From the NCBI RefSeq assembly GCF_965641715.1, contig NZ_OZ282453.1: a stretch of 64,000 nucleotides of DNA. One strand, written 5' to 3'. The position numbers were made by a program, and so were the translations under genes. This DNA comes from Escherichia coli (GTDB taxonomy: Bacteria > Pseudomonadota > Gammaproteobacteria > Enterobacterales > Enterobacteriaceae). Shown here piece after piece: positions 1 through 64,000 of this stretch; position 1 is the stretch's first letter, and each line of letters begins with the position of its first letter. The notes under the pieces are model-generated. The model searched no databases. It was not told where the DNA came from and worked only from the letters and a program-made list of their open reading frames with translations.

Positions 1-1303
1 CAAACCAGCGAATAAACCAGGCGAAACTGGCGACCGATTCAATCATCAGCAGAATCATGGCGGGCAGCAGGATCCAGTACTCCACTGACAACGCAAAACC
101 GGCAGCAAACAGCGGGAATTTACTGAAGAAGCCGTTGAACGGCGGTACGCCGGTAATCGCCAGCGCTGCCACGCAGAAACCCACGCCTGGCAACGGCAGG
201 GTGTGCAATACGCCACGCAGACGCGGCAACAAGCGCGTGCCGCAGCTGTAACTCAGCGCACCTGCTACAAGGAAAAACAGGCTTTTAGCGAACGCGTGGT
301 TGACGATGTAGGCGATGCTACCCTCCAGCGCCAGCCGCGAGCCGAAGATGGAGAGCGACAAGCCGAAGAACATCCAGCCAAGTTGAGTGATGGTCGACCA
401 GGCCAGCAACCGCTTCATATCCTGCTGTGGCAAATACATCAGAAATCCATAAAGAATGGTGACCAGGGCCATGACCATGCCAACGCCGCCAATCACATGC
501 GGGATATTGCCGCCGTCGATAATGGCGCGGGCAAAAATGTAAACGCCCACTTTCACCATCGATGCGGCGTGGAGATAGGCGCTGATCGGTGTTGGCGCTT
601 CCATTGCGTCCGGTAGCCACGCTTGCATCGGTAGCTGGGCCGATTTCCCCCACGCGGCAAACAGGATGCCGCCATAAACCAGATAACGTGCGTCGCCGTG
701 TAACTCGCTCATCGCGCTAAGCGCAAACGTTCCGGTCTGCAAAAACAGCGTGGCGGCGGCAAGATACAACCCCAACGAGCCGATATGAGTGATAAGTAAC
801 GCTTTTAGTGCTGAACGCTGTGCTTTATCGCTCTGGTAATAACTGATCAACGCCCAGGAGCAGCCGCCCGTAATTTCAAAAAACAACAACTGACCGAGCA
901 GCGTCGAGGAGAGTACCAGTCCCGCCATCGCGCCGATAAACACCAGCAAAAATGCGTAATAACGATTCGTGCCGTTATGCGGGTGTTCGCGATTTTTATC
1001 CGTCAGATAACCCGTGGAGTAGATCGTGACCAGCAAACCGAGAAACACCACCACAAACAGAATCAGCGTACTCACGCGATCAATGACCAGGCCAAACAAT
1101 GCCACATCCCCCACGTTGACCAACGTCAACGTGACGGCAACTTTATCGGCCTGATAAAACGCGGAGATCAGTGACAACATGCACAGCGTGGTCAGCGCGG
1201 CGAACAAAACCCCCCATTCGGCGGCCCGACGTTGTGGCGAAAACGAAACGACCAGTGCGCCGATAAAAGGCAGCATTAACGTCGTCAGAGCAAGATTTTC
1301 CAT
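1..1303 (-). CDS. hyfD: hydrogenase-4 membrane subunit HyfD; gene starts at 1303 and its 3' end runs off the window
   Basis: ATG at 1303-1301 on minus strand translating MENLALTT...; hydrophobic multi-pass frame continues to position 1; lies downstream of hyfC in the hyfABCD order. Confidence 0.75.
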   Translation of the reverse strand, partial: MENLALTTLMLPFIGALVVSFSPQRRAAEWGVLFAALTTLCMLSLISAFYQADKVAVTLTLVNVGDVALFGLVIDRVSTLILFVVVFLGLLVTIYSTGYLTDKNREHPHNGTNRYYAFLLVFIGAMAGLVLSSTLLGQLLFFEITGGCSWALISYYQSDKAQRSALKALLITHIGSLGLYLAAATLFLQTGTFALSAMSELHGDARYLVYGGILFAAWGKSAQLPMQAWLPDAMEAPTPISAYLHAASMVKVGVYIFARAIIDGGNIPHVIGGVGMVMALVTILYGFLMYLPQQDMKRLLAWSTITQLGWMFFGLSLSIFGSRLALEGSIAYIVNHAFAKSLFFLVAGALSYSCGTRLLPRLRGVLHTLPLPGVGFCVAALAITGVPPFNGFFSKFPLFAAGFALSVEYWILLPAMILLMIESVASFAWFIRWF

Positions 1304-1319
1304 ATTCCGTCAGTGCTCC

Positions 1320-2267
1320 TTACAGACCGGTTAACCAGAAGACCCATGCAAGCGCAGCAAGGCTGAAGCCAAGCCAGGTCACATGGTGAATGAGTAAAAA
1401 ACGCCCGCGTGCCAGCGTGTTTTCTGCGATTGAGGCCAGTACAAAAATCAGCAACACCTTGAGCAGCGTAACGACAAGTGAAGTCAGCAGGCAGGCGAGA
1501 GAAAGTTCTTGCGCGCGCCCAAAGGGCAGAAACAGGGCCACAAACAGTGCTGCCATCACGACCTGTTTCAGCCCCAGCCCCCATTTCGCCAGCGCCAGCC
1601 CGGCACCGGAATATTCTGTCAGCGGGCCTTCCTGTAATTCCTGTTCTGCTTCAGCAACATCAAAGGGAATTTTTCCCATCTCAATGAAGCAGGCAAAACC
1701 ACAGGCCAGTAACGCCAGTACGGTGGTTAGCGGCGAGTTCCAGCCCATCGCCAGCGTATTGCTGATCATCTCGATATGCGTGGAATCCGCTATCAGCGCC
1801 AATACCAGCAGTGAGAGAATGAGCATGGGTTCGACCAGAATGCCGAGCGTCAACTCGCGACTGGCACCGACTCCCGCAAACGGGCTTCCGGTATCCAGCC
1901 CTGAAAGAGCAAAGAAAAAACGAAACAGGGCAAGAAGATAGATAAGGGTGATCAGATCGCCGCCGCCCGCAAAAGGGGAAACGGTAATAAATAGTGGTAG
2001 GGCCATCGCCAGCACCAGCATGCTGCTGATTAATACCCACGGCATCAGGCGGAACATCAGACCTGAAGATATAGGCGCAACTTCCTGCCGTTTAAACAGT
2101 TTGTGGATATCGCGATAATCCTGCCAGATCCCCGGCCCGCGGCGGGAGTGCATACGCGCGCGTATCTGCCGGGAAATACCCGTAAAAAGCGGGGTTAGCA
2201 TCAGCAGAATCACGGCCTGTGCTAACGCAAAAATGACCAGATATCCGTCGCAAAGAGTTTGTCTCAT
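1320..2267 (-). CDS. hyfC: hydrogenase-4 membrane subunit HyfC (NuoH-like)
   Basis: ORF track 1320..2288 trimmed to internal Met (MRQTLCDGYLV...), 315 aa; start 10 nt downstream of the hyfB stop. Confidence 0.85.
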   Translation of the reverse strand: MRQTLCDGYLVIFALAQAVILLMLTPLFTGISRQIRARMHSRRGPGIWQDYRDIHKLFKRQEVAPISSGLMFRLMPWVLISSMLVLAMALPLFITVSPFAGGGDLITLIYLLALFRFFFALSGLDTGSPFAGVGASRELTLGILVEPMLILSLLVLALIADSTHIEMISNTLAMGWNSPLTTVLALLACGFACFIEMGKIPFDVAEAEQELQEGPLTEYSGAGLALAKWGLGLKQVVMAALFVALFLPFGRAQELSLACLLTSLVVTLLKVLLIFVLASIAENTLARGRFLLIHHVTWLGFSLAALAWVFWLTGL

Positions 2268-2277
2268 GGTGATTTCC

Positions 2278-4296
2278 TTAGACGGCAATAGCGATTAGCA
2301 GCACAACCAGTGCGGCAACCACATACAGGCAATAGAGACGAAAGTCGCCGCTTTGCAGATGCTGTATTTCTTTGGCCAGCCGTTGGGTGGCGCTCACGAT
2401 GGGGCGGATCACCCGCTCATCCCAGAAGGGTTCTGTGCTCTGAGCCCTGGCGGTGACGTGCGCAAGACCTTTATTTAGCCTCAGCGTAGGGTCGAGCTGT
2501 TGTCGTAGACGAAATAGCGCAGAGAAGACCACACGCAGCGGCTGCATCACGCCATTGCCTGACGGGGCCATCGCATTTTCCCAGCCGTAGCCGCATGCCC
2601 AGGCATCTCCTGTGCGACGAAACGCTGCGCGGCGCGAACGACACCACAGCCAGTAAAGGCCAGGCAGCAAAGGCATCGCCAGTAGTAACAGCAACAGTAA
2701 TGAGGGAGTGACCCGTGTATGAAACGTGCCGGGTACAAGTGCTATTCCGCTGGCGACAGTGACGGGAGGGGTATCGGTAAAGGCATGGGCAATATGCATT
2801 ATCTTCGGTGCCAGCCAACTGGCACTAAGCGCAATTAATACGCAGAGTGCCGCGAGCAGTAGCATGGCGACGATCATCGTATTTGGCACTTCCTGTGCCT
2901 CTTCAGCGTGTGTACTGCGCGGCGCACCACAGAAAGTAATACCGTACATTTTGACGAAGCACATTACTGCCAGCCCACCAGTGACTGCCAGCATCACCAT
3001 AGCAATAGGACCCGCAAGTTGTAGCGCTACGGCTTCCACACGACTTAGTGAGAACAGCGACTGCCAGGTGTACCATTCGCTGATAAAACCATTCAGCGGA
3101 GGAAGGGCTGATATCGCGAGGCAACCAATCAGGCATGCTGCGGCTGTCCACGGCATCCGTTTCGCCAGTGCCCCCATTTTTTCCATGTCGTGGGTATGCA
3201 AACGCGAAATAATCGCGCCCGCGCCGAGAAATAGCAGCCCTTTGAACAGCGCATGGTTGAGCAGATGAAACAGTGCGCCGAGCAGTCCAACCACGGTGAG
3301 CAGCGGGTCGTGCAGTGACAGACCGACCATCGCCACACCGACTGCCAGCAAAATAATGCCGACGTTTTCGACGGTACTCCAGGCCAGCAGCCGTTTGATA
3401 TCCTGTTCCGCCAGCGCATACAGCACGCCCAGGAGCGCGGAGATTGCGCCGATCGCCATCACCAGAATGCCCCACCACAGCGGCAAACCCGTTTGCGCCA
3501 GCAGATCCATCGCCACTTTCAGGATGCCGAAAATACCGATTTTGACCATTACGCCAGACATCAACGCCGAAGCGTGCGATGGTGCGGCAGGGTGAGCGCG
3601 CGGCAACCAGCTGTGCAACGGCATCATCCCGGCTTTCGCGCCAAAACCGAAAAAGGCCAGCAGGAACACCGCCGACGCCAGCCCCGGAGAAAGTGAAAGC
3701 GTGCGGAAACTGGCAAAATCGAGGCTGCCGCTTTCGCGCCCCATCAGCAAGAAGGCGATCATAATCAGCACCGATCCGGCGTGGGCGATAAAAAAGTAGA
3801 GCATGCCAGCGTTGATTGACGTTTTATCCTGCCTGGCAATGACCAGAAACCAGGAAGACAGCGACATCATTTCAAACAGCACGATGAACCAAAAAGCGTT
3901 GTCCATCACCAGCAGGGCAACCATCGATGCGATAAAAAGATTCATAAAGAAGCCCATCGCCGCCGCGCCTTTGCCCTCGTATTCGCGCATATAAGTCAAT
4001 GAATAGAGCGAACAAACCACCACAAGCAAGGAGATAACCAGCACCATAAATGCCGAGAGACTATCCATTCGCAGGGTTAAATCGGCAAAGTCAAAAGGGG
4101 TGGCAAAACGGGCGACTAAAGTTACGCCTGCATGTAATTGCGTAATTCCGCTGATGATGCCAATCACGCCGCCCACCAGCGATGTGATGGCGGAAAGCTT
4201 AATAGCCAGTCTGTCCAGACCGAGTAAAAACAGCGAAGCCAGACTGGCAAACAGATAGAGGATCAGCGACCAGGTTAATAATTGCAGGGCATCCAT
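2278..4296 (-). CDS. hyfB: hydrogenase-4 membrane subunit HyfB (NuoL-like antiporter family)
   Basis: 672-aa polytopic membrane ORF; start overlaps the hyfA stop at 4296. Confidence 0.85.
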   Translation of the reverse strand: MDALQLLTWSLILYLFASLASLFLLGLDRLAIKLSAITSLVGGVIGIISGITQLHAGVTLVARFATPFDFADLTLRMDSLSAFMVLVISLLVVVCSLYSLTYMREYEGKGAAAMGFFMNLFIASMVALLVMDNAFWFIVLFEMMSLSSWFLVIARQDKTSINAGMLYFFIAHAGSVLIMIAFLLMGRESGSLDFASFRTLSLSPGLASAVFLLAFFGFGAKAGMMPLHSWLPRAHPAAPSHASALMSGVMVKIGIFGILKVAMDLLAQTGLPLWWGILVMAIGAISALLGVLYALAEQDIKRLLAWSTVENVGIILLAVGVAMVGLSLHDPLLTVVGLLGALFHLLNHALFKGLLFLGAGAIISRLHTHDMEKMGALAKRMPWTAAACLIGCLAISALPPLNGFISEWYTWQSLFSLSRVEAVALQLAGPIAMVMLAVTGGLAVMCFVKMYGITFCGAPRSTHAEEAQEVPNTMIVAMLLLAALCVLIALSASWLAPKIMHIAHAFTDTPPVTVASGIALVPGTFHTRVTPSLLLLLLLAMPLLPGLYWLWCRSRRAAFRRTGDAWACGYGWENAMAPSGNGVMQPLRVVFSALFRLRQQLDPTLRLNKGLAHVTARAQSTEPFWDERVIRPIVSATQRLAKEIQHLQSGDFRLYCLYVVAALVVLLIAIAV

Positions 4297-4913
4297 TAGC
4301 GTTGCTCCTGAGTGAGGGAAAGGGGATCCTCCCCGCCATTGGCAAACCAGCTTGCGGCAAGGCGCTGTTTTTCTTTCATCTGACGTTGCAGGCTATCGTC
4401 GGTGATCAGCCGTAACGCCTGATTCGGGCAAGCGCGAACGCAGGCCGGACCTTGTGGCAAGAAATCACACAGGTCGCATTTCACCGCGACGGTCTGGACA
4501 CCCGGTTCCCAGCGCAGCAAAGCATGTTGTGTTGGCGCGTTTTCTTCGCCGTCTTTGAGTGAGCCCTCAGCCTGAAAAACATATTGCGCAGGGGCATTCA
4601 CCGGACGGCTTCCTGAAGCGCTGATTGCGCCAAATGGGCAGACTACGGCGCAAAGCTTGCAGCCAATACAGAGGCTTTCGTTGAGTTGGATCGCATCATC
4701 CCTCGGGGAGATGGCATTGACCGGGCAGACCTGCAGGCAAGGGGCTTCCTCACAGTGATGACACACGACAGGGGCAGTGAGTGTTGACGTCTTCGCCAGG
4801 GCCAGGCGCGGGTGTTGCTGTAAACCTTGCGTTTTATGCACGTCCGAACAGGCAGCGAGACAGGTATTACATCCTGTACACCACAGTGGTTCGGCCACCA
4901 CAAAGCGGTTCAT
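4296..4913 (-). CDS. hyfA: hydrogenase-4 ferredoxin-type 4Fe-4S subunit HyfA
   Basis: Repeated CxxCxxCxxxCP cysteine clusters; 205 aa from internal Met MNRFVVAEPLWC. Confidence 0.85.
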   Translation of the reverse strand: MNRFVVAEPLWCTGCNTCLAACSDVHKTQGLQQHPRLALAKTSTLTAPVVCHHCEEAPCLQVCPVNAISPRDDAIQLNESLCIGCKLCAVVCPFGAISASGSRPVNAPAQYVFQAEGSLKDGEENAPTQHALLRWEPGVQTVAVKCDLCDFLPQGPACVRACPNQALRLITDDSLQRQMKEKQRLAASWFANGGEDPLSLTQEQR

Positions 4914-5165
4914 GTCGGCTCCTTGAAAATGATATGAAACATTGCGTTTCATATTGCATAAAGGATGCCAGTCTGATTAATTTAATATATTCAATAAGTT
5001 ATGAATTAACTGGATTCTGAACGGTACAAAAATGATGGTCATTAACGTTCAGCAAAAAATGGATTCGACACCCGTGTCGCAGGGGAAAGTGAGAATGTGA
5101 TCTTGGTCACGAGAAGTGAGGTGTGCTGACCACAAGCGCAGCCAGCACGGAATGGAGCAAAGTAA

Positions 5166-5636
5166 TCAGGCGTGTTCTTTCAACCAGTTCAGCACAACGT
5201 CGTGGTGATTGCTGGTTTTGAAATCGTCAAAGACATGTTCGATTTTGCCATCAGCGTCAATCAGGAAGCTGATGCGATGAATACCATCGTAGGTTTTGCC
5301 CATGAAGGACTTTTCACCCCAGACGCCGAATTGTTCGCACACCTGGTGGTCCTCATCAGACAGGAGCGTAAAGTTAAGCAGCTCTTTTTCCGCAAAACGG
5401 GAGAGTTTTTCGGGTTTATCGGTGCTGATACCCAGCACATCAACGCCCGCTTTTTTCAACTCATCCATGTTATCGCGTAAGCCGCAGGCCTGTACGGTAC
5501 AGCCGGGGGTCATGGCTTTCGGGTAGAAATAAACCAGAACACGCTGTCCCTGGAAGTCGGTCAAATTAACTTGTTCTCCGTCTTGATCCGGCAAGCTAAA
5601 TTTCGGTGCGATATCACCGGCTTTCAGTGGATTCAT
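5166..5636 (-). CDS. bcp: thiol peroxidase Bcp (peroxiredoxin)
   Basis: 156 aa MNPLKAGDIAPKF...; peroxiredoxin PGCT motif. Confidence 0.9.
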   Translation of the reverse strand: MNPLKAGDIAPKFSLPDQDGEQVNLTDFQGQRVLVYFYPKAMTPGCTVQACGLRDNMDELKKAGVDVLGISTDKPEKLSRFAEKELLNFTLLSDEDHQVCEQFGVWGEKSFMGKTYDGIHRISFLIDADGKIEHVFDDFKTSNHHDVVLNWLKEHA

Positions 5637-6208
5637 TACTTAACTCCATCCTGTTCATCATGTTGGGAATAATTGACGACGTTAATACTGCCTTGTGCAT
5701 TGAGTTCTGTACATAGGGCTTTGAACGCTTGCTCAATATTTGCTGCGTCCGCAGATGCGGGGCTGTGGGCAGTAATCTGAATATGCAACTGCGCAGCCCG
5801 TTCATTTTCAGCAGGTTGTGTGCGCGACACCAGCTCCGCAATGTTCATATGATGCGTGTCGAAAAGTGCTGTGAAGCGTTCAATTAAATGCGGGGAGTCT
5901 GCCACATCGACCTGAACCCAGACAGATGCTGGCATTGGCGGACGCGGACGCGCCGTCGTGCGCTTCATCACGATTAAAAGATCCAGTTCGGCACCTTTCA
6001 ACGGTAACGTTGATTCAATCAGAGTAATGGCATTCCATGAACCGGAAAGCAGCATGATAAACGTGAACTCTTCTCCCAGCATCGCCAGGCGACTGTCTTC
6101 AATATTACAGCCGCAACTACTGACATGACGGGTGATGGTGTTCACAATTCCAGGGCGATCGGCACCCAACGCAGTGATCACCAGATAATGTTGCGATGAC
6201 AGTGTCAA
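5636..6208 (-). CDS. gcvR: glycine cleavage system transcriptional repressor GcvR
   Basis: 190 aa MTLSSQHYLVITALGADRPGIV...; start codon read as TTG at 6208-6206; stop overlaps the bcp start by 1 nt. Confidence 0.8.
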   Translation of the reverse strand: MTLSSQHYLVITALGADRPGIVNTITRHVSSCGCNIEDSRLAMLGEEFTFIMLLSGSWNAITLIESTLPLKGAELDLLIVMKRTTARPRPPMPASVWVQVDVADSPHLIERFTALFDTHHMNIAELVSRTQPAENERAAQLHIQITAHSPASADAANIEQAFKALCTELNAQGSINVVNYSQHDEQDGVK

Positions 6209-6353
6209 ACTGGTTATTCCTTTAAGGGGTGAGTTGTTCTTAAGGAAAGCATAAAAAAAACATGCATACAACAATCAGAACGGTTCTGTCTGCTTGCTTT
6301 TAATGCCATACCAAACGTACCATTGAGACACTTGTTTGCACAGAGGATGGCCC

Positions 6354-7232
6354 ATGTTCACGGGAAGTATTGTCGCGATTGTTACTCCGATGGATGAAAA
6401 AGGTAATGTCTGTCGGGCTAGCTTGAAAAAACTGATTGATTATCATGTCGCCAGCGGTACTTCGGCGATCGTTTCTGTTGGCACCACTGGCGAGTCCGCT
6501 ACCTTAAATCATGACGAACATGCTGATGTGGTGATGATGACGCTGGAGCTGGCTGACGGGCGCATTCCGGTGATTGCCGGGACCGGTGCTAACGCTACTG
6601 CGGAAGCCATTAGCCTGACGCAGCGCTTCAATGACAGTGGTATCGTCGGCTGCCTGACGGTAACCCCTTACTACAATCGTCCGTCGCAAGAAGGTTTGTA
6701 TCAGCATTTCAAAGCCATCGCTGAGCATACTGACCTGCCGCAAATTCTGTATAATGTGCCGTCCCGTACTGGCTGCGATCTGCTCCCGGAAACGGTGGGC
6801 CGTCTGGCGAAAGTAAAAAATATTATCGGAATCAAAGAGGCAACAGGGAACTTAACGCGTGTAAACCAGATCAAAGAGCTGGTTTCAGATGATTTTGTTC
6901 TGCTGAGCGGCGATGATGCGAGCGCGCTGGACTTCATGCAATTAGGCGGTCATGGGGTTATTTCCGTTACGGCTAACGTCGCAGCGCGTGATATGGCCCA
7001 GATGTGCAAACTGGCAGCAGAAGGGCATTTTGCCGAGGCACGCGTTATTAATCAGCGTCTGATGCCATTACACAACAAACTATTTGTCGAACCCAATCCA
7101 ATCCCGGTGAAATGGGCATGTAAGGAACTGGGTCTTGTGGCGACCGATACGCTGCGCCTGCCAATGACACCAATCACCGACAGTGGTCGTGAGACGGTCA
7201 GAGCGGCGCTTAAGCATGCCGGTTTGCTGTAA
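6354..7232 (+). CDS. dapA: 4-hydroxy-tetrahydrodipicolinate synthase
   Basis: 292 aa [17 protein letters not shown]... Confidence 0.9.
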
Positions 7233-7248
7233 AGTTTAGGGAGATTTG

Positions 7249-8283
7249 ATGGCTTACTCTGTTCAAAAGTCGCGCCTGGCAAAGGTTGCGGGTGTTTCGC
7301 TTGTTTTATTACTCGCTGCCTGTAGTTCTGACTCACGCTATAAGCGTCAGGTCAGTGGTGATGAAGCCTACCTGGAAGCGGCACCGCTTGCGGAGCTTCA
7401 TGCCCCGGCTGGAATGATTTTGCCGGTGACCTCCGGTGATTATGCAATCCCGGTGACCAACGGTAGTGGTGCTGTCGGTAAGGCGCTGGACATTCGTCCA
7501 CCAGCCCAGCCGCTGGCACTGGTTTCTGGCGCGCGTACCCAGTTCACGGGCGATACCGCTTCATTGCTGGTGGAAAATGGTCGTGGCAATACTCTGTGGC
7601 CGCAGGTGGTTAGCGTGCTGCAGGCGAAAAACTACACCATCACCCAACGTGATGATGCTGGTCAGACACTGACCACCGATTGGGTACAATGGAACCGTCT
7701 GGACGAAGACGAGCAGTATCGTGGTCGTTATCAAATCTCTGTTAAGCCGCAGGGTTATCAGCAGGCGGTTACGGTTAAACTGCTGAACCTGGAACAGGCG
7801 GGCAAACCGGTTGCAGACGCGGCTTCCATGCAGCGTTACAGCACGGAGATGATGAACGTTATTTCCGCCGGTCTGGATAAATCTGCCACTGACGCCGCGA
7901 ACGCTGCGCAAAATCGTGCCTCCACCACTATGGACGTACAAAGTGCAGCTGATGACACCGGTTTACCAATGCTGGTCGTACGCGGGCCGTTCAATGTGGT
8001 TTGGCAACGTCTGCCAGCGGCGCTGGAAAAAGTGGGCATGAAAGTGACCGACAGCACCCGTTCGCAGGGCAACATGGCCGTAACTTATAAGCCGCTGTCT
8101 GACAGCGACTGGCAGGAACTGGGCGCGAGCGATCCAGGCCTGGCATCCGGTGACTATAAACTGCAGGTTGGCGATTTAGATAACCGCAGCAGCCTACAGT
8201 TCATCGATCCGAAAGGTCATACTCTGACTCAGAGTCAGAACGACGCGCTGGTAGCTGTCTTCCAGGCTGCGTTTAGCAAGTAA
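7249..8283 (+). CDS. bamC: outer membrane protein assembly factor BamC (NlpB lipoprotein)
   Basis: 344 aa with lipoprotein signal ...LLAACSS; immediately downstream of dapA. Confidence 0.9.
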
Positions 8284-8290
8284 AAATACA

Positions 8291-8320
8291 GGGCTGGAAT
8301 CATCCGGCCCTTTTTTCTGA
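8291..8320 (+). terminator. rho-independent terminator after bamC
   Basis: GC hairpin agggctgg...ccggccct followed by a T tract. Confidence 0.5.
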
Positions 8321-8387
8321 TATGATACGCAAACGTGTGCGTCGGCAGGAAAACGCGATTTTAGCGGTAATTCGCACGAAATTTGTT

Positions 8388-8432
<45 letters not shown>

Positions 8433-8495
8433 ACATCCGGCACACCAGACAGCAAAAGATTTTAAAACGTTAATTCACACCCAGGAGTGATAAAG

Positions 8496-9209
8496 ATGCA
8501 AAAGCAAGCTGAGTTGTATCGTGGTAAAGCGAAAACCGTATACAGCACGGAAAACCCGGACCTGTTGGTGCTCGAATTCCGCAATGATACGTCAGCAGGG
8601 GATGGCGCGCGCATTGAGCAGTTTGATCGCAAAGGTATGGTGAACAACAAGTTCAACTACTTCATTATGAGCAAACTGGCTGAAGCGGGTATCCCGACTC
8701 AAATGGAGCGTCTGCTCTCCGATACCGAATGTCTGGTGAAAAAGCTGGATATGGTACCGGTTGAGTGTGTCGTGCGTAACCGTGCTGCGGGCTCTCTGGT
8801 GAAACGTCTTGGAATCGAAGAAGGTATTGAGCTGAACCCGCCGCTGTTCGATCTGTTCCTGAAAAACGACGCCATGCACGATCCGATGGTCAACGAATCT
8901 TACTGCGAAACCTTTGGCTGGGTGAGCAAAGAGAACCTGGCGCGTATGAAAGAGCTGACCTACAAAGCGAACGACGTGCTGAAAAAACTGTTCGATGATG
9001 CTGGTCTGATTCTGGTCGACTTCAAGCTGGAATTTGGTCTGTACAAAGGCGAAGTGGTACTGGGTGATGAGTTCTCCCCGGACGGTAGCCGCCTGTGGGA
9101 CAAAGAAACACTGGAGAAAATGGACAAAGACCGTTTCCGCCAGAGCCTCGGTGGCCTGATCGAGGCCTATGAAGCCGTCGCCCGCCGCCTGGGTGTACAG
9201 CTGGACTGA
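8496..9209 (+). CDS. purC: phosphoribosylaminoimidazole-succinocarboxamide synthase
   Basis: 237 aa [18 protein letters not shown]... Confidence 0.9.
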
Positions 9210-9376
9210 TTTTTCTGTTCATCATCTTGCCGTGCTGCTGGCACGGCAAGACAACCATTCTCGTAAGATGTGCAATGAACGCTCATTCCTCCGCCATTTC
9301 ATCCCGCTTTCCTGTGGTAATCTTCCTCTGAACCACCTACGATCATTTCTATAATGAATATATTGTTGAGGTATCT

Positions 9377-10240
9377 ATGCGTTGGCAAGGGCGACGTGAA
9401 AGTGACAATGTTGAAGACAGGCGCAACAGCTCTGGTGGTCCGTCTATGGGCGGTCCCGGTTTTCGCCTGCCGAGCGGTAAAGGCGGGCTGATTTTACTGA
9501 TAGTCGTGCTGGTTGCAGGCTACTATGGCGTTGATTTAACCGGGTTGATGACCGGACAGCCGGTTTCCCAACAGCAATCAACGCGGTCAATTAGCCCAAA
9601 TGAAGACGAAGCCGCAAAATTCACCTCGGTGATTCTGGCAACTACGGAAGACACCTGGGGACAGCAGTTCGAGAAGATGGGTAAAACCTATCAGCAACCG
9701 AAGCTGGTCATGTACCGTGGAATGACGCGTACCGGCTGCGGGGCGGGCCAGTCCATAATGGGGCCATTCTATTGCCCGGCGGATGGCACGGTTTATATCG
9801 ATCTCTCCTTCTATGATGACATGAAAGACAAACTTGGCGCGGATGGCGATTTTGCCCAGGGGTACGTTATCGCCCATGAAGTCGGTCATCATGTGCAGAA
9901 ACTGTTAGGCATCGAGCCGAAAGTTCGTCAACTGCAACAAAACGCGACGCAGGCGGAAGTGAACCGCTTATCTGTGCGTATGGAACTCCAGGCCGACTGT
10001 TTTGCCGGTGTCTGGGGGCATAGTATGCAGCAGCAAGGCGTTCTGGAAACCGGCGATCTGGAAGAGGCGCTGAACGCGGCGCAGGCCATCGGCGATGACC
10101 GTTTACAACAGCAAAGTCAGGGGCGAGTAGTACCAGACAGTTTCACTCATGGCACTTCTCAGCAACGCTACAGCTGGTTTAAACGTGGTTTCGACAGCGG
10201 CGATCCGGCACAATGCAATACTTTTGGTAAAAGCATTTAA
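9377..10240 (+). CDS. ypfJ: putative zinc metalloprotease-like protein YpfJ
   Basis: 287 aa with HEVGHH zinc-binding motif and an N-terminal hydrophobic segment. Confidence 0.8.
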
Positions 10241-10254
10241 CTTCCGGGGCAGGG

Positions 10255-12270
10255 ATGGCTGAACTGACTGCGCTTCACACATTAACAGCGCAAATGAAAC
10301 GTGAAGGGATCCGCCGCTTGCTGGTGTTGAGCGGGGAAGAGGGTTGGTGTTTTGATCATGCGCTTAAGTTACGTGATGCCTTACCTGGCGACTGGCTGTG
10401 GATTTCGCCGCAGCCAGATGCTGAAAACCACTGTTCTCCCTCGGCACTACAAACTTTACTTGGGCGCGAGTTCCGGCATGCGGTATTCGACGCCCGCCAC
10501 GGCTTTGATGCCGCTGCCTTTGCCGCACTTAGCGGAACGTTGAAAGCGGGAAGCTGGCTGGTTTTGTTACTCCCTGTATGGGAAGAGTGGGAAAACCAAC
10601 CTGATGCCGACTCGCTGCGCTGGAGTGATTGCCCTGACCCTATTGCGACGCCGCATTTTGTCCAGCATTTCAAACGCGTACTTACGGCGGATAACGACGC
10701 TATCCTCTGGCGGCAAAACCAGCCGTTCTCGTTGGCGCATTTTACTCCCCGTACTGACTGGCACCCCGCGACCGGCGCACCACAACCAGAACAACAGCAA
10801 CTCTTACAGCAGCTACTGACCATGCCGTCGGGCGTGGCAGCGGTAACTGCTGCGCGTGGGCGCGGTAAATCGGCGCTGGCAGGGCAACTCATTTCTCGTA
10901 TTGCGGGCAGTGCGATTGTCACTGCGCCCGCAAAAGCGGCAACGGATGTACTGGCACAATTTGCGGGCGAGAAGTTTCGCTTTATTGCGCCGGATGCCTT
11001 GTTAGCCAGCGATGAGCAAGCCGACTGGCTGGTGGTCGATGAAGCCGCAGCCATACCTGCGCCGTTGTTGCATCAACTGGTATCGCGTTTTCCTCGAACG
11101 TTGTTAACCACTACGGTGCAGGGCTACGAAGGCACCGGACGTGGTTTTTTGCTGAAATTTTGCGCTCGCTTTCCGCATTTACACCGTTTTGAACTGCAAC
11201 AGCCGATCCGCTGGGCACAGGGATGCCCGCTGGAAAAAATGGTTAGTGAGGCACTGGTTTTTGACGATGAAAACTTCACCCATACACCACAAGGCAATAT
11301 TGTCATTTCCGCATTTGAACAGACGTTATGGCGAATCGAGCCAGAAACGCCGTTAAAGGTTTATCAGTTATTGTCTGGTGCGCACTACCGGACTTCGCCA
11401 CTGGATTTACGCCGCATGATGGATGCACCAGGGCAACATTTTTTACAGGCGGCTGGCGAAAACGAGATTGCCGGAGCGCTGTGGCTGGTGGATGAGGGTG
11501 GATTATCTCAAGAACTCAGTCAGGCGGTATGGGCAGGTTTTCGTCGCCCGCGGGGTAATCTGGTGGCCCAGTCGCTGGCGGCGCACGGCAGCAATCCACT
11601 GGCGGCGACATTGCGTGGACGGCGGGTCAGCCGGATTGCAGTCCATCCGGCGCGTCAGCGCGAAGGCGTTGGGCAACAGCTCATTGCCAGCGCTTTGCAA
11701 TATAGGCCTGGCCTCGACTATCTTTCGGTGAGTTTTGGTTACACCGGGGAGTTATGGCGTTTCTGGCAACGCTGCGGTTTTGTGCTGGTGCGAATGGGTA
11801 ATCATCGTGAAGCCAGCAGCGGTTGCTATACGGCGATGGCGCTGTTACCGATGAGTGATGCGGGTAAACAGCTGGCTGAACGTGAGCATTACCGTTTACG
11901 TCGCGATGCGCAAGCTCTCGCGCAGTGGAATGGCGAAATGCTTCCTGTTGATCCACTAAACGATATCGTGCTTTCTGACGACGACTGGCTTGAACTGGCC
12001 GGTTTTGCTTTCGCTCATCGTCCGCTATTAACATCGTTAGGTTGCTTATTGCGTCTGCTACAAACCAGTGAACTGGCATTACCGGCGCTGCGTGGGCGTT
12101 TACAGAAAAACGCCAGTGACGCGCAGTTATGTACCACACTTAAACTTTCAGGCCGCAAGATGTTACTGGTCCGTCAGCGGGAAGAGGCCGCACAGGCGCT
12201 GTTCGCACTTAATGAGGTTCGCACTGAGCGTCTGCGCGATCGCATAACGCAATGGCAATTTTTTCACTGA
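10255..12270 (+). CDS. tmcA: tRNA(Met) cytidine acetyltransferase
   Basis: 671 aa; helicase-like GRGKSA Walker A motif plus C-terminal GNAT-like region; position between ypfJ and ypfH. Confidence 0.85.
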   Translation: MAELTALHTLTAQMKREGIRRLLVLSGEEGWCFDHALKLRDALPGDWLWISPQPDAENHCSPSALQTLLGREFRHAVFDARHGFDAAAFAALSGTLKAGSWLVLLLPVWEEWENQPDADSLRWSDCPDPIATPHFVQHFKRVLTADNDAILWRQNQPFSLAHFTPRTDWHPATGAPQPEQQQLLQQLLTMPSGVAAVTAARGRGKSALAGQLISRIAGSAIVTAPAKAATDVLAQFAGEKFRFIAPDALLASDEQADWLVVDEAAAIPAPLLHQLVSRFPRTLLTTTVQGYEGTGRGFLLKFCARFPHLHRFELQQPIRWAQGCPLEKMVSEALVFDDENFTHTPQGNIVISAFEQTLWRIEPETPLKVYQLLSGAHYRTSPLDLRRMMDAPGQHFLQAAGENEIAGALWLVDEGGLSQELSQAVWAGFRRPRGNLVAQSLAAHGSNPLAATLRGRRVSRIAVHPARQREGVGQQLIASALQYRPGLDYLSVSFGYTGELWRFWQRCGFVLVRMGNHREASSGCYTAMALLPMSDAGKQLAEREHYRLRRDAQALAQWNGEMLPVDPLNDIVLSDDDWLELAGFAFAHRPLLTSLGCLLRLLQTSELALPALRGRLQKNASDAQLCTTLKLSGRKMLLVRQREEAAQALFALNEVRTERLRDRITQWQFFH

Positions 12271-12343
12271 CTCCTTCAATTTTCTCCCATGGTCATTGTG
12301 AGTCAGCGGCGTAAAATTAATAACATCAGTTAAGGAGTTCGCC

Positions 12344-13042
12344 ATGAAACATGACCATTTTGTTGTTCAAAGCCCGGATAAACCTGCGCAACAGTTGTTA
12401 CTGCTTTTCCACGGTGTCGGGGATAACCCGGTGGCAATGGGGGAAATAGGCAGCTGGTTTGCGCCGCTATTTCCTGATGCGCTGGTGGTGAGTGTCGGAG
12501 GCGCGGAGCCGAGCGGTAATCCGGCGGGGCGTCAGTGGTTTTCGGTGCAGGGTATTACGGAAGATAATCGCCAGGCGCGTGTGGATGCGATCATGCCGAC
12601 GTTTATTGAAACGGTACGCTACTGGCAGAAACAGAGTGGAGTAGGGGCTAACGCCACGGCGCTAATTGGTTTCTCACAAGGCGCGATTATGGCGCTGGAG
12701 AGCATTAAAGCCGAACCGGGCCTTGCCTCACGCGTCATTGCCTTTAACGGACGCTATGCGAGCCTGCCGGAAACCGCGTCTACAGCCACGACAATTCACC
12801 TGATTCATGGCGGTGAAGATCCGGTTATCGATCTGGCGCATGCAGTTGCGGCGCAGGAAGCGTTAATCAGTGCCGGTGGTGACGTGACGCTGGATATCGT
12901 GGAGGATTTAGGCCATGCGATCGACAATCGCAGTATGCAATTTGCCCTGGATCACTTGCGTTATACCATTCCGAAACATTATTTCGACGAAGCGCTAAGT
13001 GGCGGTAAGCCTGGCGATGATGATGTGATTGAAATGATGTAA
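12344..13042 (+). CDS. ypfH: esterase YpfH (alpha/beta hydrolase)
   Basis: 232 aa with GFSQG nucleophile-elbow motif. Confidence 0.85.
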   Translation: MKHDHFVVQSPDKPAQQLLLLFHGVGDNPVAMGEIGSWFAPLFPDALVVSVGGAEPSGNPAGRQWFSVQGITEDNRQARVDAIMPTFIETVRYWQKQSGVGANATALIGFSQGAIMALESIKAEPGLASRVIAFNGRYASLPETASTATTIHLIHGGEDPVIDLAHAVAAQEALISAGGDVTLDIVEDLGHAIDNRSMQFALDHLRYTIPKHYFDEALSGGKPGDDDVIEMM

Positions 13043-13045
13043 TAA

Positions 13046-13116
13046 TAGCCGGGTAGGGCTGATAAGACCGTATCAGACATCATGGCCGGATGCGGCGTGA
13101 ACGCCTTATCCGGCCA
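13046..13116. repeat. REP element
   Basis: gccggatgcggcgtgaacgccttatccggc palindromic unit. Confidence 0.5.
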
Positions 13117-13122
13117 CTCAGC

Positions 13123-13323
13123 TTACTTCTTCGGTTGATCCTTTTTCGGCCAGTCGTCGTCATCGTCCCACTTATCGTTGAAATCACGATGCGGGGGAAG
13201 CTCCGGCTTGTTGGCGAGAAATTTCTTATGGTCGACGCGCTTGAGATCTTTAATCACGTTCAGCAGGACGCCTACCAAAAAGACAATCACCAGAATCCAC
13301 CAATATTTAGCCAGCCAGTCCAT
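13123..13323 (-). CDS. ypfN: small membrane protein YpfN
   Basis: 66 aa [21 protein letters not shown]... with an acidic DDDDDW C-terminus. Confidence 0.7.
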
Positions 13324-13350
13324 GCTTATTTCCTCTTGCAGAACCACTCA

Positions 13351-14478
13351 TCACGCGACGAGCTGTTCCATGATACGTTGATACATACGGGCAAGTAGCT
13401 GCAGGTCGGCAGCGTTCACACATTCATTAATTTTATGAATAGTGGCATTGACCGGCCCGAGTTCCACCACCTGCGCCCCCATGCGGGCAATAAAGCGCCC
13501 GTCGGACGTTCCGCCTGTGGTCAGTAGCTGCGGTTTAATTTCATTATAGTGCTCAACCGCGTTAACGACCGCATCCACCAGTTTACCGCGCGCGGTCAAA
13601 AATGGCTGCCCGGAAAGCCACCAGTCCACCGTATAACGCAGTTGATGTTTTTCAAGCAGGGCAAGTACCTGCGCTTTGATCATCTCATCAGTCAGTTCGG
13701 TACTGAAGCGGAAGTTAAACTGCACAAACAGTTCACCCGGAATAACGTTGTTACTGCCCGTTCCCGCCTGAATATTGGCAATCTGCATACTGGTCGCCGG
13801 GAAGAATTCATTGCCTTGATCCCACTCAATAGCCACTAATTCATTAAGGAAAGGTGCTGCGCGATGTACCGGATTGTCAGCCAGATGTGGGTAGGCAACA
13901 TGCCCCTGAACGCCATGAATGGTTAGGTTGCAGGTTAACGATCCGCGACGACCATTTTTCACCACATCACCTACCACTTCGATACTCGACGGTTCGCCGA
14001 CCAGGCAGTAATCGAGACGCTCATTACGTGCCATTAACGCTTCGACGACTTTTACCGTACCATTGTGTGCACTGGCTTCTTCATCAGAGGTGATCAGAAA
14101 TGCCAGTCGCCCCGTATGGTTGGGATGTTGTGCGACAAAACGTTCTGCCGCTACCACCATCGCCGCCAGCGAGCCTTTCATATCTGCCGCACCGCGCCCG
14201 AATAACATGCCGTCACGAATGGTTGGTTCAAACGGCGGATTGATCCAACGGTCGGCGTCGCCAGGCGGCACCACGTCGGTATGCCCGGCAAAGGCTAACG
14301 TTTCACCTTGCCCACGCCATGCCCAAAAATTCTGCGTATCGGCAAAGTCCATGCGTTCAACGGTAAAACCGATCGCCTGCAAACGTTCAATCAACAAAGC
14401 CTGGCATCCTGCGTCATCAGGACTCAGGGAAGGGCGGCGAATAAGCTGTTGTGTCAGCTCAATAACCGGGCACGACAT
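13351..14478 (-). CDS. dapE: succinyl-diaminopimelate desuccinylase
   Basis: 375 aa M20-peptidase-family sequence [22 protein letters not shown]... Confidence 0.9.
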
Positions 14479-14481
14479 AGA

Positions 14482-14856
<375 letters not shown>

Positions 14857-15218
14857 TTATGAGAATAAATACTCATTTAAGGGTGAAAACATTTTGCCTG
14901 CAAATGATTATCAGGAAATATAACATTATCGAAGTATTCAAATTAACAACTATTAAATAATATTAAACATTTTTAACGTAAACATTAAGAATATTCATCT
15001 TGTTATCTGTCTGTATTTTAACCAGAATTAAATCAGTATTAGATGCCGTATGAATATCTCGAAATGTTGCTGTGTATCACATACAAATTATCACCGCAGG
15101 ACCATAGTATTTACATAAGGTTTGTCCCCCGGAGGTAGTCATCGCAGCAATCGAGTAAATTAGCTTCACCACGGTATATTGTTTCCGTAGAATACCCATA
15201 ATTATAAGAGAGGTTGTT

Positions 15219-15278
15219 ATGATTGAACGTGAACTGGGGAACTGGAAAGACTTTATCGAAGTTATGCTTCGTAAGTAA
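15219..15278 (+). CDS. ypfM: 19-aa microprotein YpfM
   Basis: ATG preceded by an AGAGAGG Shine-Dalgarno; encodes MIERELGNWKDFIEVMLRK; below the ORF-track length cutoff. Confidence 0.5.
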   Translation: MIERELGNWKDFIEVMLRK

Positions 15279-15340
15279 TTCCTGAGACAAAGTATAAACA
15301 GCAAGAACCCGCTGAGCAGGTTCTTAATCGGAAAGTTGAA

Positions 15341-15371
15341 AAAGGCGACACATTGGCATGTCGCCTTTTTT
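15341..15371. terminator. bidirectional rho-independent terminator between ypfM and acrD
   Basis: ggcgaca...tgtcgcc hairpin flanked by an A tract and a T tract. Confidence 0.55.
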
Positions 15372-15376
15372 ATTGC

Positions 15377-18300
15377 TTATTCCGGGCGCGGCTTCAGCGG
15401 GAAGCGGCGGCGCACCAGCACAAAGAACAGCGGCACGAAGTAAATAGCCAGAATAGTAGCCGAAATCATCCCGCCCATTACGCCAGTACCCACCGCATGC
15501 TGACCACCGGAACCGGCACCCGTGCTGGTTGCCATTGGCAATACGCCGAAGATAAATGCCAGCGAGGTCATCAGAATCGGGCGTAAACGCTGACGGCAGG
15601 CGTGGAGCGTCGCTTCAAACAGGTCGTGGCCTTTTTGGTTCATCTCGTTAGCAAACTCGACGATCAGGATGGCGTTTTTCGCCGATAAACCAATGACCGT
15701 TAACAGGCCCACCTGGAAGTAAACGTCGTTTTCCAGCCCGCGCATCCAGGTTGCCAGCAGCGCGCCGATTACCCCCAGCGGCACGACCAGCATTACCGAG
15801 AACGGTACCGACCAGCTTTCATACAATGCAGCCAGACACAGGAATACCACCAGCAAGGAAATGGCGTACAGCGCCGGAGCCTGCGCGCCGGAAAGCCGCT
15901 CCTGATACGACATCGCCGTCCACTCCAGACCAAAGCCGTTTGGTAGCTGCTTCACTAACGATTCCATAATATCCATCGCCGTACCGGTACTGACCCCCGG
16001 TGCGGCTTCCCCAACAATTTCAACCGCAGAATAACCGTTATAGCGTTCCAGACGCGGCGAGCCTGTCTCCCAGCGTGAGGTCGCGAAAGCAGAGAAGGGC
16101 ACCATGCCGCCATCTTTATTTCGGACATACCAGAGATTGATGTCATCTGGCAGCATGCGATACGGCGCAGCTGCCTGCACATAGACTTTCTTCACGCGAC
16201 CGCGATCCATAAAGTCATTCACATAGCTCGAACCCCAGGCGGTTTGCAGTGTGTCGTTAATATCGTCGATAGCAACGCCCAGCGCCTGAGCTTTACGCTG
16301 GTCGATATCAATCTGCAACTGCGGACTGTCGTCGAGGCCGTTATGGCGCACACGGGTTAGCTCCGGGTTTTCCGCCGCCAGCGCCAGCAACTGGTTACGT
16401 GCTGCCATCAGCGCATCGTGACCTGCTCCAGCGTGGTCCTGCAACTCCATATCAAAACCTGCAGAACTACCAAGACCGCTAATTGCTGGCGGGCTGCTGG
16501 CGATAACGCGAGCTTCTTTAATTTGGTTAAACGCCTTTGTTGCACGCTCGATAATGGCAAACGAGGTGCCGGTCTTACTGTCGCGTTCGCTCCAGTCTTT
16601 CAGGCGGATAAACATTCGCGCCACGTTTTGCCCGTTACCCCCAGGGCCAGAACCAACAGTGGCAAACACCGACATGATGTTGTCTTTTTCATGGGTGAAG
16701 TAATATTTCTCGATTTGCTCAACGACTTTCAGGGTCTGTTGTTGGGTTGAACCGCTGGGCAATTGTACCGAGGTAGTAAACATGCCACGGTCTTCCAGCG
16801 GTAAGAACGACGTCGGCAAACGCAGGAACAGGAACACCATGCCGCCAAGCAGCAGGACATAAATCACAATCCAGCGCAGGCTACGGTGGAGAATTTTCGC
16901 CACCCCTTTTTCGTAGCGTTCGGCGTTGCGGTTAAACATCTGGTTAAACCAGGCAAAAAAGCCTTTTTGCCCGTGATGCTCACCTTTTTTCAGTGGCTTA
17001 AGTAGCGTGGCACACAGAGCCGGAGTGAGGATCATCGCTACCAGTACTGACAGCACCATCGCCGCAACAATGGTAATAGAGAACTGGCGATAGATGGCAC
17101 CGGTGGTGCCGCCGAAGAAGGCCATTGGTACAAATACCGCCGAAAGCACCATCGCAATCCCGACCAGTGCCCCCTGGATCTGCCCCATCGATTTACGTGT
17201 GGCTTCGCGAGGAGTGAGTCCTTCCTCACTCATAATACGTTCGACGTTTTCCACCACCACGATGGCGTCATCCACCAGCAGACCGATCGCCAGTACCATC
17301 GCGAACATGGTTAAGGTGTTGACGCTGTAACCGAAGGCGTAAAGTACGGAGAAGGTTCCCATCAACACCACCGGCACGGCGATAGTGGGTATCAGCGTGG
17401 CGCGGAAGTTTTGCAGGAACAGATACATAACGAGGAAAACCAGAGCGATAGCTTCCAGCAGCGTTTTCACCACGTCTTCAATGGAGGCTTTAACAAACGA
17501 GGTGGTTTCATACGCCACCTTGTATTCCAGTCCGTGCGGGAAGTACTGCGCCAGCTCGTCGAGACGATTGAGCACCAGCTCCGCTGTCGCCATTTCGTTT
17601 GCGCCGGAGGCCAGTTTTACCCCCAACCCGGAGGCTGGCTTACCATTGAAGCGGCTAAGATAATCGTATTTCTCCGCCCCCATCTCGACGGTGGCGACAT
17701 CGCCCAGCCTTACCTCTGAGCCGTCCTGATTCACCCGCAAGGTGATATCGCGGAACTGTTCTGGTGTTTGCAGCAGTGACTGGGCGTTAATGGTGGCGTT
17801 GAGCGCCTGCTTATCGACGGAAGGTGTACCCCCAAGTTGCCCAACCGCAATCTGCGCGTTCTGTGACTCAATGGCATCAGTGACATCTTTAGCCGTCATC
17901 TGGAAACTGTTGAGTTTCGCCGGGTCCAGCCAGATACGCATGGAATATTGCGAACCATAGGCATCGATATCCCCGACGCCATTCACGCGGCTTAACGGGT
18001 CCTGAATATTACTGGCAACATAATCGGCAATATCCTGTTTATCCATCGAACCATCGGTAGAGACGAAGGCAATGGTCAGAATGTTGGTATCGCCGGTTTT
18101 ACGCACCGTCACGCCCTGATTTTGCACCGCCTGCGGTAACTTTCGCATGGCTGATTGCAGCTGGTTTTGTACTTGCTGCACGGCTTCGTCCGGATCGGTG
18201 CCTGCTTTAAAACTTAAAGTGACAGATGCCTGACCGGTGCCACTGCTCTGAGATGACATATACATGAGATTATCGAGGCCAGTCATATTTTGCTCGATAA

Positions 18301-18490
18301 CCTGGGTCACGGTGTTTTCCAGCGTCTGGGCCGATGCGCCGGGATAGTTAGCGGTCACTCGCACATTCGGTGGCGCGAGATCGGGGTATTGTTCAACGGG
18401 CAATGAAAAAATCGCCAGGGTACCTGTCAGACACAACAGGATTGCCAGCACCCAGGCAAAAATGGGGCGATCAATAAAGAAATTCGCCAT
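15377..18490 (-). CDS. acrD: RND-family aminoglycoside efflux pump AcrD
   Basis: 1037 aa [21 protein letters not shown]... Confidence 0.9.
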
Positions 18491-18653
18491 TAAAAGAGGA
18501 CCTCGTGTTTCTGCGTATCGTTGTAGGCTTGACTTGCTTCACTGTAGCGGCAAGGTACGAGCCAATCGTGGAGAAAAAAAGGAGTTAATGTAAATTATCA
18601 TGCCCTTTTATACTGAACCTTAAGTGCAAGTATTCTTTGGTCAGTAGGAGGCA

Positions 18654-20354
18654 TTACATTAACTGACTTTCCTCACCCTCCGCAGAGCGAAAGCTAATAC
18701 TCACTAACGTGCCGCCGCCGGAAGGTTGTGAAAAAGTCAGCGTCCCACCCAGCCGTTCCGCGCGTTCGCGCATGATATTCAGACCATAATGACCTTCGGG
18801 TTCTTTCGGTTCACCGATACCAATCCCGTTATCACGGATATAAACCGTGTGATTGCCGTCCGGCGCGGTGACGCAACTGACGGCAATTTCGCTGGCGTTG
18901 GCGTGCTTCATCGCATTTAGCACCGCTTCGCGAATAATTTGCAACAAATGCACCTGCATTTGCGCATCCAGCGCCAGGGTTGGCAGACGGCAGTCGAGGG
19001 TCAGTTTGGCGCTGGTTTGATTTTGTAACGTATCCAGCATTTCCCTCAACGCGGAGGGGAGATCCGCCTGCTGCAGCGTCAGGCGGAAAGTAGTCAACAG
19101 CTCGCGTAACTGCCGATAAGCATCATTCAACGCCTGGGAAAAATCGGCCATGATACTTTGTGCGGTGTCGTTATCTTCCGGTATCGAACGCTTCAGTAAC
19201 GTCAACTGGATACGTAAGTAAGAAAGCACCTGAGCCAGCGAGTCGTGCAATTCGCGGGCGATGGTCGCACGTTCTTCCATCAACAATAACTGCTGAAAAT
19301 GCTTCTGCGCCTGATTAAAGTACAAACCGCGTCCCAGCATCGACGAAACGCTGTTAAGCAGCGGTTCTGATGATGAAACGTGACTATTTTGCCAGTGCAG
19401 TTCGCCGTAAACCGTCTCTTGCATTGTCACCGGTAAAATCTGCATCGGCAATTCCGGGTTTGGTTGCCCTTCGCTAATCCGCCAGTTTTCACCGACATTT
19501 AACTCCAGATATTCAGCCGCTTCATTGTCGCGAACAATCTGCAAAATATGGCGGAAACAATGCACATCAATCTGGCTGGTGTTCAGCGCCTGCGAACACT
19601 GATACAACACCTCCAGACGACGCTTGGCCTCGTGGAGATCGCGGGTCTTTTCTTCTACTGACGCCTCCAGCGAACGGTACAATTTATGTAGCTCGCTCGA
19701 CATCTGGTTAAAGGTTTTTGCAAGCAGGCCAAGCTCATTCGGCAGGCTGGTATCCAGCGGTGGCGAGTCGAACTGTCCGTGTTCAATACGCTGACTGGCG
19801 GTAACCAGCTGATTCAGCGGGGCAACCACCTGATGGCGTATGCGGCGCAAAGTAAAAAAGACCAGCGTGAAAATACCGATGCCGCCAGCCAGGGAAATCG
19901 CCACCACCAGCAGCATTTTGCGTTCAGCGTAGTGCTGTAAAGCCAGCACGAACAGGTCTATCTGATTAACATAATTATTAATATTGGCCTGATACCACGG
20001 CAAGTCGCCCTTGCTGAGACGATTATTCATCTCCAGCCAGTTGGCATTCAGATGCGCATAGCGAGTTTTTACTGCCTCTGGCACATACCAGACGTTGAGG
20101 TTGGTTAATACCGGTGAATGCAGTGCCTGCTGAAATAACTGGCGATGTGCATTGAGTTGTGGACTGCCACTTTGCAAGTCGTAGCCCAGGCGGTAACTCT
20201 GCATACGCAGCGATCCGGCAATATTGATAGCCTCAGCGTCGCGCAAACTGCTCGCCAGAGTTAGCAGAGCGATACCCGTGGAAAGAATCGACAGCAGCAC
20301 AATGTAAAAAAAGGCCCGGGCCAGACTGGCCGAGACGGGTCGTTTAACAATCAC
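18654..20354 (-). CDS. narQ: nitrate/nitrite sensor histidine kinase NarQ
   Basis: 566 aa from a GTG start (track residue V in ...VIVKRPVSASL); HAMP and histidine-kinase regions. Confidence 0.9.
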   Translation of the reverse strand: MIVKRPVSASLARAFFYIVLLSILSTGIALLTLASSLRDAEAINIAGSLRMQSYRLGYDLQSGSPQLNAHRQLFQQALHSPVLTNLNVWYVPEAVKTRYAHLNANWLEMNNRLSKGDLPWYQANINNYVNQIDLFVLALQHYAERKMLLVVAISLAGGIGIFTLVFFTLRRIRHQVVAPLNQLVTASQRIEHGQFDSPPLDTSLPNELGLLAKTFNQMSSELHKLYRSLEASVEEKTRDLHEAKRRLEVLYQCSQALNTSQIDVHCFRHILQIVRDNEAAEYLELNVGENWRISEGQPNPELPMQILPVTMQETVYGELHWQNSHVSSSEPLLNSVSSMLGRGLYFNQAQKHFQQLLLMEERATIARELHDSLAQVLSYLRIQLTLLKRSIPEDNDTAQSIMADFSQALNDAYRQLRELLTTFRLTLQQADLPSALREMLDTLQNQTSAKLTLDCRLPTLALDAQMQVHLLQIIREAVLNAMKHANASEIAVSCVTAPDGNHTVYIRDNGIGIGEPKEPEGHYGLNIMRERAERLGGTLTFSQPSGGGTLVSISFRSAEGEESQLM

Positions 20355-20559
20355 ACGCGTCTTCTCCACAAAAAATCATTAATGTTCCAGTTCGCTGAAA
20401 CGCAATTTAGTCAGTGATGGGATTATTTGATCTGCCACAGTTTATAGCGAAATAGTTACTTATTCTGGGCACATGAACATTGCCGATTCCCCTGTAAGTC
20501 GGGTAATAACAACACTCATATAAAGAATAAGGTTTTTACAACCAAAAAAGAAGGTCGTT

Positions 20560-22539
20560 ATGAATCGTTTTATTATGGCCAACAGTCAGCAATGTCTGGG
20601 TTGTCATGCTTGTGAAATCGCTTGTGTCATGGCTCACAATGATGAGCAACATGTCCTGAGCCAACATCATTTTCATCCCCGAATTACGGTTATCAAACAT
20701 CAGCAGCAACGTAGTGCAGTGACCTGTCACCATTGTGAAGATGCGCCCTGCGCCCGTAGCTGCCCTAATGGCGCAATCAGCCACGTTGATGACAGCATTC
20801 AGGTCAATCAGCAAAAGTGTATTGGCTGTAAATCCTGCGTGGTGGCCTGTCCGTTTGGTACGATGCAAATCGTCCTGACACCCGTCGCAGCGGGCAAAGT
20901 TAAAGCCACGGCGCATAAATGCGACCTTTGTGCAGGGCGCGAAAACGGTCCTGCCTGTGTCGAGAATTGCCCGGCGGACGCGCTGCAGCTGGTCACTGAC
21001 GCCGCACTCTCAGGCATGGCGAAATCCCGCCGCTTGCGTACCGCACGTCAGGAACATCAACCGTGGCATGCCAGTACCGCTGCACAAGAAATGCCGGTAA
21101 TGAGTAAAGTCGAACAAATGCAGGCAACGCCCGCGCGTGGCGAGCCGGATAAACTGGCGATTGAAGCGCGCAAAACCGGTTTTGATGAAATTTATCTGCC
21201 ATTCCGTGCCGATCAGGCACAACGGGAAGCCTCGCGCTGCCTTAAATGCGGCGAGCACAGCGTTTGTGAATGGACCTGCCCGCTGCATAACCATATACCG
21301 CAGTGGATTGAACTGGTGAAAGCCGGAAACATCGACGCCGCCGTCGAGCTTTCTCACCTGACCAACACCCTGCCGGAAATTACCGGACGCGTTTGTCCGC
21401 AAGACCGTTTGTGTGAAGGTGCCTGTACTATTCGCGATGAGCACGGTGCGGTAACTATCGGCAACATTGAACGCTACATTTCAGATCAGGCGTTGGCGAA
21501 AGGTTGGCGCCCTGACTTAAGCCATGTCACCAAAGTGGACAAGCGGGTGGCGATTATCGGTGCAGGTCCGGCAGGGCTGGCCTGTGCGGATGTTCTGACC
21601 CGCAATGGCGTGGCGGTGACGGTGTACGATCGCCATCCAGAAATCGGTGGCTTGCTCACTTTCGGCATTCCTTCTTTCAAACTGGATAAATCCCTGCTGG
21701 CACGCCGTCGGGAAATCTTCAGCGCGATGGGGATTCACTTCGAACTCAATTGTGAAGTGGGTAAAGATGTCTCTTTGGATTCGCTTTTGGAACAATACGA
21801 CGCGGTCTTCGTTGGCGTAGGCACTTACCGTTCCATGAAAGCGGGTTTACCCAATGAAGATGCGCCGGGCGTTTATGACGCGCTGCCGTTCCTCATCGCC
21901 AACACTAAACAGGTGATGGGGCTCGAAGAGCTACCGGAAGAGCCGTTTATCAATACCGCCGGACTTAACGTCGTGGTACTGGGCGGCGGCGACACCGCGA
22001 TGGACTGTGTGCGTACTGCGCTGCGCCACGGCGCGAGTAACGTCACCTGCGCTTATCGTCGTGATGAAGCTAACATGCCAGGCTCGAAGAAAGAGGTGAA
22101 GAACGCCCGCGAAGAGGGGGCCAACTTCGAATTTAACGTCCAGCCGGTGGCGCTTGAGCTGAATGAACAAGGTCACGTTTGCGGGATTCGTTTCCTGCGT
22201 ACGCGTCTTGGCGAGCCGGATGCCCAGGGGCGTCGGCGTCCAGTACCGGTGGAAGGCAGTGAATTTGTCATGCCAGCCGACGCGGTGATTATGGCGTTTG
22301 GCTTCAATCCGCACGGGATGCCGTGGCTGGAGTCGCACGGTGTAACGGTAGACAAATGGGGCCGCATCATCGCGGATGTGGAAAGCCAGTACCGTTACCA
22401 GACCACCAATCCGAAAATCTTCGCCGGTGGCGACGCCGTGCGTGGTGCGGATCTGGTGGTTACCGCAATGGCAGAAGGACGTCATGCGGCACAGGGGATT
22501 ATTGACTGGCTGGGGGTAAAATCAGTCAAATCTCACTGA
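20560..22539 (+). CDS. aegA: Fe-S cluster oxidoreductase AegA (GltD-like)
   Basis: 659 aa; N-terminal ferredoxin Cys clusters; GAGPAG dinucleotide-binding motif. Confidence 0.85.
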   Translation: MNRFIMANSQQCLGCHACEIACVMAHNDEQHVLSQHHFHPRITVIKHQQQRSAVTCHHCEDAPCARSCPNGAISHVDDSIQVNQQKCIGCKSCVVACPFGTMQIVLTPVAAGKVKATAHKCDLCAGRENGPACVENCPADALQLVTDAALSGMAKSRRLRTARQEHQPWHASTAAQEMPVMSKVEQMQATPARGEPDKLAIEARKTGFDEIYLPFRADQAQREASRCLKCGEHSVCEWTCPLHNHIPQWIELVKAGNIDAAVELSHLTNTLPEITGRVCPQDRLCEGACTIRDEHGAVTIGNIERYISDQALAKGWRPDLSHVTKVDKRVAIIGAGPAGLACADVLTRNGVAVTVYDRHPEIGGLLTFGIPSFKLDKSLLARRREIFSAMGIHFELNCEVGKDVSLDSLLEQYDAVFVGVGTYRSMKAGLPNEDAPGVYDALPFLIANTKQVMGLEELPEEPFINTAGLNVVVLGGGDTAMDCVRTALRHGASNVTCAYRRDEANMPGSKKEVKNAREEGANFEFNVQPVALELNEQGHVCGIRFLRTRLGEPDAQGRRRPVPVEGSEFVMPADAVIMAFGFNPHGMPWLESHGVTVDKWGRIIADVESQYRYQTTNPKIFAGGDAVRGADLVVTAMAEGRHAAQGIIDWLGVKSVKSH

Positions 22540-22606
22540 TAGCCTGCGCAGACAAACCCGACTTCACAGCGTAATATAATTGTTCATTTCGCGCTGTGGA
22601 GTCGGT

Positions 22607-23182
22607 ATGACGCAACAAATCACCCTCATTAAAGACAAAATTCTCTCCGATAACTATTTCACCCTGCACAACATTACTTACGATCTCACGCGCAAAGATG
22701 GCGAAGTTATCCGCCATAAACGTGAAGTTTACGATCGCGGTAATGGTGCGACGATCCTCCTGTACAACGCGAAGAAAAAGACCGTGGTTCTGATTCGTCA
22801 GTTCCGTGTCGCTACCTGGGTTAATGGCAATGAAAGCGGGCAGCTGATTGAAACCTGCGCCGGGCTGCTGGATAACGACGAACCGGAAGTGTGCATTCGC
22901 AAAGAAGCGATTGAAGAGACGGGCTATGAAGTGGGTGAAGTGCGCAAATTATTTGAACTGTATATGTCGCCAGGCGGTGTGACTGAGCTAATCCACTTTT
23001 TTATCGCCGAATACAGTGACAATCAGCGCGCTAACGCCGGTGGCGGTGTCGAAGATGAAGATATTGAAGTGCTCGAGCTGCCGTTCAGCCAGGCGCTGGA
23101 GATGATCAAAACCGGCGAGATACGTGACGGTAAGACGGTGTTATTGCTTAACTATTTGCAAATGTCACATTTAATGGACTGA
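22607..23182 (+). CDS. nudK: GDP-mannose pyrophosphatase (Nudix hydrolase)
   Basis: 191 aa [18 protein letters not shown]...; Nudix-box-like region. Confidence 0.85.
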
Positions 23183-23307
23183 AAAATAACAATAATATTT
23201 CGTTGTTTATTGTTGGCTCAATCCGACAAATCCGATTGAGCCGCGCTACCTGCGCAACGAAGATACGACTTGTGCTGTTTGTTTGAACTTCTGGGGTCGT
23301 ACCGTCC

Positions 23308-24351
23308 ATGCGCTATCGCATTTTCCTTCTCTTTTTTTTCGCTTTGTTGCCGACGTCTTTGGTGTGGGCGGCACCAGCGCAACGGGCGTTTTCCGACTGG
23401 CAGGTCACCTGTAATAACCAAAACTTCTGCGTGGCGCGTAATACGGGCGATCATAATGGACTGGTGATGACCCTGAGCCGCAGCGCCGGGGCGCATACCG
23501 ATGCCGTTTTACGTATTGAGCGCGGCGGGTTGAAATCGCCGGATGCGTCTGAAGGGGAGATAGCGCCACGGCTGCTGTTAGATGGTGAGCCGTTGGCGTT
23601 AAGTGGTGACAAGTGGCGGATTTCACCATGGTTATTAGTAACCGATGATACGGCAACCATCACCGCGTTTTTGCAGATGATTCAGGAAGGGAAGGCGATC
23701 ACCTTACGCGACGGCAATCAGACCATTTCTCTGAGTGGCTTAAAAGCGGCGTTGTTGTTTATTGATGCTCAGCAAAAGCGCGTTGGCAGTGAAACCGCGT
23801 GGATAAAGAAAGGGGACGAACCGCCGCTCAGCGTACCGCCCGCGCCTGCGCTGAAAGAGGTCGCGGTGGTTAACCCAACGCCGACGCCACTCTCACTCGA
23901 AGAACGCAACGATTTGCTGGATTATGGAAACTGGCGGATGAATGGTCTGCGCTGCTCGCTTGATCCATTGCGTCGTGAGGTGAATGTCACTGCGCTGACT
24001 GATGATAAAGCGCTGATGATGATTAGCTGTGAGGCAGGGGCCTATAACACCATTGATTTGGCATGGATTGTGTCGCGTAAAAAGCCGCTGGCCTCGCGCC
24101 CGGTTCGGTTGCGTTTGCCGTTCAACAACGGTCAGGAGACGAATGAACTGGAACTGATGAACGCAACATTTGATGAGAAATCGCGTGAGCTGGTGACCTT
24201 AGCAAAAGGGCGCGGATTAAGCGATTGTGGCATTCAGGCGCGCTGGCGCTTTGACGGTCAGCGTTTTCGCCTGGTGCGTTACGCCGCAGAACCCACCTGC
24301 GATAACTGGCATGGGCCAGACGCCTGGCCCACGTTGTGGATCACCCGTTAA
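23308..24351 (+). CDS. ypfG: DUF1176-family exported protein YpfG
   Basis: 347 aa with an N-terminal signal peptide. Confidence 0.8.
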   Translation: MRYRIFLLFFFALLPTSLVWAAPAQRAFSDWQVTCNNQNFCVARNTGDHNGLVMTLSRSAGAHTDAVLRIERGGLKSPDASEGEIAPRLLLDGEPLALSGDKWRISPWLLVTDDTATITAFLQMIQEGKAITLRDGNQTISLSGLKAALLFIDAQQKRVGSETAWIKKGDEPPLSVPPAPALKEVAVVNPTPTPLSLEERNDLLDYGNWRMNGLRCSLDPLRREVNVTALTDDKALMMISCEAGAYNTIDLAWIVSRKKPLASRPVRLRLPFNNGQETNELELMNATFDEKSRELVTLAKGRGLSDCGIQARWRFDGQRFRLVRYAAEPTCDNWHGPDAWPTLWITR

Positions 24352-24364
24352 ACAAAATAGCGGG

Positions 24365-24470
24365 ACATGTAGGCCGGATAAGACGCTGTAGGCCGGATAA
24401 GACGCGTCAGCGTCGCATCCGGCAATCAGCATCCGGCAATCAGCGTCCGGCAATCAGCATCTGCCGGTCA
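24365..24470. repeat. REP cluster (BIME-like)
   Basis: Two copies of gtaggccggataagacgc followed by three tandem copies of atccggcaatcagc. Confidence 0.6.
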
Positions 24471-24473
24471 GTA

Positions 24474-26477
24474 TCAGGCACCTTTTACTCCCAGCACCTT
24501 ATGCGCTTTTGCCACAATATTCTCGGCGGTAAAGCCAAAGAACGGGAACAGCTTATCCGCCGGAGCAGATTCCCCGTAACCCGTCATCCCGACAATTGCC
24601 CCTTTCAGACCAACATACTTGTACCAGTAATCGGCAATACCTGCTTCCACCGCCACGCGAGCCGCAACGTTAGAAGGCAACACCGACTCCCGATATTCCT
24701 CATCCTGGGCGTCGAAAATATCGGTCGAGGGCAGGGAAACTACGCGAACATTGCGACCCTCTCCCGCTAATTTCTCTGCCGCTTGCAGGGTGATTTCCAT
24801 CTCTGAACCGGTGGCAATCAGAATAATATCTGGCTTACCGCCGCTGTCTTTCAGCACATAACCGCCACGAGCAATCTCTTTAACCTGATCCGGCGTACGT
24901 TCCACCTGGGCCAGATTCTGCCTGGAGAGAATCAGTGCCGTCGGTCCGTTGTGGCGCTCAACCGCCAGCTTCCAGCCCACCGCCGCTTCCACCTGATCGC
25001 ACGGTCGCCAGGTGCTGAAATTTGGCGTTAAGCGCAGGCTGGCCAGTTGCTCAACAGCCTGGTGCGTCGGACCATCTTCGCCCAGACCAATTGAGTCGTG
25101 GGTATAAACCATAATCTGCCGCGCTTTCATCAGTGCCGCCATCCGCGCGGCGTTACGGGCGTATTCAACAAACATCAGGAACGTTGCGGTATACGGCACA
25201 AAGCCGCCGTGGTGCGCAATGCCATTGGCGATAGCGGTCATGCCAAATTCACGCACCCCGTAGTGAATGTAGTTGCCCGCCGGATCTTCCTTCAGCGAAA
25301 CAGAACCTTTCCAGATGGTCAGGTTGCTGGGAGCCAGATCCGCCGAACCGCCGAGCAGCTCCGGTAGCATCGGCCCGTAAGCGTTAAGCGTATTTTGCGA
25401 AGCCTTACGGGTAGCGATTTTCGCCGGATTCGCCTGCAACTCATTGATATATTTCTGAGTCGTTTTCTCCCAGTCCTTCGGTAAACCACCGCTCATCCGA
25501 CGGGTAAACTCTTCTGCCAGTTGCGGATGAGCCTTTTTATAGGCGGCAAACTTCTCATTCCAGCTCTGCTGCGCTTTTTCGCCTTTTTCGCGGGCATCCC
25601 AGGCGTGATAAATATCTTTAGGGATCTCAAATGGCGGATGGTGCCAGCCCAGTTTTTGCCGTGCCAGCGCCACTTCTTCTTCCCCCAGTGGTGCGCCGTG
25701 CGCCTCTTCCTTACCTGCTTTATTCGGCGAACCAAAGCCAATCACCGTACGGCAGATAATCAGCGACGGCTTATCTTTCACGCTTTGCGCTTCAAGGATC
25801 GCTTCCTTCACCGCCTGCGGATCGTGACCGTCGATTTCATGGATTACATGCCAGTGATAGGCTTCAAAACGTTTTGCCGTATCGTCGGTAAACCAGCCTT
25901 CGGTTTCTCCATCAATCGAAATACCGTTGTGATCGTAAAAACCAATCAGCTTGCCCAGTCCCAGCGTGCCCGCCAGCGAACAGACTTCGTGGGAAATACC
26001 TTCCATCAGGCAGCCGTCGCCCATAAACACATAGGTGAAGTGATCGACAATTTCATGATCCGGCTGGTTAAACTGCGCCGCCAGTGTACGCTCTGCTATC
26101 GCCAGTCCGACGGCGTTCGCCAAACCTTGTCCAAGTGGACCGGTGGTGGTTTCAACACCGGGCGTATAGCCGATTTCCGGGTGGCCAGGGGTTTTCGAAT
26201 GCAACTGACGGAAGTTCTTCAGTTCTTCCAGCGGCAGGTCGTAACCGGTCAGATGTAGCAAACTGTAGAGCAGCATCGACGCGTGACCGTTGGAAAGAAT
26301 AAAGCGGTCGCGATCATACCAGGTTGGGTCGGTAGGGTTATGTTTAAGAAAATCGTTCCACAGCACTTCTGCAATATCAGCCATGCCCATCGGCGCGCCG
26401 GGATGACCAGAATTGGCTTTTTGTACCGCATCCATACTGAGTGCGCGAATCGCATTGGCAAGGTCTTTTCGGGACAT
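24474..26477 (-). CDS. tktB: transketolase 2
   Basis: 667 aa [31 protein letters not shown]... Confidence 0.9.
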
Positions 26478-26496
26478 ATAACACTCCGTGGCTGGT

Positions 26497-27447
26497 TTAT
26501 AGTTTGGCGGCAAGAAGATCTTCCAGTTTGCGTTGATCAACGGCGAACAGACGAATGCCTTCAGACAGTTTTTCTACCGCCATCGCATCCTGATTGTGCA
26601 CCCAACGGAACTCCGCTTCGCTCATGGGAGCTGGGCGTGGGAACGTCTGAGAAGGTGGGATTAATTTACGTACCACTGGCGAAACTTTTTCCTGCAGCTC
26701 CTTCAGCAAATTCGGTGCGATAGTCAGTCGATCGCAGCCGGTTAAGGCGAGGATTTGTTCGGTGCGACGGAAGCTCGCGCCCATCACAATGGTTTCATAG
26801 TGGTGTTGCTTATAGTAGTCGTAGATATTGCGCACCGATTTAACGCCCGGATCTTCTTCCACCACATACGGGTCCATCGGCTTGCGTGCCTGATACCAGT
26901 CATAAATACGCCCGACAAACGGCGAAATCAGAAAAACGCCTGCTTCTGCACAGGCCCGTGCCTGGGCAAAAGAAAACAGCAGCGTCAGGTTGCAGTTAAT
27001 ACCTTCTTTTTCCAGCTCTTCTGCCGCGCGAATTCCTTCCCAGGTCGAAGCCAGCTTGATCAGAATGCGTGATTTCTCAACGCCTTGTTGCTGATACAAG
27101 TCCACCAGATGGCGCGCCTTCTCAATACTCTTTTCTTTATCAAAAGAGAGGCGTGCATCAACTTCTGTTGACACGCGACCGGGTACGATTTTGAGGATTT
27201 CAGCACCGAAATTGACCGCCAGTTTGTCACACGCTGCGACCACCTGTTGTTCCTGGGTCTTGCCATTTTTTTTACCCCAGGCGATAGCATCGTCTATTAA
27301 ATGCTCATATTGTGATAATCCGGCAGCCTTGAGCAACAGCGAAGGATTGGTGGTGGCATCCTGGGGATGATAATGGCGAATGGACTCAATATCGCCGCTG
27401 TCTGCCACGACAGTGGTGAACTGTTTGATGCCGTCTAACTCGTTCAT
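26497..27447 (-). CDS. talA: transaldolase A
   Basis: 316 aa [23 protein letters not shown]... Confidence 0.9.
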
Positions 27448-27735
27448 AGGAAATACTCCTTGAAAAGTAAAGTGTTAGATGAGTGCGTTAATTCACACTT
27501 CTGAGAAATTTCGCTAAACGCATCAAAAAAGCATAGCAGACAGGCATGGTATTGCTGGATTAAGCAGGTAACATCAGTGTTATAGGATTATTACCAAAAC
27601 ATTATATTAATGGTGAGAGTTTGGACTTGCTCAAAGTCTGTAGACTCCGGCAAGGTAATAATGTGCGCCACGTTGTGGGCAGGGGCTGTTGCCCACACAC
27701 TTTATTTGTGAACGTTACGTGAAAGGAACAACCAA

Positions 27736-30015
27736 ATGGATGACCAGTTAAAACAAAGTGCACTTGATTTCCATGAATTTCCAGTTCCAGGGAAAATCCA
27801 GGTTTCTCCAACCAAGCCTCTGGCAACGCAGCGCGATCTGGCGCTGGCCTACTCACCAGGCGTTGCCGCACCTTGTCTTGAAATCGAAAAAGACCCGTTA
27901 AAAGCCTACAAATATACCGCGCGCGGTAACCTGGTGGCGGTGATCTCTAACGGTACGGCGGTGCTGGGGTTAGGCAACATTGGCGCGCTGGCAGGCAAAC
28001 CGGTGATGGAAGGCAAGGGCGTTCTGTTTAAGAAATTCGCCGGGATTGATGTATTTGACATTGAAGTTGACGAACTCGACCCGGACAAATTTATTGAAGT
28101 TGTCGCTGCGCTCGAACCGACCTTCGGCGGAATCAACCTCGAAGACATTAAAGCGCCAGAATGTTTCTATATTGAACAGAAACTGCGCGAGCGGATGAAT
28201 ATTCCGGTATTCCACGACGATCAGCACGGCACGGCAATCATCAGCACTGCCGCCATCCTCAACGGCTTGCGCGTGGTGGAGAAAAACATCTCCGACGTGC
28301 GGATGGTGGTTTCCGGCGCGGGTGCCGCAGCAATCGCCTGTATGAACCTGCTGGTAGCGCTGGGTCTGCAAAAACATAACATCGTGGTTTGCGATTCAAA
28401 AGGCGTTATCTATCAGGGCCGTGAGCTAAACATGGCGGAAACCAAAGCCGCATATGCGGTGGTGGATGACGGCAAACGTACCCTAGATGATGTGATTGAA
28501 GGCGCGGATATTTTCCTCGGCTGTTCCGGCCCGAAAGTGCTGACCCAGGAAATGGTGAAGAAAATGGCTCGTGCGCCAATGATCCTGGCGCTGGCGAACC
28601 CGGAACCGGAAATTCTGCCGCCGCTGGCGAAAGAAGTGCGTCCGGATGCCATCATTTGCACCGGTCGTTCTGACTACCCGAACCAGGTGAACAACGTCCT
28701 TTGCTTCCCGTTTATCTTCCGTGGCGCGCTGGACGTTGGCGCAACGGCTATCAATGAAGAGATGAAACTGGCGGCGGTACGCGCGATTGCAGAACTGGCC
28801 CATGCGGAACAGAGCGAAGTGGTGGCTTCAGCGTATGGCGATCAGGATCTGAGCTTTGGTCCGGAATACATCATTCCAAAACCGTTTGATCCGCGCTTGA
28901 TCGTTAAGATCGCTCCTGCGGTCGCGAAAGCGGCGATGGAGTCGGGCGTGGCGACGCGTCCGATTGCTGATTTCGACGTCTACATCGACAAGCTGACTGA
29001 GTTCGTTTACAAAACCAACCTGTTTATGAAGCCGATTTTCTCCCAGGCTCGCAAAGCGCCGAAGCGCGTAGTTCTGCCGGAAGGGGAAGAGGCGCGCGTT
29101 CTGCATGCCACTCAGGAACTGGTAACGCTGGGACTGGCGAAACCGATCCTTATCGGTCGTCCGAACGTGATCGAAATGCGCATTCAGAAACTGGGCTTGC
29201 AGATCAAATCGGGCGTTGATTTTGAGATCGTCAATAACGAATCCGATCCGCGCTTTAAAGAGTACTGGACCGAATACTTCCAGATCATGAAGCGTCGCGG
29301 TGTCACTCAGGAACAGGCGCAGCGTGCGCTGATCAGTAACCCGACAGTGATCGGCGCGATCATGGTTCAGCGTGGGGAAGCCGATGCAATGATCTGCGGT
29401 ACGGTGGGCGATTATCATGAACATTTTAGCGTGGTGAAAAATGTCTTTGGTTATCGCGATGGCGTTCACACCGCAGGTGCAATGAACGCGCTGCTGCTGC
29501 CGAGTGGTAACACCTTTATTGCCGATACATATGTTAATGATGAACCGGATGCAGAAGAGCTGGCGGAGATCACCTTGATGGCGGCAGAAACTGTCCGTCG
29601 TTTTGGTATTGAGCCGCGCGTTGCTCTGTTGTCGCACTCCAACTTTGGTTCTTCTGACTGCCCGTCGTCGAGCAAAATGCGTCAGGCGCTGGAACTGGTC
29701 AGGGAACGTGCGCCAGAACTGATGATTGATGGTGAAATGCACGGCGATGCAGCGCTGGTGGAAGCGATTCGCAACGACCGTATGCCGGACAGCCCTTTGA
29801 AAGGTTCCGCCAATATTCTGGTAATGCCAAACATGGAAGCTGCCCGCATTAGTTACAACTTACTGCGCGTTTCCAGCTCGGAAGGTGTGACTGTCGGTCC
29901 GGTGCTGATGGGCGTGGCGAAACCGGTTCACGTGTTAACGCCGATCGCATCGGTACGTCGTATCGTCAACATGGTGGCGCTGGCCGTGGTTGAAGCGCAA
30001 ACCCAACCGCTGTAA
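27736..30015 (+). CDS. maeB: NADP-dependent malic enzyme
   Basis: 759 aa; N-terminal malic-enzyme domain and C-terminal phosphotransacetylase-like domain. Confidence 0.9.
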
Positions 30016-30032
30016 TTCTTTTTTAACTCTCA

Positions 30033-30060
30033 CGCTTACCCTGAATATTCAGGGTAAGCG
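30033..30060. terminator. hairpin terminator after maeB
   Basis: Perfect inverted repeat cgcttaccctg aatatt cagggtaagcg. Confidence 0.5.
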
Positions 30061-30308
30061 GTTTGGCTGCAATATATTAGTAAAGCTTATTACTGAGTTT
30101 GCGAATAATAAAAAAAAGCAGTCTATATAATATCTCGATATTATTTTATTTATATTCATGCGTTGCATATGAAAGTTTATGCACCACAGCGAATATCTCT
30201 CCATTCTTAGTGATCTACCTCACCTTTTAAACGCGCTTGCCGAATTTTGTTATTTACTCTGACGAAAAATTGTCACGATACACGAAAGTTTTTCACAGGC
30301 GGCGACTC

Positions 30309-30644
30309 ATGGATAAAGAACGCATCATTCAGGAATTTGTGCCCGGTAAACAAGTCACACTGGCGCATCTCATCGCGCATCCCGGCGAGGAACTGGCGAA
30401 GAAAATCGGCGTTCCGGATGCGGGCGCAATTGGCATTATGACGCTAACTCCTGGCGAAACGGCGATGATCGCCGGTGATTTAGCATTGAAAGCCGCTGAT
30501 GTGCATATCGGTTTTCTCGACCGTTTTAGCGGCGCGCTGGTGATTTATGGCTCGGTGGGTGCAGTAGAAGAAGCGTTATCACAAACCGTCAGTGGTTTAG
30601 GTCGCTTATTAAATTATACGCTTTGTGAAATGACCAAAAGTTAA
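30309..30644 (+). CDS. eutS: ethanolamine microcompartment shell protein EutS
   Basis: 111 aa [21 protein letters not shown]... Confidence 0.85.
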
Positions 30645-30656
30645 TACGAGGCATTC

Positions 30657-31136
30657 ATGAAACGAATTGCGTTTGTGGGTACCGTCGGGGCAGGGAAAAC
30701 AACGTTATTTAATGCGTTGCAGGGGAATTATACCCTCGCCAGAAAAACACAGGCCGTGGAATTTAATGATAAGGGCGATATTGATACGCCGGGTGAATAT
30801 TTTAGCCATCCCCGCTGGTATCACGCCTTAATTACCACGCTACAGGATGTGGACATGCTGATCTATGTCCACGGCGCGAATGACCCGGAAAGTCGGTTGC
30901 CTGCCGGGTTGCTGGATATTGGCGTCAGCAAACGGCAAATCGCCGTCATCAGTAAAACGGACATGCCAGATGCTGACGTCGCCGCAACGCGAAAGTTATT
31001 GCTTGAGACTGGCTTCGAAGAGCCAATTTTCGAGCTAAACAGCCACGACCCGCAAAGCGTGCAGCAACTGGTGGATTATCTGGCATCTCTCACCAAACAG
31101 GAGGAAGCAGGTGAAAAAACTCATCACAGCGAATGA
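30657..31136 (+). CDS. eutP: ethanolamine utilization GTPase-like protein EutP
   Basis: 159 aa with GTVGAGKTT P-loop. Confidence 0.85.
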   Translation: MKRIAFVGTVGAGKTTLFNALQGNYTLARKTQAVEFNDKGDIDTPGEYFSHPRWYHALITTLQDVDMLIYVHGANDPESRLPAGLLDIGVSKRQIAVISKTDMPDADVAATRKLLLETGFEEPIFELNSHDPQSVQQLVDYLASLTKQEEAGEKTHHSE

Positions 31137-31812
31137 TATTCGTGAAGCACACGCGCGCGGCGAACAGGCAATGTCCGTGGTTCTGCGCGCCAGCATTATT
31201 ACCCCGGAAGCCCGTGAAGTGGCGGATCTACTGGGTTTTACCATCACCGAATGTGATGAATCGATCCCGGTAACGGCGTCCGTGCCCGCCAGCGTGCCAG
31301 CCGATAAAACCGAAAGTCAGCGCATCCGCGAAACCATCATTGCCCAGCTGCCGGAAGGCCAGTTTACCGAAAGCCTGGTCGCGCAGTTGATGGAAAAAGT
31401 GATGAAGGAAAAACAGTCGCTGGAGCAGGGTGCAATGCAGCCGAGCTTCAAATCGGTGACCGGCAAAGGCGGCATCAAAGTGATTGATGGCAGCAGCGTC
31501 AAGTTTGGTCGTTTCGACGGCGCAGAGCCGCATTGCGTGGGCTTAACTGACCTTGTGACCGGAGACGACGGCAGCAGCATGGCCGCTGGTTTTATGCAGT
31601 GGGAGAACGCATTCTTCCCGTGGCCCCTGAACTACGACGAAATCGACATGGTGCTGGAAGGGGAGCTGCATGTTCGCCACGCAGGCGAAACCATGATCGC
31701 TAAAGCAGGCGACGTGATGTTTATCCCGAAAGGCTCCAGCATCGAATTTGGTACGACATCCAGCGTGAAATTCCTGTATGTCGCCTGGCCGGCTAACTGG
31801 CAATCCCTATGA
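31111..31812 (+). CDS. eutQ: ethanolamine utilization protein EutQ (cupin)
   Basis: 233 aa; start overlaps the eutP 3' end by 26 nt. Confidence 0.85.
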   Translation: MKKLITANDIREAHARGEQAMSVVLRASIITPEAREVADLLGFTITECDESIPVTASVPASVPADKTESQRIRETIIAQLPEGQFTESLVAQLMEKVMKEKQSLEQGAMQPSFKSVTGKGGIKVIDGSSVKFGRFDGAEPHCVGLTDLVTGDDGSSMAAGFMQWENAFFPWPLNYDEIDMVLEGELHVRHAGETMIAKAGDVMFIPKGSSIEFGTTSSVKFLYVAWPANWQSL

Positions 31813-32612
31813 AAGATTTCATCACCGAAGCATGGCTAAGAGCGAACCATACGCTCAGCGAAGGCGCAGAGATCCATCTCCCTGCGGACAGTCGCCTGAC
31901 GCCCTCTGCCCGGGAGTTGCTGGAAAGCCGCCATCTGCGCATCAAGTTTATTGACGAGCAGGGCCGCCTGTTTGTTGACGATGAACAGCAGCAGCCGCAG
32001 CCCGTTCATGGGCTGACCAGTAGCGATGAACATCCGCAGGCGTGCTGCGAACTGTGCCGCCAGCCGGTGGCAAAAAAGCCGGACACGCTGACTCACCTGT
32101 CGGCGGAAAAAATGGTCGCCAAAAGCGATCCGCGTCTGGGTTTTCGCGCGGTTCTCGACAGCACCATTGCGCTGGCAGTGTGGCTGCAAATTGAACTGGC
32201 GGAACCGTGGCAGCCGTGGCTTGCGGATATCCGTTCGCGTCTTGGCAACATTATGCGTGCCGATGCGCTGGGGGAACCGCTGGGCGATCAAGCGATTGTC
32301 GGGCTTTCTGACGAAGATCTGCATCGGCTTTCTCATCAGCCGCTGCGCTATCTCGGCCACGATCATCTGGTGCCGGAAGCCAGCCACGGGCGCGATGCTG
32401 CGTTGCTCAATCTGCTACGCACCAAAGTGCGGGAAACCGAAACCGTAGCGGCGCAGGTGTTTATCACCCGCAGCTTTGAAGTATTACGCCCGGACATCTT
32501 GCAGGCGCTGAACCGCCTTTCGAGCACGGTCTACGTGATGATGATCCTGAGCGTAACGAAGCCGCCGCTAACGGTGAAGCAGATCCAACAACGACTGGGG
32601 GAAACGCAATGA
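31809..32612 (+). CDS. eutT: ethanolamine utilization cob(I)alamin adenosyltransferase EutT
   Basis: 267 aa; 4-nt overlap with both neighbours. Confidence 0.85.
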
Positions 32613-33625
32613 TTATTGAACGTTGTCGTGAACTGGCGTTGCGAGCGCCCGCCAGGGTGGTTTTTCCGGATGCGTTAGATCAACGTGTGCTGAAAGCTGC
32701 GCAATATTTACATCAACAAGGTCTGGCAACGCCCATTCTGGTCGCCAATCCGTTTGAACTTCGTCAGTTTGCGCTCAGTCACGGCGTGGCGATGGACGGG
32801 CTACAGGTGATTGATCCGCATGGCAACCTCGCAATGCGGGAAGAATTTGCTCATCGCTGGCTGGCCCGCGCGGGCGAAAAAACGCCGCCGGATGCGCTGG
32901 AAAAACTTACCGATCCGCTGATGTTCGCCGCCGCAATGGTCAGCGCCGGTAAAGCGGATGTCTGTATCGCGGGCAACCTCTCTTCCACGGCGAATGTGCT
33001 GCGTGCCGGATTACGCATTATCGGCTTGCAGCCAGGCTGTAAAACGCTCTCTTCCATTTTCCTGATGCTGCCACAGTACAGCGGTCCGGCGTTGGGTTTT
33101 GCGGATTGCAGCGTGGTGCCACAGCCGACGGCGGCGCAGCTGGCGGATATCGCACTTGCCAGCGCTGAAACCTGGCGCACCATCACCGGAGAAGAGCCGC
33201 GCGTGGCGATGTTGTCGTTTTCCAGCAACGGTAGCGCCCGTCACCCCTGCGTTGCCAATGTCCAGCAGGCGACAGAAATCGTCCGTGAGCGCGCACCAAA
33301 GCTGGTAGTCGATGGCGAGTTGCAGTTTGACGCCGCCTTCGTGCCGGAAGTGGCGGCGCAAAAAGCGCCTGCCAGCCCGCTACAGGGCAAGGCCAATGTG
33401 ATGGTTTTTCCGTCGCTGGAAGCCGGAAATATTGGCTACAAAATCGCACAACGACTCGGCGGATATCGTGCCGTCGGGCCATTGATACAAGGACTTGCCG
33501 CGCCGATGCACGATCTCTCTCGTGGTTGTAGCGTGCAGGAAATTATCGAGCTGGCGCTGGTGGCAGCTGTGCCGCGTCAGACAGAAATGAACCGCGAAAG
33601 CAGTTTACAAACACTGGTTGAATGA
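32609..33625 (+). CDS. eutD: ethanolamine utilization phosphotransacetylase EutD
   Basis: 338 aa phosphate acetyltransferase-like sequence. Confidence 0.85.
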
Positions 33626-33663
33626 ACGGTCCCGTTCTGGACCCTGATAAAGAGGAAAGCACA

Positions 33664-33957
33664 ATGGAAGCATTAGGAATGATCGAAACCCGGGGCCTGG
33701 TTGCACTGATTGAGGCTTCTGACGCGATGGTGAAAGCTGCGCGCGTCAAGCTGGTTGGTGTTAAGCAGATTGGCGGCGGCCTGTGTACTGCCATGGTTCG
33801 TGGTGATGTTGCAGCCTGTAAAGCGGCGACCGATGCCGGTGCCGCAGCGGCACAGCGTATCGGCGAGCTGGTATCTGTACACGTTATCCCGCGTCCGCAC
33901 GGCGACCTGGAAGAAGTGTTCCCGATCGGCCTGAAAGGCGATAGCAGCAACCTGTAA
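33664..33957 (+). CDS. eutM: microcompartment shell protein EutM (BMC domain)
   Basis: 97 aa [26 protein letters not shown]... Confidence 0.9.
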
Positions 33958-34063
33958 TCACCCTGTGTGACGTCGATTCGGGCGTCACGCTCTCTCATTT
34001 TTCATTTTACCTTCCGCGGAGGGTAGGGGGAGCTTTTACCTGAAATACGCCACGGAGGCGGGT

Positions 34064-34351
34064 ATGAAACTGGCAGTCGTCACTGGACAAATTGTTTGTA
34101 CCGTACGCCATCACGGACTGGCGCATGACAAATTGCTGATGGTGGAAATGATTGATCCACAAGGTAATCCTGACGGGCAATGTGCCGTCGCCATCGACAA
34201 TATTGGCGCGGGAACCGGGGAGTGGGTGTTGCTGGTGAGTGGCAGTTCCGCCCGCCAGGCGCATAAAAGCGAAACGTCACCGGTCGATCTGTGCGTGATT
34301 GGCATCGTCGATGAGGTGGTGTCTGGCGGTCAGGTAATTTTCCACAAATAA
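34064..34351 (+). CDS. eutN: microcompartment vertex protein EutN
   Basis: 95 aa MKLAVVTGQIVCTVRHHGL... Confidence 0.85.
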   Translation: MKLAVVTGQIVCTVRHHGLAHDKLLMVEMIDPQGNPDGQCAVAIDNIGAGTGEWVLLVSGSSARQAHKSETSPVDLCVIGIVDEVVSGGQVIFHK

Positions 34352-34362
34352 GGCAGAACATC

Positions 34363-35766
34363 ATGAATCAACAGGATATTGAACAGGTGGTGAAAGCGGT
34401 ACTGCTGAAAATGCAAAGCAGTGACACGCCGCCCGCCGCCGTTCATGAGATGGGCGTTTTCGCGTCCCTGGATGACGCTGTTGCGGCAGCCAAAATTGCC
34501 CAGCAAGGGTTAAAGAGCGTGGCAATGCGCCAGTTAGCCATTGCTGCCATTCGTGAAGCAGGCGAAAAACACGCCAGAGATTTAGCGGAACTTGCCGTCA
34601 GTGAAACCGGCATGGGTCGCGTTGAAGATAAATTTGCCAAAAACGTCGCTCAGGCACGCGGCACGCCAGGCGTTGAGTGTCTCTCTCCGCAAGTGCTGAC
34701 GGGCGACAACGGCCTGACTTTAATTGAAAACGCGCCCTGGGGCGTGGTGGCTTCGGTGACGCCGTCCACTAACCCGGCGGCAACCGTAATTAATAACGCC
34801 ATCAGCCTGATTGCCGCGGGCAACAGCGTCATTTTTGCCCCGCATCCGGCGGCGAAAAAAGTCTCCCAGCGGGCGATCACGCTGCTCAACCAGGCGATTG
34901 TTGCCGCAGGCGGGCCGGAAAACTTACTGGTTACTGTGGCAAATCCGGATATCGAAACCGCGCAACGCTTGTTCAAGTTTCCGGGTATCGGCCTGCTGGT
35001 GGTGACCGGCGGCGAAGCGGTAGTAGAAGCGGCGCGTAAACACACCAATAAACGTCTGATTGCCGCAGGCGCTGGCAACCCGCCGGTAGTGGTGGATGAA
35101 ACCGCTGACCTCGCCCGTGCTGCTCAGTCCATCGTCAAAGGCGCGTCTTTCGATAACAACATCATTTGTGCCGACGAAAAGGTACTGATTGTTGTTGATA
35201 GCGTAGCCGATGAACTGATGCGTCTGATGGAAGGCCAGCACGCGGTGAAACTGACCGCAGAACAGGCGCAGCAGCTGCAACCGGTGTTGCTGAAAAATAT
35301 CGACGAGCGCGGAAAAGGCACCGTCAGCCGTGACTGGGTTGGTCGCGACGCAGGCAAAATCGCGGCGGCAATCGGCCTTAAAGTTCCGCAAGAAACGCGC
35401 CTGCTGTTTGTGGAAACCACCGCAGAACATCCGTTTGCCGTGACTGAACTGATGATGCCGGTGTTGCCCGTCGTGCGCGTCGCCAACGTGGCGGATGCCA
35501 TTGCGCTAGCGGTGAAACTGGAAGGCGGTTGCCACCACACGGCGGCAATGCACTCGCGCAACATCGAAAACATGAACCAGATGGCGAATGCTATTGATAC
35601 CAGCATTTTCGTTAAGAACGGACCGTGCATTGCCGGGCTGGGGCTGGGCGGGGAAGGCTGGACCACCATGACCATCACCACGCCAACCGGTGAAGGGGTA
35701 ACCAGCGCGCGTACGTTTGTCCGTCTGCGTCGCTGTGTATTAGTCGATGCGTTTCGCATTGTTTAA
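34363..35766 (+). CDS. eutE: acetaldehyde dehydrogenase EutE
   Basis: 467 aa aldehyde dehydrogenase-family sequence. Confidence 0.85.
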   Translation: MNQQDIEQVVKAVLLKMQSSDTPPAAVHEMGVFASLDDAVAAAKIAQQGLKSVAMRQLAIAAIREAGEKHARDLAELAVSETGMGRVEDKFAKNVAQARGTPGVECLSPQVLTGDNGLTLIENAPWGVVASVTPSTNPAATVINNAISLIAAGNSVIFAPHPAAKKVSQRAITLLNQAIVAAGGPENLLVTVANPDIETAQRLFKFPGIGLLVVTGGEAVVEAARKHTNKRLIAAGAGNPPVVVDETADLARAAQSIVKGASFDNNIICADEKVLIVVDSVADELMRLMEGQHAVKLTAEQAQQLQPVLLKNIDERGKGTVSRDWVGRDAGKIAAAIGLKVPQETRLLFVETTAEHPFAVTELMMPVLPVVRVANVADAIALAVKLEGGCHHTAAMHSRNIENMNQMANAIDTSIFVKNGPCIAGLGLGGEGWTTMTITTPTGEGVTSARTFVRLRRCVLVDAFRIV

Positions 35767-35776
35767 GGAGTAACAG

Positions 35777-36613
35777 ATGGCGCACGACGAACAATGGCTC
35801 ACCCCACGTCTGCAAACGGCGGCAACGCTGTGTAACCAGACGCCCGCCGCGACGGAATCTCCGCTGTGGCTGGGGGTGGATCTGGGCACCTGCGATGTGG
35901 TGTCGATGGTTGTCGACCGCGACGGTCAGCCAGTGGCGGTATGCCTCGACTGGGCCGATGTGGTTCGCGACGGCATCGTCTGGGATTTCTTCGGCGCTGT
36001 CACCATTGTTCGTCGCCATCTCGACACGCTCGAGCAGCAATTCGGTCGTCGTTTTAGCCATGCGGCGACTTCATTTCCTCCAGGTACGGACCCGCGTATT
36101 TCCATCAACGTGCTGGAATCTGCCGGACTGGAAGTGAGCCATGTGCTGGATGAGCCAACCGCAGTTGCGGATCTGCTGCAACTGGACAACGCCGGTGTAG
36201 TGGATATCGGCGGCGGCACTACCGGCATTGCCATCGTGAAAAAGGGCAAGGTGACGTACTCGGCGGATGAAGCCACCGGCGGACATCACATCTCTCTGAC
36301 TCTCGCCGGAAATCGCCGTATTTCGCTGGAAGAGGCGGAGCAGTACAAGCGCGGTCACGGTGAAGAGATTTGGCCTGCGGTGAAACCGGTGTACGAAAAA
36401 ATGGCGGACATTGTCGCCCGGCATATTGAAGGGCAGGGCATTACTGATTTATGGCTGGCGGGCGGCTCTTGTATGCAACCGGGCGTGGCGGAACTGTTTC
36501 GCAAACAATTCCCGGCGTTACAGGTGCATTTACCGCAGCACAGTTTGTTTATGACCCCGCTGGCGATCGCCAGTAGTGGGCGAGAGAAAGCGGAGGGGCT
36601 ATATGCAAAATGA
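35777..36613 (+). CDS. eutJ: ethanolamine utilization chaperone-like protein EutJ
   Basis: 278 aa with actin/Hsp70-type ATPase motifs (DLGTCD, DIGGGTTG). Confidence 0.85.
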   Translation: MAHDEQWLTPRLQTAATLCNQTPAATESPLWLGVDLGTCDVVSMVVDRDGQPVAVCLDWADVVRDGIVWDFFGAVTIVRRHLDTLEQQFGRRFSHAATSFPPGTDPRISINVLESAGLEVSHVLDEPTAVADLLQLDNAGVVDIGGGTTGIAIVKKGKVTYSADEATGGHHISLTLAGNRRISLEEAEQYKRGHGEEIWPAVKPVYEKMADIVARHIEGQGITDLWLAGGSCMQPGVAELFRKQFPALQVHLPQHSLFMTPLAIASSGREKAEGLYAK

Positions 36614-37790
36614 ATTGCAGACCGCGCTCTTTCAGGCGTTCGATACCCTGAATCTGCAACGGGTAAAAACATTTAGCGTTCCACCGGTGACGCTTTGCGG
36701 TCCGGGCTCGGTGAGCAGTTGCGGACAGCAAGCGCAAACGCGTGGGCTGAAACATCTGTTCGTGATGGCAGACAGCTTTTTGCATCAGGCAGGGATGACC
36801 GCCGGGCTGACGCGTAGCCTGACCGTTAAAGGTATCGCCATGACGCTCTGGCCATGTCCGGTGGGCGAACCGTGCATTACCGACGTGTGTGCAGCCGTGG
36901 CGCAGTTGCGTGAGTCAGGCTGTGATGGGGTGATCGCGTTTGGCGGCGGCTCGGTGCTGGATGCGGCGAAAGCCGTGACGTTGCTGGTGACGAACCCGGA
37001 TAGCACGCTGGCAGAGATGTCAGAAACCAGCGTTCTGCAACCGCGCTTGCCGCTGATTGCCATTCCAACTACCGCCGGAACCGGCTCTGAAACCACCAAT
37101 GTAACGGTGATTATCGACGCGGTGAGCGGGCGCAAGCAGGTGTTAGCCCATGCCTCGCTGATGCCGGATGTGGCGATCCTCGACGCCGCATTGACCGAAG
37201 GTGTGCCGTCGCATGTCACGGCGATGACCGGCATTGATGCGTTAACCCATGCCATTGAAGCATACAGCGCCCTGAACGCTACACCGTTTACCGACAGTCT
37301 GGCGATTGGTGCCATTGCGATGATTGGCAAATCGCTGCCGAAAGCGGTGGGCTACGGTCACGACCTTGCCGCGCGCGAGAGCATGTTGCTGGCTTCATGT
37401 ATGGCGGGAATGGCGTTTTCCAGTGCGGGTCTTGGGTTGTGCCACGCGATGGCGCATCAGCCGGGCGCGGCGCTGCATATTCCGCACGGTCTCGCGAACG
37501 CTATGTTGCTGCCAACGGTGATGGAGTTTAACCGGATGGTTTGTCGTGAACGCTTTAGTCAGATTGGTCGGGCACTGCGAACTAAAAAATCCGACGATCG
37601 TGACGCTATTAACGCGGTAAGTGAGCTGATTGCGGAAGTTGGGATTGGTAAACGACTGGGCGATGTTGGCGCGACATCTGCGCATTACGGTGCATGGGCG
37701 CAGGCCGCGCAGGAAGATATTTGTCTGCGCAGCAACCCGCGTACCGCCAGCCTGGAACAGATTGTCGGACTGTACGCAGCGGCGCAATAA
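36603..37790 (+). CDS. eutG: iron-containing alcohol dehydrogenase EutG
   Basis: 395 aa from internal Met MQNELQTALF...; overlaps the eutJ 3' end. Confidence 0.85.
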   Translation: MQNELQTALFQAFDTLNLQRVKTFSVPPVTLCGPGSVSSCGQQAQTRGLKHLFVMADSFLHQAGMTAGLTRSLTVKGIAMTLWPCPVGEPCITDVCAAVAQLRESGCDGVIAFGGGSVLDAAKAVTLLVTNPDSTLAEMSETSVLQPRLPLIAIPTTAGTGSETTNVTVIIDAVSGRKQVLAHASLMPDVAILDAALTEGVPSHVTAMTGIDALTHAIEAYSALNATPFTDSLAIGAIAMIGKSLPKAVGYGHDLAARESMLLASCMAGMAFSSAGLGLCHAMAHQPGAALHIPHGLANAMLLPTVMEFNRMVCRERFSQIGRALRTKKSDDRDAINAVSELIAEVGIGKRLGDVGATSAHYGAWAQAAQEDICLRSNPRTASLEQIVGLYAAAQ

Positions 37791-37791
37791 A

Positions 37792-37873
37792 TGCCGGATG
37801 CGACGCTTGCCGCGTCTTATCCGGCCTACGGGATTGCACATGTAGGGCGGATAAGGCTTCACGCAGCATCCGC
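37792..37873. repeat. REP elements between eutG and eutH
   Basis: gccggatgcgacgcttgccgcgtcttatccggcc and tgtagggcggataaggc palindromic units. Confidence 0.55.
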
Positions 37874-37905
37874 TAATAAATAACAACTAACAGGGAGTAA
37901 AGGCG

Positions 37906-39132
37906 ATGGGAATTAACGAAATCATCATGTACATCATGATGTTCTTTATGCTGATAGCTGCCGTAGACAGGATCCTGTCGCAGTTCGGCGGTTCTGCTCG
38001 TTTCCTCGGTAAGTTCGGTAAAAGTATCGAAGGATCAGGCGGTCAGTTCGAAGAAGGCTTTATGGCAATGGGCGCACTGGGCCTGGCGATGGTCGGTATG
38101 ACCGCGCTGGCACCGGTACTGGCTCACGTTCTCGGGCCGGTAATTATTCCGGTTTACGAAATGCTCGGCGCTAACCCATCGATGTTCGCCGGAACACTGC
38201 TGGCGTGCGATATGGGCGGCTTCTTCCTCGCCAAAGAGCTGGCGGGCGGCGACGTAGCCGCGTGGCTATACTCTGGGTTAATTCTCGGGTCGATGATGGG
38301 GCCAACGATTGTGTTTTCCATTCCGGTGGCGCTCGGCATTATCGAACCTTCTGACCGTCGTTATCTGGCGCTCGGCGTGCTGGCGGGCATTGTGACCATT
38401 CCGATTGGTTGTATCGCTGGTGGTCTGGTTGCTATGTACTCCGGTGTTCAGATCAACGGCCAGCCGGTGGAATTCACTTTCGCCCTGATCCTGATGAACA
38501 TGATCCCGGTGATCATTGTTGCGATTCTGGTGGCGCTGGGGCTGAAATTCATCCCAGAAAAAATGATCAACGGCTTCCAGATCTTCGCCAAATTCCTCGT
38601 TGCATTGATCACCCTCGGTCTTGCCGCTGCGGTAGTGAAATTCCTGCTTGGCTGGGAACTGATCCCCGGTCTGGATCCTATCTTTATGGCCCCTGGCGAT
38701 AAACCCGGTGAGGTGATGCGCGCCATTGAAGTTATCGGTTCTATCTCCTGCGTTCTGTTAGGGGCGTATCCGATGGTGCTGCTGCTGACCCGCTGGTTTG
38801 AAAAACCGCTGATGAGCGTCGGTAAAGTGCTGAATATGAACAACATCGCGGCAGCCGGCATGGTGGCAACGCTTGCCAACAACATCCCGATGTTCGGCAT
38901 GATGAAGCAGATGGATACCCGCGGCAAAGTCATCAACTGCGCCTTCGCCGTTTCCGCTGCTTTCGCCCTGGGCGACCACTTAGGCTTCGCCGCTGCCAAC
39001 ATGAATGCCATGATCTTCCCGATGATTGTCGGCAAGTTGATCGGCGGCGTAACGGCGATTGGCGTGGCGATGATGCTGGTGCCAAAAGACGACGCGACCG
39101 CGGCTAAAACCGAAGCGGAGGCACAATCGTGA
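37906..39132 (+). CDS. eutH: ethanolamine permease EutH
   Basis: 408-aa polytopic membrane protein. Confidence 0.85.
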   Translation: MGINEIIMYIMMFFMLIAAVDRILSQFGGSARFLGKFGKSIEGSGGQFEEGFMAMGALGLAMVGMTALAPVLAHVLGPVIIPVYEMLGANPSMFAGTLLACDMGGFFLAKELAGGDVAAWLYSGLILGSMMGPTIVFSIPVALGIIEPSDRRYLALGVLAGIVTIPIGCIAGGLVAMYSGVQINGQPVEFTFALILMNMIPVIIVAILVALGLKFIPEKMINGFQIFAKFLVALITLGLAAAVVKFLLGWELIPGLDPIFMAPGDKPGEVMRAIEVIGSISCVLLGAYPMVLLLTRWFEKPLMSVGKVLNMNNIAAAGMVATLANNIPMFGMMKQMDTRGKVINCAFAVSAAFALGDHLGFAAANMNAMIFPMIVGKLIGGVTAIGVAMMLVPKDDATAAKTEAEAQS

Positions 39133-40532
39133 ACACTCGCCAGCTACTGAGCGTCGGTATCGATATCGGCACCACCACCACCCAGGTGATTTTCTCCCAC
39201 CTGGAACTGGTTAACCGTGCGGCGGTGTCGCAGGTGCCGCGCTACGAATTCATCAAACGCGAAATTAGCTGGCAAAGCCCGGTGTTCTTTACCCCTGTCG
39301 ATAAACAGGGTGGTTTAAAAGAAGCGGAACTGAAATCGCTGATTTTAGAGCAATATCAGGCTGCGGGCATTGCGCCGGAAAGCGTTGATTCTGGTGCCAT
39401 CATCATCACCGGTGAAAGCGCGAAAACCCGCAATGCTCGCCCGGCGGTGATGGCGCTCTCTCAGTCGCTGGGCGATTTTGTCGTCGCCAGCGCCGGGCCG
39501 CACCTCGAATCCGTGATCGCCGGTCACGGTGCCGGGGCGCAAACCCTTTCTGAACAACGGCTGTGTCGGGTACTGAATATCGACATCGGCGGTGGCACCG
39601 CGAACTACGCCCTGTTCGATGCCGGAAAAATCAGCGGCACTGCCTGCCTCAACGTCGGTGGTCGCCTGCTGGAAACCGACAGCCAGGGGCGCGTGGTTTA
39701 CGCTCATAAACCGGGGCAGATGATTGTGGATGAGTGCTTCGGCGCAGGCACCGATGCCCGTTCGCTGACCGGCGCGCAGCTGGTGCAGGTTACCCGGCGG
39801 ATGGCAGAGCTGATTGTCGAAGTGATTGACGGAACGCTTTCGCCGCTCGCGCAGGCATTAATGCAAACCGGTTTGCTGCCCGCAGGTGTTACGCCCGAAA
39901 TCATTACGCTTTCTGGCGGCGTGGGCGAATGTTATCGCCACCAGCCCGCCGACCCGTTCTGTTTTGCCGATATTGGCCCGCTTCTGGCAACGGCGCTGCA
40001 TGACCATCCGCGCCTGCGTGAGATGAACGTGCAGTTTCCGGCGCAAACCGTGCGCGCCACGGTGATTGGTGCGGGTGCACATACCCTTTCGCTCTCTGGC
40101 AGCACAATCTGGCTGGAGGGCGTACAACTGCCGCTGCGCAATTTGCCGGTGGCGATCCCAATTGATGAAACGGATCTGGTGGGTGCCTGGCAACAGGCGC
40201 TGATTCAGCTGGATCTTGATCCCAAAACTGACGCGTACGTGCTGGCGCTTCCCGCCTCGCTGCCTGTGCGTTACGCCGCGGTACTGACGGTCATCAACGC
40301 GTTGGTCGATTTCGTCGCGCGTTTTCCGAATCCGAATCCCCTGCTGGTGGTGGCCGGGCAGGACTTTGGTAAAGCTCTGGGCATGTTGTTGCGCCCACAG
40401 CTACAACAACTCCCGTTGGCAGTCATTGACGAAGTGATTGTCCGCGCGGGGGACTATATCGACATTGGTACGCCTCTTTTTGGCGGATCGGTTGTGCCGG
40501 TGACGGTGAAATCACTCGCATTTCCTTCCTGA
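39129..40532 (+). CDS. eutA: ethanolamine ammonia-lyase reactivase EutA
   Basis: 467 aa MNTRQLLSVGIDIGTTTTQVIF...; stop TGA at 40530-40532 abuts the island. Confidence 0.85.
   Translation: MNTRQLLSVGIDIGTTTTQVIFSHLELVNRAAVSQVPRYEFIKREISWQSPVFFTPVDKQGGLKEAELKSLILEQYQAAGIAPESVDSGAIIITGESAKTRNARPAVMALSQSLGDFVVASAGPHLESVIAGHGAGAQTLSEQRLCRVLNIDIGGGTANYALFDAGKISGTACLNVGGRLLETDSQGRVVYAHKPGQMIVDECFGAGTDARSLTGAQLVQVTRRMAELIVEVIDGTLSPLAQALMQTGLLPAGVTPEIITLSGGVGECYRHQPADPFCFADIGPLLATALHDHPRLREMNVQFPAQTVRATVIGAGAHTLSLSGSTIWLEGVQLPLRNLPVAIPIDETDLVGAWQQALIQLDLDPKTDAYVLALPASLPVRYAAVLTVINALVDFVARFPNPNPLLVVAGQDFGKALGMLLRPQLQQLPLAVIDEVIVRAGDYIDIGTPLFGGSVVPVTVKSLAFPS
40525..40532. repeat. left junction direct repeat (att core candidate), overlaps the eutA stop codon
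   Basis: cttcctga, identical to 51725-51732; surrounding 20 bp are imperfectly similar. Confidence 0.5.
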
Positions 40533-40626
40533 ATACTGTAGTTATCAGGCGTGGCGCTGGGTGGCTGGGTGTTAGTGGGATTATATCCGGCTGTGTATCC
40601 GGTCGGGGTGATTGGTCTGTATAGCA

Positions 40627-40647
40627 GAAAACCCGGCGCGGGGCCGG
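40627..40647 (-). terminator. rho-independent terminator of the eutA-proximal cargo gene
   Basis: cccggc gcgg gccggg hairpin with a U tract on the minus-strand transcript; a near-identical copy is at 42316-42337. Confidence 0.6.
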
Positions 40648-40655
40648 GTGAACTA

Positions 40656-41216
40656 TCACTCAGGGAACAAGTTGATTTGAAGCAAACTGCCAATGTATTT
40701 ACCAGTGCTTTTAATTTTTCGCTTTGATGGCTTACACGAATTCAGGTTGACACCAGCCTGGCTAGATATTGGCTTGTATTGCCGCTCCGCCAGTACGATC
40801 AGGTCTGCCGCGTCTTTTAGCTTTCCATCGTTAGCCAGTTCCAATGCTCGATCCGCCATTTGCCCGCATTGTTGAATCAGCTTAAGTTGCGATACCTCCA
40901 GTCGCAATTGCTGGATTCGTTCTACCACTTTCGCCCTAATGCGCTTAGTTTCACGCATTCCCATTCTTAATGCCTGGTTGCCAGTAAGTGAGTAAACCTC
41001 TTTTTCTTTCCTGAAGTTTGCGGCTTTACCGTCAGCTTGGACGCGCATTTTATGCGCTTCCAAGAATTCGCCCTCCAATTCATCCCTGATCTTCGCGTTG
41101 AATCTGTCGTTCTTGAGTTCATTTAACCCTTCCGCCTTGCGGATCTGGTTGATTAACTCCAACAATTCATCACTGCGGATACGCCACTCGCTATCAACCT
41201 GTACCAAGTCAAACAT
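40656..41216 (-). CDS. hypothetical protein (island cargo); function unknown
   Basis: ORF track 40656..41309 begins at a TTG; the internal ATG at 41216 (MFDLVQVDSEWRIR...) has a GGGAG Shine-Dalgarno 6 nt upstream, giving 186 aa; basic C-terminus; own terminator. Confidence 0.55.
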   Translation of the reverse strand: MFDLVQVDSEWRIRSDELLELINQIRKAEGLNELKNDRFNAKIRDELEGEFLEAHKMRVQADGKAANFRKEKEVYSLTGNQALRMGMRETKRIRAKVVERIQQLRLEVSQLKLIQQCGQMADRALELANDGKLKDAADLIVLAERQYKPISSQAGVNLNSCKPSKRKIKSTGKYIGSLLQINLFPE

Positions 41217-41380
41217 GTTGTTGCTCCCGTTTTGCTGCCATAGGGCAACGGCTCGCCAGCCTTTATCACCTCCTTTAGTTGTTGCGATTCTTAACTGAAT
41301 GGTTATCAAAACGCTGCGTTAATATCATTGATATGTATCAAATTTGTTTTGTGACGCGACAATGCCTTGTGAATATCAAT

Positions 41381-41404
41381 AAAAAACCCAGCGCTATGGC
41401 TGGG
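41381..41404 (-). terminator. rho-independent terminator of the HTH cargo gene
   Basis: cccagc gctatg gctggg hairpin with a U tract on the minus-strand transcript. Confidence 0.55.
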
Positions 41405-41437
41405 CTTCGTTTAATGAGATGGGATTGAAAGCGGGTT

Positions 41438-42220
41438 TTATTTATCTCCCAGATTGTATTCCCAGTTGGGAAGTAAAGTTATCAGCTTGTCACCTTTCTT
41501 GCCTTTGCCGATCTGGTTGCCGTTCTCGTCTTTCTTGTGTGTGATTTCCTGGTCAACCTTAATCAATCCTCTCTCTTTGGCTTGCTCAATCAGTCGGTAG
41601 AATGCGCCGTTACTAATCGGCTTCCGGTTACCGTCGTTATCCATCGCAGTGATTTTCTGTTGCAGTCCGGCGTTATTGCCCAGGTATTCGCCACCTAACG
41701 CCGCCAGTACCTGACACAACATGCCGACACTGTATTTTTTCGGATTTGGGTTAATCCATTCTTTAGCTCCCATCTCTTTTTTGTCGTTGGGCGCTTGTTC
41801 TGCTGCTACTGCGTTCACCTTTTCATCTCCCATCTTGTTACCGCTTGCTGTGCGCTTAATTTCTTCCAGTTCTCTCTCAAGCTCACCTATACGTAATTCA
41901 CGCTCGATAATTACCCCGCGCAGCACATCATCATCACCGTGAGGGCTTGCCTGAATCCAGTTACCATTGGCGAGCGGTAGGAGGGCATAAATTCCGAACA
42001 GGTCACAAAGCGCGGCAAGTGTATTAAAATCAGGTTCCCGGCGTCCCTCCATCCAGTGGCTAACAGCGCCTTTTGTGACTGGTTCGCCTTTCTTGCTTTT
42101 AACACCCATGCGATCCAGTGCGGCGGCTATCTCTTCGCATTTAATGCCACGACCGCCAGCATAGCCCGCCGCTTTCGCGGCCCCTTTGAGGATGTCGTGA
42201 ATTTTCATTTCGTAACTCAT
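41438..42220 (-). CDS. XRE/Cro-C1-type helix-turn-helix domain protein (island cargo)
   Basis: ORF track 41438..42235; preferred start is the second ATG (MSYEMKIHD...) with a GGGAGA Shine-Dalgarno; HTH-like segment IKCEEIAAALDRMGVKSKKGEPVTKGAVSHWMEG; coiled-coil middle; Lys/Gly-rich C-terminus. Confidence 0.6.
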   Translation of the reverse strand: MSYEMKIHDILKGAAKAAGYAGGRGIKCEEIAAALDRMGVKSKKGEPVTKGAVSHWMEGRREPDFNTLAALCDLFGIYALLPLANGNWIQASPHGDDDVLRGVIIERELRIGELERELEEIKRTASGNKMGDEKVNAVAAEQAPNDKKEMGAKEWINPNPKKYSVGMLCQVLAALGGEYLGNNAGLQQKITAMDNDGNRKPISNGAFYRLIEQAKERGLIKVDQEITHKKDENGNQIGKGKKGDKLITLLPNWEYNLGDK

Positions 42221-42226
42221 AATTTT

Positions 42227-42257
42227 ATCTCCCATCTCATGAACTATGGTGGGAGAT
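42227..42257. promoter_or_regulatory. perfect 8-bp inverted repeat (atctccca N15 tgggagat) over the start region of the HTH gene
   Basis: Arms at 42227-42234 and 42250-42257; one arm contains the Shine-Dalgarno and first ATG of the minus-strand gene; tgggagat recurs at 42958-42965. Confidence 0.45.
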
Positions 42258-42315
42258 TAACACGGCGGGCCTGTGGCGGGTAAGTGTAACGGGAGAGAAT
42301 GTTGATTCAGGTCAC

Positions 42316-42337
42316 AAAAACCCGGCGCGGGGCCGGG
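42316..42337 (-). terminator. rho-independent terminator of the 158-aa cargo gene
   Basis: cccggc gcgg(g) gccggg hairpin with a U tract on the minus-strand transcript. Confidence 0.6.
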
Positions 42338-42359
42338 CTGTGTTAGTACGTCGTTGCTC

Positions 42360-42836
42360 TTAGTTCATGAGGAGATCTTTAAATTCGACGCCGTATTCAT
42401 GGGCAATGTCGCCTCTATAGTAGATGTTATCTTTCAGGATATATCCGACGTTTCTCAGGACGTGAGAACACTCTCTTACTGCTGCCTCTTTACCCCTTAA
42501 AACATCCTCCCCGCTAACTTCTTCGCCGCTGTACTTCACTGCGATGTTGTCTGCTGCACGCTCTGCTGCTTCCAGGCAATTAATCTTCACTTTTCCCCGA
42601 TTCTCCCAGGCAAAATCGCGGCCATAAATCCCCATTGCATCAACCATCTTTTGCGCAGTAGTGCGCTCATCCACCCATTCAGTGCGTTCGAACTTCTCGC
42701 CAGCAGCTACCCTTGCCGCCAGTTGTTCGTGTTGAGTCTGTACGGCCGCAGCCTCTTCTTCCCATTTGCCTTGCTCGTTGTATACGATGAAGCCAGTGAT
42801 GACTGCAGCGATTAGTAACTTGTCCAGAAAATTCAT
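42360..42836 (-). CDS. membrane-anchored hypothetical protein (island cargo)
   Basis: 158 aa; AGGAGG Shine-Dalgarno 5 nt upstream of the ATG; single N-terminal hydrophobic helix LLIAAVITGFIVY followed by a charged soluble domain. Confidence 0.6.
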   Translation of the reverse strand: MNFLDKLLIAAVITGFIVYNEQGKWEEEAAAVQTQHEQLAARVAAGEKFERTEWVDERTTAQKMVDAMGIYGRDFAWENRGKVKINCLEAAERAADNIAVKYSGEEVSGEDVLRGKEAAVRECSHVLRNVGYILKDNIYYRGDIAHEYGVEFKDLLMN

Positions 42837-43120
42837 AGCTTCCTCCTATCTGTTCAATTACCCGGCATCTCTTGCCGTTGAACGTATTAAACAAAATGCC
42901 AGTCAGGGATAAAGCGATCTGCGTCATAAAGTCCATCCCCCATCTCATTGATATTGATGGGAGATTGTTTAATTGGTCAGAAATTAAGCGTTTATGTGCG
43001 CTGCCGGGTATCCACCTCCTATCTGAAGATGGAAAGATGGGTGATATAATGTGATGGCAATTGGTGGATTGCGTGGTTTTTACAATGATAAGGGGCTGGC
43101 GTAATGCTGGCCCCTTTGTT

Positions 43121-43162
43121 TATCCGGTATCCGGTATCCGGTATAAGCGGGCGTGTATCCGG
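43121..43162. repeat. cluster of four tatccgg motifs (three tandem 7-mers plus one)
   Basis: tatccggtatccggtatccggtataagcgggcgtgtatccgg; related copies at 40584-40602 and, inverted, at 51558-51565. Confidence 0.5.
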
Positions 43163-43356
43163 TAGCGGGGATATGGGCGCGTGTACGTGAAATCTGGCAA
43201 ATTAGCAGGGTAATTGTGAGGGAATTTTTGCGTAGGAGCGTTTGTGGCTGGTAGCTCAAAATTGAGCTTTGCTTTTCATTCAATGACTTAGGTTAATTCT
43301 AGCAAAACGCTAGGATTGAATGTCCGCCAGTCTGCTTCCCCTAGCGTGGGATTTGG

Positions 43357-45723
43357 TCAACGTCTGCGCGGCTGCAAAATTCCTCCGGGTCGTTGTGATT
43401 CACGCTGCATCAGTCGCATCGCTGTGTTTTCTATGGTCTGCTGCAGCGCTTTTGAGTCTTCCTCTGTCCAGCCGTTGTTAGCCTGGATGTTGAACGTATT
43501 GTTCATCGTGATTCCGCCACCGCCTACCAGATCGCGGCCCGGTGTAACTCGTCCACCTTCACCCGGGATCATGTACTGTTTCCCGCCAGTGGATGTAAAT
43601 AGCTCCGGTACTCCGTGCTCCCCGACCCTATAAAGATTGCCACCGTTAACAGCCCCGCCGTTGTAACGAGCGCCAGCCAGTCCAAGCGTTTTGGCGGCAG
43701 CTACGCCAGTAGTAAGCCCGGTAAGTCCAGTGGCCCCAGCGCCGCCCATCGTGGCTACGTTAGCCAGGTATGCAGGAGTGGCCCACGCCGATCCTAATGC
43801 TGTAGCCTCTGCTAGTGCTTTAGCTGTTGCGGCTGCGTTTGCGGCTTCACCAATTAGCTGCTGTTTAACCCACTCAGCACCCATCTGGACAATGCCACCG
43901 ACCACAGAAGACAGGATCGTACTGCCAACGTTGGCAAGTGACTCTTGCAGCGATTGAGTACCGTTTATCAGTCCGGTAAATGCGCTGCCAGCGCCAGACG
44001 ATAACCCATCGACCATATTCCCGATGAGGCCATTTATATCGCTTTGTTTCTTCCACTGCTGCCACTGGAGATCCAGAACCCTTTGTTCATGTGCGATCTC
44101 TTCCTGGCGCAACTGCTCTTCGGTAGCCCCAAGATCTAGAAGCATTTGCTTGCGAACAGCCCATTCATTTTGGATCTTCTGTATTGGGTCAATCTGAGCT
44201 TTCTGCTTATCCTGCTCACTGACAAGACTGTCCCATTTCGCTTTCTGCTTGCGGATGGCTTCAGCTTCATCAATTGCTGCGAGTGTACTTGCTCGCTGTT
44301 TCGCGCTGATCAACCGTTTCTGCTCAGCCGCTTCCAGGTCTTCTACTGCTTTTTTCCGTTTATTGAGCGCCGCTAGTTCGGGATCGTATTTTTCCACCAA
44401 TGAAAGGCCGCTTGCTTCCTTACGTTCGCGTTCTCTTTGTGCCTGTTTGGCTGCCTGCTTAGCGGCGTTTTCTGCTTGTTTGGCTGCTCTTTCTTTCGCC
44501 CTGGTGTTCTCTTCTTCCTTGCGCTTATTCTCTTCTAACTCCTTGTTTTGTTCGCGTAATTTAACGATTTCCTCATGATGCGCCTTTGTCAGCTGGCCTT
44601 CTTTCAGTGCCCGATCTATATCAGCGTTTGCGTTGCCTTTTAGCTGTTCCTGTTTAACTTGCAGATGTTTAATCATCATTTCGCCAGTGGCAATCGCTGC
44701 CGCAGACGCTCCAGCATTCAGAGCTTCATTTAACGCTCTCTGACGTTCTTCTGCTGTTAATGCCTCGTTGCTGTATCGAAGTAGCGCATCAACGTATTTC
44801 TCCAGTTCTGCGCGGCCTGCCGCAGTTGCTGGTTCCATTGCTTTTAGGATGCTCAGAAGGCTTTGCGCTTCATAGGAAGACGGGTTTTTGCGGAACTGCG
44901 CCATAGCGTTATAAAGCGCCATAGCTTCACCCTCTGTGATTCTGTACTTAGCTCCCAGCCCTTCAATGACCGCTGATAACTGTTTGCCAAGCGCTGCACC
45001 GAATGCGCCTTCCTTGCTTAATTTGTTGAGCACTTCACTCAGTGAATTTCCTGACACGCCCAGCGCGTCGAGTTCTCTTGCTACCGTTCCCAGGTCGCCG
45101 CCTTTCATCCATCCTGCATTAGAAAATTCAGTGATAGCCCGGCCCGCTTCCCGCGTTTCTTCCTGGAGTGTTTTTAGCGCCCGCACGGCCTGCTCTTTCA
45201 TTACGGCGGCGGCAATGGCGTTGTTCTGTGTGGCTTCGTAATATGAATCACTGAAAGCGTTAACGCCCTGGGTGGATTTGCCGATCACGGCGTCGATTGA
45301 TGCTAATGCCTCCTTCATCCTTTCAGCGCTATCCGTTGCGTCGTCCATGCTGTCCGTTAGGCTGTTGGCAATCGCCCCGCCAATAGCCATCACCGCCCCC
45401 ATGACCGCACCGCCAGTACCGAAGGCAGCGGCAAGTTGTGCACCCTGCACAGCGAACGCCTGGAGCGCATTACCGCCCATCTGCAATTGAGTGGCAAGGT
45501 CTGCGATCTGGTATGATGCGTTACGGATTGCCGGGGAAAGGTTGGTTTTGACTGCGGCAGACGTTTTGGTCATCTGCGTGTTCAGTTTTTTGACGCCACT
45601 GTCAGCGCGTTTTGCGCCGCGTTCTATACTGTCAAAAGCCTGGTCCGCTTCTTGTTGTGCTGCCAGGAGTTTACCAGTACGGGCGTCGACCTCATAGTAT
45701 ATGGTCCCAAGATTCCCACTCAT
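43357..45723 (-). CDS. phage tail tape-measure protein, lambda gpH-like
   Basis: 788 aa; N-terminal Gly/Ala-rich hydrophobic segment (GGAVMGAVMAIGGAI); long Ala/Lys/Glu/Gln-rich coiled-coil centre; C-terminal Gly-rich region with NLYR and NNTFNIQ motifs resembling the lambda H C-terminus as recalled; no Walker A motif. Confidence 0.7.
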   Translation of the reverse strand: MSGNLGTIYYEVDARTGKLLAAQQEADQAFDSIERGAKRADSGVKKLNTQMTKTSAAVKTNLSPAIRNASYQIADLATQLQMGGNALQAFAVQGAQLAAAFGTGGAVMGAVMAIGGAIANSLTDSMDDATDSAERMKEALASIDAVIGKSTQGVNAFSDSYYEATQNNAIAAAVMKEQAVRALKTLQEETREAGRAITEFSNAGWMKGGDLGTVARELDALGVSGNSLSEVLNKLSKEGAFGAALGKQLSAVIEGLGAKYRITEGEAMALYNAMAQFRKNPSSYEAQSLLSILKAMEPATAAGRAELEKYVDALLRYSNEALTAEERQRALNEALNAGASAAAIATGEMMIKHLQVKQEQLKGNANADIDRALKEGQLTKAHHEEIVKLREQNKELEENKRKEEENTRAKERAAKQAENAAKQAAKQAQRERERKEASGLSLVEKYDPELAALNKRKKAVEDLEAAEQKRLISAKQRASTLAAIDEAEAIRKQKAKWDSLVSEQDKQKAQIDPIQKIQNEWAVRKQMLLDLGATEEQLRQEEIAHEQRVLDLQWQQWKKQSDINGLIGNMVDGLSSGAGSAFTGLINGTQSLQESLANVGSTILSSVVGGIVQMGAEWVKQQLIGEAANAAATAKALAEATALGSAWATPAYLANVATMGGAGATGLTGLTTGVAAAKTLGLAGARYNGGAVNGGNLYRVGEHGVPELFTSTGGKQYMIPGEGGRVTPGRDLVGGGGITMNNTFNIQANNGWTEEDSKALQQTIENTAMRLMQRESQRPGGILQPRRR

Positions 45724-46012
45724 AATATCTTTATCCGCGTTGTGCGGACACCTCCGATTATTCTTTACTCTAATAATTTCACAATGAAACAGTTTATTGC
45801 CGCTTCAGTGGCTTCGTGTTCCGGTTTGCTTCGATCAATCACAAAAAATACAGCTTAATAGAATCAATGGCTTATAAAGTTGTATTAGCTATGTTTCTTC
45901 GTCCGTGCCACTGAAAACCCAGTTTTTCCAATGGAATCAATACTGATATGTATCCATACTGTTTTTCACATAATGTACGTTATGCGCACTACGGGAAACG
46001 TACTGAATTTAT

Positions 46013-46243
46013 TTACTGGTCGCCGTTCAGTTCATGCAGAGTCTGTTCTGGCAATGAATCCAGCCAGTTTTCTGCATCCTCCCTGTAACACTCCAGGATG
46101 CAACGGTTTGTGAAGTTGATGAAAGCGGTCAGTGATTCTGCTTCGTCGTTCCTGTGCGTTCTCCTGGCGTGCTTGCGTAGTCGTTTCGCGTCTGCCAGTT
46201 GGTCATTGAGTATCTTCAGTCTGTCGGCAATATCATCGTTCAT
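46013..46243 (-). CDS. hypothetical small protein
   Basis: 76 aa; GGGAGA Shine-Dalgarno 6 nt upstream of the ATG. Confidence 0.45.
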   Translation of the reverse strand: MNDDIADRLKILNDQLADAKRLRKHARRTHRNDEAESLTAFINFTNRCILECYREDAENWLDSLPEQTLHELNGDQ

Positions 46244-46430
46244 GTCGTCTCTCCCTCGCGCGCGCGTCGTACTTGTCCGAAAATTACCCCCATAAAAGCG
46301 CCCCTCATATAGTGCAAAATCCCGGCTGACGCGGATCTCAGTGGGTTTTAGCAGTGAAAACTGACATCAAAAACGGCTCGCTAAGGTCCGCTAAGTATCC
46401 GCTATCGTTCGCTAACCCCCCGCTAACCTA

Positions 46431-46796
46431 TTAGATATCGCATCCAACGCTATTGAGCTGGCTATGTATATCGGCGCGAATTAACTTCAGGCGTTTACAA
46501 AATTCGCGTTCTTCCGAATTAAGCTCGCGGCCACCTTGTTTCGAGGCAATGAGCTTGTTGATGGTGGAAAGCGAATATTCACTCCATATACGAAGCATTT
46601 GTCGCTTCATTGGTTGCTCGCTCAATGGTGAGTTTTTCAGGTCTGACACGCGCTCTGCGACGGTTCTTGCGATGCCTTGTACCACTCGTAGTGCCAACAT
46701 GATGATTTTCTCCGGACTTGTGCTAATATAGTTCCCGAACATTGTTTCGAGACTGCTTATCCTGTTTGTCTTGTCCGATTTGTTCATTGGTCGCAT
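46431..46796 (-). CDS. hypothetical protein
   Basis: 121-aa ORF in the same orientation as, and closely spaced with, the upstream 180-aa ORF. Confidence 0.45.
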   Translation of the reverse strand: MRPMNKSDKTNRISSLETMFGNYISTSPEKIIMLALRVVQGIARTVAERVSDLKNSPLSEQPMKRQMLRIWSEYSLSTINKLIASKQGGRELNSEEREFCKRLKLIRADIHSQLNSVGCDI

Positions 46797-46838
46797 TGTT
46801 AAGTCAGCCGGGGTAATTCCCGGCTTTCTTTTATCCGA

Positions 46839-47381
46839 TCAGTACCGAATCCCTATCGCATTGAATACGCGTTTCCGTTGCTCAGCTTCAGGATCGGCGG
46901 CCATTTCTGGTTCTGGCTCCGGCATAGACGGGGCGGCATCAAAATGCTCAATTTCACGACCGAAATACGAGTTCAGGTCAATACCTGCCGAACTATCCAC
47001 TCCATCAAAATAGCGACGCTGTTCCTCGGTGAGACAGCTACCCAGACGTTCCTCAACCTGCGCCATAAACTCAGCATCCGGTGAGAAGTACTCATCCGGA
47101 GTCGGAGCACCGCTCTGTTTGTGCATCTCCATTTTCTCTGCGTTCGTTTTCAGCCCGGCAATGCGTTTCTCCAGTCCGGCGGCTTTAATAGCGTCAGCAA
47201 CGATTTGTGGGATCTGCGGTTTAATTATTTCGATAACTTCATTGCTGATTAATTTAAACTGGGCCATACGGATCGCTTTAATCTGCTTATTTAACAGTGC
47301 GCGTTCCCCTTCGTTGGCGGTTTTATCACGCTGTGCTACCAGTTCATCGCCTTTGTTTGTCAGTACATCAAATGCGTCCAT
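46839..47381 (-). CDS. hypothetical protein
   Basis: 180 aa; strong GGAGGAGG Shine-Dalgarno 7 nt upstream; acidic Pro/Glu-rich C-terminal tail; 17 nt downstream of the 108-aa ORF. Confidence 0.55.
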   Translation of the reverse strand: MDAFDVLTNKGDELVAQRDKTANEGERALLNKQIKAIRMAQFKLISNEVIEIIKPQIPQIVADAIKAAGLEKRIAGLKTNAEKMEMHKQSGAPTPDEYFSPDAEFMAQVEERLGSCLTEEQRRYFDGVDSSAGIDLNSYFGREIEHFDAAPSMPEPEPEMAADPEAEQRKRVFNAIGIRY

Positions 47382-47398
47382 TGTCTTTCCTCCTCCGA

Positions 47399-47725
47399 TT
47401 ATTTAAAAGTGCTTATTGACACGCCGAAACGACGACTTAATTCAAAAAGGAGTCGCGCCTTTGCAGTGCCTTCCATGTCTTCCGGCATTTCAGACTGAAG
47501 TTTATCAGCTACTTCATCAACAAGTGGCCGAACCGTTTCCACGAACTTGTCCGCAATATAATCAGCAGAACGCATCACTTTTTCCTGGAATTCCTCACGG
47601 CGTACCTGGGCGGCTGATTTAGGGGCTGTCGTGCGCTGAAAATAACTGTCTAATGAATGCATGGCATCTGCTCCTTTTACTTTGATTGCTGTTATTTCTT
47701 TAATTGTGTTTGCTTTGATTTTCAT
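47399..47725 (-). CDS. hypothetical protein
   Basis: 108-aa ORF starting 76 nt downstream of the AlpA-like gene. Confidence 0.5.
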   Translation of the reverse strand: MKIKANTIKEITAIKVKGADAMHSLDSYFQRTTAPKSAAQVRREEFQEKVMRSADYIADKFVETVRPLVDEVADKLQSEMPEDMEGTAKARLLFELSRRFGVSISTFK

Positions 47726-47801
47726 GCTGCCTATTCCTTCAGAAATTGCGGTAGTTTGCTTTTTAAATCAATAAGTTATTTGATAATCTCAGTAGCTGTT
47801 T

Positions 47802-47993
47802 TCATTGGTGGCGAGCGCCTTTGTTTTTATAGAATTCCAAAATCTCAGATCGGATAAACTTAATTCTTGAGCCAATCGGACTGACCGGGACGGGCCAGCC
47901 TTTAATCTTGTTCATCCACCGGAATATTGTCCGACGGGTAACGCCGAATAAAGCTGCTACCTCGTTAACCGTCATTAATTCGCTATCATTCAT
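47802..47993 (-). CDS. excisionase / AlpA-family DNA-binding protein
   Basis: 63 aa; HTH MTVNEVAALFGVTRRTIFRWM typical of excisionase-family domains; GAGGTGA Shine-Dalgarno. Confidence 0.7.
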   Translation of the reverse strand: MNDSELMTVNEVAALFGVTRRTIFRWMNKIKGWPVPVSPIGSRIKFIRSEILEFYKNKGARHQ

Positions 47994-48003
47994 GTTCTCA
48001 CCT

Positions 48004-48046
48004 CAAAAAGTAGCGGTGAGGAAAATATGGAGAAAACCCTCACCGC
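48004..48046 (-). promoter_or_regulatory. terminator-like hairpin in the leader of the AlpA-like gene (candidate attenuator)
   Basis: Minus-strand RNA reads GCGGUGAGG, 16-nt loop, CCUCACCGC, UACUUUUU, then GAGGUGAGAAC AUG; the 3' arm could alternatively pair with the Shine-Dalgarno. Confidence 0.45.
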
Positions 48047-48220
48047 GCCCTGAATGAAATTAAAGACCAACATTACTGTTGATACTTATTATTATATTCC
48101 TCCTGTCCCTGTTTCACATCTTTTACCATATAGTGAAAGGGGATATTCTGTAATGTTTACAAAACTTTTAATTAGCAAAAAATAATTGCGCATCTCACGT
48201 AATGCAGGGATAATATTACT

Positions 48221-48306
48221 CAAGGGCTGGTTGCCCTTACTCAAAATGTGATCTATAACTACAACGATCTATTTCACTTCCCCGCTTTCTCCGGCGGGAT
48301 TTTTTT
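48221..48306 (+). ncRNA. candidate small RNA (~86 nt), divergent from the AlpA-like operon
   Basis: Promoter-like TTGCGC (48186-48191), 17-bp spacer, GATAAT (48209-48214); internal hairpin agggctggttgccct; terminator cccgc tttctccg gcggg plus T7 at 48281-48306; no ORF. Confidence 0.4.
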
Positions 48307-49115
48307 GCCTGCAATCTGGCACCATTGCGCACATTAAAATTAGATGCCATTTAAAAGCGATATAACGCGTTCTGCCGGGCTTAATTTTGGCTATCCACTT
48401 GGAAGGGTAAGCCTGTTTTGATTCGTCTGGCGTGGAATGGTGCGGCGGTAATATCAGATCTCAGCGTTCTGCGTGGTGGGATGAAATAGCCTGGCAGGAT
48501 TTGCGTGTGGTTTGCTCTCCCAAAAAATGGGGTAATGGCGCTGGCTGGATGGCAGGACTCCGCGCTGATTACTGGATGGCTGAAAATTTAATGAAATCGC
48601 ATCAATTTTAATGCGTCTAAATCGCTCTGTGGCGACGTGAAGTTTTCAGGTAAGCAAGTGTAGCTGTGTGGTGTGTTCATCGCGTTACTGGCACCATTCC
48701 GTTCGAATTTGGCGCTATCAGGATGGTTTGCGGTGGTCGGCGGCGGGGATAAACTTGCTTGAGTGGTCACCTCAGCCTGCTGTGCGTCGTGTGATGGTAC
48801 TGTCTGCACCTGGCTATACGCTGCTTTGCTGCTGTTTCCTGTCTGGTCTGTATACGCGATAAAACCCATCGGCTTTACAGTGAGTGAGTTTTTTGCGCTT
48901 TGCTTTCCATTCGGTTTGCTTACTGCTGCTGTGTGTCTGTGCGGTAGCTCAGAAAGCTGTCGATGATAACCATCACTGCCAGACCGTCTTTTGAGCTGGC
49001 GATTGCTCGAAGTCTTCCGAAGGTCCGCTGGGCTTGTTGCTTGTTTGTGTTCTTTTAAAATGCGCGCCTCTTACTTTCTCTTAAAAAGAAAAAAGGAATA
49101 TACAGATCTCATACT

Positions 49116-49275
49116 ATGTGTGTCCCAAATGTCACACGTCATGGCCTGACCTGTATCCCAAATGTCACACGTCACCCTCTGACCTGTATCCCAAATGTCA
49201 CACGTACCTGTGTCCCAAATGTCACACGTCTATTGTTAATTAATTGTTGACCTGTGTCTCAAATGTCACACGTCT
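49116..49275. repeat. iteron array: five direct repeats of about 22 bp
   Basis: Copies start at 49116, 49149, 49182, 49206, 49250 (spacings 33, 33, 24, 44 bp); core cccaaatgtcacacgt; AT-rich ttgttaattaattgttga between copies 4 and 5. Confidence 0.7.
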
Positions 49276-49292
49276 GTTGATGGTTTAAGTAA

Positions 49293-49319
49293 TAAAAAGG
49301 GCCACCATTTTAGGTGACC
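49293..49319 (-). terminator. rho-independent terminator of the wHTH gene
   Basis: gggccacc atttta ggtgaccc hairpin (one G-U pair) with a U tract on the minus-strand transcript. Confidence 0.5.
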
Positions 49320-49338
49320 CATTGATGCGTTTTAGTCG

Positions 49339-50103
49339 TTATCTTGCGTTCTCGACCTGAAAAAGCATTCTGTATTTTCTTGCGTGCTGACCAATAACAT
49401 ATTCCCCGTATGGCTCAATGAGTCCTAACTCAACCAGGATTTTCATCTGGCGAATTACGGTGCGGCGATTCATGCCCCATTCATCAGCTATTTTTGCCTG
49501 GCAAACTTCAGATACATAAGATCCATCATTCTGCTTTCTTGCTGCTGATGCAATGCTGGATAATACGCTCCAGGCTGTAGCTTTAGCTTTATTCTCGCAA
49601 CCACTTCTGACAAATGCCTTACGTGCCGCACCCAAACAGACATAACTGCAATAAATTCCTTTTTCTTCCGTTTGGTATTGTGTCTCTTTATCCTGCATGG
49701 CTTCCGGTTCTTCCGGCGCTTCCTGCTGTGGTGCTGTCTGCGAAGTTTTAGCGGCCATACTGCGTAGCTCGTTCACGATATCAGTAGCTGATTTCTTCTC
49801 GCTTTTAGTTTCCTGCGTGACTGATAAATACTCACCTTGTAACGCCAGGAAGTCAGCGCGGGCGTTTGCCTGGCTTTGTTCTGGTGATTCAGGTTCTGCA
49901 TCGGCAGGTGATGAAATCGGTGATACACGCGCCCAGCCTGTTTTGGCGTTGCATTCCCAGCGATAACCATTAAAGCGGATATCATTCAGGCCATCATCAA
50001 TGGCGCTCCGTACTTCTTCCGGGATCGCGTCGATTTTCTGAAGGCTGTGTTTACCGAGTGATTCGCCTTGCCGTGGGGCGTAGGCGGTTGGTAAAATATT
50101 CAT
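49339..50103 (-). CDS. winged-helix DNA-binding protein, putative replication initiator or repressor
   Basis: 254 aa; AAGGAGA Shine-Dalgarno; acidic low-complexity middle; C-terminal HTH-like EVCQAKIADEWGMNRRTVIRQMKILVELGLIE; iteron array immediately downstream. Confidence 0.5.
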   Translation of the reverse strand: MNILPTAYAPRQGESLGKHSLQKIDAIPEEVRSAIDDGLNDIRFNGYRWECNAKTGWARVSPISSPADAEPESPEQSQANARADFLALQGEYLSVTQETKSEKKSATDIVNELRSMAAKTSQTAPQQEAPEEPEAMQDKETQYQTEEKGIYCSYVCLGAARKAFVRSGCENKAKATAWSVLSSIASAARKQNDGSYVSEVCQAKIADEWGMNRRTVIRQMKILVELGLIEPYGEYVIGQHARKYRMLFQVENAR

Positions 50104-50315
50104 GTGGGATTTCTCCTTTTTACTTGTTTCCCATATCGCCCGGATTGGTTAGCGGCCTTCCGGGCTTTTTGTTGCGTTGATCCTATTTTCGATCCCCGGA
50201 TTTTTTATTACAAACTTGGCTTAATCATTGATTTTATTGGTATAGCTGTATAAAAGGATAACAGGATAAAAGGGTGATAGATTGTGTAACCTGTTAACCT
50301 TTTATACCAGTAAGG

Positions 50316-50342
50316 CGAAAGAAAAGCCGGACGAATCCGGCC
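50316..50342 (-). terminator. rho-independent terminator after the integrase gene
   Basis: gccgga cgaa tccggc hairpin with a U-rich tract, 8 nt past the integrase stop. Confidence 0.5.
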
Positions 50343-50349
50343 TTATAGT

Positions 50350-51555
50350 TCACGGCTCCAGCGGATTACCGCCACCAGCCAATATCTGGTCGATGGCGTC
50401 GCTGTAGTCCTGCATCATGGCCCGCCGTTGCTTCAGATAGGCCGCCTGGTTATAAACGCCGCGCACACCTTTCGGAACGTGGGCCAGTTGGATTTCGATC
50501 CAGTCTGGTGAGTATCTGCCGTACTCGTTAAGTGCGGTTGAAAAGGTGGTTCGCCAGCCGTGACCAGTGGCTATCGACTTGTATCCGATACGCTCCAGGG
50601 CTTTAAGGATGGCACTGGCTGAAAGTGGCTTATCCATGAATCGACCAGGGAACACAAAAGCACTGTATCCGCTGCGGGTAAACTGGTCCTGTAATAGCTC
50701 GACCGCCTGCCGGGATAGCGGGACCACATGCGGGCGGCGGGCCTTCATGACTTCAGCGGGTAGGGTGATGGTTGCCGATTCCAGATCTACCCACTCCCAG
50801 CGCATTAAACGCAGTTCTGCGGTCCTTAGGGCGCTTAATATAAGCAAACGTATTGCCGTCTGAATCTGAACGCTCCCGGCTCTCTCAAGGGCTTTGTAGA
50901 AGGCCGGGATTTCGTTAATTTGTATCCATGCGTTATGGCCTGGGCGTCGGGCTTTCAATGCCGTGTCCAGATCTGCAACCGGATTTCGGTTAACCAGTTC
51001 AGTGATAACGGCAAATTTGAAGATTTCCCCTATACGCTGCCGTAATTTTCGGGCCTGTTCCGGCGCGGTGCGCTCTTTCTTCTGAAGCAATGCCAGCACG
51101 TCACGGGCCGTTATATCGACAATCGACCGCTTGCCAAGTACCGGATAAACATCTTTCTCCAGTGCCGATCTAACTTGTTTCGTGTAAGACTCAGACCAAC
51201 CGCTCACTCTGGTAGCAAACCAGTCTTCCGCTACCGTCTTAAAACTTGCCGCCATGTTGAGCGCATCAATGGCTTTCTCCTTGCGCGCTTCTTCCATTGG
51301 GTCAATTCCCTGGGCGATGAGTAAACGGCTCTCTGTGGCGCGTTTACGTGCTTCCTTCAAGGTAATCAGCGGATATACCCCAATAGCCTGTAACCGCTCT
51401 TTCTTGTCTATCCAGTACCGGAATCGCCAGTATTTGCTGCCATTGGGATGTACCAGCAAGAACAGGCCAGGTGTCTGTGAATCGGTGAGTTTGTAGGGCT
51501 TGTCCTTCGGCTGGGCGGCCTCTATGCCCTTTGCTGTCAGTGGTGTCTTGCTCAA
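50350..51555 (-). CDS. P4-type tyrosine integrase (site-specific recombinase), intZ-like
   Basis: 401 aa; N-terminal arm-binding domain (PYKLTDSQTPGLFLLVHPNGSKYWRFRY); C-terminal catalytic region with the HGWRTTFSTALNE and RGVYNQAAY motifs. Confidence 0.85.
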   Translation of the reverse strand: MSKTPLTAKGIEAAQPKDKPYKLTDSQTPGLFLLVHPNGSKYWRFRYWIDKKERLQAIGVYPLITLKEARKRATESRLLIAQGIDPMEEARKEKAIDALNMAASFKTVAEDWFATRVSGWSESYTKQVRSALEKDVYPVLGKRSIVDITARDVLALLQKKERTAPEQARKLRQRIGEIFKFAVITELVNRNPVADLDTALKARRPGHNAWIQINEIPAFYKALERAGSVQIQTAIRLLILSALRTAELRLMRWEWVDLESATITLPAEVMKARRPHVVPLSRQAVELLQDQFTRSGYSAFVFPGRFMDKPLSASAILKALERIGYKSIATGHGWRTTFSTALNEYGRYSPDWIEIQLAHVPKGVRGVYNQAAYLKQRRAMMQDYSDAIDQILAGGGNPLEP

Positions 51556-51724
51556 AACCGGATACCTCGATCTAACGACTCGATAACCCCGCTCATGTAT
51601 CCGTCGCGTTCGGTTGCGTTCGGCAGGATAAGTAACGGGCGTATTAAGTGGAACACCTTACAGGACAAGGGATAACGATGAAATAGAATTGTTCGAATGC
51701 TGTGAAAAATGTTACTCATCACTT

Positions 51725-51732
51725 CTTCCTGA
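51725..51732. repeat. right junction direct repeat (att core candidate), immediately 5' of the eutB ribosome-binding site
   Basis: cttcctga, identical to 40525-40532; followed by gggaacgactt ATG (eutB). Confidence 0.5.
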
Positions 51733-51743
51733 GGGAACGACTT

Positions 51744-53105
51744 ATGAAACTAAAGACCACATTGTTCGGCAATGTATATCAGTTTAAGGATGTAAAAGAG
51801 GTGCTGGCTAAAGCCAACGAACTGCGTTCGGGGGATGTGCTGGCGGGCGTCGCAGCGGCAAGCTCACAGGAGCGCGTGGCGGCAAAGCAGGTGTTGTCGG
51901 AAATGACCGTAGCGGACATCCGCAATAATCCGGTGATTGCCTATGAAGATGACTGCGTGACGCGGCTGATTCAGGACGATGTTAACGAAACGGCCTACAA
52001 CCAGATTAAAAACTGGAGCATCAGCGAACTGCGTGAGTATGTGCTGAGCGATGAAACCAGCGTGGACGACATTGCCTTTACCCGCAAAGGGCTGACCTCG
52101 GAAGTGGTCGCGGCGGTAGCGAAGATTTGCTCCAACGCGGACCTGATCTACGGCGCGAAGAAAATGCCGGTAATCAAAAAGGCCAATACCACCATCGGTA
52201 TTCCGGGCACCTTTAGCGCCCGTTTGCAGCCAAATGACACCCGTGACGACGTGCAAAGTATCGCCGCGCAAATCTACGAAGGGCTTTCCTTCGGGGTGGG
52301 CGATGCGGTGATCGGCGTCAACCCGGTAACTGACGATGTGGAAAACTTAAGCCGCGTGCTGGATACCATTTATGGCGTGATCGACAAATTCAACATCCCA
52401 ACTCAGGGCTGCGTACTGGCGCACGTCACCACCCAGATCGAAGCGATTCGTCGCGGCGCGCCTGGCGGACTGATTTTCCAGAGTATCTGTGGCAGCGAAA
52501 AAGGGCTGAAAGAGTTTGGCGTGGAACTGGCGATGCTCGACGAAGCGCGCGCAGTGGGCGCAGAGTTCAACCGTATCGCCGGGGAAAACTGCCTCTACTT
52601 CGAAACCGGACAAGGCTCTGCGCTATCCGCTGGCGCTAACTTCGGCGCTGACCAGGTGACGATGGAAGCACGTAACTATGGGCTGGCGCGTCATTACGAT
52701 CCGTTTATCGTCAACACCGTGGTCGGTTTTATTGGGCCGGAGTATCTCTACAACGACCGCCAGATTATCCGTGCTGGCTTAGAAGATCACTTTATGGGCA
52801 AGCTGAGCGGCATCTCTATGGGCTGTGACTGCTGTTACACCAACCACGCTGACGCTGACCAGAACCTCAACGAAAACCTGATGATCCTGCTCGCCACCGC
52901 AGGCTGCAACTACATCATGGGGATGCCGTTGGGCGATGACATCATGCTCAACTACCAGACCACCGCCTTCCACGACACTGCCACTGTGCGTCAGTTACTC
53001 AACCTGCGCCCGTCACCGGAGTTTGAACGCTGGCTGGAAAGCATGGGCATTATGGCAAACGGTCGCCTGACCAAACGGGCGGGCGATCCGTCACTGTTCT
53101 TCTGA
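51744..53105 (+). CDS. eutB: ethanolamine ammonia-lyase large subunit
   Basis: 453 aa from internal Met MKLKTTLFGNVYQFKDVKEVLAKAN... Confidence 0.9.
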   Translation: MKLKTTLFGNVYQFKDVKEVLAKANELRSGDVLAGVAAASSQERVAAKQVLSEMTVADIRNNPVIAYEDDCVTRLIQDDVNETAYNQIKNWSISELREYVLSDETSVDDIAFTRKGLTSEVVAAVAKICSNADLIYGAKKMPVIKKANTTIGIPGTFSARLQPNDTRDDVQSIAAQIYEGLSFGVGDAVIGVNPVTDDVENLSRVLDTIYGVIDKFNIPTQGCVLAHVTTQIEAIRRGAPGGLIFQSICGSEKGLKEFGVELAMLDEARAVGAEFNRIAGENCLYFETGQGSALSAGANFGADQVTMEARNYGLARHYDPFIVNTVVGFIGPEYLYNDRQIIRAGLEDHFMGKLSGISMGCDCCYTNHADADQNLNENLMILLATAGCNYIMGMPLGDDIMLNYQTTAFHDTATVRQLLNLRPSPEFERWLESMGIMANGRLTKRAGDPSLFF

Positions 53106-53125
53106 TGACGCGGAGATAACACATC

Positions 53126-54013
53126 ATGGATCAAAAACAGATTGAAGAAATTGTACGCAGCGTGATGGCGTCAATGGGACAAGTGGCCCCCGCGCCGTCA
53201 GAAGCAAAGTGCGCCACCACCAACTGTGCGGCACCGGTGACCTCGGAAAGCTGCGCGCTGGATTTAGGTTCTGCGGAAGCAAAAGCGTGGATTGGTGTTG
53301 AAAACCCACATCGTGCGGATGTGTTAACAGAACTGCGTCGCAGCACCGTGGCCCGCGTTTGTACCGGTCGTGCCGGTCCGCGTCCGCGTACCCAGGCGCT
53401 GCTGCGTTTCCTGGCCGATCACTCTCGTTCGAAAGATACCGTACTTAAAGAAGTGCCGGAAGAGTGGGTGAAAGCGCAGGGCTTGCTGGAAGTACGCTCT
53501 GAAATTAGCGACAAAAATCTCTACCTGACTCGCCCGGATATGGGCCGCCGCCTGTGTGCAGAAGCTGTTGAAGCGCTGAAAGCGCAGTGTGTTGCCAATC
53601 CGGACGTGCAGGTCGTTATTTCTGATGGCCTGTCAACTGATGCCATCACTGTGAACTACGAAGAGATCCTGCCACCGCTGATGGCGGGCCTGAAACAGGC
53701 CGGGCTGAAAGTCGGTACACCATTCTTTGTTCGTTATGGTCGCGTGAAGATTGAAGATCAGATCGGTGAGATCCTCGGCGCGAAAGTGGTGATCCTGCTG
53801 GTGGGGGAACGTCCGGGGTTAGGGCAGTCAGAAAGCCTCTCCTGCTACGCCGTTTACTCGCCGCGTATGGCGACCACCGTTGAGGCCGATCGCACCTGCA
53901 TCTCTAACATTCACCAGGGCGGCACGCCGCCGGTTGAAGCCGCAGCCGTCATTGTGGATTTGGCGAAACGTATGCTGGAGCAGAAAGCATCCGGCATCAA
54001 CATGACCCGATAA
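53126..54013 (+). CDS. eutC: ethanolamine ammonia-lyase small subunit
   Basis: 295 aa [19 protein letters not shown]... Confidence 0.9.
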
Positions 54014-54022
54014 GGAGGCATC

Positions 54023-54682
54023 ATGCCAGCTTTAGATTTGATTCGACCGTCGGTAACCGCCATGCGGGTGATTGCCTCCGTTAACGCCGAATTTGCGCGT
54101 GAACTGAAATTGCCGCCGCATATTCGTAGCCTCGGGCTGATTTCTGCTGATTCCGATGACGTCACCTACATTGCCGCTGATGAAGCGACCAAGCAGGCGA
54201 TGGTGGAAGTTGTGTATGGCCGCTCGCTGTATGCGGGCGCTGCACACGGCCCGTCACCGACTGCCGGTGAAGTGCTGATTATGCTTGGTGGGCCAAACCC
54301 GGCGGAAGTGCGTGCAGGTCTGGATGCAATGGTTGCGCATATTGAAAATGGCGCTGCTTTCCAGTGGGCTAATGATGCGCAAGATACGGCATTCCTGGCA
54401 CATGTAGTTTCGCGTACCGGTTCTTATCTCTCATCAACCGCCGGGATCACGCTTGGCGATCCGATGGCGTATCTGGTGGCACCGCCGCTGGAAGCGACCT
54501 ACGGCATTGATGCAGCGTTGAAATCTGCCGACGTACAGCTGGTGACCTATGTCCCGCCACCGTCTGAAACTAACTACTCGGCAGCATTTTTAACCGGTAG
54601 CCAGGCAGCGTGTAAAGCGGCCTGTAACGCCTTTACCGATGCAGTGCTGGAAATCGCGCGTAATCCAATCCAGCGTGCGTAA
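54023..54682 (+). CDS. eutL: microcompartment shell protein EutL (tandem BMC)
   Basis: 219 aa [24 protein letters not shown]... Confidence 0.85.
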
Positions 54683-54694
54683 TGGAGGTTGCCG

Positions 54695-55195
54695 ATGATC
54701 AATGCACTGGGATTGCTGGAAGTGGACGGCATGGTCGCTGCGATAGATGCAGCGGATGCCATGCTCAAAGCAGCTAACGTTCGTCTGCTCAGTCACGAAG
54801 TGCTTGACCCTGGTCGCTTAACGCTGGTGGTGGAAGGCGATCTGGCGGCGTGTCGTGCTGCGCTGGACGCAGGTTGTGCTGCCGCGATGCGTACCGGGCG
54901 TGTCATCAGCCGTAAGGAGATCGGTCGGCCAGACGATGACACCCAGTGGCTGGTTACTGGCTTTAACCGCCAGCCGAAGCAACCCGTAAAGGAACCCGAC
55001 GCGCCAGTTATCGTCGTGGAATCTGCTGACGAGTTGTTGGCGCTGTTAACATCAGTACGTCAGGGAATGACGGCAGGAGAAGTGGCTGCCCACTTTGGCT
55101 GGCCGCTGGAAAAAGCCAGAAATGCGCTCGAACAGCTCTTTTCTGCCGGGACGTTACGTAAACGCAGTAGTCGTTACCGTCTCAAGCCCCATTAA
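54695..55195 (+). CDS. eutK: microcompartment shell protein EutK
   Basis: 166 aa from ATG at 54695 with GGAGG Shine-Dalgarno; BMC-like N-terminus MINALGLLEVDGMVAAIDAADAM. Confidence 0.85.
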   Translation: MINALGLLEVDGMVAAIDAADAMLKAANVRLLSHEVLDPGRLTLVVEGDLAACRAALDAGCAAAMRTGRVISRKEIGRPDDDTQWLVTGFNRQPKQPVKEPDAPVIVVESADELLALLTSVRQGMTAGEVAAHFGWPLEKARNALEQLFSAGTLRKRSSRYRLKPH

Positions 55196-55240
55196 CCTGT
55201 CGGAGGTGCCGGGTGTCCTACAACACCCGGCATTAACATC

Positions 55241-56293
55241 ATGAAAAAGACCCGTACAGCCAATTTGCACCATCTTTATCATGAACCCTTACCCGAAAAC
55301 CTGAAGCTCACGCCGAAGGTCGAAGTGGATAATGTTCATCAACGACAGACAACGGATGTCTATGAACATGCTTTGACAATTACCGCCTGGCAGCAGATTT
55401 ACGATCAGCTGCATCCGGGCAAGTTTCATGGTGAATTTACGGAAATTCTACTCGATGATATTCAGGTTTTTCGTGAATACACCGGTCTGGCGCTGCGTCA
55501 GTCGTGCCTGGTCTGGCCGAACTCGTTCTGGTTTGGCATTCCGGCGACGCGCGGTGAGCAGGGATTTATCGGTTCGCAATGTCTGGGAAGCGCAGAAATT
55601 GCGACGCGCCCGGGTGGAACCGAGTTTGAATTAAGTACGCCGGACGATTACACGATCCTGGGCGTAGTGCTTTCTGAAGATGTCATCACTCGTCAGGCTA
55701 ACTTTTTGCATAATCCGGATCGGGTATTACATATGCTGCGTAGCCAGTCGGCGCTGGAAGTGAAAGAGCAGCATAAAGCCGCTCTGTGGGGCTTTGTCCA
55801 ACAGGCGCTGGCGACATTTTGCGAGAACCCGGAAAATCTTCATCAGCCTGCTGTGCGTAAAGTGCTGGGGGATAATTTGCTCATGGCGATGGGGGCGATG
55901 CTGGAAGAAGCGCAGCCAATGGTGACGGCGGAAAGCATCAGTCATCAGAGTTACCGTCGATTGCTTTCCCGCGCCCGTGAATATGTGCTGGAAAACATGT
56001 CCGAACCAGTGACGGTGCTGGAGTTGTGCAATCAATTGCACGTCAGCCGCCGCACGCTACAAAACGCATTTCACGCCATTTTGGGCATTGGTCCGAACGC
56101 GTGGCTGAAACGTATTCGCCTGAACGCCGTGCGCCGCGAATTGATAAGTCCGTGGTCACAAAGCACAACGGTAAAAGACGCCGCCATGCAGTGGGGATTC
56201 TGGCATCTTGGGCAATTTGCCACGGATTATCAGCAACTGTTTGCCGAGAAGCCGTCACTGACGCTGCATCAGCGGATGCGGGAGTGGGGGTGA
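55241..56293 (+). CDS. eutR: AraC-family transcriptional activator of the eut operon
   Basis: 350 aa with C-terminal AraC-type HTH. Confidence 0.85.
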
Positions 56294-56298
56294 GGGAG

Positions 56299-57201
<903 letters not shown>

Positions 57202-58071
57202 TTACCGCTTTCTCGAGTGTGCTTTCTGGTTGTCAAACCAGTGGAAATAACTGATCACGCCTTCGGCAATCGCTGTGGCGATTTTCTGGCGAAACGCCGC
57301 CGTGCCTAACAGCCGCTCTTCTTCCGGGTTGGTGATAAACGAGGTTTCCACCAGCACCGACGGAACCGACGGCGATTTCAACACCACAAACGCGGCTTGT
57401 TCGGTGTTGCGGCTGTGCAGTTTATGCACCGGCTTAATCTTTTTCAGAATATGCGAGCCGAGCGTCAGGCTGTTTTTAATAGTATCGGTTTGCACCAGAT
57501 CAAACAGCACTTGCTGCAATAGGTGATCCTTGTCAGTCGCCTTTTTACCGGCAACTTCATCGGCGCGGTTTTCGCGTTCAGACAGGTATTTCGCCATTGC
57601 GCTACTTGCCCCACGGTTAGAGAGGGCAAATACCGAAGCACCGGCAGCTTTCGGGTTGGTAAAGCCATCGGCATGAATTGACATAAACAGATCTGCGCCA
57701 TGTTTATGGGCGATTTCAACGCGATCGTAAAGTGGGATAAACGTATCGCCAGAACGCGTTAAACGCGCATCAATCCCATGATTACGCAAAATGGAACGGA
57801 CGTTTTTAGCAATCGCCAGCACCACATGTTTTTCTTTCGAACCGTTGCGTCCGATCGCTCCGGTATCAATTCCGCCGTGGCCTGGATCGAGAACAACGAC
57901 ACGTTTGCCGCCAGATTTTTTGGCTTTCGGCTTGCTGTGTCCGTTGCTGGTTTTTAAAGGTTCGTCTTTGGCGATGGCTTGCGACATTCCTGACAACGTC
58001 AGGGCAGCCAAACCGGCTTTCAGCACCTGGCGGCGCGAAGTGAGTGTTTTTAGTGGTTTAAAAGTGCTCAT
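57202..58071 (-). CDS. amiA: N-acetylmuramoyl-L-alanine amidase AmiA
   Basis: 289 aa with Tat-type signal (SRRQVLKAG) and amidase_3 domain; directly upstream of hemF. Confidence 0.9.
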   Translation of the reverse strand: MSTFKPLKTLTSRRQVLKAGLAALTLSGMSQAIAKDEPLKTSNGHSKPKAKKSGGKRVVVLDPGHGGIDTGAIGRNGSKEKHVVLAIAKNVRSILRNHGIDARLTRSGDTFIPLYDRVEIAHKHGADLFMSIHADGFTNPKAAGASVFALSNRGASSAMAKYLSERENRADEVAGKKATDKDHLLQQVLFDLVQTDTIKNSLTLGSHILKKIKPVHKLHSRNTEQAAFVVLKSPSVPSVLVETSFITNPEEERLLGTAAFRQKIATAIAEGVISYFHWFDNQKAHSRKR

Positions 58072-58284
58072 ACGGCCTGAGTTGTAATAATAAAGTTCCA
58101 GATGTTATATCGTATCGCGTAATCCGTTACGACGGTTTGATGTTGAGAATTGTTTTACTTTTCATTTCAATAGTTGACAACTCCCCATTATGCCACTTTT
58201 TCAACCGATTTTCGTCAGATATTGGCTAATTCGACCGTTCACGCCATAATCAGCCTTTTAACCCGCAAAAAGGTAACGAATACC

Positions 58285-58710
58285 ATGGAGATACGCGTAT
58301 TTCGCCAGGAAGATTTCGAAGAGGTCATCACCCTTTGGGAGCGTTGCGACTTGCTGCGTCCGTGGAACGATCCGGAAATGGACATCGAGCGTAAGATGAA
58401 CCATGACGTCAGTTTGTTTTTGGTCGCTGAGGTAAACGGTGAAGTGGTCGGAACGGTGATGGGCGGTTATGACGGGCATCGCGGGTCTGCTTATTATCTT
58501 GGCGTGCATCCAGAGTTTCGTGGGCGTGGGATTGCCAATGCGTTGCTTAATCGGCTGGAGAAAAAGCTGATTGCTCGTGGCTGCCCGAAAATTCAGATCA
58601 ATGTGCCGGAAGATAACGACATGGTGCTCGGAATGTATGAACGCCTGGGATATGAACACGCCGACGTGCTGAGTCTGGGTAAGCGTTTGATTGAAGATGA
58701 AGAGTACTGA
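58285..58710 (+). CDS. ypeA: GNAT-family acetyltransferase YpeA
   Basis: 141 aa from internal Met [19 protein letters not shown]... Confidence 0.8.
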
Positions 58711-59146
58711 GTTCCATCCTGTCCATTATGATGCGCACGGACGCCTGCGTTTACCCTTGCTCTTCTGGCTTGTGCTATTGCTTCAGGCGCGAACCTGGGT
58801 GCTGTTTGTCATTGCCGGTGCGTCGCGCGAGCAGGGTACTGCGCTGCTAAATCTGTTTTATCCCGATCACGATAATTTCTGGCTGGGGCTGATTCCAGGC
58901 ATTCCGGCGGTGCTGGCGTTTTTGTTGAGCGGTCGGCGGGCTACATTTCCTCGCACTTGGCATGTGCTCTATTTTCTGTTGCTGTTGGCGCAGGTGGTTT
59001 TACTTTGCTGGCAACCGTGGCTGTGGCTGAACGGTGAATCCGTTAGCGGTATCGGTCTGGCGCTGGTAGTGGCGGATATTGTGGCGTTAATCTGGCTGCT
59101 GACCAATCGACGTTTACGCGCTTGTTTTAATGAAGAAAAAGAATAA
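58697..59146 (+). CDS. yfeZ: inner membrane protein YfeZ
   Basis: 149 aa [29 protein letters not shown]...; overlaps the ypeA 3' end. Confidence 0.8.
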
Positions 59147-59167
59147 CGCAGAGGTGCGCTTTGTTTA

Positions 59168-59265
59168 TGCCGGATGCGGCGTGAACGCCTTATCCGGCCT
59201 ACAAAACATCGAAAATTCAATATATTGCAGGAGAAAGTAGGCCTGATAAGCGTAGCGCATCAGGC
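59168..59265. repeat. REP elements between yfeZ and yfeY
   Basis: gccggatgcggcgtgaacgccttatccggcc and aggcctgataagcgtagcgcatcaggc palindromic units. Confidence 0.55.
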
Positions 59266-59352
59266 AATTTTGTGTTTGTCATCAACCTTTAACGGCACTT
59301 TTTGGTGAATTTGCACTCCAAGCAACGTTATTGAATAACCAAAGGAAGTGAC

Positions 59353-59928
59353 ATGAAATCGCTGCGTTTAATGTTATGCGCTATGCCGTTGATGCTGACC
59401 GGCTGTTCCACGATGTCGTCAGTTAACTGGTCGGCCGCTAACCCGTGGAACTGGTTTGGGTCGTCCACCAAAGTGAGCGAGCAGGGCGTGGGTGAATTAA
59501 CGGCGTCCACACCACTGCAAGAACAAGCCATTGCTGATGCGCTTGATGGCGATTATCGCCTGCGCAGCGGAATGAAAACCGCGAACGGCAACGTGGTGCG
59601 CTTTTTTGAAGTGATGAAAGGCGACAACGTGGCGATGGTGATTAACGGTGATCAGGGCACGATCAGCCGCATTGATGTGCTGGATAGCGATATTCCAGCT
59701 GACACCGGTGTTAAAATCGGTACACCGTTTAGCGGCCTTTACAGCAAAGCATTTGGCAATTGCCAAAAAGCCGACGGTGATGATAATCGTGCTGTCGAAT
59801 GTAAAGCCGAAGGCAGTCAACATATTAGCTACCAGTTCAGCGGGGAATGGAGTGGCCCTGAAGGGTTAATGCCTTCGGACGATACCCTGAAAAACTGGAA
59901 AGTCAGTAAAATTATCTGGCGGCGTTAA
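59353..59928 (+). CDS. yfeY: lipoprotein YfeY
   Basis: 191 aa with lipobox LTGCS. Confidence 0.8.
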   Translation: MKSLRLMLCAMPLMLTGCSTMSSVNWSAANPWNWFGSSTKVSEQGVGELTASTPLQEQAIADALDGDYRLRSGMKTANGNVVRFFEVMKGDNVAMVINGDQGTISRIDVLDSDIPADTGVKIGTPFSGLYSKAFGNCQKADGDDNRAVECKAEGSQHISYQFSGEWSGPEGLMPSDDTLKNWKVSKIIWRR

Positions 59929-59939
59929 TTTGCGTCTGA

Positions 59940-60923
<984 letters not shown>

Positions 60924-60980
60924 GCGTTTCTGATTCATTGATTAAAGGCCAGCCAGTAACACAACTGACTGGCCTTTTTA

Positions 60981-62282
60981 TTACTGCTTTAACGCCGCAT
61001 ACACTTGATCAACTACCCAACCATAAGTTGCAATCGGCAACTGACCGCTTTCGAACATATTGGGATTTTTGTGTGGATCGGCAACTGGCGAATGTGGCTT
61101 GTTGCTTAACATCACAATCGCCATATGATTCACCGGATCGATAACGGTCACCGTCCCGGTCCAGCCAGTGTGACCGTAGGTTTGCGGGCTTGCCAGCGTG
61201 CCAAACGTCGGCGTCATGGTGGCATTACCATTCACGCGCCAGCCAAGGCCAAAAGTGGCATCTTCCTTAGAGCTGGTGGTGAACATCTTCACCGTTTCCG
61301 CACTGAACAGCTGCACATCACCATAGCCACCGCCGTTCAGCATCGTTTGCATTAACACCGCAATATCGCCGGTATTGGAAAACAAACCTGCGTGCCCGGA
61401 AACACCGCCCATCGAATAAAAGGCTTTTTCATCGTGCACCTGACCCCAGAGAGTGGAGGTGCGGATATTCGGGAAATGGATCACGCCATCGCGGGTATTG
61501 CCGTTCAGTTCCGTGGCGGCAATTTGCTGTGGTTTAAAGCCTTTCAGCAGCGGATTAAATACCGTGTGCGTCAGGCCGAGCGGGCGATAAATCGACTCTT
61601 CAACATAGCGGTCAAGTGGCTGACCGGTAACCGACTCGACGATAAATCCAAGCAGCATATAATCGACATCGCTGTAGATATGCTTGCTGCCGGGCTGATA
61701 CTCCAGCGGCGTGCGCTTGATCATCTCCAGCGTCTGGCCTTTATCCTGGGAATATAACGCGCCCGCGACCGCTTTATTCGGATATTGTGGGTCCGCCGGG
61801 AAACCGCCGCTGTGATGCAGCAGATCAGAAATCCGCAACGTGTTTTTGCCTTTAATGGTGTCATTTGGGTTATCGGCAAATCCCGGAATATATTTCGCAA
61901 TCCGATCGTCAGGATGCAGCTTGCCTTCGCTCATTAGCTTTTGCAGAGCAAAGTTAGTGGCGTACATTTTGGTGTTTGAGGCCAGATCATACAGCGTCCC
62001 GGTGGTGGCTTTTACAGGCTGCGCCATTAACGTGCTGCCATCGTACTTTTTCGCCGCGCCCCAGGCTTTGCGATAAACAATCTGATTATCTTTTATAATC
62101 AGCAGGTTTACGCCGGGATAACCGGCGTCCACTTGCTGGCTTATCCAGCGATCCATCTGATTAAGCCGTTCGACGTTAAACCCTGCTTTCTCTGGCGAAC
62201 TTTCTGTCAGAACAGGGTATTTTGCGGCGCTGACGCTACAGCTGACAGCCAGCAGAGAAAGATAGAGCATTGTCCGTTTCAT
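60981..62282 (-). CDS. yfeW: putative penicillin-binding protein 4B (beta-lactamase fold)
   Basis: From internal Met MKRTMLYLSLLAVSCSVSAA (signal peptide); about 433 aa. Confidence 0.8.
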   Translation of the reverse strand: MKRTMLYLSLLAVSCSVSAAKYPVLTESSPEKAGFNVERLNQMDRWISQQVDAGYPGVNLLIIKDNQIVYRKAWGAAKKYDGSTLMAQPVKATTGTLYDLASNTKMYATNFALQKLMSEGKLHPDDRIAKYIPGFADNPNDTIKGKNTLRISDLLHHSGGFPADPQYPNKAVAGALYSQDKGQTLEMIKRTPLEYQPGSKHIYSDVDYMLLGFIVESVTGQPLDRYVEESIYRPLGLTHTVFNPLLKGFKPQQIAATELNGNTRDGVIHFPNIRTSTLWGQVHDEKAFYSMGGVSGHAGLFSNTGDIAVLMQTMLNGGGYGDVQLFSAETVKMFTTSSKEDATFGLGWRVNGNATMTPTFGTLASPQTYGHTGWTGTVTVIDPVNHMAIVMLSNKPHSPVADPHKNPNMFESGQLPIATYGWVVDQVYAALKQ

Positions 62283-62286
62283 ATTA

Positions 62287-63711
<1,425 letters not shown>

Positions 63712-63714
63712 GGG

Positions 63715-64000
63715 TTATTCCTTGTCTAAAACCTGACGAATAAAGCCGCCGTGTTGATCCAGGCGTTTTTTAGCTTCTGCGGCATCGAGATTTTTCAGCA
63801 CCATCACAATGGCCGTTTTACAGTTGCGCTCGCAGGCAATTAACGCTGTTTCCGCTTGTTCGGCATTACATCCGGTGGCGTTTTTAACGATATTGACCTG
63901 GCGCACATGCAGTTTTTCGTTGGTGGCGACCACATCGACCATCAGGTTGCCGAACACTTTGCCGGATTTAATCATCAGCCCGGTGGAGAGCATATTGAGC
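63715..64000 (-). CDS. murQ: N-acetylmuramic acid 6-phosphate etherase; 3' portion only, 5' end beyond the window
   Basis: C-terminal 92-aa frame ending at 63715 that reads through to the window edge; downstream partner murP. Confidence 0.75.

Follow-up and report, generated by a model that had tools for sequence, protein, structure and literature searches.

The gene at 43357..45723 of the window (the whole 64,000-nucleotide stretch of Escherichia coli DNA analysed here, contig NZ_OZ282453.1 of assembly GCF_965641715.1) is, as judged from its sequence, an intact, functional tape-measure protein (TMP) gene and not prophage debris. It lies in a small integrative element, and the elements of this kind apparently form a family of small mobile elements in E. 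coli that is new to the literature, a search of which found no description of them. The elements look like phage satellites, and therefore the TMP probably builds or sabotages the tail of a helper phage. With confidence evenly divided for and against, we propose by analogy with the Vibrio PLE that the TMP is the conserved terminal core gene of a phage-satellite-like family and would enter helper-built tails.

43357..45723, minus strand: TMP gene, 788 aa, ATG start, zero internal stops

The initial annotation described this intact frame and its gaps correctly: 289 bp separate it from a 76-aa ORF on its 5′ side (46013..46243) and 520 bp from a 158-aa ORF on its 3′ side (42360..42836). In the PHROG search the protein matches phrog_1538, tail length tape measure protein, at E=8e-112, over residues 1-774 and positions 1-799 of the 811 in the profile. 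The match to Pfam TMP_2 is weak (E=1e-5), and residues 72-746 match PDB 9occ chain M, the TMP gp18 of the Shigella siphophage Sf11, at E=1e-41. The protein has the architecture of a TMP, with a hydrophobic Gly/Ala segment (residues 94-124), a helical, highly charged centre or ruler region (~350-550), a Gly-rich C-terminal region (24% Gly in residues 651-750) and a terminal helix. The NLYR and NNTFNIQ motifs, which had been noted together with the Gly/Ala segment and the Gly-rich C-terminus, were located at residues 696 and 741. In Sf11 the extreme C-terminus of the TMP is embedded in the tail-tip hub (PMC12724387). Position relative to Sf11, taken by itself, suggests that the C-terminal helix of the window TMP also sits in the tail tip; the extreme C-terminus is one of the regions in which the aligned island TMPs vary most.

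The gene had been called lambda gpH-like. TMP homology holds (phrog_1538, 9occ_M), but the phages with the nearest TMPs are Sf11 and the mEp013/mEp021 coliphage group, and the lambda likeness lies in the tail-tip genes M, L, K, I and J that these phages carry. The TMPs of mEp013, mEp515, mEp021 and Sf11 are homologous to the island protein and of similar length; the phage gene is inside a full tail cluster, whereas the island gene stands alone. Full-length homologues in real siphophages have 31-33% identity to the island TMP. Over the terminal parts the mEp coliphage TMPs reach 52-60% identity, while ~300 aa in the middle of the island TMP can not be aligned with them. The Gly/Ala segment (94-124) and the most constrained region of the protein, residues 100-350 with an omega of ~0.045, are likewise unalignable with the closest coliphage TMPs, as might be expected of a TMP-derived protein with a role outside the virion, for example an episome membrane or DNA-entry function or a toxin-like effector. 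We regard such a role as very improbable, given that the virion TMP family profile is matched full-length, that the siphophage homologues are full-length as well, that the C-terminal ~200 aa align closely with the Sf11 TMP of a solved tail (PDB 9OCC), and that a Pfam search detected no enzymatic or secretion domain.

The element that carries the gene occupies the eutA/eutB site, with the following ends, integrase and cargo.

40533..51724, minus strand: whole island, 11,192 bp, between eutA and eutB (the CPZ-55/intZ site), all genes on the minus strand
40525..40532: left 8-bp direct repeat CTTCCTGA, att core, overlapping the eutA stop codon
51725..51732: right 8-bp direct repeat CTTCCTGA, att core, from the empty-site comparison
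50350..51555, minus strand: tyrosine integrase IntZ, 401 aa, intact (NCBIfam NF007246)
43117-43182: GTATCCGGT repeat cluster, resembling motifs near both island ends
43090-43116: hairpin with a 12-bp stem, next to the GTATCCGGT cluster
40533..43116, minus strand: accreted or cargo module, three genes
42360..42836, minus strand: cargo gene, 158 aa
41438..42235, minus strand: cargo gene, 265-aa HTH protein
40656..41309, minus strand: cargo gene, 217 aa

The att repeats were defined against the empty eutA/eutB site of O157 Sakai, where the two alignments overlap by 8 bp. IntZ matches NF007246 at E=1e-74 with 251.6 bits, under the curated cut-off of 434 bits for that model, and is 92-97% identical to the intZ of relatives. 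Because the 8-bp att duplication is exact, the integrase is intact and a Rep-like gene with iterons is present, the island is a compact integrative element and not a decayed prophage. Arm-like motifs lie near its left end (40582-40612), and the GTATCCGGT cluster, from its sequence, is likely a set of integrase arm-type sites that mark the original end of the core element. In the cargo module, the 158-aa and 217-aa genes each have an identical 21-nt terminator-like hairpin on their 3′ side (42317-42337 and 40628-40648, respectively), and a 71%-identical copy follows the 265-aa gene (41383-41403). No PADLOC match was obtained in the module. Cargo varies among otherwise alike islands, and in the islands L004 and L005 the TMP gene plus the DN element described below directly adjoin eutA. 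Sp16 of O157 Sakai had been considered as a counterpart island; it is reported to have an integrase, defective replication and one tail function, with no excision or packaging (Asadulghani et al. 2009). Since the Sakai eutA/eutB site is empty, this lead was dropped and the negative experimental data on Sp16 do not apply.

The rest of the island consists of a replication module, a core operon and conserved non-coding elements on both sides of the TMP gene.

49339..50103, minus strand: Rep-like initiator, 254 aa, C-terminal HTH, adjoining the iterons
49119..49285: five ~22-bp iterons TGTGTCCCAAATGTCACACGTC, putative replication origin
48257..48872, minus strand: two conserved blocks, 48583-48872 (overlapping a 93-aa ORF) and 48257-48503
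47802..47993, minus strand: AlpA-like HTH regulator/excisionase, 63 aa, at the head of the operon (phrog_66)
47399..47725, minus strand: core operon protein fam2, 108 aa, in 8/8 elements compared
46839..47381, minus strand: core operon protein fam1, 180 aa, with repeated (E/Q)YF(D/G)G motifs
46431..46796, minus strand: core operon protein fam3, 121 aa, in 8/8 elements compared
46013..46243, minus strand: fam11 protein, 76 aa, without family match
45724..45990, minus strand: UP, 267-nt conserved non-coding element directly 5′ of the TMP start codon
43176..43240, minus strand: DN, 65-nt conserved non-coding element 3′ of the TMP gene

The AlpA-like protein matches phrog_66, excisionase and transcriptional regulator, at E=1.7e-9, and its gene was found in all elements compared. 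Precomputed Pfam assignments of its homologues are HTH_17 (L015/L017) or MerR, mostly weak, and none is Phage_AlpA. The Rep-like protein gives weak PHROG matches to replication-initiation families. Its counterparts in episomes carry HTH_36, and the episomes have iterons of their own, unlike those of the window. Both conserved blocks, with 74-87% identity to islands and episomes, sit in 1.3 kb of gene-poor DNA that separates the iterons from the AlpA-like gene. The fam1 protein, with its repeated motifs, looks low-complexity. Most relatives have a TerS-like gene and a gene of unknown function in the place of fam11. The integrase is the sole island protein named by NCBIfam, and searches of PHROGs, NCBIfam, PADLOC and PDB sequences returned nothing meaningful for the neighbouring core proteins. 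Among all island proteins except the integrase, the PHROG search found no tail tube, chaperone, tip or baseplate family, bearing out the orphan status given to the TMP gene at first, and neither in the island nor in its relatives does the gene have a chaperone-to-tip context.

UP contains a TCCGC-acaa-GCGGA hairpin between GGAGG and ATG. It is 84-92% identical in 10/10 relatives examined, despite a TMP dS of ~1, and occurs in 76/5,426 complete genomes, single-copy each time and annotated in none. It has no Rfam match at E<=1, an RNA-stability signal is absent (fold z = -0.16), and blastn against 50,697 phage records gave zero matches; on fold, Rfam and blastn, the ideas of a structured RNA, a known RNA family and phage-derived DNA were rejected. 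UP has a single sigma-70-like site, no more than chance would give, and no cos, promoter or RNA signature could be recognised there, which counts against the satellite reading. An exact-match probe, which diverged relatives would escape, detected UP in no other species among 100,044 species-representative genomes. On the other side of the gene, DN is 88-98% identical across family members and the cargo types diverge beyond it. The ~40 nt right after the TMP stop codon (43316-43356) are also conserved, and two Logan contigs end within the DN-side 3′ region of the TMP gene.

Relatives of the island are elements of ~9-12 kb, comprising eut islands with IntZ, an island elsewhere with a different integrase, and integrase-less ~11-kb elements. 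The one-directional operon headed by the AlpA-like regulator and the Rep-like gene with iterons are common to all of them, and every relative examined has a full-length TMP in the same position. Most add a TerS-like protein (phrog_1482, E down to 4e-14) together with an HNH endonuclease; in some a tail-completion protein of the Neck1/HK97 gp10-like kind is encoded as well (Neck1 phrog_5, E=2.7e-12). Capsid, portal, large terminase, tail tube, tail tip and lysis genes were found in none of the family elements searched. The TMP gene is intact and at the same operon position in the 8/8 elements compared gene by gene and in further islands, and likewise in 10 metagenome contigs wherever the contig extends far enough. 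In L016 an IS and an acyltransferase gene are inserted just upstream of the TMP gene and the ORF is still intact. The element of the window retains the integrase, Rep, iterons, AlpA-like gene and TMP gene and has neither an HNH nor a TerS-like gene; judged by gene content, it is a reduced variant that has lost the latter two.

The integrase-less elements are L007, L009 and L010, and circularity is provable for L009 only, a closed circle with a 119-nt terminal overlap at 82x coverage. The idea that all ~11-kb contigs are episomes proved false, since L014 starts with intZ and L013 with a truncated intZ. At least 76 of 5,426 complete E. coli genomes carry the family, and up to 321 carry it in part, a few O157:H7 strains among them; megablast with the TMP gene gave a match in just 83/5,426. 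PLSDB contains no E. coli plasmid with the island TMP, no plasmid copy or circular form was found in the complete E. coli genomes, and the IMG/VR viral contigs include no close relative, only one weak, unrelated locus.

This comparison bears on the null hypothesis of the initial annotation, incomplete decay of a lambdoid prophage with the TMP as its last surviving tail gene. Some copies are indeed damaged, with an intZ pseudogene in L001 and disruption by IS elements in L002, and the K-12 element at the same site (CPZ-55), which is classed as a cryptic prophage, was counted for this reading as well. Remnants of tube, tip, capsid or lysis genes, however, occur in no relative, and the compact layout is found again at other sites and in a closed circle. 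The close relatives of the TMP gene stand alone in the same kind of element and never inside a tail cluster; a search for close relatives within complete tail clusters found none. Genuine prophages with homologous TMPs (L006 and L022) look entirely different, their TMP gene being set among terminator, tube, chaperone-position gene, TMP, M, L, K, I and J. Because the TMP homologue is full-length, under strong purifying selection and always orphaned in its relatives, the decay null is rejected; the gene-by-gene comparison and the selection test refute it for practical purposes, and we find it hardly credible. Nor does the term "decayed element" fit an island with its own integrase, att repeats, Rep-like gene with iterons, AlpA-like regulator and circular relatives.

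The purifying selection that had been surmised from the uninterrupted frame is evident, dN/dS of the TMP being 0.10-0.20 in every pair at dS of 0.4-2.8, about 1. A length of 784-791 aa is kept in >57 clusters at 69-100% identity with ~8 gap columns in the alignment, and this constancy fits a ruler function. Over all island TMPs the range is 726-791 aa, and length is conserved within each TMP type. The nearest phage TMPs, those of mEp013 and the L022 prophage, have 735-737 aa. Since island TMPs are about as long as these, alteration of tail length, suggested earlier as a purpose, is unlikely.

Four TMP types occur behind the same UP element; the sequences indicate that the types are swapped like cassettes behind a conserved UP. 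The backbone of L001 is 99% identical to the window island and its TMP is of a different type, 96% identical to the TMP of the O157:H7 PV15-279 island (L005). L024 is a recombinant. The island TMPs also appear to have exchanged sequence with real phages, because the TMP 3′ end of L021 has 91% DNA identity to mEp013 and the C-terminal 174 aa of the window TMP are 73% identical to the mEp013 protein.

Such exchange recalls the Gram-negative PICIs, which take helper late genes into a dynamic "late zone" (PMC10111431), and the TMP shares C-terminal modules with phages. The TMP might accordingly be a captured late gene of little or no current function, a passenger that persists by hitch-hiking. We consider this quite improbable. 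The gene is universal and fixed in position across highly diverged elements, replicon types and integrases, and dN/dS of ~0.1-0.2 over a dS of ~1 disfavours a passenger. The ORF is also intact wherever the full TMP ORF was examined, even next to the L016 insertions; the protein table in addition holds 470-669 aa homologues, mostly from short contigs.

Gram-negative PICIs of the EcCICFT073 type (PMC6092414, PMC6739421, PMC10111431) resemble the family in their 10-20 kb size, terminal integrase, AlpA-type regulator and one-directional transcription, and in having a repeat-containing origin, packaging redirection (TerS-like or Rpp), terminal defence cargo and late-gene capture. The window island has the integrase at one end, the AlpA-like regulator and transcription in one direction. 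It differs from PICIs in that it has no primase but the 254-aa HTH Rep-like initiator with five iterons, in that integrase-less circular members exist in its family, and in that a tail gene is a universal core gene there. The PICI model of SatelliteFinder treats tail genes, and holin genes too, as "forbidden components" (PMC10085698); its tail-gene rule would exclude the E. coli TMP family. Helper-induced excision, replication and packaging, as in PICIs, are hinted at only indirectly, by the intact att repeats and the closed-circle relative. PHROG and Pfam searches of island and episome proteins found neither the P4 core genes (psu, delta, sid, alpha primase) nor the capsid, portal, connector and TerL set of cfPICIs.

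The closest functional precedent is the PLE of Vibrio cholerae (PLE11/PLE4), whose TMP replaces that of ICP1 in PLE virions (PMC11838301; Nature 2026, PMC12987554). Like the E. coli family, PLE is a phage-parasitic element with its own TMP and without most tail genes, its TMP variants form distinct sequence groups, and its setting is a phage-defence arms race. In addition PLE has genes for a tail-assembly chaperone and a baseplate hub, neither of which is detectable in the E. coli family; it exploits a lytic myovirus as helper, whereas the island TMP is related to TMPs of siphophages; and its function was shown by western blot, mass spectrometry and TEM, whereas the function proposed for the E. 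coli family is read from its genes. The two have no sequence relationship. Reports of TMPs encoded by satellites are recent, and the PLE work stated that no other satellite was reported to encode a TMP (PMC11838301 / PMC12987554). Mycobacterial EPIPs are further TMP-encoding satellites (2025 preprint, bioRxiv 10.64898/2025.12.02.691453); they too are reported to have a TMP gene without tail proteins, and the TMP was proposed to affect tail assembly. EPIPs differ in their serine integrase, their capsid, scaffold and head-tail adaptor genes and their actinobacterial hosts, and also in tails much longer than those of the helper, whereas the island TMP has the length of those of candidate helpers.

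On the satellite reading, the element operon would be switched on and the TMP made during intracellular replication of a siphophage whose tail tip is lambda-like. The mEp013/mEp021 phages are the closest known group for such a helper. The element TMP would replace the phage TMP in tails built from the phage tip complex, chaperones and tube, to which the satellite may sometimes add its own tail-completion protein, and the chimeric tails would serve transfer of the element, as shown experimentally for Vibrio PLE. A possible benefit is evasion of defences or superinfection exclusion aimed at the helper TMP and its DNA-entry route; the element may also gain by titrating the tail tips of the helper. 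More tentatively, and with less than even confidence, gene content suggests the island as the founding example of an unrecognised E. coli satellite class of islands and plasmid-like ~11-kb circles. Its hallmark would be a cassette-exchangeable TMP put into helper tails, giving particles with their own DNA-entry route that bypass TMP-targeted exclusion and defences, and UP would be a late-activation or packaging site.

Several results speak against the satellite reading, including the absence of the circular form from complete genomes and PLSDB and of close relatives from IMG/VR. Among the proteins searched with PHROG and Pfam, with a remote homologue possible, no tail-assembly chaperone or hub is co-encoded, and the window variant is without the TerS-like and HNH genes. 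Prophages with an mEp013-like TMP occur in 2/5,426 complete genomes, neither of which is among the island carriers listed (36 of the 76 UP genomes are outside that listing), and they were rejected as co-occurring resident helpers. The TerS-like protein has no close coliphage relative; its remote matches, at 30-42% identity, are mostly to Pseudomonas and Ralstonia phages, and helper identification through it was given up.

The absence of a resident helper alongside the island in the genomes listed, and of packaging genes in the window variant, would also suit a defence by tail poisoning, in which the island TMP is a dominant-negative decoy for siphophage chaperones or the tip complex and the element is not transferred. 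Tails would be non-functional or missing and the population protected, an outcome analogous to that of Tai, Tab and Rta. Interference with tail assembly is known for satellite- and prophage-borne defences (PMC11364771, PMC10884400, PMC11838301), the cargo of eut-site islands includes defence-type genes (for an AIPR family protein and a YafO toxin, for example), and high allelic diversity with cassette swapping suits an arms race. We nevertheless think this unlikely. A decoy needs interaction surfaces only, whereas the whole 788 aa including the ruler region are constrained and length is conserved. That the TMP is linked to autonomous replicons and to genes for TerS-like, HNH and tail-completion proteins points to particle formation. 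In PADLOC-DB v2 the TMP and its neighbours match no defence system, with just weak HTH-type matches for AlpA-like proteins. Tai, Tab and Rta are satellite- or prophage-borne as well and act on siphophage or myophage tail assembly, often via the TMP. Rta, however, has 80 aa and no TMP homology (PMC11838301), and none is reported for Tai or Tab, whereas the island protein is a full-length TMP homologue. Poisoned and chimeric tails are compatible, and PLE does both.

If the E. coli elements do work like PLE, tail-interior hijacking is a general satellite strategy and not a Vibrio oddity, and it becomes open to study in the organism whose genetics is best developed. A census blind spot would be exposed as well, since the E. 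coli TMP family would be missed systematically by the standard census tool, which excludes PICI candidates with a tail gene. The TMP controls how DNA enters the cell and is itself targeted by exclusion and defence systems, so that swappable TMP cassettes could influence which cells the elements and their cargo reach. If tail poisoning were instead true, defence by a full-length TMP that acts as an anti-phage decoy would be mechanistically new.

CPZ-55 of E. coli K-12 shares the eutA/eutB site and the integrase family with the window island. It comprises intZ and yffL-yffS and is only ~6.8 kb. At the eut site there are also TMP-less islands that cover 47% of the window island at ~94% identity and are absent among the TMP megablast matches listed; we take these to be CPZ-55-like. 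The window element is probably the fuller form and CPZ-55 a reduced relative.

The tape-measure protein (TMP) gene of the window is part of an 11.2-kb island of lower G+C, inserted between eutA and eutB at the CPZ-55/intZ site of E. coli. The ends of the island were set by comparison with the empty site of O157 Sakai, and its features are as follows in the order of transcription.

Features of the island, in window coordinates
40533-51724, all genes on the minus strand: island, 11,192 bp, with the 8-bp direct repeat CTTCCTGA on both sides
gene 1, minus strand: tyrosine integrase, intact
gene 2, minus strand: 254-aa HTH Rep-like protein, with five iterons of ~22 bp directly after it
49119-49285: the iterons, five copies of TGTGTCCCAAATGTCACACGTC, adjoining the Rep-like gene
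after the iterons: gene-poor stretch of 1.3 kb with conserved blocks inside
then, minus strand: AlpA-like regulator, 63 aa
then, minus strand: four small proteins with no known relatives
45724-45990, minus strand: UP, 267-nt non-coding element directly 5' of the TMP start
43357..45723, minus strand: TMP gene, uninterrupted 788-codon ORF
43176-43240 and 43316-43356: DN, conserved element 3' of the TMP stop codon, shorter than UP
then, minus strand: 2.6-kb block of three genes

The initial annotation took the host for a decayed element. A decayed prophage is not borne out by the anatomy of the island, which differs in its att-like repeats, intact integrase, Rep-like gene with iterons and AlpA-like regulator. 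Motifs of the type GTATCCGG lie near both ends of the island. Because a third cluster of them is found just 3' of TMP (43117-43182), and because TMP directly adjoins eutA in the related islands L004 and L005, the core element is read as ending with TMP, and the leftmost 2.6 kb as a probable accreted cargo module.

Between the integrase and Rep-like genes there is a 21-nt inverted repeat (50248-50307, 90% complementary, 18-nt spacer), which may be an operator or regulatory site. The gene-poor DNA between the iterons and the AlpA-like gene (48000-49100, ~1.1 kb) contains two blocks, 48583-48872 and 48257-48503, conserved across islands and episomes; one conserved block overlaps a 93-aa ORF of doubtful coding status. 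A terminator-like 21-nt element, AAAACCCGGCGCGGGGCCGGG, is present in identical copies at 40628-40648 and 42317-42337, 3' of two of the three cargo genes, and in a 71%-identical copy at 41383-41403, 3' of the third. The cargo may be built from cassettes with a common terminator.

Non-coding stretches of 289 bp and 520 bp separate the TMP gene from its upstream and downstream neighbours. It had been described as an intact, orphan TMP gene without other tail genes, and this description stands. The ORF is intact, residues 1-774 align with positions 1-799 of the 811 in the PHROG profile phrog_1538, 'tail length tape measure protein' (E=8e-112), and no tail tube, chaperone, tip or baseplate family was matched by the other island proteins searched (PHROG, NCBIfam). 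The homology is confirmed by TMP gp18 of the Shigella siphophage Sf11 (PDB 9OCC), which matches residues 72-746 with E=1e-41; Pfam TMP_2 matches weakly (E=1e-5). Judged by these alignments, the protein is a TMP homologue along its full length. Each of the protein features listed in the initial annotation was found: a Gly/Ala hydrophobic segment (residues 94-124), a charged, helical centre, a Gly-rich C-terminal region, and the motifs NLYR at residue 696 and NNTFNIQ at residue 741.

Elements related to the island are common in E. coli, and gene-by-gene comparison took in eight of them. Their common operon consists of an AlpA-like gene, an HNH endonuclease gene, the core genes fam2, fam1 and fam3, further genes, TMP and then variable cargo, and is accompanied by a Rep-like gene with iterons. 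Between fam3 and TMP stand a TerS-like gene with a gene for an unknown protein, or a gene for a 76-aa protein instead, followed by a tail-completion (Neck1) gene; these genes and the HNH gene are not in all elements. The relatives' TerS-like protein matches phrog_1482 (E=4e-14), and their Neck1 protein, which is HK97 gp10-like, matches phrog_5 (E=2.7e-12); with HNH, these give the relatives a gene content of the satellite type. TMP is intact and in the same position in all eight elements, and genes for capsid, portal, large terminase, tube, tip and lysis are missing from every one of them. The window island is a reduced variant of the family; the metagenome contig L028 combines the window's Rep type with HNH and TerS-like genes.

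The same operon is found at another chromosomal site, ychJ/rssA, where the integrase is only 31% identical, and on ~11-kb contigs without any integrase (L007, L009 and L010), which are autonomous replicons. L009 is a closed circle, with a 119-nt terminal overlap equal to the assembler k-mer size and 82x coverage, and the contig breaks of L007 and L010 fall inside their own iterons. A circular form was not found in complete genomes or PLSDB. The proposal that every ~11-kb contig is an episome was rejected, as intZ is present on two of them (L013 and L014). The iterons of the circular-type relatives differ from those of the window: L007 and L010 have CCAAAAATGGGCTACC and L009 has CCCCAAAATGACCTACC, so that replicon modules have been swapped within a constant layout. 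A universal core protein, of 180 aa in the window (46839-47381, minus strand) and divided into two ORFs in the circular elements, carries three to five (E/Q)YF(D/G)G repeats in every member. The protein appears to be of low complexity, its repeats resembling binding motifs in tandem that might engage a multimeric phage target.

Substitution patterns argue firmly that the TMP gene is kept by selection. Among seven TMP genes of the 788 type, pairwise dN/dS is 0.10-0.20 at dS of 0.4 to 2.8, in agreement with the purifying selection suggested earlier for this frame. Omega falls to ~0.045 for residues 100-350, and dN/dS is 0.117 for a 732/733-aa pair. Clustered at 90% identity, the hits of the protein search fall into more than 57 separate clusters; all are from E. 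coli and are 69-100% identical to the window TMP. In all of them the length stays within 784-791 aa, with ~8 gap columns in the alignment; a protein acting as a ruler would be expected to keep its length in this way while its amino-acid sequence diverges by ~30%. Incomplete decay, offered earlier as the null hypothesis, is at odds with the low dN/dS, the constant length and the intact ORFs. Close relatives within complete tail clusters, with truncated copies elsewhere, were looked for and not found. Real tail clusters, such as those of phage mEp013 and of an mEp013-like prophage in strain M15, hold only distant TMP homologues, with at most 60% identity over part of the length.

In the related locus L016, whose TMP allele is that of the window, the TMP ORF is intact despite insertions just upstream; an IS1 InsA fragment, an acyltransferase gene and a ParC-like ORF are inserted between the 76-aa gene and TMP (L016 1740-3356). 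The island of strain USDA-ARS-USMARC-49610 (L001 11803-13723) has a damaged right junction with both intZ and eutB truncated, so that this copy can no longer move and the function of ethanolamine ammonia-lyase is lost; its 733-aa TMP is intact. In O157:H7 PV15-279 (L005 24824-27498), eutB beside the island is split by IS1203 and eutQ has an internal stop. The eut operon of O157 Sakai (L020) is intact and island-free. Identity of the island with Sakai Sp16, for which negative induction data are published, was rejected, the Sakai eutA/eutB site being empty.

The family has at least four types of TMP, of about 788, 726, 732/733 and 729 aa. Three types are at most 40% identical overall to the window type, or resemble it at the ends alone; for the 729-aa type the comparison was indirect only, via metagenome relatives. 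TMP is exchanged as a cassette: the L001 backbone is 99% identical to that of the window, yet its TMP is of 733 aa and 96% identical to the TMP of the PV15-279 island. Modules of ~120 aa at the C-terminus are shuffled among the types. The TMP of a food metagenome contig (L024 6641-9010) is evidently a recombinant, its first ~626 aa being 81% identical to the window type and its C-terminus 65% to the 732-aa type, which appears to be direct evidence of mosaic exchange between types.

All four types are preceded by UP. Its sequence is 84-92% identical in 10 of 10 relatives examined, though substitutions at synonymous sites of TMP have reached saturation. At the DNA level, the window island shares hardly anything with the circular episomes apart from UP-TMP-DN, and the cargo types diverge past DN. 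Of 5,426 complete genomes, 76 contain UP, always as one copy and without annotation. In L007 it lies 5' of the Neck1 gene and therefore heads the whole tail module; L018 and L021 show no UP gap directly before TMP, the only position inspected in them. The UP-TMP module seems confined to E. coli strains, since an exact-match UP probe, which diverged relatives could escape, had no match in 100,044 species-representative genomes. IMG/VR likewise yielded no close relative. UP gave no phage, Rfam or RNA-stability signal; its role could lie in late transcription, as a promoter or activator site, in packaging, as a cos/pac site, or in recombination, as a handle. Next to the TMP start (45724-45760, minus strand), a Shine-Dalgarno-like GGAGG is ~27 nt from the ATG, and a conserved hairpin, TCCGC-acaa-GCGGA, lies between them; when folded it would bring GGAGG and ATG together, an arrangement that may serve translational control. 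The DN-bearing 3' region is where two independent Logan contigs (L008 and L011) terminate, which suggests an assembly-graph branch point common to co-resident elements.

The closest functional analogue is the Vibrio PLE, which encodes a TMP, a tail-assembly chaperone and a baseplate hub whose incorporation into virions was experimentally demonstrated (PMC11838301, PMC12987554), whereas the island family is known here from sequence. TMPs in mycobacterial EPIPs were reported in a 2025 preprint (bioRxiv 10.64898/2025.12.02.691453). Gram-negative PICIs share with the island an integrase, an AlpA-type regulator, a one-directional layout and late-gene capture (PMC10111431), but they use a primase, which is absent from the island. 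Tail profiles are forbidden components for PICI and cfPICI in SatelliteFinder (PMC10085698), which would therefore reject the island family. No description of the family was found in the literature on CPZ-55, intZ, eutA, PICIs, satellites or tape measure. Satellites encoding their own TMP are already known, and the island family would be a further case. It differs from the known ones in host, in the cassette-like TMP exchange and in architecture: the TMP comes without a chaperone or hub gene, Rep is accompanied by iterons, and both integrated and circular forms exist.

The best-supported reading is that the island is a satellite-like element whose TMP would enter tails built by a helper. Upon induction, when a suitable siphophage replicates in the cell, TMP would be expressed and built into tails from the phage's tip, chaperones and tube, and the chimeric tails would serve transfer of the packaged element itself. 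HK97 entry and exclusion depend on TMP. Given this dependence and the logic of PLE11/Rta, the most likely benefit to the element would be escape from defences or superinfection exclusion aimed at the helper's TMP and DNA-entry route. The main rival is a dominant-negative decoy, with which the island TMP would poison the tail assembly of infecting phages. Selection that is full-length and length-conserving speaks against a pure decoy, as does the linkage of TMP to TerS-like, HNH and Neck1 genes, although the decoy and chimeric-tail roles could coexist.

The closest phage TMPs are those of the mEp013/mEp515/mEp010/mEp021 coliphages, with 52-60% identity over the terminal parts; mEp013 and the window TMP are 73% identical over the last 174 aa. 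Phages of the mEp013/mEp021 group carry the lambda-like tail-tip genes M, L, K, I and J. Prophages like mEp013 are present in just 2 of 5,426 complete genomes, neither of them among the island carriers listed (36 of the 76 UP-carrying genomes are not listed), and this rarity counts against a simple resident-helper model. The 3' end of TMP in the L021 island is 91% identical in DNA to mEp013, which indicates that island and phage exchanged DNA recently. The Sf11 structure shows order in TMP only for the helix at the very C-terminus, which is embedded in the hub of the tail tip (PMC12724387). In the island TMP, the end at the corresponding position is among the most variable parts, which would fit different alleles being suited to different helper tips.

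Follow-up and report, generated by a model that had tools for sequence, protein, structure and literature searches.

AlpA-type regulators constitute the master switch for excision and transfer in phage satellites of Gram-negative bacteria, and the way in which helper phages induce alpA has been left unresolved (PMC6092414). AlpA activates the island in E. coli PICIs; the word "terminator" is absent from both papers drawn on here for that protein. A leader terminator is known for the AlpA protein of Pseudomonas aeruginosa (PaAlpA), where a weak, NusA-dependent terminator lies 26-54 nt past the start and upstream of the first ORF. PaAlpA needs the DNA element GGGACG between -35 and -10, and is an eight-helix protein that involves an RNA-exit-channel ring, with functionally tested residues extending to position 142 (PMC7969949, PMC9371919). 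Phages of the mEp021 group, in turn, possess an N-like protein, Gp17, together with a Q-like system (PMC11893012).

This study concerns a hairpin in the leader of an alpA-like gene, located within what is termed here the window, i.e., the whole 64-kb stretch of E. coli DNA that was analysed. A preliminary description of this DNA reported a 9-bp stem, a 16-nt loop, a T-rich tail, a Shine-Dalgarno sequence (SD) and an ATG in that order, an arrangement confirmed by the sequence, folding, shuffles and a stem scan. It also suggested that conditional termination or antitermination may gate transcription of the alpA, small-ORF and possibly tape-measure genes. From that suggestion, a terminator-like hairpin located in the leader, 3' of a promoter-like block and before the SD, was retained, and the switch proposed to control it was not. 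We propose, with moderate confidence, that the hairpin and its U-run act as a leader intrinsic terminator, a transcriptional throttle on the alpA-like operon that would be either leaky or conditional. A conserved terminator placed between a promoter and a regulator gene would represent a concrete and easily mutated control point.

The alpA-like gene and its island

The alpA-like gene (47802..47993, minus strand; ATG at 47993..47991) encodes a 63-aa excisionase/HTH_17-type winged-helix protein. The protein matches phrog_66, "excisionase and transcriptional regulator", at 1.7e-9 and TIGR01764, "excise", under the cut-off of that model. Its homologues carry PF12728, and some of them are named AlpA family by NCBI. 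The gene resides in an island of ~11 kb (~40649-51640) between eutA and eutB, which is the site of prophage CPZ-55 in K-12; the K-12 CPZ-55 is without the alpA-like leader region. The control region that contains the leader is present in 177 of 5,426 complete E. coli genomes, among them the strain USDA-ARS-USMARC-49610 with 99.7% identity. A probe for leader type C (see below) matches 148 of these genomes, a set that overlaps with the first.

Among the island genes read on the minus strand are the integrase gene intZ (50350-51555) and a gene for a 254-aa HTH protein that weakly matches replication initiators (49339-50103). Beside the latter, five direct repeats of ~21-33 bp at 49119-49285, sharing the core TGT(G/A)TC(C/T)CAAATGTCACACGT, are probably the iterons of the island's origin. 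Further content on this strand includes the conserved control region, the alpA-like gene with four small ORFs, additional HTH genes, and a gene for a 788-aa tape-measure protein (43357-45723; phrog_1538 at 8e-112), whose closest counterparts belong to mEp021-group coliphages, with 52-60% identity in parts. In relatives, a small-terminase-like (Sf6_terminase) gene is present as well, together with an HNH gene. Literature searches, including those for CPZ-55 or tape-measure satellites, returned no description of the island family and nothing relevant. The island looks like a member of an undescribed satellite family, the helper of which may be an mEpimmI phage.

Three additional elements of the island were noted. 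A canonical terminator on the minus strand (42315-42337), CCCGGCCCCGCGCCGGGTTTTTG, is a 23-nt exact copy of terminator T9 of mEp010 (L029 25249-25271), a phage of the mEp021 group. Five helically phased TTAGCG/ATAGCG repeats, spaced by 10-11 nt, lie at 46385-46430 on the minus strand, just 3' of a 121-aa ORF, and could form a protein-binding array, perhaps pac or regulator sites. In a 265-aa ORF (41438-42235, minus strand), residues 53-81 show similarity to the cI repressor HTH of mEp010 (45% identity over 29 aa, E 4e-5).

Structure and variation of the leader

Leaders were compared across 48 loci encoding alpA-like homologues (71-100% identity), drawn from isolate and metagenome assemblies. 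They sort into three types, designated A (the type of the window), B and C, whose stem sequences are unrelated. Types A and B have in common a promoter-like block, located in the window at 48088..48138 on the minus strand and composed of an inverted repeat, TTTCAC (48138-48133) N15 GTGAAA (48117-48112), a weak -35 and a -10. The predicted -10 is TATAAT at 48096-48091, and the promoter scan chose AATAAT at 48093-48088; across the shared block, the -10 is either TATAAT or TAAAAT. The transcription start is predicted from the sequence to lie near 48084. Both types are conserved down to a TATCA near 48084-48080 (~+5) and are unrelated from there until the U-run.

Several observations were made in and next to this block. 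The type A leaders of two metagenome contigs (L041 and L045) have TATAAC in place of TATAAT at the predicted -10, which would mean an inactivated promoter in these contigs or a true -10 at another position. The sequence CACTATATG occurs twice on the island's coding strand, once within the alpA-like promoter block (48127-48135) and once upstream of a 76-aa ORF (46306-46314), both on the minus strand; ~0.2 copies were expected, two copies were seen in 1 of 100 shuffles, and the two copies may have a regulatory function in common. A small hairpin close to where the leader is predicted to begin, CAACA-GUAA-UGUUG (48068..48081, minus strand), is of doubtful standing because two substitutions in relatives are uncompensated.

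The leader hairpin (48013..48046, minus strand) consists of nine Watson-Crick pairs and one G.U pair closing a pyrimidine-rich loop of 14-16 nt. Minus-strand order is GGGC-GCGGTGAGG-GTTTTCTCCATATTTT-CCTCACCGC-TACTTTTT-GAGGTGA-GAAC-ATG. Here, GCGGTGAGG (48046..48038) is the 5' arm, GTTTTCTCCATATTTT (48037..48022) is the loop, with 16 nt or, if G48037 pairs with U48022, 14 nt, and CCTCACCGC (48021..48013) is the 3' arm; written as RNA, GCGGUGAGG(G) at 48046-48037 pairs with (U)CCUCACCGC at 48022-48013. The U-rich tail UACUUUUU (DNA TACTTTTT; 48005..48012, minus strand), the U-run of which is kept in all three leader types, is followed by the SD, GAGGUGA (47998..48004, minus strand). From the GAGG core to the ATG there are 7 nt, and GAGGTG is conserved in all leader types. 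An RNA terminated at the hairpin would end within 48005..48012, just 5' of the SD.

Folded alone, the hairpin has a dG of -16.8 kcal/mol. A 46-nt hairpin segment with short flanks reaches -18.5 kcal/mol, whereas its shuffles average -8.2 kcal/mol (z -4.33) and none of 200 is as good, and the pair probability of the hairpin in folding is ~1 in the nascent leader and in the full-length leader alike. When the window was scanned for perfect stems of 9 bp or longer with a loop of 3-20 nt and a T-rich tail, the alpA-like leader hairpin was the single site on the minus strand, and the plus strand yielded three distinct ones; first-order Markov simulations gave an expectation of ~0.55 sites for both strands together. 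The hairpin is one-directional, since the T-run follows the stem on the minus strand only. A built-in terminator scan passes over it for the sole reason that the loop limit of that scan is 8 nt.

The type A stem is built from GCGGTGAGGG, a loop of 14-16 nt and CCTCACCGC, followed by TACTTTTT (arms GCGGUGAGGG/CCUCACCGC), and that of type B from CCGCCTCCAGG, a loop of 20-27 nt and CCTGGGGGCGG, followed by T(C/T)CTTTTT (arms CCGCCUCCAGG/CCUGGGGGCGG). Type C has two adjacent alternatives for its 5' arm, CCACCAG or GCCGCUAGG (also written GCCGCTAGG), and one shared 3' arm, CCUGGUGG(C), or CCTGGTGG(C) as DNA, separated by a loop of ~29-31 nt and followed by CGATCTTTTTTT(T). It is located directly 3' of a canonical 66-aa AlpA gene, i.e., between alpA and the alpA-like gene. 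In all three types, a GC stem encloses a long CU-rich loop, and the U-run stops 0-4 nt short of GAGGUG. Stem energies range from -21 to -24 kcal/mol in type B and from -10 to -14.5 kcal/mol in type C, and the shuffles that fold as well number 0 of 200 for type A, 0-3 of 200 for type B and 3-14 of 200 for type C.

Within type C, the rssA-adjacent islands (L005 3920-3988 and others) show one 3' arm with two possible adjacent 5' arms. A G-to-A change in L011-L013 breaks one of these helices and leaves the other intact. The CCACC of the first arm is complementary to the SD sequence GGUGG.

In the 34 loci of types A and B, which comprise 14 and 7 haplotypes, respectively, the stems are free of substitutions and have a single inserted G. 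The loops and tails vary by both substitutions and indels, one of which removes 7 nt of a loop. As judged from these alignments, the pattern of variation fits selection on the stem and the U-run, not on the loop sequence. Unrelated sequences sharing one layout would likewise be the pattern expected if structure, rather than sequence, were selected. The invariance of the stem within type A is by itself only marginal, with p ~0.1 as our own estimate from the variable sites. Covariation of a pseudoknot between the loop and the start region was also considered, and was judged indistinguishable from chance for the CU tract.

The leader type does not track the variant of the AlpA-like protein. This independent assortment makes it less likely that the protein reads the inverted repeat as a DNA site, and an operator of that kind was rejected on these grounds. 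Because the family occurs only in E. coli isolates, the comparison rests on three leader types. Peptide-pattern scans of species-representative genomes and IMG/VR recovered no wider relatives, a DNA search of a phage collection gave no match to the leader region, and a metagenome scan returned the same three leader types and nothing else.

Possible roles of the hairpin

In the mechanism that we propose, RNA polymerase starting near 48084 would transcribe ~35 nt and then encounter the hairpin. We infer that some complexes would release at the U-run (48012-48005), yielding an RNA of ~80 nt without a ribosome-binding site, and that the alpA-like gene and those downstream of it would be present only on read-through transcripts. 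The hairpin would separate the SD from the main rightward promoter of the island or, in one variant, follow an upstream canonical alpA gene instead. Such a throttle would keep the excisionase/regulator operon of a satellite-like island low, and read-through might be raised by strong activation or by a termination-resistant polymerase. Since the same layout recurs in three leader types with unrelated stems, transcription of the alpA-like gene must pass the hairpin. Furthermore, the U-run abuts the SD and leaves no room for a promoter between them, so that expression of the alpA-like gene would need read-through.

As an intrinsic terminator, the hairpin would be unusual. The stem formed in the nascent RNA is G+C-rich, with nine GC-rich pairs and a G.U pair. 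The tail UACUUUUU contains 6 U in 8 positions, where the rule is at least 5 in 8, yet the uninterrupted U-run begins 3-5 nt past the stem in all types. The loops measure 14-31 nt across the types, longer than a short-loop rule of 3-8/10 nt admits and exceeding the 3-8 nt of typical E. coli terminators. A discriminant of the d'Aubenton-Carafa type gives negative values throughout the three types (-3 to -84). In the full-length RNA of type C, moreover, the weak stem gives way to a helix between the CU tract and the start region. Canonical short-loop terminators are found elsewhere in the island (e.g., 49320-49299, 48281-48298 and 42337-42315). Given the long loop, the offset U-run, the negative discriminant and the presence of canonical terminators elsewhere, partial termination would be expected; the first two of these features suggest a partial terminator that is possibly NusA-dependent.

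The switch put forward in the preliminary description consisted of two mutually exclusive structures, with the 3' arm pairing either within the stem or with the SD. The complementarity itself exists, but it extends over 6 bp (CUCACC:GGUGAG) and not over 7 bp, because the SD region reads GGUGAGA. The 3' arm:SD helix reaches -9.2 kcal/mol, compared with -17.1 kcal/mol for the terminator stem, corresponding to a Boltzmann ratio of ~3e-6. Additionally, the SD lies 3' of the U-tract and is not yet made at the time of the termination decision, so that the 3' arm:SD helix cannot compete. A helix that is 8 kcal/mol weaker and is formed only past the termination point does not sustain mutual exclusion, and SD/anti-SD switching is not supported as the way in which the hairpin works. 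No upstream antiterminator partner for the 5' arm was found in minimum-energy or ensemble folds of the leader; the sole alternative pairing, that of the 3' arm with the SD, lies downstream of the U-tract, unlike in a trp/pyrBI-type antiterminator. A countertranscript of the pT181/pIP501/pCF10 type does not fit the locus either, as the only promoter-like site nearby on the plus strand (48156-48183) points away and lies upstream of the predicted leader.

This site, TTTACA-16-AAAAAT, opens a divergent structured sRNA gene (48156..48306, plus strand) whose RNA would span ~48188-48306 (~120 nt) and end in a conserved, canonical terminator stem at 48281-48298 followed by T7. The sRNA is conserved between types A and B, and four pairs in two of its hairpins show compensatory changes, a comparative signature by which the gene is judged to be real. 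Its single-stranded stretches GAUAAUAUUAC and CUCAAAAUGUGAUCUA are conserved, and no second copy of them was found in the window or in mEp010. No target of the sRNA was identified, and it occupies the spot where a repressor gene would be expected.

An analogy with P4 immunity, also drawn in the preliminary description, would have this neighbouring sRNA or the SD/anti-SD pairing decide termination, which would be in keeping with a genuine structured sRNA diverging from the same control region and with the 6-bp match of the 3' arm to the SD. Against it, a search of 40000-54000 with Rfam at E<=1 returned nothing for the sRNA and no C4 or CI element of the P4 CI/P1 C4 antisense-RNA type. The sRNA and the leader do not overlap, their duplex energies are at z 0 to +1.4 relative to shuffles, and their longest complementary runs equal the shuffle mean; pairing between them, being at shuffle level on both counts, was dropped. 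Together with the weakness and late formation of the alternative helix, these results leave an RNA-gated switch of the P4 kind with hardly any probability, and the analogy was abandoned.

Three further readings of the hairpin were weighed against that of a terminator. If it were an element of translation or mRNA structure, it would serve as a standby or S1-binding platform, or would occlude the start region, and the regulated step would be translation of the full-length mRNA. The pyrimidine-rich loops have CCUC motifs in all three types, the type A flank UCAUUCA can pair with UGAAUGA over the start codon, and the mean unpaired probability in type A is 0.35 for the SD and 0.37 for the AUG; in the full-length minimum-energy fold of type C, the CU tract pairs with GGAAAUGAAAG and the hairpin is abolished. 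The poor terminator score points the same way. However, the loops vary freely in sequence and length, as the 7-nt deletion illustrates, and chance alone would produce matches of 5-6 bases between a CU tract and a start region rich in purines. A GC stem followed by a U-run in all types is, moreover, a termination signature for which translation control has no need, and we regard a role in translation as rather unlikely. Doubt is much stronger for the possibility that the ~80-nt terminated leader RNA is a trans-acting sRNA with an anti-SD-like CU loop, the alpA-like mRNA being its read-through form, as in dual-function sRNA/mRNA loci. The succession of promoter, ~80 nt and terminator does resemble an sRNA gene, and CU-rich loops are complementary to SD sequences generally, but the body between the start and the hairpin is wholly different in type A and type B and absent in type C. 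There is no conserved seed, type C has no promoter of its own, and no target was found, which makes such an RNA very improbable.

Ribosome-coupled attenuation, comparable to that of pyrBI, would require that translation of a leader ORF block formation of the terminator. A candidate of 27 codons starts at ATG 48073 and spans the hairpin (47990..48073, minus strand), and an ATG ORF of this kind does so in all 21 distinct haplotypes of types A and B (14 + 7, 34 loci). In the window, its TGA overlaps the ATG of the alpA-like gene as ATGA. The ORF is open in all variants of types A and B, but this openness is trivial because the CU-rich leader stretch is stop-free in every frame. Owing to 1-nt indels, close relatives differ in the frame in which the ORF terminates, all three being represented, and some have it joined in frame to alpA; no SD was found before ATG 48073, and type C has no such ORF. 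The missing SD, the unconserved frame and the stop-free CU stretch render attenuation by a translating ribosome a very slight prospect. The ORF probably does not reflect a coding constraint, and a leader peptide was considered unlikely, as its frame is not conserved.

Returning to the leader terminator, read-through might be set by a helper. In such a scheme, antitermination by the Q-like or N-like (Gp17) system of an mEp021-group phage would let polymerase read through the hairpin and thereby activate the alpA-like operon, with the leader terminator acting as a helper sensor, and the divergent sRNA could be part of the same switch. We consider this improbable; if true, it would answer for this island family the open question of how helpers induce alpA (PMC6092414). 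If the terminator is only a constitutive throttle, it represents ordinary operon tuning. Most likely, it is an ordinary type of control in a little-studied satellite-like element.

Comparison with known antitermination and attenuation systems

No antiterminator gene or Q-binding element was recognised in the island. Regarding N-type systems, a boxA-like GGTCTTTAA lies 11 nt before the hairpin of the window, and candidates in mEp010 with the form GCTCTTTAA-N11-hairpin are similar. The hairpin loop is CU-rich and is not an A-rich boxB. The boxA-like motif varies within type A (GGCCTTTAA, GGTATTTAA), and types B and C do not have it, so a nut site was rejected. A Q-type unit would combine a terminator near the promoter with a Q-binding element and a -10-like pause signal in that promoter; the layout is present, and types A and B are conserved to ~+5 (TATCA).

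The shared name suggests PaAlpA as a counterpart, but here it is a false friend, as PaAlpA and the alpA-like protein of the island are unrelated. A PaAlpA-type protein combines an N-terminal ring segment with a C-terminal HTH, with residues to at least position 142, whereas the island protein has 63 aa, and its comparison with the PDB retrieved no AlpA chain at E<=10. At the place of the GGGACG element of PaAlpA, the window has CAGGGACA. Since PaAlpA is an unrelated eight-helix protein and no PDB match was obtained, the antiterminator idea does not transfer to the 63-aa protein, and the possibility that AlpA antiterminates its own leader in the manner of Q was set aside. Nor is the leader hairpin general to alpA genes, since the alpA gene of CP4-57 in K-12 has only 43 nt upstream, which leaves no room for such a hairpin.

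P4 is alike in being a satellite-like island with a termination signal before its early operon and a small structured RNA nearby. Unlike in P4, the sRNA of the present island is divergent, is not processed from the leader, and has no complementarity of the seqA/seqC type. The intercistronic terminator between rplL and rpoB offers another parallel. It is a constitutive intra-operon attenuator that is partial and lowers expression of the downstream genes. The alpA-like locus would be similar if its leader hairpin terminates in part, and type C sits between two genes, alpA and the alpA-like gene.

The lambdoid late leaders (lambda PR'-tR'; mEp010) are likewise similar, with an intrinsic terminator a few tens of nt past the promoter, followed by the SD of the first gene. 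In mEp010 (L029 25183-25292), the promoter, terminator T9, the SD and the first late gene follow one another in the same order as in the island leader. T9 is a canonical short-loop terminator, in contrast to the hairpin of the island leader with its loop of 14-31 nt, and the similarity between the two promoters in a hand alignment is ~50%, which is no better than chance. In layout, the island leader matches mEp010, with a terminator standing between the promoter and the SD, and an operon so arranged would be expressed by read-through alone.

Follow-up and report, generated by a model that had tools for sequence, protein, structure and literature searches.

Does the gap upstream of the alpA-like gene in an Escherichia coli genomic island encode a small regulatory RNA, and which genes might such an RNA control? 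The question arises from a preliminary description of a 64,000-nt stretch of E. coli DNA (hereafter the window), where a short interval on the plus strand, bounded by a promoter and a terminator, was proposed to be a stand-alone sRNA gene divergent from alpA, with an immunity or regulatory role for the island. The predicted sRNA is about 83–88 nt in length and occupies positions 48221..48306 of the plus strand; transcription would start at 48218-48222 and end within the U tract of the terminator.

The island between eutA and eutB

In the window, eutA extends to 40532 and eutB begins at 51702, with an 11-kb island (40540-51690) in between, at the site held in K-12 by the cryptic prophage CPZ-55 (intZ). 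Every gene of the island is on the minus strand. These include intZ (50350-51555, with a TTG start at 51555), a gene for a 254-aa helix-turn-helix (HTH) protein that weakly resembles replication initiators (49339-50103), the alpA-like gene itself (47802..47993 in the ORF list), which encodes a 63-aa protein of the excisionase/HTH family (phrog_66, 1.7e-9; TIGR01764 excise domain), and a 788-aa tape-measure gene (43357-45723; phrog_1538, 8e-112), together with several small unknown ORFs. A gene-free stretch of 1.35 kb separates the 254-aa HTH gene from alpA, and it is in this gap, on the plus strand and back-to-back with the alpA promoter, that the sRNA candidate is found. The preliminary description had looked to P4-family satellites for an analogy. 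This link was not borne out, as the island is not P4-like: family scans returned only the tape-measure protein, the AlpA/excisionase-type HTH protein and the weak replication-initiator match.

Alongside its integrase and alpA genes, the 11-kb island carries a complete 788-aa tape-measure gene, and capsid genes are absent. Related islands carry HNH, TerS-like or YafO toxin-antitoxin modules in place of the tape-measure gene. The islands are mosaic, with several AlpA types and differing neighbour genes, and the sRNA candidate accompanies alpA in all of them. The eutA/eutB islands form an unusual, highly mosaic and satellite-like family. No match to this family was found in IMG/VR or in phage records, and an IMG/VR search with a conserved 180-aa island protein returned no relatives.

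The gene-free stretch and its borders hold several other features. Five 22-nt iterons (TGTRTCCCAAATGTCACACGTC) at 49119-49285 adjoin an A/T-rich stretch and the 254-aa HTH gene, and this cluster is probably the island origin; the CPZ-55 prophage of K-12 has another set of four iterons beside yffL. Downstream of the sRNA terminator, a block of about 100 nt (48410-48515) is strongly conserved across several divergent island variants. It is non-coding, since it contains indels of 1-2 nt among the variants, it has no covariation support as an RNA and no match in phage records, and our guess is that it serves as a packaging or replication site. Closer to the terminator, at 48337-48387 on the minus strand, all that is left of a 151-aa gene is its last 15-17 codons. 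Two related loci (L005 and L008) have the intact gene, which is in convergent orientation to the sRNA and ends about 35 nt past the sRNA terminator, and the remnant in the window marks a deletion or recombination boundary within the gene-free stretch.

On the other side of the gap, the minus-strand alpA leader forms a GC-rich hairpin of 9-10 bp (GCGGUGAGG...CCUCACCGC, 48013-48046), followed by CUACUUUUU directly before the alpA Shine-Dalgarno (SD) sequence, the whole feature spanning 48005-48046. A hairpin and U-run occur at this position in every island variant, with differing stem sequences. The arrangement looks like a leader attenuator and would fit AlpA-type antitermination or helper-dependent read-through. 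It could also be that the 3′ arm of the hairpin, CCUCACC, pairs with the SD GAGGUGAG.

As for the distribution of the sRNA itself, the 421-nt region around it has matches in 189 of 5,426 complete E. coli genomes (~3.5%), all of them chromosomal and with identities of 72-99.5%. A carrier strain, USDA-ARS-USMARC-49610 (NZ_CP104123.1), has 99.8% identity to the window across 47800-49340. A pattern scan of metagenomes uncovered further sRNA variants in gut samples, and the variants sit in the same eutA/eutB island. Elsewhere the searches were negative: exact-pattern scans with two patterns against one genome per bacterial species gave no match, an exact-pattern scan of IMG/VR gave no match to the sRNA element, and neither 48000-48420 nor 48300-49340 had a BLAST match in phage records. 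The sRNA core is absent from the CPZ-55 prophage of K-12, and the alpA gene of the K-12 CP4-57 prophage is separated from yfjH by a 44-nt gap, with no space for an analogous RNA. The sRNA element thus seems to be limited to a subset of E. coli. Known RNA families offered no counterpart either. Rfam gave no match at E <= 1 across 40000-56000, and the sole match under permissive filters in 48150-48560 was spurious (E = 1.3, to a mammalian lncRNA on the opposite strand). A full-text literature search for the core sequence found no paper, and searches of the CPZ-55 literature found nothing relevant.

A predicted transcription unit divergent from alpA

The signals that had first drawn attention to this interval are in place. 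A σ70-type promoter can be read in the plus-strand sequence at 48186..48214, with the -35 hexamer TTGCGC (48186-48191), a 17-nt spacer and the -10 hexamer GATAAT (48209-48214), and with an A/T-rich stretch upstream. A consensus scan missed this promoter because its -35 hexamer agrees with TTGACA at only 3/6 positions. At the other end of the unit, a terminator scan called an intrinsic terminator at 48281..48306, consisting of a stem (48281-48298; 6 pairs, 5 of them GC), a single A and a U7 tract (48300-48306), and preceded by the U-rich sequence CUAUUUCACUU. Between the two lie a 5′ hairpin at 48222..48238, with AAGGGC/GCCCUU arms and a 5-nt loop, and a single-stranded core at 48240..48268 (CUCAAAAUGUGAUCU-AUAACUACAACGAU), which corresponds to nearly invariant alignment columns and is regarded as a candidate seed. 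The preliminary description was also right that the interval is free of ORFs on its own strand: it contains no plus-strand ORF of at least 30 aa, and the only ORFs that overlap it are on the minus strand (37 aa and 50 aa).

Folding of the 86-nt RNA, which the preliminary description had proposed as a check, gave -23.4 kcal/mol (z = -3.3), a stability reached by 1/200 shuffled sequences, and the partition function left the core mostly unpaired. Terminator-like sites are not enriched in the region, where six occur against 4.2 +/- 2.1 in shuffled sequences, and the core is present once in the 64-kb window. Taken by itself, then, the sequence of the window is weak to modest evidence for an sRNA gene.

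Some smaller features of the interval may be recorded here. The sequence GCCTGCAAT (48307-48315), directly 3′ of the U tract, is invariant in all variants even though it lies outside the predicted RNA. The invariant core includes an AUG with an immediate UGA (48246-48251), a start-stop pair that has no SD before it and is probably incidental, and a GATC Dam site (48250-48253). An exact repeat, TTACTCAA, flanks the 5′ hairpin (48216-48223 and 48237-48244) in window-type variants only.

A much stronger case emerges from comparison. Eighteen distinct variants, drawn from gut metagenomes as well as E. coli genomes, were compared. Wherever the promoter region is retained, the TTG of the -35 hexamer, the spacing (17 nt, or 18 nt in L009) and the -10 hexamer GATAAT are kept, and the sequence of the spacer varies. 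The 5′ hairpin is found in every variant with a differing sequence, as in GAGGAU/AUCCUC, GUAAGG/CCUUAC and AAGGAUU/AAUCCUU, and three of its six pairs have changed on both sides. In the terminator, three variants carry a compensatory change from CCCGC/GCGGG to CCAGC/GCUGG, the U tract is 7-10 nt long in all, and the stem is preceded by either CUAUUUCACUU or GUCUCUAUUU. Between these two hairpins, some 40 nt are nearly invariant (alignments A1 and A2) and mostly unpaired, and all variants fold in the same way, with the 5′ hairpin and the terminator on either side of an open core.

These regularities were put into numbers with a covariance model, which was built from the variants and to which the variants were then aligned. 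The model matches the window at 48222-48307 with 96 bits. Standard pairs fill 91% of the pair cells, a share that falls to 35-51% once the 3′ partners are shifted by 1-3 columns, and the covariation score of 0.184 compares with a shuffle mean of 0.103 and is reached by 0/500 shuffles; since the alignment was made to fit the structure, and its sequences are related, these figures are supportive and do not amount to a probability. Changes on both sides were counted in four pairs (14 cells), a count that does not represent independent events, all variants being related copies of an E. coli island.

The comparison also speaks to what the interval is not. Indels of 2 and 4 nt among the variants, and the lack of any ORF conserved on either strand, exclude a coding function; one genome has an annotated minus-strand ORF of 89 aa here, which is disrupted in the window and missing in most variants. 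A longer structured RNA covering 48221-48530 was rejected at z = -1.5. The sequence AAATGTGATCT, which equals a CRP half-site, was likewise dismissed as part of a CRP site, as a second half-site was absent by inspection and the spacing is disrupted in many variants by an insertion of 4 nt.

The best reading of the interval, and a well-backed one, is therefore that a non-coding unit of some 85 nt would be transcribed here on its own, divergently from alpA, much as the preliminary description had proposed. It is the comparison, with its conserved promoter, covarying hairpins and invariant core, that lifts the case above chance, and not the sequence of the window. The layout of the predicted gene, with its own promoter, a Rho-independent terminator with a long U tail, and a U-rich stretch before the stem, matches the architecture of Hfq-type trans-acting sRNAs.

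Candidate targets and a proposed role

If the unit does produce a trans-acting RNA, the related islands provide the clearest indication of its target. In every sampled locus with an HNH-type gene directly after alpA, the sequence (A)UCACAU(U)UUGAGG is found at the SD of the HNH gene, and this is the complement of CCUCAAAAUGUGAU, the first block of the invariant core. Indeed, the HNH 5′ UTR sequence AUCACAUUUUGAGG is the exact complement of that block. In three loci (L011, L012, which is from strain ET881, NZ_CP100890.1, and L031), a perfect match of 14 nt lies at the HNH SD, and no other stretch of the locus complements the sRNA over a greater length; in the other HNH loci, 12-13 nt are complementary once a bulge of 1-2 nt is allowed. 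The scan located the HNH start region in 11 loci, and among all start regions this one came first in six of them and fourth or better in every one. Cofolding of the sRNA with the HNH start region gave a ddG of -16 to -18.5 kcal/mol with the SD covered, and the covariance model, too, gives a weak match on the antisense strand of the HNH start region. Type-B alpA start regions pair modestly with the second core block (ddG -8 to -9). Strict covariation between the seed and the HNH start region is not seen, and several variants pair through 1-2-nt bulges. Overall, the complementarity between the core and the HNH SD points to a trans-acting anti-SD RNA, and a regulatory role toward island genes appears plausible from these sequence relationships.

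The HNH gene is absent from the island in the window, and the 15-mer target GATCACATTTTGAGG has no further site in the 64 kb at up to 3 mismatches. Two candidate sites remain. One is the alpA SD region (UUUUGAGGUGAG, 47996..48010 on the minus strand; direct repeat D2), a weak candidate that came from duplex prediction with the sRNA segment CUUACUCAAAA. Here, 11 bp would form with one bulge and one G-U pair, including seven contiguous base pairs (CUCAAAA/UUUUGAG); the site ranks 53/263 among translation start regions, with a cofold ddG of -4.9 kcal/mol. The other is the intZ translation start region (51546..51590, minus strand), a low-confidence candidate in which CUUACUCAAAA and UUUUGAGCAAG are complementary at 10/11 positions. 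It ranks 2/263 among start regions at -20.9 kcal/mol, and its cofold ddG of -16.5 is gained partly by opening the sRNA terminator; the second block of this pairing is not conserved in close variants. We also rejected an origin of the sRNA from the antisense of the intZ leader: a local alignment scored 17, and background scores were 13.9 +/- 2.2 and went up to 24. The copy in the window may thus be a relic or orphan regulator, or it may act on weaker sites such as the alpA SD and the intZ start, or on an unseen helper-phage or host target. The immunity or regulatory role first suggested for it holds up in part: the core does complement the SD of the gene after alpA in related islands, but the best target, HNH, is absent here and pairing with the alpA leader is weak. 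As for an HNH gene of a helper as a further target, the only phage matches to the HNH protein of the islands were in Caulobacter phages (30% identity), and none was a coliphage homologue.

A mechanism can be proposed on this basis. A moderate σ70 promoter, back-to-back with that of alpA, would drive the sRNA, and its unstructured core of about 40 nt would act as an anti-SD seed. By pairing with translation start regions of the alpA operon, the seed would block ribosome loading and so keep the late or mobilisation genes of the island silent until strong alpA transcription is induced. The clearest target would be the HNH nuclease gene that follows alpA directly in related islands, a gene that the island in the window has lost. 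We put the probability at roughly 0.5 that this is a real, independently transcribed sRNA gene of about 85 nt in the control region of a satellite-like island, with its core serving as an anti-SD seed on alpA-operon starts. A bolder version would make the RNA a negative regulator, or immunity factor, of a family of AlpA-controlled Gram-negative satellites, in which a constitutive anti-SD sRNA silences the alpA operon (alpA, the HNH nuclease and possibly int) until helper-induced transcription titrates it out; this is tentative and, as it stands, unlikely.

The same pairing could conceivably belong to an antitoxin. The sRNA would then be part of a type I-like pair and neutralise a potentially toxic HNH nuclease, as RalA does for RalR, and the copy in the window would be an orphan antitoxin. 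The complementarity does hit the SD of the nuclease gene and nothing else strongly, window-type islands retain the sRNA without the nuclease, and RalA/RalR offers the precedent of a trans-encoded sRNA with 16 nt complementary to the mRNA of a DNase toxin (PMC4041452). However, the HNH gene lies inside the alpA operon beside packaging-type genes (TerS-like in some variants), so that a packaging role fits it better, and the core is invariant also in islands without HNH, which suggests that some other function is being maintained. The linked and complementary toxin gene of a type I system is missing in the window, which has neither an HNH gene nor a pairing site, and both are present in related islands. 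An antitoxin role is thus decidedly unlikely. It would be compatible with a real RNA, and so would a cis-acting role as a barrier, where transcription of the sRNA, or the antisense RNA itself, would halt minus-strand read-through from rep (or from the 151-aa gene in relatives) into alpA by polymerase collision or antisense pairing. In L005 and L008, the sRNA gene does converge on the upstream minus-strand gene; the hairpin read on the minus strand has no U tract after it and would terminate poorly in that direction; and of all pairings found, the perfect antisense duplex is the strongest, if trivially so. Against this, the rep-like gene upstream in the window has a terminator-like site of its own (49320-49299), and a barrier has no need of an invariant core, which together make such a role very improbable.

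Two other explanations would deprive the short RNA of a function of its own. It might be the terminated leader of an antitermination unit like the PR′-tR′ (6S) unit of lambda, in which case the RNA would be a by-product, and AlpA or a helper-phage antiterminator loaded at the promoter would allow plus-strand read-through toward the conserved block, the iterons and the antisense of rep and int. AlpA of Pseudomonas aeruginosa is in fact a processive antiterminator that binds in the spacer separating the -35 from the -10 of target promoters with intrinsic terminators after them (PMC7969949), a terminator-like hairpin is present in the alpA leader here, and the conserved non-coding block at 48410-48515 lies downstream. 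Yet the window has no plus-strand gene downstream, and in L005 and L008 the DNA past the terminator is the 3′ end of the convergent 151-aa gene, which abuts the terminator and leaves no plus-strand operon for read-through. By inspection, moreover, the spacers of the sRNA and alpA promoters share no motif, the spacer does not track the AlpA type, and both the invariant core and its complementarity to the HNH SD would go unexplained; we regard such a leader as improbable. The least probable reading is that the conservation acts at the level of DNA, with the core and its repeat at the HNH start being binding or cleavage sites for a protein (a regulator, an HNH/terminase complex or a recombinase) and the promoter- and terminator-like features being incidental. 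It would account for GATCACATTTTGAGG as a direct repeat about 420 bp apart that flanks alpA in HNH-type islands, for the occurrence of ATGTGA also in the -35 region of the alpA promoter, and for the invariant GCCTGCAAT after the U tract. A DNA site would not, however, be expected to show compensatory changes in two hairpins or a conserved -10 and spacing, and one copy of the repeat lies exactly over an SD and the other in an open RNA region, as RNA-RNA pairing predicts.

The reading as an anti-SD sRNA would have consequences beyond this locus. Work on the phage-inducible chromosomal islands (PICIs) of E. coli found AlpA as an activator and no repressor (PMC6092414). The predicted sRNA, back-to-back with alpA and with a seed that matches the ribosome-binding site of the next gene in relatives, offers a testable candidate for the negative control of AlpA satellites, and an RNA off-switch, if true, would fill the repressor gap for at least the eutA/eutB island family. 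It would also add to E. coli an unannotated sRNA family that is present in ~3.5% of complete genomes and that, being absent from K-12, is absent from most sRNA catalogues as well. The practical value of the copy in the window is smaller, since its best target has been lost and it may be a relic.

Comparison with known systems

Small RNAs that control the operons of mobile elements have well-known precedents, of which c4 of phages P1 and P7 comes closest in logic. Like c4, an immunity RNA that blocks the ribosome-binding site of icd/ant, the predicted sRNA would be an element-encoded trans RNA of about 80 nt, with a single-stranded stretch complementary to the SD of a lytic or mobilisation gene, and would silence its element by an anti-SD route. 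The c4 RNA is processed from the same transcript that carries its targets. The sRNA described here, in contrast, would be transcribed from a promoter of its own and from the opposite strand to the alpA operon; it has no Rfam C4 match, and a matching target is missing in the window. The analogy drawn in the preliminary description was to P4-family satellites, and the immunity factor of P4, the CI RNA, is a small RNA with which a satellite controls its own early operon. P4 CI is cut from the PLE leader and acts on the same strand, where pairing of seqA with seqC leads to premature termination. The present island is not of the P4 kind, and neither sequence nor structure matches. Membership in either group, P4 CI or P1 c4, was rejected in view of the conserved promoter of its own, the strand opposite the candidate targets and the lack of an Rfam model match.

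That satellites do use stand-alone sRNAs is shown by SviR of the Vibrio cholerae PLE, a trans-acting satellite sRNA that regulates genes of both the satellite and its helper phage (bioRxiv 10.1101/2022.04.08.487710); its host, satellite family and sequence are unrelated to those considered here. The lambda 6S unit (PR′-tR′) and the AlpA units share with the present locus a promoter and a strong terminator within ~100-200 nt, beside an AlpA-type gene (PMC7969949), but no operon follows on the same strand here, and the invariant core complements the SD of another gene. Finally, RalA/RalR of the cryptic Rac prophage pairs a trans sRNA with a nuclease mRNA over 16 nt (PMC4041452), compared with 14 nt against the HNH mRNA in related islands. 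The predicted sRNA differs in that it complements the SD, that the nuclease gene is missing in the window and that HNH is only a putative toxin. By analogy, then, the predicted sRNA resembles P1 c4 in its logic and RalA/RalR in its arrangement.

Follow-up and report, generated by a model that had tools for sequence, protein, structure and literature searches.

The gene-free segment of 0.8 kb at 48310-49115 of the E. coli DNA analyzed here (the window, a single stretch of 64 kb) is genuine non-coding DNA of a largely ordinary kind, and on balance we favor the view that it is a composite that separates two modules of an island, made up of the flank of a replication origin, a conserved block (block A), a slot for accessory genes and filler. 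The segment belongs to an island of the CPZ-55 type that occupies a site between eutA and eutB. This island is satellite-like and has a P4-type integrase, and its context is taken from the annotation of a 99.8% identical genome, of relatives and of K-12. On one side of the segment is a replication module with intZ, a gene for a 254-residue winged-helix Rep-like protein and five palindromic iterons, and on the other is a control module with a candidate sRNA and with alpA, which is guarded by a terminator. Islands of this type form a little-studied family, carried by about 4-8% of complete E. coli genomes. The comparisons below cover about 30 related loci, which are given L numbers where they need to be told apart. 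The features of the segment and its surroundings are as follows.

47802-47993, minus strand: alpA-like gene, the left flanking gene
48281-48305, plus strand: intrinsic terminator of the candidate sRNA, a 6-pair stem (48281-48298) and then a T7 run; left boundary
48306-48535: block A, conserved non-coding DNA that moves together with the sRNA/alpA module
48344-48489, plus strand: remnant of a small ORF (MPFK...LIRLAWNGAAVISDLSVL..), in pieces 48344-48421 and 48418-48489
48418-48477: near-invariant core of block A (TTGATTCGTCTGGCGTGGAATGGTGCGGCGGTAATATCAGATCTCAGCGTTCTGYGTGG), about 60 nt, with GATC at 48457
48519-48531: CCCA-N5-TGGG, a short palindrome or hairpin in the right-hand end of block A
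48536-48580: variable junction, apparently a cargo slot left empty, and the shortest form among the loci compared
48581-48880: block B, weakly constrained and dispensable non-coding DNA, a putative filler
48588-48869, minus strand: ORF of 93 aa, the longest in the segment
48668-48862, plus strand: ORF of 64 aa, overlapping the other two listed ORFs
48763-48966, plus strand: ORF of 67 aa, overlapping the other listed ORFs
48881-49030: block C, non-coding, K = 0.12, indels of 1-2 nt
49031-49118: AT-rich flank of the origin, the probable unwinding region
49126-49097, minus strand: promoter-like site, a weak consensus match at chance frequency
49119-49285: iterons, five imperfect palindromes of 18 bp with the form TGTGTC-N6-GTCACA; right boundary
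49320-49299, minus strand: intrinsic terminator of the Rep-like gene, hairpin z = -3.74
49339-50103, minus strand: Rep-like gene, 254 aa, C-terminal winged helix

A gap without genes or structured RNA

An earlier reading of the window from its letters (the sequence-only reading) had stated that no frame in 48310-49115 exceeds about 93 aa, and nothing longer is found on either strand. The three ORFs that it listed are confirmed at their coordinates and overlap one another, and the limits that it gave to the segment are borne out by the plus-strand terminator with its T-run on the left and the five iterons on the right. An ORF of 93 aa is at chance level, as the longest ORF in shuffled versions of 48160-49265 averages 85 aa and reaches at least 93 aa in 30% of them. 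The gap between the alpA-like and Rep-like genes as a whole is 1.35 kb without genes, and the NCBI annotation of the 99.8% identical genome places none in it. The low-complexity look of the ORFs has its source in a true compositional bias, since the plus strand of 48310-49050 is 60.3% G+T, a skew equaled by only 0.3% of equal-sized pieces of the 64 kb, with a GC skew of +0.16 that locally reaches +0.33. Most of the unrelated spacers of relatives are likewise 57-63% G+T, with 52% in the 384-bp spacer of L048 and no skew in the short spacer of L041.

The suggestion that the segment is a decayed gene, with a primase in mind, is not supported, and the wider possibility that it derives from any protein gene, be it a primase, a replication accessory or a low-complexity minus-strand protein, is already largely refuted and seems to us very improbable. 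Such an origin would fit with the longest ORFs being on the minus strand and Q/S/T/A/P-rich like the linker of the neighboring Rep, with the short hypothetical ORFs or pseudogene that NCBI annotates here in a few relatives, and with the DUF5906 helicase-type Rep gene that adjoins block A in one relative, L041. These points are countered by the absence of any synonymous excess in the six frames of blocks A, B and C (synonymous fraction 0.14-0.37; 0.77 for alpA in its true frame) and of an intact long ORF in all of about 14 variants. Indels within the blocks are of 1-2 nt, and in block B a single one of 132 counted is a multiple of 3. Translations of all six frames match neither PHROG nor Pfam families at E ≤ 0.1, or even at E ≤ 1, and contain no primase-helicase remnant, and a translated search of phages and plasmids for frameshifted remnants (tblastn) yielded none, its sole plasmid match being the same non-coding block in CP057168.1. 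By tblastn there is also no similarity to the L041 helicase, nor to the island proteins of K-12 or relatives beyond the blocks recognized at the DNA level. The DUF5906 Rep of L041 is an alternative replication cassette without similarity to the segment. The 'pseudogene' of L008 is an intact inserted gene of 206 aa plus flanking DNA, and the short 'hypothetical proteins' called in the gap in some genomes are probably spurious. The 93-aa ORF and its L008 counterpart have 63% protein identity at 82% DNA identity. The comparison with homologous islands proposed by the sequence-only reading gives no intact long ORF, and what it reveals is a mosaic of non-coding blocks.

The long non-coding RNA also proposed earlier is likewise not supported as a structured RNA. 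Rfam models have no match at E < 0.8 in 46000-52000, the segment itself has none, and none of ten related loci has a match at the gathering score. The MFE z-scores of all 120-nt windows in the segment are between -1.8 and +1.6 on both strands, and the covariation term is -0.41, with double changes only in one hairpin of 4 bp. Thus with no protein, phage or Rfam match and with folding at chance level, neither a decayed primase nor a structured long RNA is supported. The base pairs of the hairpin at 48519-48531, which is replaced at the same position in relatives by CCCAAATTTGGG, CTCAAATTTGAG or GGTCCAGATTTGGACC, are the only ones in block A that have changed on both sides. Among other candidates tried and rejected, the partner of an inverted repeat (48434-48443 with 48691-48700) is not kept in relatives and neither is an F/R100-type nic-like run (GTGTGGTG, near 48666), the pairing of a terminator-like hairpin at 48598-48615 is disrupted in several relatives, the spacing of a dif/Xer-like site at 48585-48620 is incorrect, and an RfaH ops-like sequence, GGCGGTAA, has mismatches at key positions. 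The segment does not behave as a dispersed repeat of the MITE or ERIC/REP type, since across 431 genomes it occupies a median of 1 and at most 2 places in each.

Origin flank, conserved block and cargo slot

That the segment might be cis-acting DNA, the last of the earlier suggestions, is supported in part, by its right-hand ~85 bp, which flank the origin, and by the clustered conservation of a core in block A, but not as a cos or pac site. The five iterons have 0-1 mismatch each, where 0.18 copies are expected, and their motif is restricted to 49123-49273 within the 64 kb. They lie 54 bp downstream of the Rep-like gene, which encodes the DNA-binding initiator (Pfam HTH_36, E = 3.5e-5, with weak PHROG matches to replication initiation proteins), in the arrangement of an iteron-type origin. 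The AT-rich region that adjoins the iterons in such origins is also present, at 75% A+T in 49082-49121, and of the segment it takes in the right ~85 bp alone. Between the window and L009 or L039 the flank and iterons together have K = 0.008-0.009 while the dS of the adjacent rep gene is 0.24, and since the two are conserved together we assign the flank to the origin, of which 49031-49118 would be an integral part. Where relatives have a different Rep allele, it comes with repeats of its own. No DnaA box (TTATNCACA, up to 1 mismatch) is present in 47422-51700, the window has no crr-like second, distant copy of the origin repeats, and there is no similarity to a ColE1-type or any plasmid origin. 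A TGT-N12-ACA pattern considered as an activator site matches the iterons alone. One circular relative of 9 kb, CP057168.1, is recorded as a plasmid, which fits autonomous replication and is suggestive only.

Block A is at the opposite end of the segment and follows the control module rather than the origin. It is found beside four different replication cassettes, and in relatives with AlpA proteins at only 47-55% identity it has 76-97% identity, blocks A and B together being at 76-92% under the same AlpA divergence. The order of sRNA promoter, terminator, block A and origin is constant across the four kinds of cassette. The terminator of the sRNA lies within an 88-nt fold (z = -3.37) and is kept in relatives with a tail of U7-9. 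The sRNA has no consistent pairing target inside the segment, and its best conserved pairing falls outside, at ribosome-binding sites. We regard block A, whatever replication cassette adjoins it, as a putative conserved cis element that always accompanies the sRNA/alpA switch.

Block A has no coding signal. Loss of 1 nt from the T-run 48385-48388 disrupts its small plus-strand ORF here, and the ORF is also frameshifted in L001, interrupted by a stop in L002, L005, L013 and L004, without an ATG in L009 and L039, and open, at 78-133 aa, in L006, L007, L011 and L014. It shows no synonymous excess, and among 5.8 billion proteins it has 7 matches, with tails that differ or are chimeric. The conservation of block A is concentrated in the near-invariant core, which is kept where the flanks differ by 20-30%. 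The longest invariant run is 18 columns, compared with a mean of 6.7 and a maximum of 17 in permutations (P < 0.0002), and judged by these alignments the 60-nt core appears to be under constraint. It is not indispensable, because a gene insertion has taken its place in L054 and L008 has it in truncated form. Runs in the core that might form a two-tetrad G-quadruplex were dropped as a candidate.

The variable junction has 57 bp here between the last and first aligned bases, and in relatives it extends over 110-1500 bp that include cargo genes. L008 has the 206-aa gene, which encodes a winged-helix protein and has its own terminator, L054 has a gene of 150 aa, an HTH gene with YafO-family toxin genes is found at the junctions of L014, L040, L038 and L054, and some relatives have an unrelated spacer of 113-232 bp. 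Compared in this way, 48536-48580 appears to be a slot for accessory genes that relatives occupy and that is empty here. Blocks B and C (48581-49030) would be dispensable filler with weak constraint and with neither coding capacity nor RNA structure. Block B is 82-93% identical in 13 distinct relatives with its substitutions evenly scattered (longest invariant run 10 versus 9.6 expected, P = 0.43), and is absent from L013, L038, L041, L046 and L050; blocks B and C are both missing in several relatives that retain an origin. With K = 0.15 for block B against a rep dS of 0.24 (K/dS about 0.6), and a divergence of the two blocks at about 0.5-0.6 of the neighboring synonymous rate, an unrecognized function is allowed for.

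A possible transcriptional insulator and rival readings of the segment

In the leftward sense the core may load Rho and thereby insulate the alpA switch from origin-side or cargo transcripts, a mechanism drawn from its sequence that we put forward tentatively. It would do so because in the minus-strand sense it is untranslated, C-rich, G-poor and unusually unstructured. In 48550-48433 the C/G ratio is 2.4-2.5 over 78 nt, the 99.5th percentile of the window, and a 125-nt minus-strand RNA of the core region has an MFE of -13.4 kcal/mol (z = +1.66), with 191 of 200 shuffles folding more stably; no ORF crosses it. The tract thus has the sequence properties of a rut site, and resembles Rho-dependent terminators such as lambda tR1 in being untranslated, with a C>G bubble and very weak folding on the minus strand. 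It differs from them in that its upstream promoter is only a candidate and its 60-nt near-invariance is atypical, and such near-identity, unusual for a Rho loading site, suggests a more specific recognition. The source of its leftward transcripts is doubtful, as a strong terminator of its own ends the rep gene and the sole candidate leftward promoter is at chance level. A bolder form, in which the G+T-rich tract and the core together are a dedicated strand-asymmetric cis element that is retained with any replication cassette or AlpA allele, acting either as a Rho insulator that holds the alpA switch silent or as a coupler of transcription or R-loops that fires the origin once the switch opens, and forming with the unannotated sRNA and the alpA terminator an RNA-based control circuit, is in our estimation unlikely; a circuit of this kind would be one not yet described for E. 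coli satellites.

A rival account is that everything except the origin flank is a functionless relic in a young and often-recombining family, the core being a recombination junction shared by descent. The evenly scattered substitutions of block B and the 1-2 nt indels agree with this, as do the absence of blocks B and C from several relatives and the loss of the core in L054. Local histories are also mosaic, block B having K = 0.077 between the window and L002 where the flanks have 0-0.02, and the conservation of blocks A and B above that of alpA could alternatively reflect recent recombination between island lineages rather than selection. Moreover, only E. coli-like genomes have the module; a scan for the core pattern in one genome per species gave 21 chance matches, mainly non-enterobacterial, and none in Enterobacteriaceae. 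An IMG/VR match, L015, was set aside as a relative since it arose by chance, within a long ORF on a viral contig that is G+C-rich and unrelated, and a second IMG/VR pattern had no matches. A relic, however, would not be expected to show the significantly clustered conservation of block A, the far better preservation of blocks A and B than of the adjacent alpA, and K below dS, and neutral decay does not predict a G+T skew common to most non-homologous spacers. We consider it doubtful that the segment is no more than a relic.

Improbable, in our view, is a rightward read-through transcript from the sRNA promoter, a G+U-rich RNA that would activate the origin by transcription or R-loop priming and so link the switch to replication. 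The constant orientation from sRNA promoter to origin would suit it, the G-rich and T-rich plus strand favors R-loops and fits the bias of a non-template strand, and some relatives have a small ORF just beyond the terminator. Yet the terminator in its path is strong and conserved, blocks B and C are missing in relatives that have an origin, the short L041 spacer lacks the skew, the sRNA is on the same strand rather than antisense, no likeness to ColE1-type or other plasmid origins is seen, and the Rep protein and iterons already explain initiation. The least credible of the readings considered is a site recognized by a helper phage, either cos/pac or the target of a helper-encoded regulator. 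Blocks that stay constant while Rep and AlpA alleles are swapped would be in keeping with it, and two proteins typical of cos packaging, an HNH endonuclease and one like TerS, are encoded in relatives. In HK97-like systems, however, cos is beside terS, that is, elsewhere than in this segment, and both the core and block B are dispensable in some relatives. The P2/P4 cos sequence GGCGAGGCGGGGAAAGCAC is absent from the entire 64 kb with up to 3 mismatches, the segment has no lambda-type cosN site like GGGCGGCGACCT (counts across the window are at chance) and no cos or pac similarity, and its DNA has no match in 50,697 phage records even at E ≤ 5.

Relation to known satellites and to CPZ-55 of K-12

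In the E. coli PICIs (such as EcCICFT073) and PIMEs, a rep-ori with iterons and an AT-rich region has been shown experimentally to be a replicon (PMC6092414; bioRxiv 10.64898/2026.01.12.698999). The island described here resembles them as an int and alpA island with iterons and an AT-rich region immediately downstream of rep. It differs in its order, which is int-rep-ori-spacer-alpA where theirs is int-alpA-...-rep-ori, and in its Rep, a winged-helix protein of 254 aa in which no helicase or primase domain is found. It also has one tandem set of iterons where theirs, like L041, have two sets flanking the AT-rich region, and it lacks a DnaA box (47422-51700). For neither PICIs nor PIMEs is a non-coding tract of ~0.8 kb between origin and alpA described. 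The PIME family (bioRxiv 2026) was rejected as a home for the island, as tra/trb genes are absent.

Phage-satellite hotspots, as in P4-like elements and PICIs, hold defense or toxin-antitoxin cargo between conserved flanks. The junction would resemble them in its fixed position and in the different small gene sets of each relative, including a YafO-family toxin-antitoxin pair. It is unlike them in having non-coding blocks rather than core genes as its flanks, in being empty here and in a cargo that includes no recognized defense system.

The result is mainly a clean-up of annotation, in that no gene was missed in the gap, and it clarifies the layout of the family as int, Rep, origin, variable cargo zone, sRNA and alpA. 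If the core and the strand bias are functional, they would offer a testable handle on how the switch is insulated from neighboring transcription or coupled to replication. The analysis also identifies CPZ-55 of K-12 (intZ, yffL-yffS) as a deleted remnant of this island family. K-12 shares the eutA/eutB insertion site and the integrase gene, its yffS and yffR are homologous to the ORFs at 41438-42235 and 42360-42836, and yffL is Rep-like, whereas blocks A and B, the sRNA and alpA are lacking. The right part of block C (48958-49026) is the only piece of the segment retained, as a 62-bp match (48965-49026) that overlaps the start of yffM, a deletion fusion in which it is joined to a homologue of the ORF at 46431-46796.

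Coding and folding capacity of the segment

The segment at 48310-49115 belongs to an island inserted between eutA (39129-40532) and eutB (51702 onward) of E. coli, which is the site of the K-12 cryptic prophage CPZ-55. All genes of the island are on the minus strand, with a candidate small RNA (sRNA) on the plus strand, and the order is intZ, a Rep-like gene, its terminator, iterons, the segment, the sRNA, an AlpA-like gene (alpA), small ORFs and a tape measure gene.

Features of the island and of the segment
50350-51555, minus: intZ
49339-50103, minus: Rep-like gene, 254 aa, C-terminal HTH_36 winged helix, weak matches to phage replication initiators
49320-49299, minus: terminator of the Rep-like gene
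49119-49285: five repeats (iterons), right boundary of the segment
48763-48966, plus: ORF, 67 aa
48668-48862, plus: ORF, 64 aa
48588-48869, minus: ORF, 93 aa
48281-48298, plus: intrinsic terminator followed by a T-run, left boundary of the segment
48219-48306, plus: candidate 88-nt sRNA, three hairpins including the terminator, MFE z=-3.37
48209-48214, plus: sRNA promoter -10 box GATAAT, conserved
48015-48051, minus: strong intrinsic terminator in the alpA leader, GCGGUGAGG...CCUCACCGC and U-run, z=-4.37
47802-47993, minus: AlpA-like HTH_17 protein
beyond the AlpA-like gene, minus: small unknown ORFs
43357-45723, minus: full-length tape measure protein gene, PHROG E=8e-112

The sequence-only reading described the segment as ORF-poor and bounded by a terminator and a repeat array, and this observation is confirmed. 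Both boundaries hold, and in the ORF list for 44000-54000 the three ORFs it named have exactly those coordinates, overlap one another and are exceeded by no longer one. Shuffles of 48160-49265 give a longest ORF of 85 aa on average and of at least 93 aa in 30% of cases, so the ORFs of the segment are a chance product. No gene is annotated between the alpA-like and Rep-like genes in a 99.8% identical copy from strain USDA-ARS-USMARC-49610.

The same reading considered that the segment might be a decayed gene, possibly a primase. Synonymous and non-synonymous differences were counted in six frames projected on the window, and the true frame of alpA gave 50 against 15 (fraction 0.77); blocks A (48306-48535), B (48581-48880) and C (48881-49030) of the segment gave synonymous fractions of 0.14-0.37 in every frame, and their indels are nearly all of 1 or 2 nt. 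Between the 93-aa ORF and its counterpart of 60 aa in the related locus L008, identity is ~63% in protein and 82% in DNA, as unconstrained drift would give. A plus-strand ORF that begins with the ATG at 48344 (MPFK...LIRLAWNGAAVISDLSVLCGG) stays open over 78-133 aa in L006, L007, L011 and L014, is frameshifted in the window and L001, and is interrupted by a stop in L002, L005, L013 and L004; in L009 and L039 the ATG itself is missing. Its tail differs in reading frame among loci, it has only seven matches among 5.8 billion proteins, one of them a EutR chimera, and in the window it would be at most a dead small ORF. Six-frame translations of the segment match no PHROGs or Pfam family at E<=0.1, and tblastn returned no remnant in phages and, in plasmids, only the CP057168.1 block itself. 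Apart from the blocks that match as DNA, the segment shows no resemblance to proteins of the K-12 island, to those of the cargo genes or to the L041 helicase. With no synonymous excess, family match or tblastn remnant, a decayed primase or other gene is unsupported, and the segment is not a missed gene.

A long non-coding RNA was also offered, and as a structured RNA it finds no backing: Rfam has no match in the segment, nor in any of ten related loci, 120-nt sliding windows across the segment have MFE z-scores of -1.8 to +1.6 on both strands, which is near chance, and folding ten block A variants to a consensus gives a covariation term of -0.41. Among these variants only a 4-bp hairpin (48519-48531) changes on both pair sides (CCCA/TGGG, CTCA/TGAG, GGTCCA/TGGACC), and the only strong fold signal nearby in the sliding windows is that of the neighboring sRNA (z=-3.2).

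Mosaic structure and the origin flank

Of 5426 complete E. coli genomes, 431 carry some part of the segment and 93 carry 80% or more, and its one plasmid match is the circular 9-kb CP057168.1. About 30 loci, taken from genomes of E. coli and from gut metagenomes, were compared with the window, and the segment proved to be a mosaic of four pieces. Block A is present in almost all loci and runs on from the sRNA terminator, with a near-invariant core (about 48418-48477) between flanks that are 20-30% divergent and fall into two or three alleles. At the junction (48536-48580), the window has 57 bp between 48513 and 48580 where relatives carry either 113-232 bp of spacer, unrelated from one relative to the next, or genes, namely a winged-helix protein of 206 aa that has a terminator of its own (L008), a 150-aa protein that replaces the core (L054), and a small HTH protein with a YafO-family toxin (L014, L040, L038, L054). 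Blocks B and C have 82-93% identity where present and are absent from L013, L038, L041, L046 and L050. The AlpA proteins of relatives are only 47-55% identical to that of the window, and blocks A and B can still be aligned at 76-92% DNA identity.

To the right of the segment the Rep gene and repeats are swapped together as cassettes, and different Rep alleles accompany different repeat sequences: five 18-bp palindromic units in the window, four 26-bp units in L004 and five 23-bp units in L006. L041, from a gut metagenome, has a helicase-type Rep, and on its reverse strand (about 4070-6420) block A adjoins a PICI-style replicon of a 527-aa DUF5906 P-loop protein, a second AlpA-like gene and two iteron sets (GGTGACACATC) that flank an AT-rich stretch. 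Each iteron of the window is an imperfect palindrome, TGTGTC-N6-GTCACA, resembling operators of dimeric winged-helix proteins and lambda O-type origin repeats.

In the collinear pair of the window and L009, rep has dS=0.24 and dN=0.06, block B K=0.15 and block C K=0.12, and the AT-rich flank with the iterons (49031-49290) has K=0.009. Given this low K and an A+T content of 75% at 49082-49121, the right ~85 bp of the segment behaves as part of the origin, and by co-conservation 49031-49118 is shown to be its flank. The proposal of cis-acting DNA is partly supported, by these ~85 bp and by clustered conservation in the block A core. Blocks B and C behave like ordinary, weakly constrained intergenic DNA. 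No DnaA boxes or extra iteron copies occur in or near the segment.

The sRNA, the alpA leader and strand bias

The sRNA has no Rfam match, no RNA gene is annotated at its position in the examined loci, and 213 of the 5426 complete E. coli genomes have it together with block A. Its first stem varies among island alleles with pairing kept. Its piece CUCAAAAUGU could pair at 9/10 positions with ACUUUUUGAG in the alpA leader, and the sRNA of L008 has a 15-nt perfect match to the ribosome-binding site of the HNH gene. The terminator in the alpA leader stops about 10 nt short of the Shine-Dalgarno sequence, a position that suggests that alpA may be under attenuation control.

The plus strand of 48310-49050 is 60.3% G+T (GC skew +0.16, AT skew -0.25), a skew reached by only 0.3% of equal-sized windows in the 64 kb. 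The bias recurs (57-63% G+T) in most spacers of relatives, which are unrelated to one another; the 384-bp spacer of L048 (52%) lacks it, and so do inserted genes. A leftward RNA would be C-rich and G-poor (C/G 2.4-2.5 at 48550-48433, 99.5th percentile) and would be less structured than 191 of 200 shuffles. C-rich, G-poor, weakly structured untranslated RNA has the properties of a Rho loading site. A second plus-strand G+T excess, equally extreme (60-61%), lies at about 58300-59100 and overlaps ORFs on both strands.

Possible roles and relation to known elements

Most likely the segment is non-coding DNA that lies between the island's replication module and its control module. It would comprise an origin flank, a conserved block tied to the switch formed by the sRNA and alpA, a cargo slot, empty here, and filler DNA that is dispensable. 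For the conserved block the favored role, though less likely than not, is that of an insulator by Rho-dependent termination of leftward transcripts, which could arise on the origin side or in cargo genes, the latter being mostly on the minus strand in relatives. However, a promoter for such transcripts is not established, rep already has its own strong terminator, near-invariance over 60 nt is atypical of Rho sites, and L054 does without the core. The main rival is that all but the origin flank is inert and conserved merely through recent recombination. Recombination within the segment is seen between the window and L002, where block B has K=0.077 and its flanks 0-0.02, and invariant columns are evenly spread in block B (longest run 10 versus 9.6 expected, P=0.43). 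In block A they are clustered, the longest run being 18 where permutations averaged 6.7 and never exceeded 17. Transcription that reads through rightward into the origin is less likely; its RNA would be G+U-rich, and such RNA favors R-loops. A helper-phage site, for which phage records offer no match to the segment DNA, and a dead gene, which the coding tests speak against, are also less likely.

The segment as a non-coding zone is real but largely ordinary, neither a missed gene nor a structured RNA, and the interesting residue is the conserved core and shared strand bias beside an unannotated sRNA and a terminator-guarded alpA, these last two being better targets for follow-up than the segment. 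In its variable content the junction would be akin to the accessory-gene hotspots described for satellites. Experiments have demonstrated replicons with a similar rep-iteron-AT-rich layout in PICIs of E. coli (PMC6092414) and in PIMEs (bioRxiv 10.64898/2026.01.12.698999), but the island differs in gene order, its small helicase-less Rep, a single tandem iteron set and no DnaA box. The tra and trb genes characteristic of PIMEs are absent from it, as are the primase-helicase and cos characteristic of P4-like elements. Relatives encode an HK97 gp10-like protein, an HNH endonuclease and a TerS-like protein (L053 1-1342; L008 1-179, 1551-1946), which with the tape measure gene form an unusual gene set for a satellite-sized int/alpA island family.

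CP057168.1 (L004, 9003 bp) holds the sRNA/block A/block B module beside its own AlpA-like gene, together with its own winged-helix Rep-like gene and four 26-bp iterons, an HNH endonuclease and a serine recombinase, and may be an episomal or excised relative of the island. Of the segment, K-12 (L003) has just 62 bp (48965-49026), which lie where yffM begins; the first ~15 codons of yffM derive from block C (window 48958-49026). YffM residues 16-79 are homologous to the window ORF at 46431-46796, and yffM (L003 5767-6012) matches the C-terminal part of this 121-aa ORF at 45% identity (E=2e-13). This match and the 62-bp remnant mark the K-12 island as derived by deletion, with yffM apparently a fusion that this deletion left behind. 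The 223-aa protein P0003, in which 46 residues from an L007-type spacer are fused to the C-terminal two thirds of EutR, indicates genomes where a deletion would join an island remnant to eutR.

Follow-up and report, generated by a model that had tools for sequence, protein, structure and literature searches.

The gene of a 254-aa protein and the five direct repeats that follow it in an Escherichia coli genome probably serve an integrative island of the CPZ-55 family as its replication module, with initiator and oriV. The window (the whole 64,000-nt stretch of DNA that was analysed) contains this 11.2-kb island inserted in the ethanolamine operon, between two eut genes, and the module adjoins the integrase gene intZ. 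The target duplication of CPZ-55-type islands has been published (PMC6379469). The island and the coding part of the module are laid out as follows:

40533..51725, unstranded: CPZ-55-type island, between eutA and eutB, with the 8-bp direct repeat CTTCCTGA at its bounds
50350..51555, minus strand: intZ, P4-type tyrosine integrase gene, the upstream neighbour of the module
50104..50315, minus strand: promoter/leader of the initiator gene, with a 21-nt inverted repeat at 50248-50307 and without a repeat-like site
49339..50103, minus strand: putative replication initiator gene (254 aa), counterpart of K-12 YffL; open reading frame with an AAGGAG ribosome-binding site
49342..49656, minus strand: predicted C-terminal winged-helix DNA-binding domain, aa ~150-254 (AlphaFold2, fold matches)

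The non-coding part of the module follows the gene in this order:

49299..49320, minus strand: rho-independent terminator of the initiator gene (GGGTCACC-loop-GGTGGCCC, then TTTTT)
49275..49283, minus strand: degenerate DnaA-box-like site abutting the first repeat (CCATCAACA, 3 mismatches to TTATCCACA)
49253..49273, minus strand: repeat 1 (ACGTGTGACATTTGAGACACA), with one core mismatch
49230..49252, unstranded: AT-rich spacer between repeats 1 and 2, gone together with repeat 1 in the 4-repeat variant L018
49209..49229, minus strand: repeat 2 (ACGTGTGACATTTGGGACACA)
49185..49205, minus strand: repeat 3
49152..49172, minus strand: repeat 4
49119..49139, minus strand: repeat 5
49040..49118, unstranded: AT-rich tract with a terminal GC clamp, the proposed DNA-unwinding element (minus-strand TAGTATGAGATCTGTATATTCCTTTTTTCTTTTTAAGAGAAAGTAAGAGGCGCGC)

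The first-pass annotation had described five direct repeats at 33/33/24/44 spacing, and these were confirmed by a core scan and shuffles (49119-49273; starts at 49119, 49152, 49185, 49209, and 49253). The 16-nt core CCCAAATGTCACACGT is exact in 4 copies and carries one mismatch in the fifth (repeat 1 in gene orientation). Its only other match in the 64-kb window has 3 mismatches and lies within eutB, and none of 100 shuffles reached 6 matches (mean 0.5). All five copies point the same way, and the array is found 3' of the gene, with 66 nt from the stop codon to the start of the first repeat and the terminator in between. The C-terminal HTH-like region that had been ascribed to the 254-aa gene is likewise borne out, by a PF13730 match and an AlphaFold2 winged helix (see below). 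The claim of helical phasing is approximately correct for the 33 and 44 bp spacings (3.1 and 4.2 turns) but not for 24 bp (2.3 turns). An AT-rich stretch was also noted between copies 4 and 5, counted along the window. It is present (49230-49252), but the commonest near-identical variant, with its 4 repeats, lacks it; the AT-rich tract that is kept in near relatives and echoed in plasmid forms is the one on the other side of the array (~49040-49118).

This tract has 69% A+T in the 70 nt past the last repeat, a GC content of 0.33 at 49060-49119, and a GATC at 49105-49108. It is nearly identical in the loci L003 and L009. The tracts of L011, L012, and L019 have common (G/A)TAAG motifs and a GC clamp, while the other repeat classes possess different AT-rich tracts. 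Repeat copies number 4, 5, or 6 across near-identical islands, as is expected for iteron arrays, and 2-6 across relatives. In number, length, orientation, and position the repeats fit an iteron-type theta replicon, in which at least 3 same-orientation repeats of ~17-24 bp lie beside an initiator gene. The short ORFs on the plus strand at 49116-49250 arise from the repeats and are artefacts.

Modular alignment of the 254-aa protein revealed a conserved N-terminal region (aa 1 to ~133), an acidic, PQE-rich disordered linker, and a variable C-terminal winged helix. AlphaFold2 predicted the winged helix confidently at residues ~150-250 (pLDDT ~85; H171-186/E/H202-209/H213-225/wing). Residues 64-150 were predicted to be disordered and the N-terminal half is mostly disordered with pLDDT <60, so no partner can be deduced from the model. 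The HTH_36 profile (PF13730) matches residues 180-229 with an i-Evalue of 8.8e-5, other winged-helix models match too, and PF13730 is precomputed for many homologues of the protein. Three PHROG "replication initiation protein" families match weakly (aa 176-242, E 6e-4 to 6e-3). No match was found in NCBIfam and PADLOC searches with the protein, and PDB sequence and fold searches returned generic winged helices only. The family appears to be narrow: phmmer found only 15 proteins among 1.84 billion representatives, the named matches in word-index searches were all Escherichia-type, and relatives were absent from 50,697 phage genomes and from IMG/VR.

Among the profiles of known initiators, Rep_3 (PF01051) did not match even at E up to 10, and one winged helix is predicted, not two in tandem. 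RepA_N (PF06970) gave no Pfam match, the predicted DNA-binding domain is C-terminal, not N-terminal, and the predicted fold resembles 4pta, 4pql, and 4pt7 no more closely than it does generic winged helices. There was no match to the lambda O type (PF04492, Phage_rep_O), and the repeats lie outside the ORF. By these searches the protein is outside every established Rep family, and its own family is uncharacterised. The island had been said to lack a recognisable primase or helicase, and domain and PHROG profile searches agree: no primase, helicase, or NTPase domain was recognised in the 254-aa protein or any island ORF. Rfam searches gave no match on the island or the plasmid forms, which are therefore without a ColE1-type RNA. 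The RefSeq label "GrpE" on a 217-aa island protein has no Pfam support.

Evidence for a functional link between the protein and the repeats comes from relatives. All 13 loci examined, K-12 YffL among them, have an array of their own in the same position and orientation, and the repeat sequences differ. The tract after the array has 53-73% A+T in every one of the 13. The repeat classes are distributed as follows:

Class ACGTGTGACATTTGGGA: the window, L017, L014, L009, and L018
Class ACCCCTGACACCAGAAACAGGGGT: L003, with spacing 45/24/33/33, the same as in the window
Class AACTCGTTATCATTCTGAGCAC: L002 and L015
Class CACCCCCACCAAATTTGGGCTAC: L005 and L016
Class GACCCCCACCAAAAATTGGCTAC: L010
Class GGTGGGTCAAAAGTTGCCG: K-12 yffL
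Class CCATGTCCCACCAC: L011 and L012
Class TTCTCCATTGCGTATAGATTCTATAC: L019

The class of the repeat tracks the class of the C-terminal winged helix and not the N-terminal region, Int, or the att site. For example, the L016 protein is 92.5% identical to that of the window at the N-terminus but only 30% identical at the C-terminus, and its repeat is different. L002 has a 31%-identical Int and another att site, yet its repeat is that of the eut-site island L015. In the window and L009 the recognition helix is RRTVIRQM and the repeat cores are identical; in L003 the helix is SRTVSRQT, and the L003 repeat matches at 14/24 positions in a hand alignment. Since winged-helix class predicts repeat sequence in the 13 loci, this domain is, as far as sequence comparison can tell, the specificity-determining part of the protein.

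The unit that varies was delimited by blastn:

49027..49702, minus strand: exchangeable cassette of ~675 nt (linker and winged-helix coding sequence, terminator, box-like site, repeats, AT-rich tract)

Similarity to L002, L005, L010, and L016 stops at gene nucleotide ~400. It returns ~90 nt past the last repeat in L002 and L005 and only further downstream in L016; in L010 there is none within the compared region. Sequence on both flanks is conserved, and the cassette reaches from the domain junction to where the AT-rich tract ends. This pattern indicates that the predicted DNA-binding domain and the putative origin are exchanged together as one cassette. The co-variation of protein and repeat could in part be physical linkage of two adjacent segments. 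The upstream promoter cassette assorts independently of repeat class. In the N-terminal region dN/dS is 0.14-0.27, and in the C-terminal region pN is ~0.14-0.16 against a saturated pS of ~0.76-0.80. Between the window and L009 the repeat core is unchanged even though synonymous sites in the C-terminal region have reached saturation (pS 0.80). Judged by these substitution ratios, the protein is under purifying selection.

DnaA boxes are associated with the array in several relatives. Near the array of the window no DnaA box with at most one mismatch was found. The position of its degenerate site is occupied by TTATCAACA in L003 and L009, by TTATCCATA in L005, and by a perfect TTATCCACA in L016, L011, and L012. 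In 3 of 7 independent classes the first repeat is directly adjoined by a box with at most one mismatch, an outcome seen in 0 of 20,000 shuffles. L012 has a second perfect box, inverted, after the AT-rich tract, and L019 has a perfect box ~30 nt upstream of the array.

Relatives of the module were also detected outside the chromosome. Three related 8-9 kb elements are small separate molecules, two of them shown or recorded as circular. The records NZ_CP062859 and NZ_CP062904, each of 8,009 bp, are identical after rotation, and no chromosomal copy was found in their host genomes; pRHB34-C15_2 (9,003 bp) was deposited as a complete circular record. The proteins of the plasmid forms are 25-43% identical to that of the window at the C-terminus, with unrelated N-termini, and the plasmid forms, which have a serine recombinase, show the same array architecture. 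No other PHROG-recognisable replication gene, Rfam ColE1-type RNA, or replicon type in the PLSDB typing line was found in them, with the caveat that their small ORFs might conceal another replication function. The cumulative GC skew of the plasmid forms peaks 30-150 nt from the array, but its polarity is not that of a bidirectional origin and it was taken as uninformative. Against the reading as a replicon, extrachromosomal circles of CPZ-55 were not seen in K-12 in a mobilome study (bioRxiv 10.1101/2024.07.17.603846), and the window's island itself appears partly decayed, with a decayed cargo gene and no TerS homologue.

Taken together, the co-variation, cassette exchange, constraint, DnaA boxes, and extrachromosomal relatives lend computational support to the initiator and iteron origin suggested in the first-pass annotation. 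In the proposed mechanism, the 254-aa protein would bind the five 21-nt repeats through its C-terminal winged helix, and the nucleoprotein complex would open the adjoining AT-rich tract. In relatives, DnaA at the box abutting the first repeat may assist the opening. The host replisome (DnaB/DnaC, DnaG, Pol III) or that of a helper phage would then be recruited, a reliance suggested by the lack of a helicase or primase on the island. The conserved N-terminal region, which contains the motifs MNILPTAYA and KSEKKSAxDIVNELRSKA, is the likely surface for this recruitment. Swaps of winged helix and origin as a single cassette would give rise to several specificity classes, similar to incompatibility groups. 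Binding, unwinding, replisome recruitment, and activity of the window's own copy are all what we infer from the arrangement and its relatives.

Several known systems resemble this arrangement in part. In the Rep-ori modules of SaPI/PICI islands the origin, made of iterons and an AT-rich region, lies immediately 3' of the initiator gene, several Rep/ori specificities exist, and the module is located near int on a phage-related island with AlpA/TerS-type genes. The module described here is alike in its iteron and AT-rich array 3' of the gene, its several specificities, the nearby int, and the AlpA/TerS-type genes. However, the SaPI/PICI Rep is a helicase with an accompanying primase, whereas here the protein has 254 aa and no NTPase domain and the island is without a primase.

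Enterobacterial iteron plasmids (pSC101, P1, F, R6K, RK2) use Rep_3-type initiators and rely on host DnaA and DnaB. The same reliance would fit the absence of a helicase here. The likeness extends to direct repeats of ~22 bp spaced 22-33 bp apart, an adjacent AT-rich tract with GATC in it (here only a proposed unwinding element), and DnaA boxes at the array edge (here in the relatives). The differences are that the protein has no Rep_3 (PF01051) match and one predicted winged helix instead of two, that its promoter lacks the inverted half-iteron operator, and that the DnaA box of the window is degenerate.

The lambdoid O protein is a modular initiator whose iteron-binding domain co-varies with the iterons while the other domain is conserved for replisome recruitment. 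As in O/ori-lambda, the DNA-binding domain and the origin appear to be exchanged jointly between relatives. In lambda, however, the iterons lie within the O gene, the DNA-binding domain is N-terminal, and the helicase loader gene P adjoins O; here the repeats are outside the ORF and the predicted domain is C-terminal. RepA of the Vibrio cholerae PLE is a RepA_N member that binds DNA via its N-terminal domain, and PLE replication strictly needs the phage ICP1 (PMC7145576). It differs from the protein described here, in which the predicted DNA-binding domain is C-terminal and no Pfam RepA_N match was found. In contrast to PLE with its requirement for ICP1, the present module has relatives that are maintained as plasmids and possess DnaA boxes, suggesting that they depend on the host.

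A broader reading, which we put forward tentatively, places the module in a family of small E. coli hitcher elements that has so far gone unrecognised, as the cassette that supplies specificity and origin; the K-12 cryptic "prophage" CPZ-55 would be a decayed member of that family. Such a family would have two lifestyles, either as an island that IntZ integrates between eutA and eutB or as a free plasmid of 8-9 kb that has a serine recombinase. Genes for parasitising phages would be present in either form (TerS, HNH, and a homologue of the tape-measure gene of mEp021-group phages). The helicase-less initiator would represent a new protein family in which conserved, largely disordered N-terminal motifs capture the host or helper replisome, and cassette swaps would create incompatibility groups that allow the elements to coexist or compete.

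Of the other explanations, the one raised in the first-pass annotation, in which the repeats are operators, has been weakened and is now unlikely. In it the protein would be a repressor or activator, and the array would control read-through or a promoter for the alpA and morphogenesis genes as an immunity/induction switch. The fold is a generic winged helix that in the fold search matched repressors (CodY, ArsR/SmtB, MarR, Fur) at least as well as RepA_N, and some repeat classes are semi-palindromic (e.g. ACCCCTG-N10-CAGGGGT in L003). The array is also placed between the int/HTH genes and the alpA operon, and a sigma-70-like match on the minus strand overlaps the last repeat. However, promoter-like matches are at chance level (4 vs 3.8 expected), alpA is ~1.1 kb downstream, and neither the promoter of the gene itself (50104-50349) nor the rest of the island has a further copy of the repeat. 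An autoregulatory operator was considered and rejected, as no repeat-like site lies upstream of the gene and the upstream cassette assorts independently. The 4-6 same-orientation copies followed by an AT-rich tract, with flanking DnaA boxes, fit an origin instead. In addition, the extrachromosomal relatives require a replicon and no other candidate was found.

It is improbable that the array is a centromere-like or packaging site, with the protein as an adaptor (similar to TubR/ParR or lambda Nu1-cosB) for partition or terminase capture. The fold matches include TubR, a winged-helix protein that binds direct repeats of a centromere. A packaging hijack is plausible because a TerS-like protein and an HNH endonuclease are encoded in relatives of the island. 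An excisionase-like small protein also matches TerS PHROGs weakly. Nevertheless, neither the island nor the plasmids have a recognisable partition NTPase (ParA, ParM, TubZ), and the genes of the TerS-like proteins are separate from the array and distant from it. Centromeres and pac sites are not characterised by DnaA boxes and an AT-rich tract. The window's island has the array but is without a TerS homologue.

That the repeats are arm-type or directionality-factor sites for IntZ or an excisionase is most improbable and largely refuted by Int identity set against repeat class: although they lie 1.1-2.4 kb from the gene of a P4-type integrase with an arm-binding domain, Int is 92-96% identical across eut-site islands with completely different repeats, L002 combines its divergent Int and other site with the repeat of L015, the array is ~2.4 kb from the nearer island end, and plasmid forms with a serine recombinase retain the architecture.

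Literature searches covering CPZ-55, yffL, and tape-measure-bearing satellites yielded no report on how this family replicates and none in which CPZ-55 or YffL is considered a replicon. If the replication module is real, it would give a function to YffL-type proteins and to the adjacent repeats in CPZ-55-type islands, and a helicase-less initiator family with a C-terminal DNA-binding domain would join the short list of satellite and island replicons. How helicase-less initiators recruit a replisome, the same question as for PLE RepA, would become approachable by E. coli genetics. The repeat classes, at least 8 of them on near-identical backbones, would be a natural panel for initiator-iteron specificity and incompatibility. 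As the small plasmids have no PLSDB replicon type, the module is also a candidate marker for a currently untypeable replicon group.

The window is a stretch of E. coli chromosome, and the putative replication module occupies part of an 11.2-kb island flanked by eutA (end at 40532) and eutB (ATG at 51745). The island's edges are an 8-bp direct repeat, CTTCCTGA, at 40525-40532 and 51726-51733. The insertion site is that of CPZ-55/intZ in K-12. An identical target duplication has been reported (PMC6379469). No helicase or primase gene was detected among the island ORFs. In minus-strand order, the features are as follows:

50350-51555, minus strand: intZ, first in this order
about 50316-50341: hairpin and T-run flagged by the scan on the plus strand, read as the candidate terminator of intZ
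210 nt between the intZ terminator and the 254-aa gene: regulatory region with a 21-nt inverted repeat (50248-50307)
50103-49339, minus strand: 254-aa gene
49320-49299, minus strand: terminator of the 254-aa gene
49273-49119: five repeats
49118-49040: AT-rich tract, ending in GGCGCGC
about 1.1 kb after the tract: stretch without an intact gene
47993-47802: AlpA/excisionase-like gene, then small ORFs and a tape-measure homologue

The five-copy array described in the first-pass annotation is real: the 16-nt core has four exact copies and a fifth with a single mismatch, no further copies with ≤2 mismatches occur in the 64-kb window, and the observed count was reached in 0 of 100 shuffles. The AT-rich spacer placed between copies 4 and 5 does exist in the window but is missing from a 4-copy form, which rules it out as the conserved unwinding candidate. 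Near-identical islands contain 4 (L018), 5 (the window) and 6 (L017) copies. In the 13 loci and the plasmid forms compared, the same-orientation copies precede a tract with an A+T content of 53-73%. The array starts 55-96 nt past the stop codon, or, in plasmid forms, behind a small coupled downstream gene. The repeat sequence varies from class to class, and several classes have semi-palindromic repeats, a property reported for RepA_N iterons (PMC7145576). (G/A)TAAGAG motifs, GATC and a GC clamp in the post-repeat tract are common to the window lineage and distant plasmid forms.

The protein family is very small (15 matches among 1.84 billion representatives), and all named matches in word-index searches were Escherichia-type. 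The only family membership found was the generic HTH_36 winged helix; the module did not qualify as a member of the Rep_3, RepA_N, Pri-Rep or lambda O groups. Alignment revealed a modular protein: an N-terminal region (aa 1 to about 133, >75% conserved among full-length members), a PQE-rich linker and a C-terminal domain of several classes, some scarcely alignable to one another. In shorter forms the N-terminus is reduced to MNILPTAYA and KSEKKSAxDIVNELRSKA. Purifying selection acts on both halves (N-terminal dN/dS 0.14-0.27; C-terminal pN 0.14-0.16, with saturated synonymous sites). The positional counterpart in E. coli K-12 (NC_000913.3, L008 4258-5046) is the uncharacterised yffL, which has the NELR(S/N)KA linker motif in common with the 254-aa protein and has four 23-bp direct repeats, GGTGGGTCAAAAGTTGCCG, downstream. 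An identical yffL is also present on the Klebsiella plasmid KY751926.

Across the 13 loci and plasmid forms, repeat class tracks the C-terminal domain and nothing else. The island L016 is 92.5% identical to the window in the N-terminus and 96% in Int but 30% in the C-terminus, and its repeats are CACCCCCACCAAAT. L002 occupies another att site and has a 31%-identical Int, yet its repeats are those of the eut-site island L015. L009, with a 74%-identical C-terminus and the same recognition helix (RRTVIRQM), carries the window's repeat, while that of L003 (67%, SRTVSRQT) differs from it but is related, and is arranged in the same 45/24/33/33 layout. In blastn comparisons, similarity to other classes ends at about nucleotide 400 of the gene, the domain junction, and returns in L002 and L005 about 90 nt past the last repeat. 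The winged helix, the terminator, the repeats and the AT-rich tract therefore make up a single cassette of about 675 nt (49027-49702) that can be exchanged as a unit. In the deletion derivatives L020 (NZ_CP101263.1, 2129-2559) and L015, the repeats and the C-terminal winged-helix half of the gene are all that is left; both lack int, and L020 also lacks the 5' end of eutB. In L001, the closest genome, intZ and eutB are both truncated where they join.

Domain and repeats could be co-inherited through adjacency alone. A functional link is favoured because arrays of one architecture occur in every cassette, and because the core is identical in the window and L009 despite saturated adjoining synonymous sites.

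An initiator gene with an origin of replication is probably the correct reading, and the first-pass proposal of an iteron origin is supported on comparative grounds (co-variation, cassette exchange, constraint, DnaA boxes and episomal relatives). A DnaA box with ≤1 mismatch adjoins the first repeat in 3 of 7 independent classes, a count reached in 0 of 20,000 shuffles. The box is perfect in L016 and in the extrachromosomal L011 and L012; L012 has a second perfect, inverted box past the AT-rich tract, and in the plasmid L019 a perfect box precedes the array by about 30 nt. The window's box position reads CCATCAACA. The window's own module copy may be weakened; its island has no TerS homologue and one decayed cargo gene.

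The alternative raised with the origin proposal, that the repeats are repressor operators, fares less well, as no repeat occurs elsewhere in the island, the 254-aa gene's own promoter included. The promoter cassette of this gene (at least two versions) assorts independently of repeat class. The DnaA boxes at the array, the shared post-repeat motifs and the extrachromosomal relatives also speak against operators, and an origin is preferred. Integrase arm sites are excluded by comparing Int identity with repeat class. The initiator gene's leader (50104-50315) also contains a GATC cluster, GATCCnGGGATCGAAAATnnGATCAAC, conserved in relatives, with two intact in the window.

Three types of extrachromosomal relatives were found. 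NZ_CP062859 and NZ_CP062904 (L012, L013) are 8,009-bp records from two strains and exact rotations of each other, with no chromosomal copy in either genome. pRHB34-C15_2 (L019, CP057168.1; 9,003 bp) was deposited as circular and complete, and the third type is the 8.3-kb contig L011. Plasmid forms retain the island order (initiator, array, AlpA-like gene, HNH, small ORFs, TerS-like gene), with a serine recombinase of the DNA-invertase type replacing IntZ. Apart from the initiator gene, they carry no replication gene that PHROGs can recognise; Rfam gave no ColE1-type RNA, and the PLSDB typing line shown lists no replicon type. Neither the island nor the plasmid forms yielded a recognisable partition NTPase. 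Tandem 12-bp repeats lie upstream of the initiator gene in plasmid forms (GATGTAACGGTC x3, L012 5550-5585) and at the ends of L011 (GAAAAGGTCGAT). They adjoin an XRE-type regulator and are possibly an operator, a res site or a centromere.

Alongside the anatomy, co-variation, constraint and episomal relatives documented here, a mechanism can be proposed in which the module would, by analogy, work like an iteron replicon. The protein would bind the repeats via its winged helix, and the complex would melt the adjacent AT-rich tract, assisted by DnaA where a box is present. Conserved N-terminal motifs would recruit a helicase. Supply of replication functions by host DnaB/DnaC/DnaG, as in iteron plasmids, is favoured because the plasmid forms are maintained with no obvious helper; a helper phage may contribute after induction. 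The closest resemblances are to the PLE RepA/ori pair (an island replicon with only an initiator), SaPI/PICI (ori placed 3' of the rep gene), iteron plasmids of enterobacteria (DnaA boxes, and repeats spaced by roughly 22-33 bp) and lambdoid O/ori mosaics (modular evolution).

Directly past the origin cassette, about 48600-49026 is conserved at the nucleotide level across repeat classes and partly kept in plasmid forms. Its reading frames vary from element to element and Rfam gave no match; a pac/cos site, leader RNA or helicase-loading region are possible roles. A decayed, reverse-oriented cargo-gene remnant (48575-48944, plus) is broken across two frames and matches a 145-aa protein of L005 at 43% identity; a terminator-like hairpin is close by (48281-48305, plus). 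The cargo slot is variable in relatives (e.g., YafO toxin in L006). A 217-aa island protein (40656-41309, minus) has a homologue annotated in RefSeq as "nucleotide exchange factor GrpE", an identity that Pfam does not support (no GrpE match); it has weak PHROGs anti-repressor matches.

The island also encodes a full-length tail tape-measure homologue (43357-45723, minus; PHROG 1538, E 8e-112), whose nearest phage relatives are mEp021-group coliphages (52-60% identity). No capsid, portal or large terminase was found within 40533-51725; related islands additionally encode an Sf6-type TerS and an HNH endonuclease. The island has the look of a satellite-type element that is as yet undescribed, and mEp021-like phages are its candidate helpers. 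One mobilome study detected no circles of K-12 CPZ-55 (bioRxiv 10.1101/2024.07.17.603846), and our literature search found no paper treating CPZ-55 or YffL as a replicon. On a wider and less likely reading than that of an origin alone, these elements would represent a satellite-like family with two lifestyles, whose origin cassettes can be swapped and whose helicase-less initiator is of a new type.
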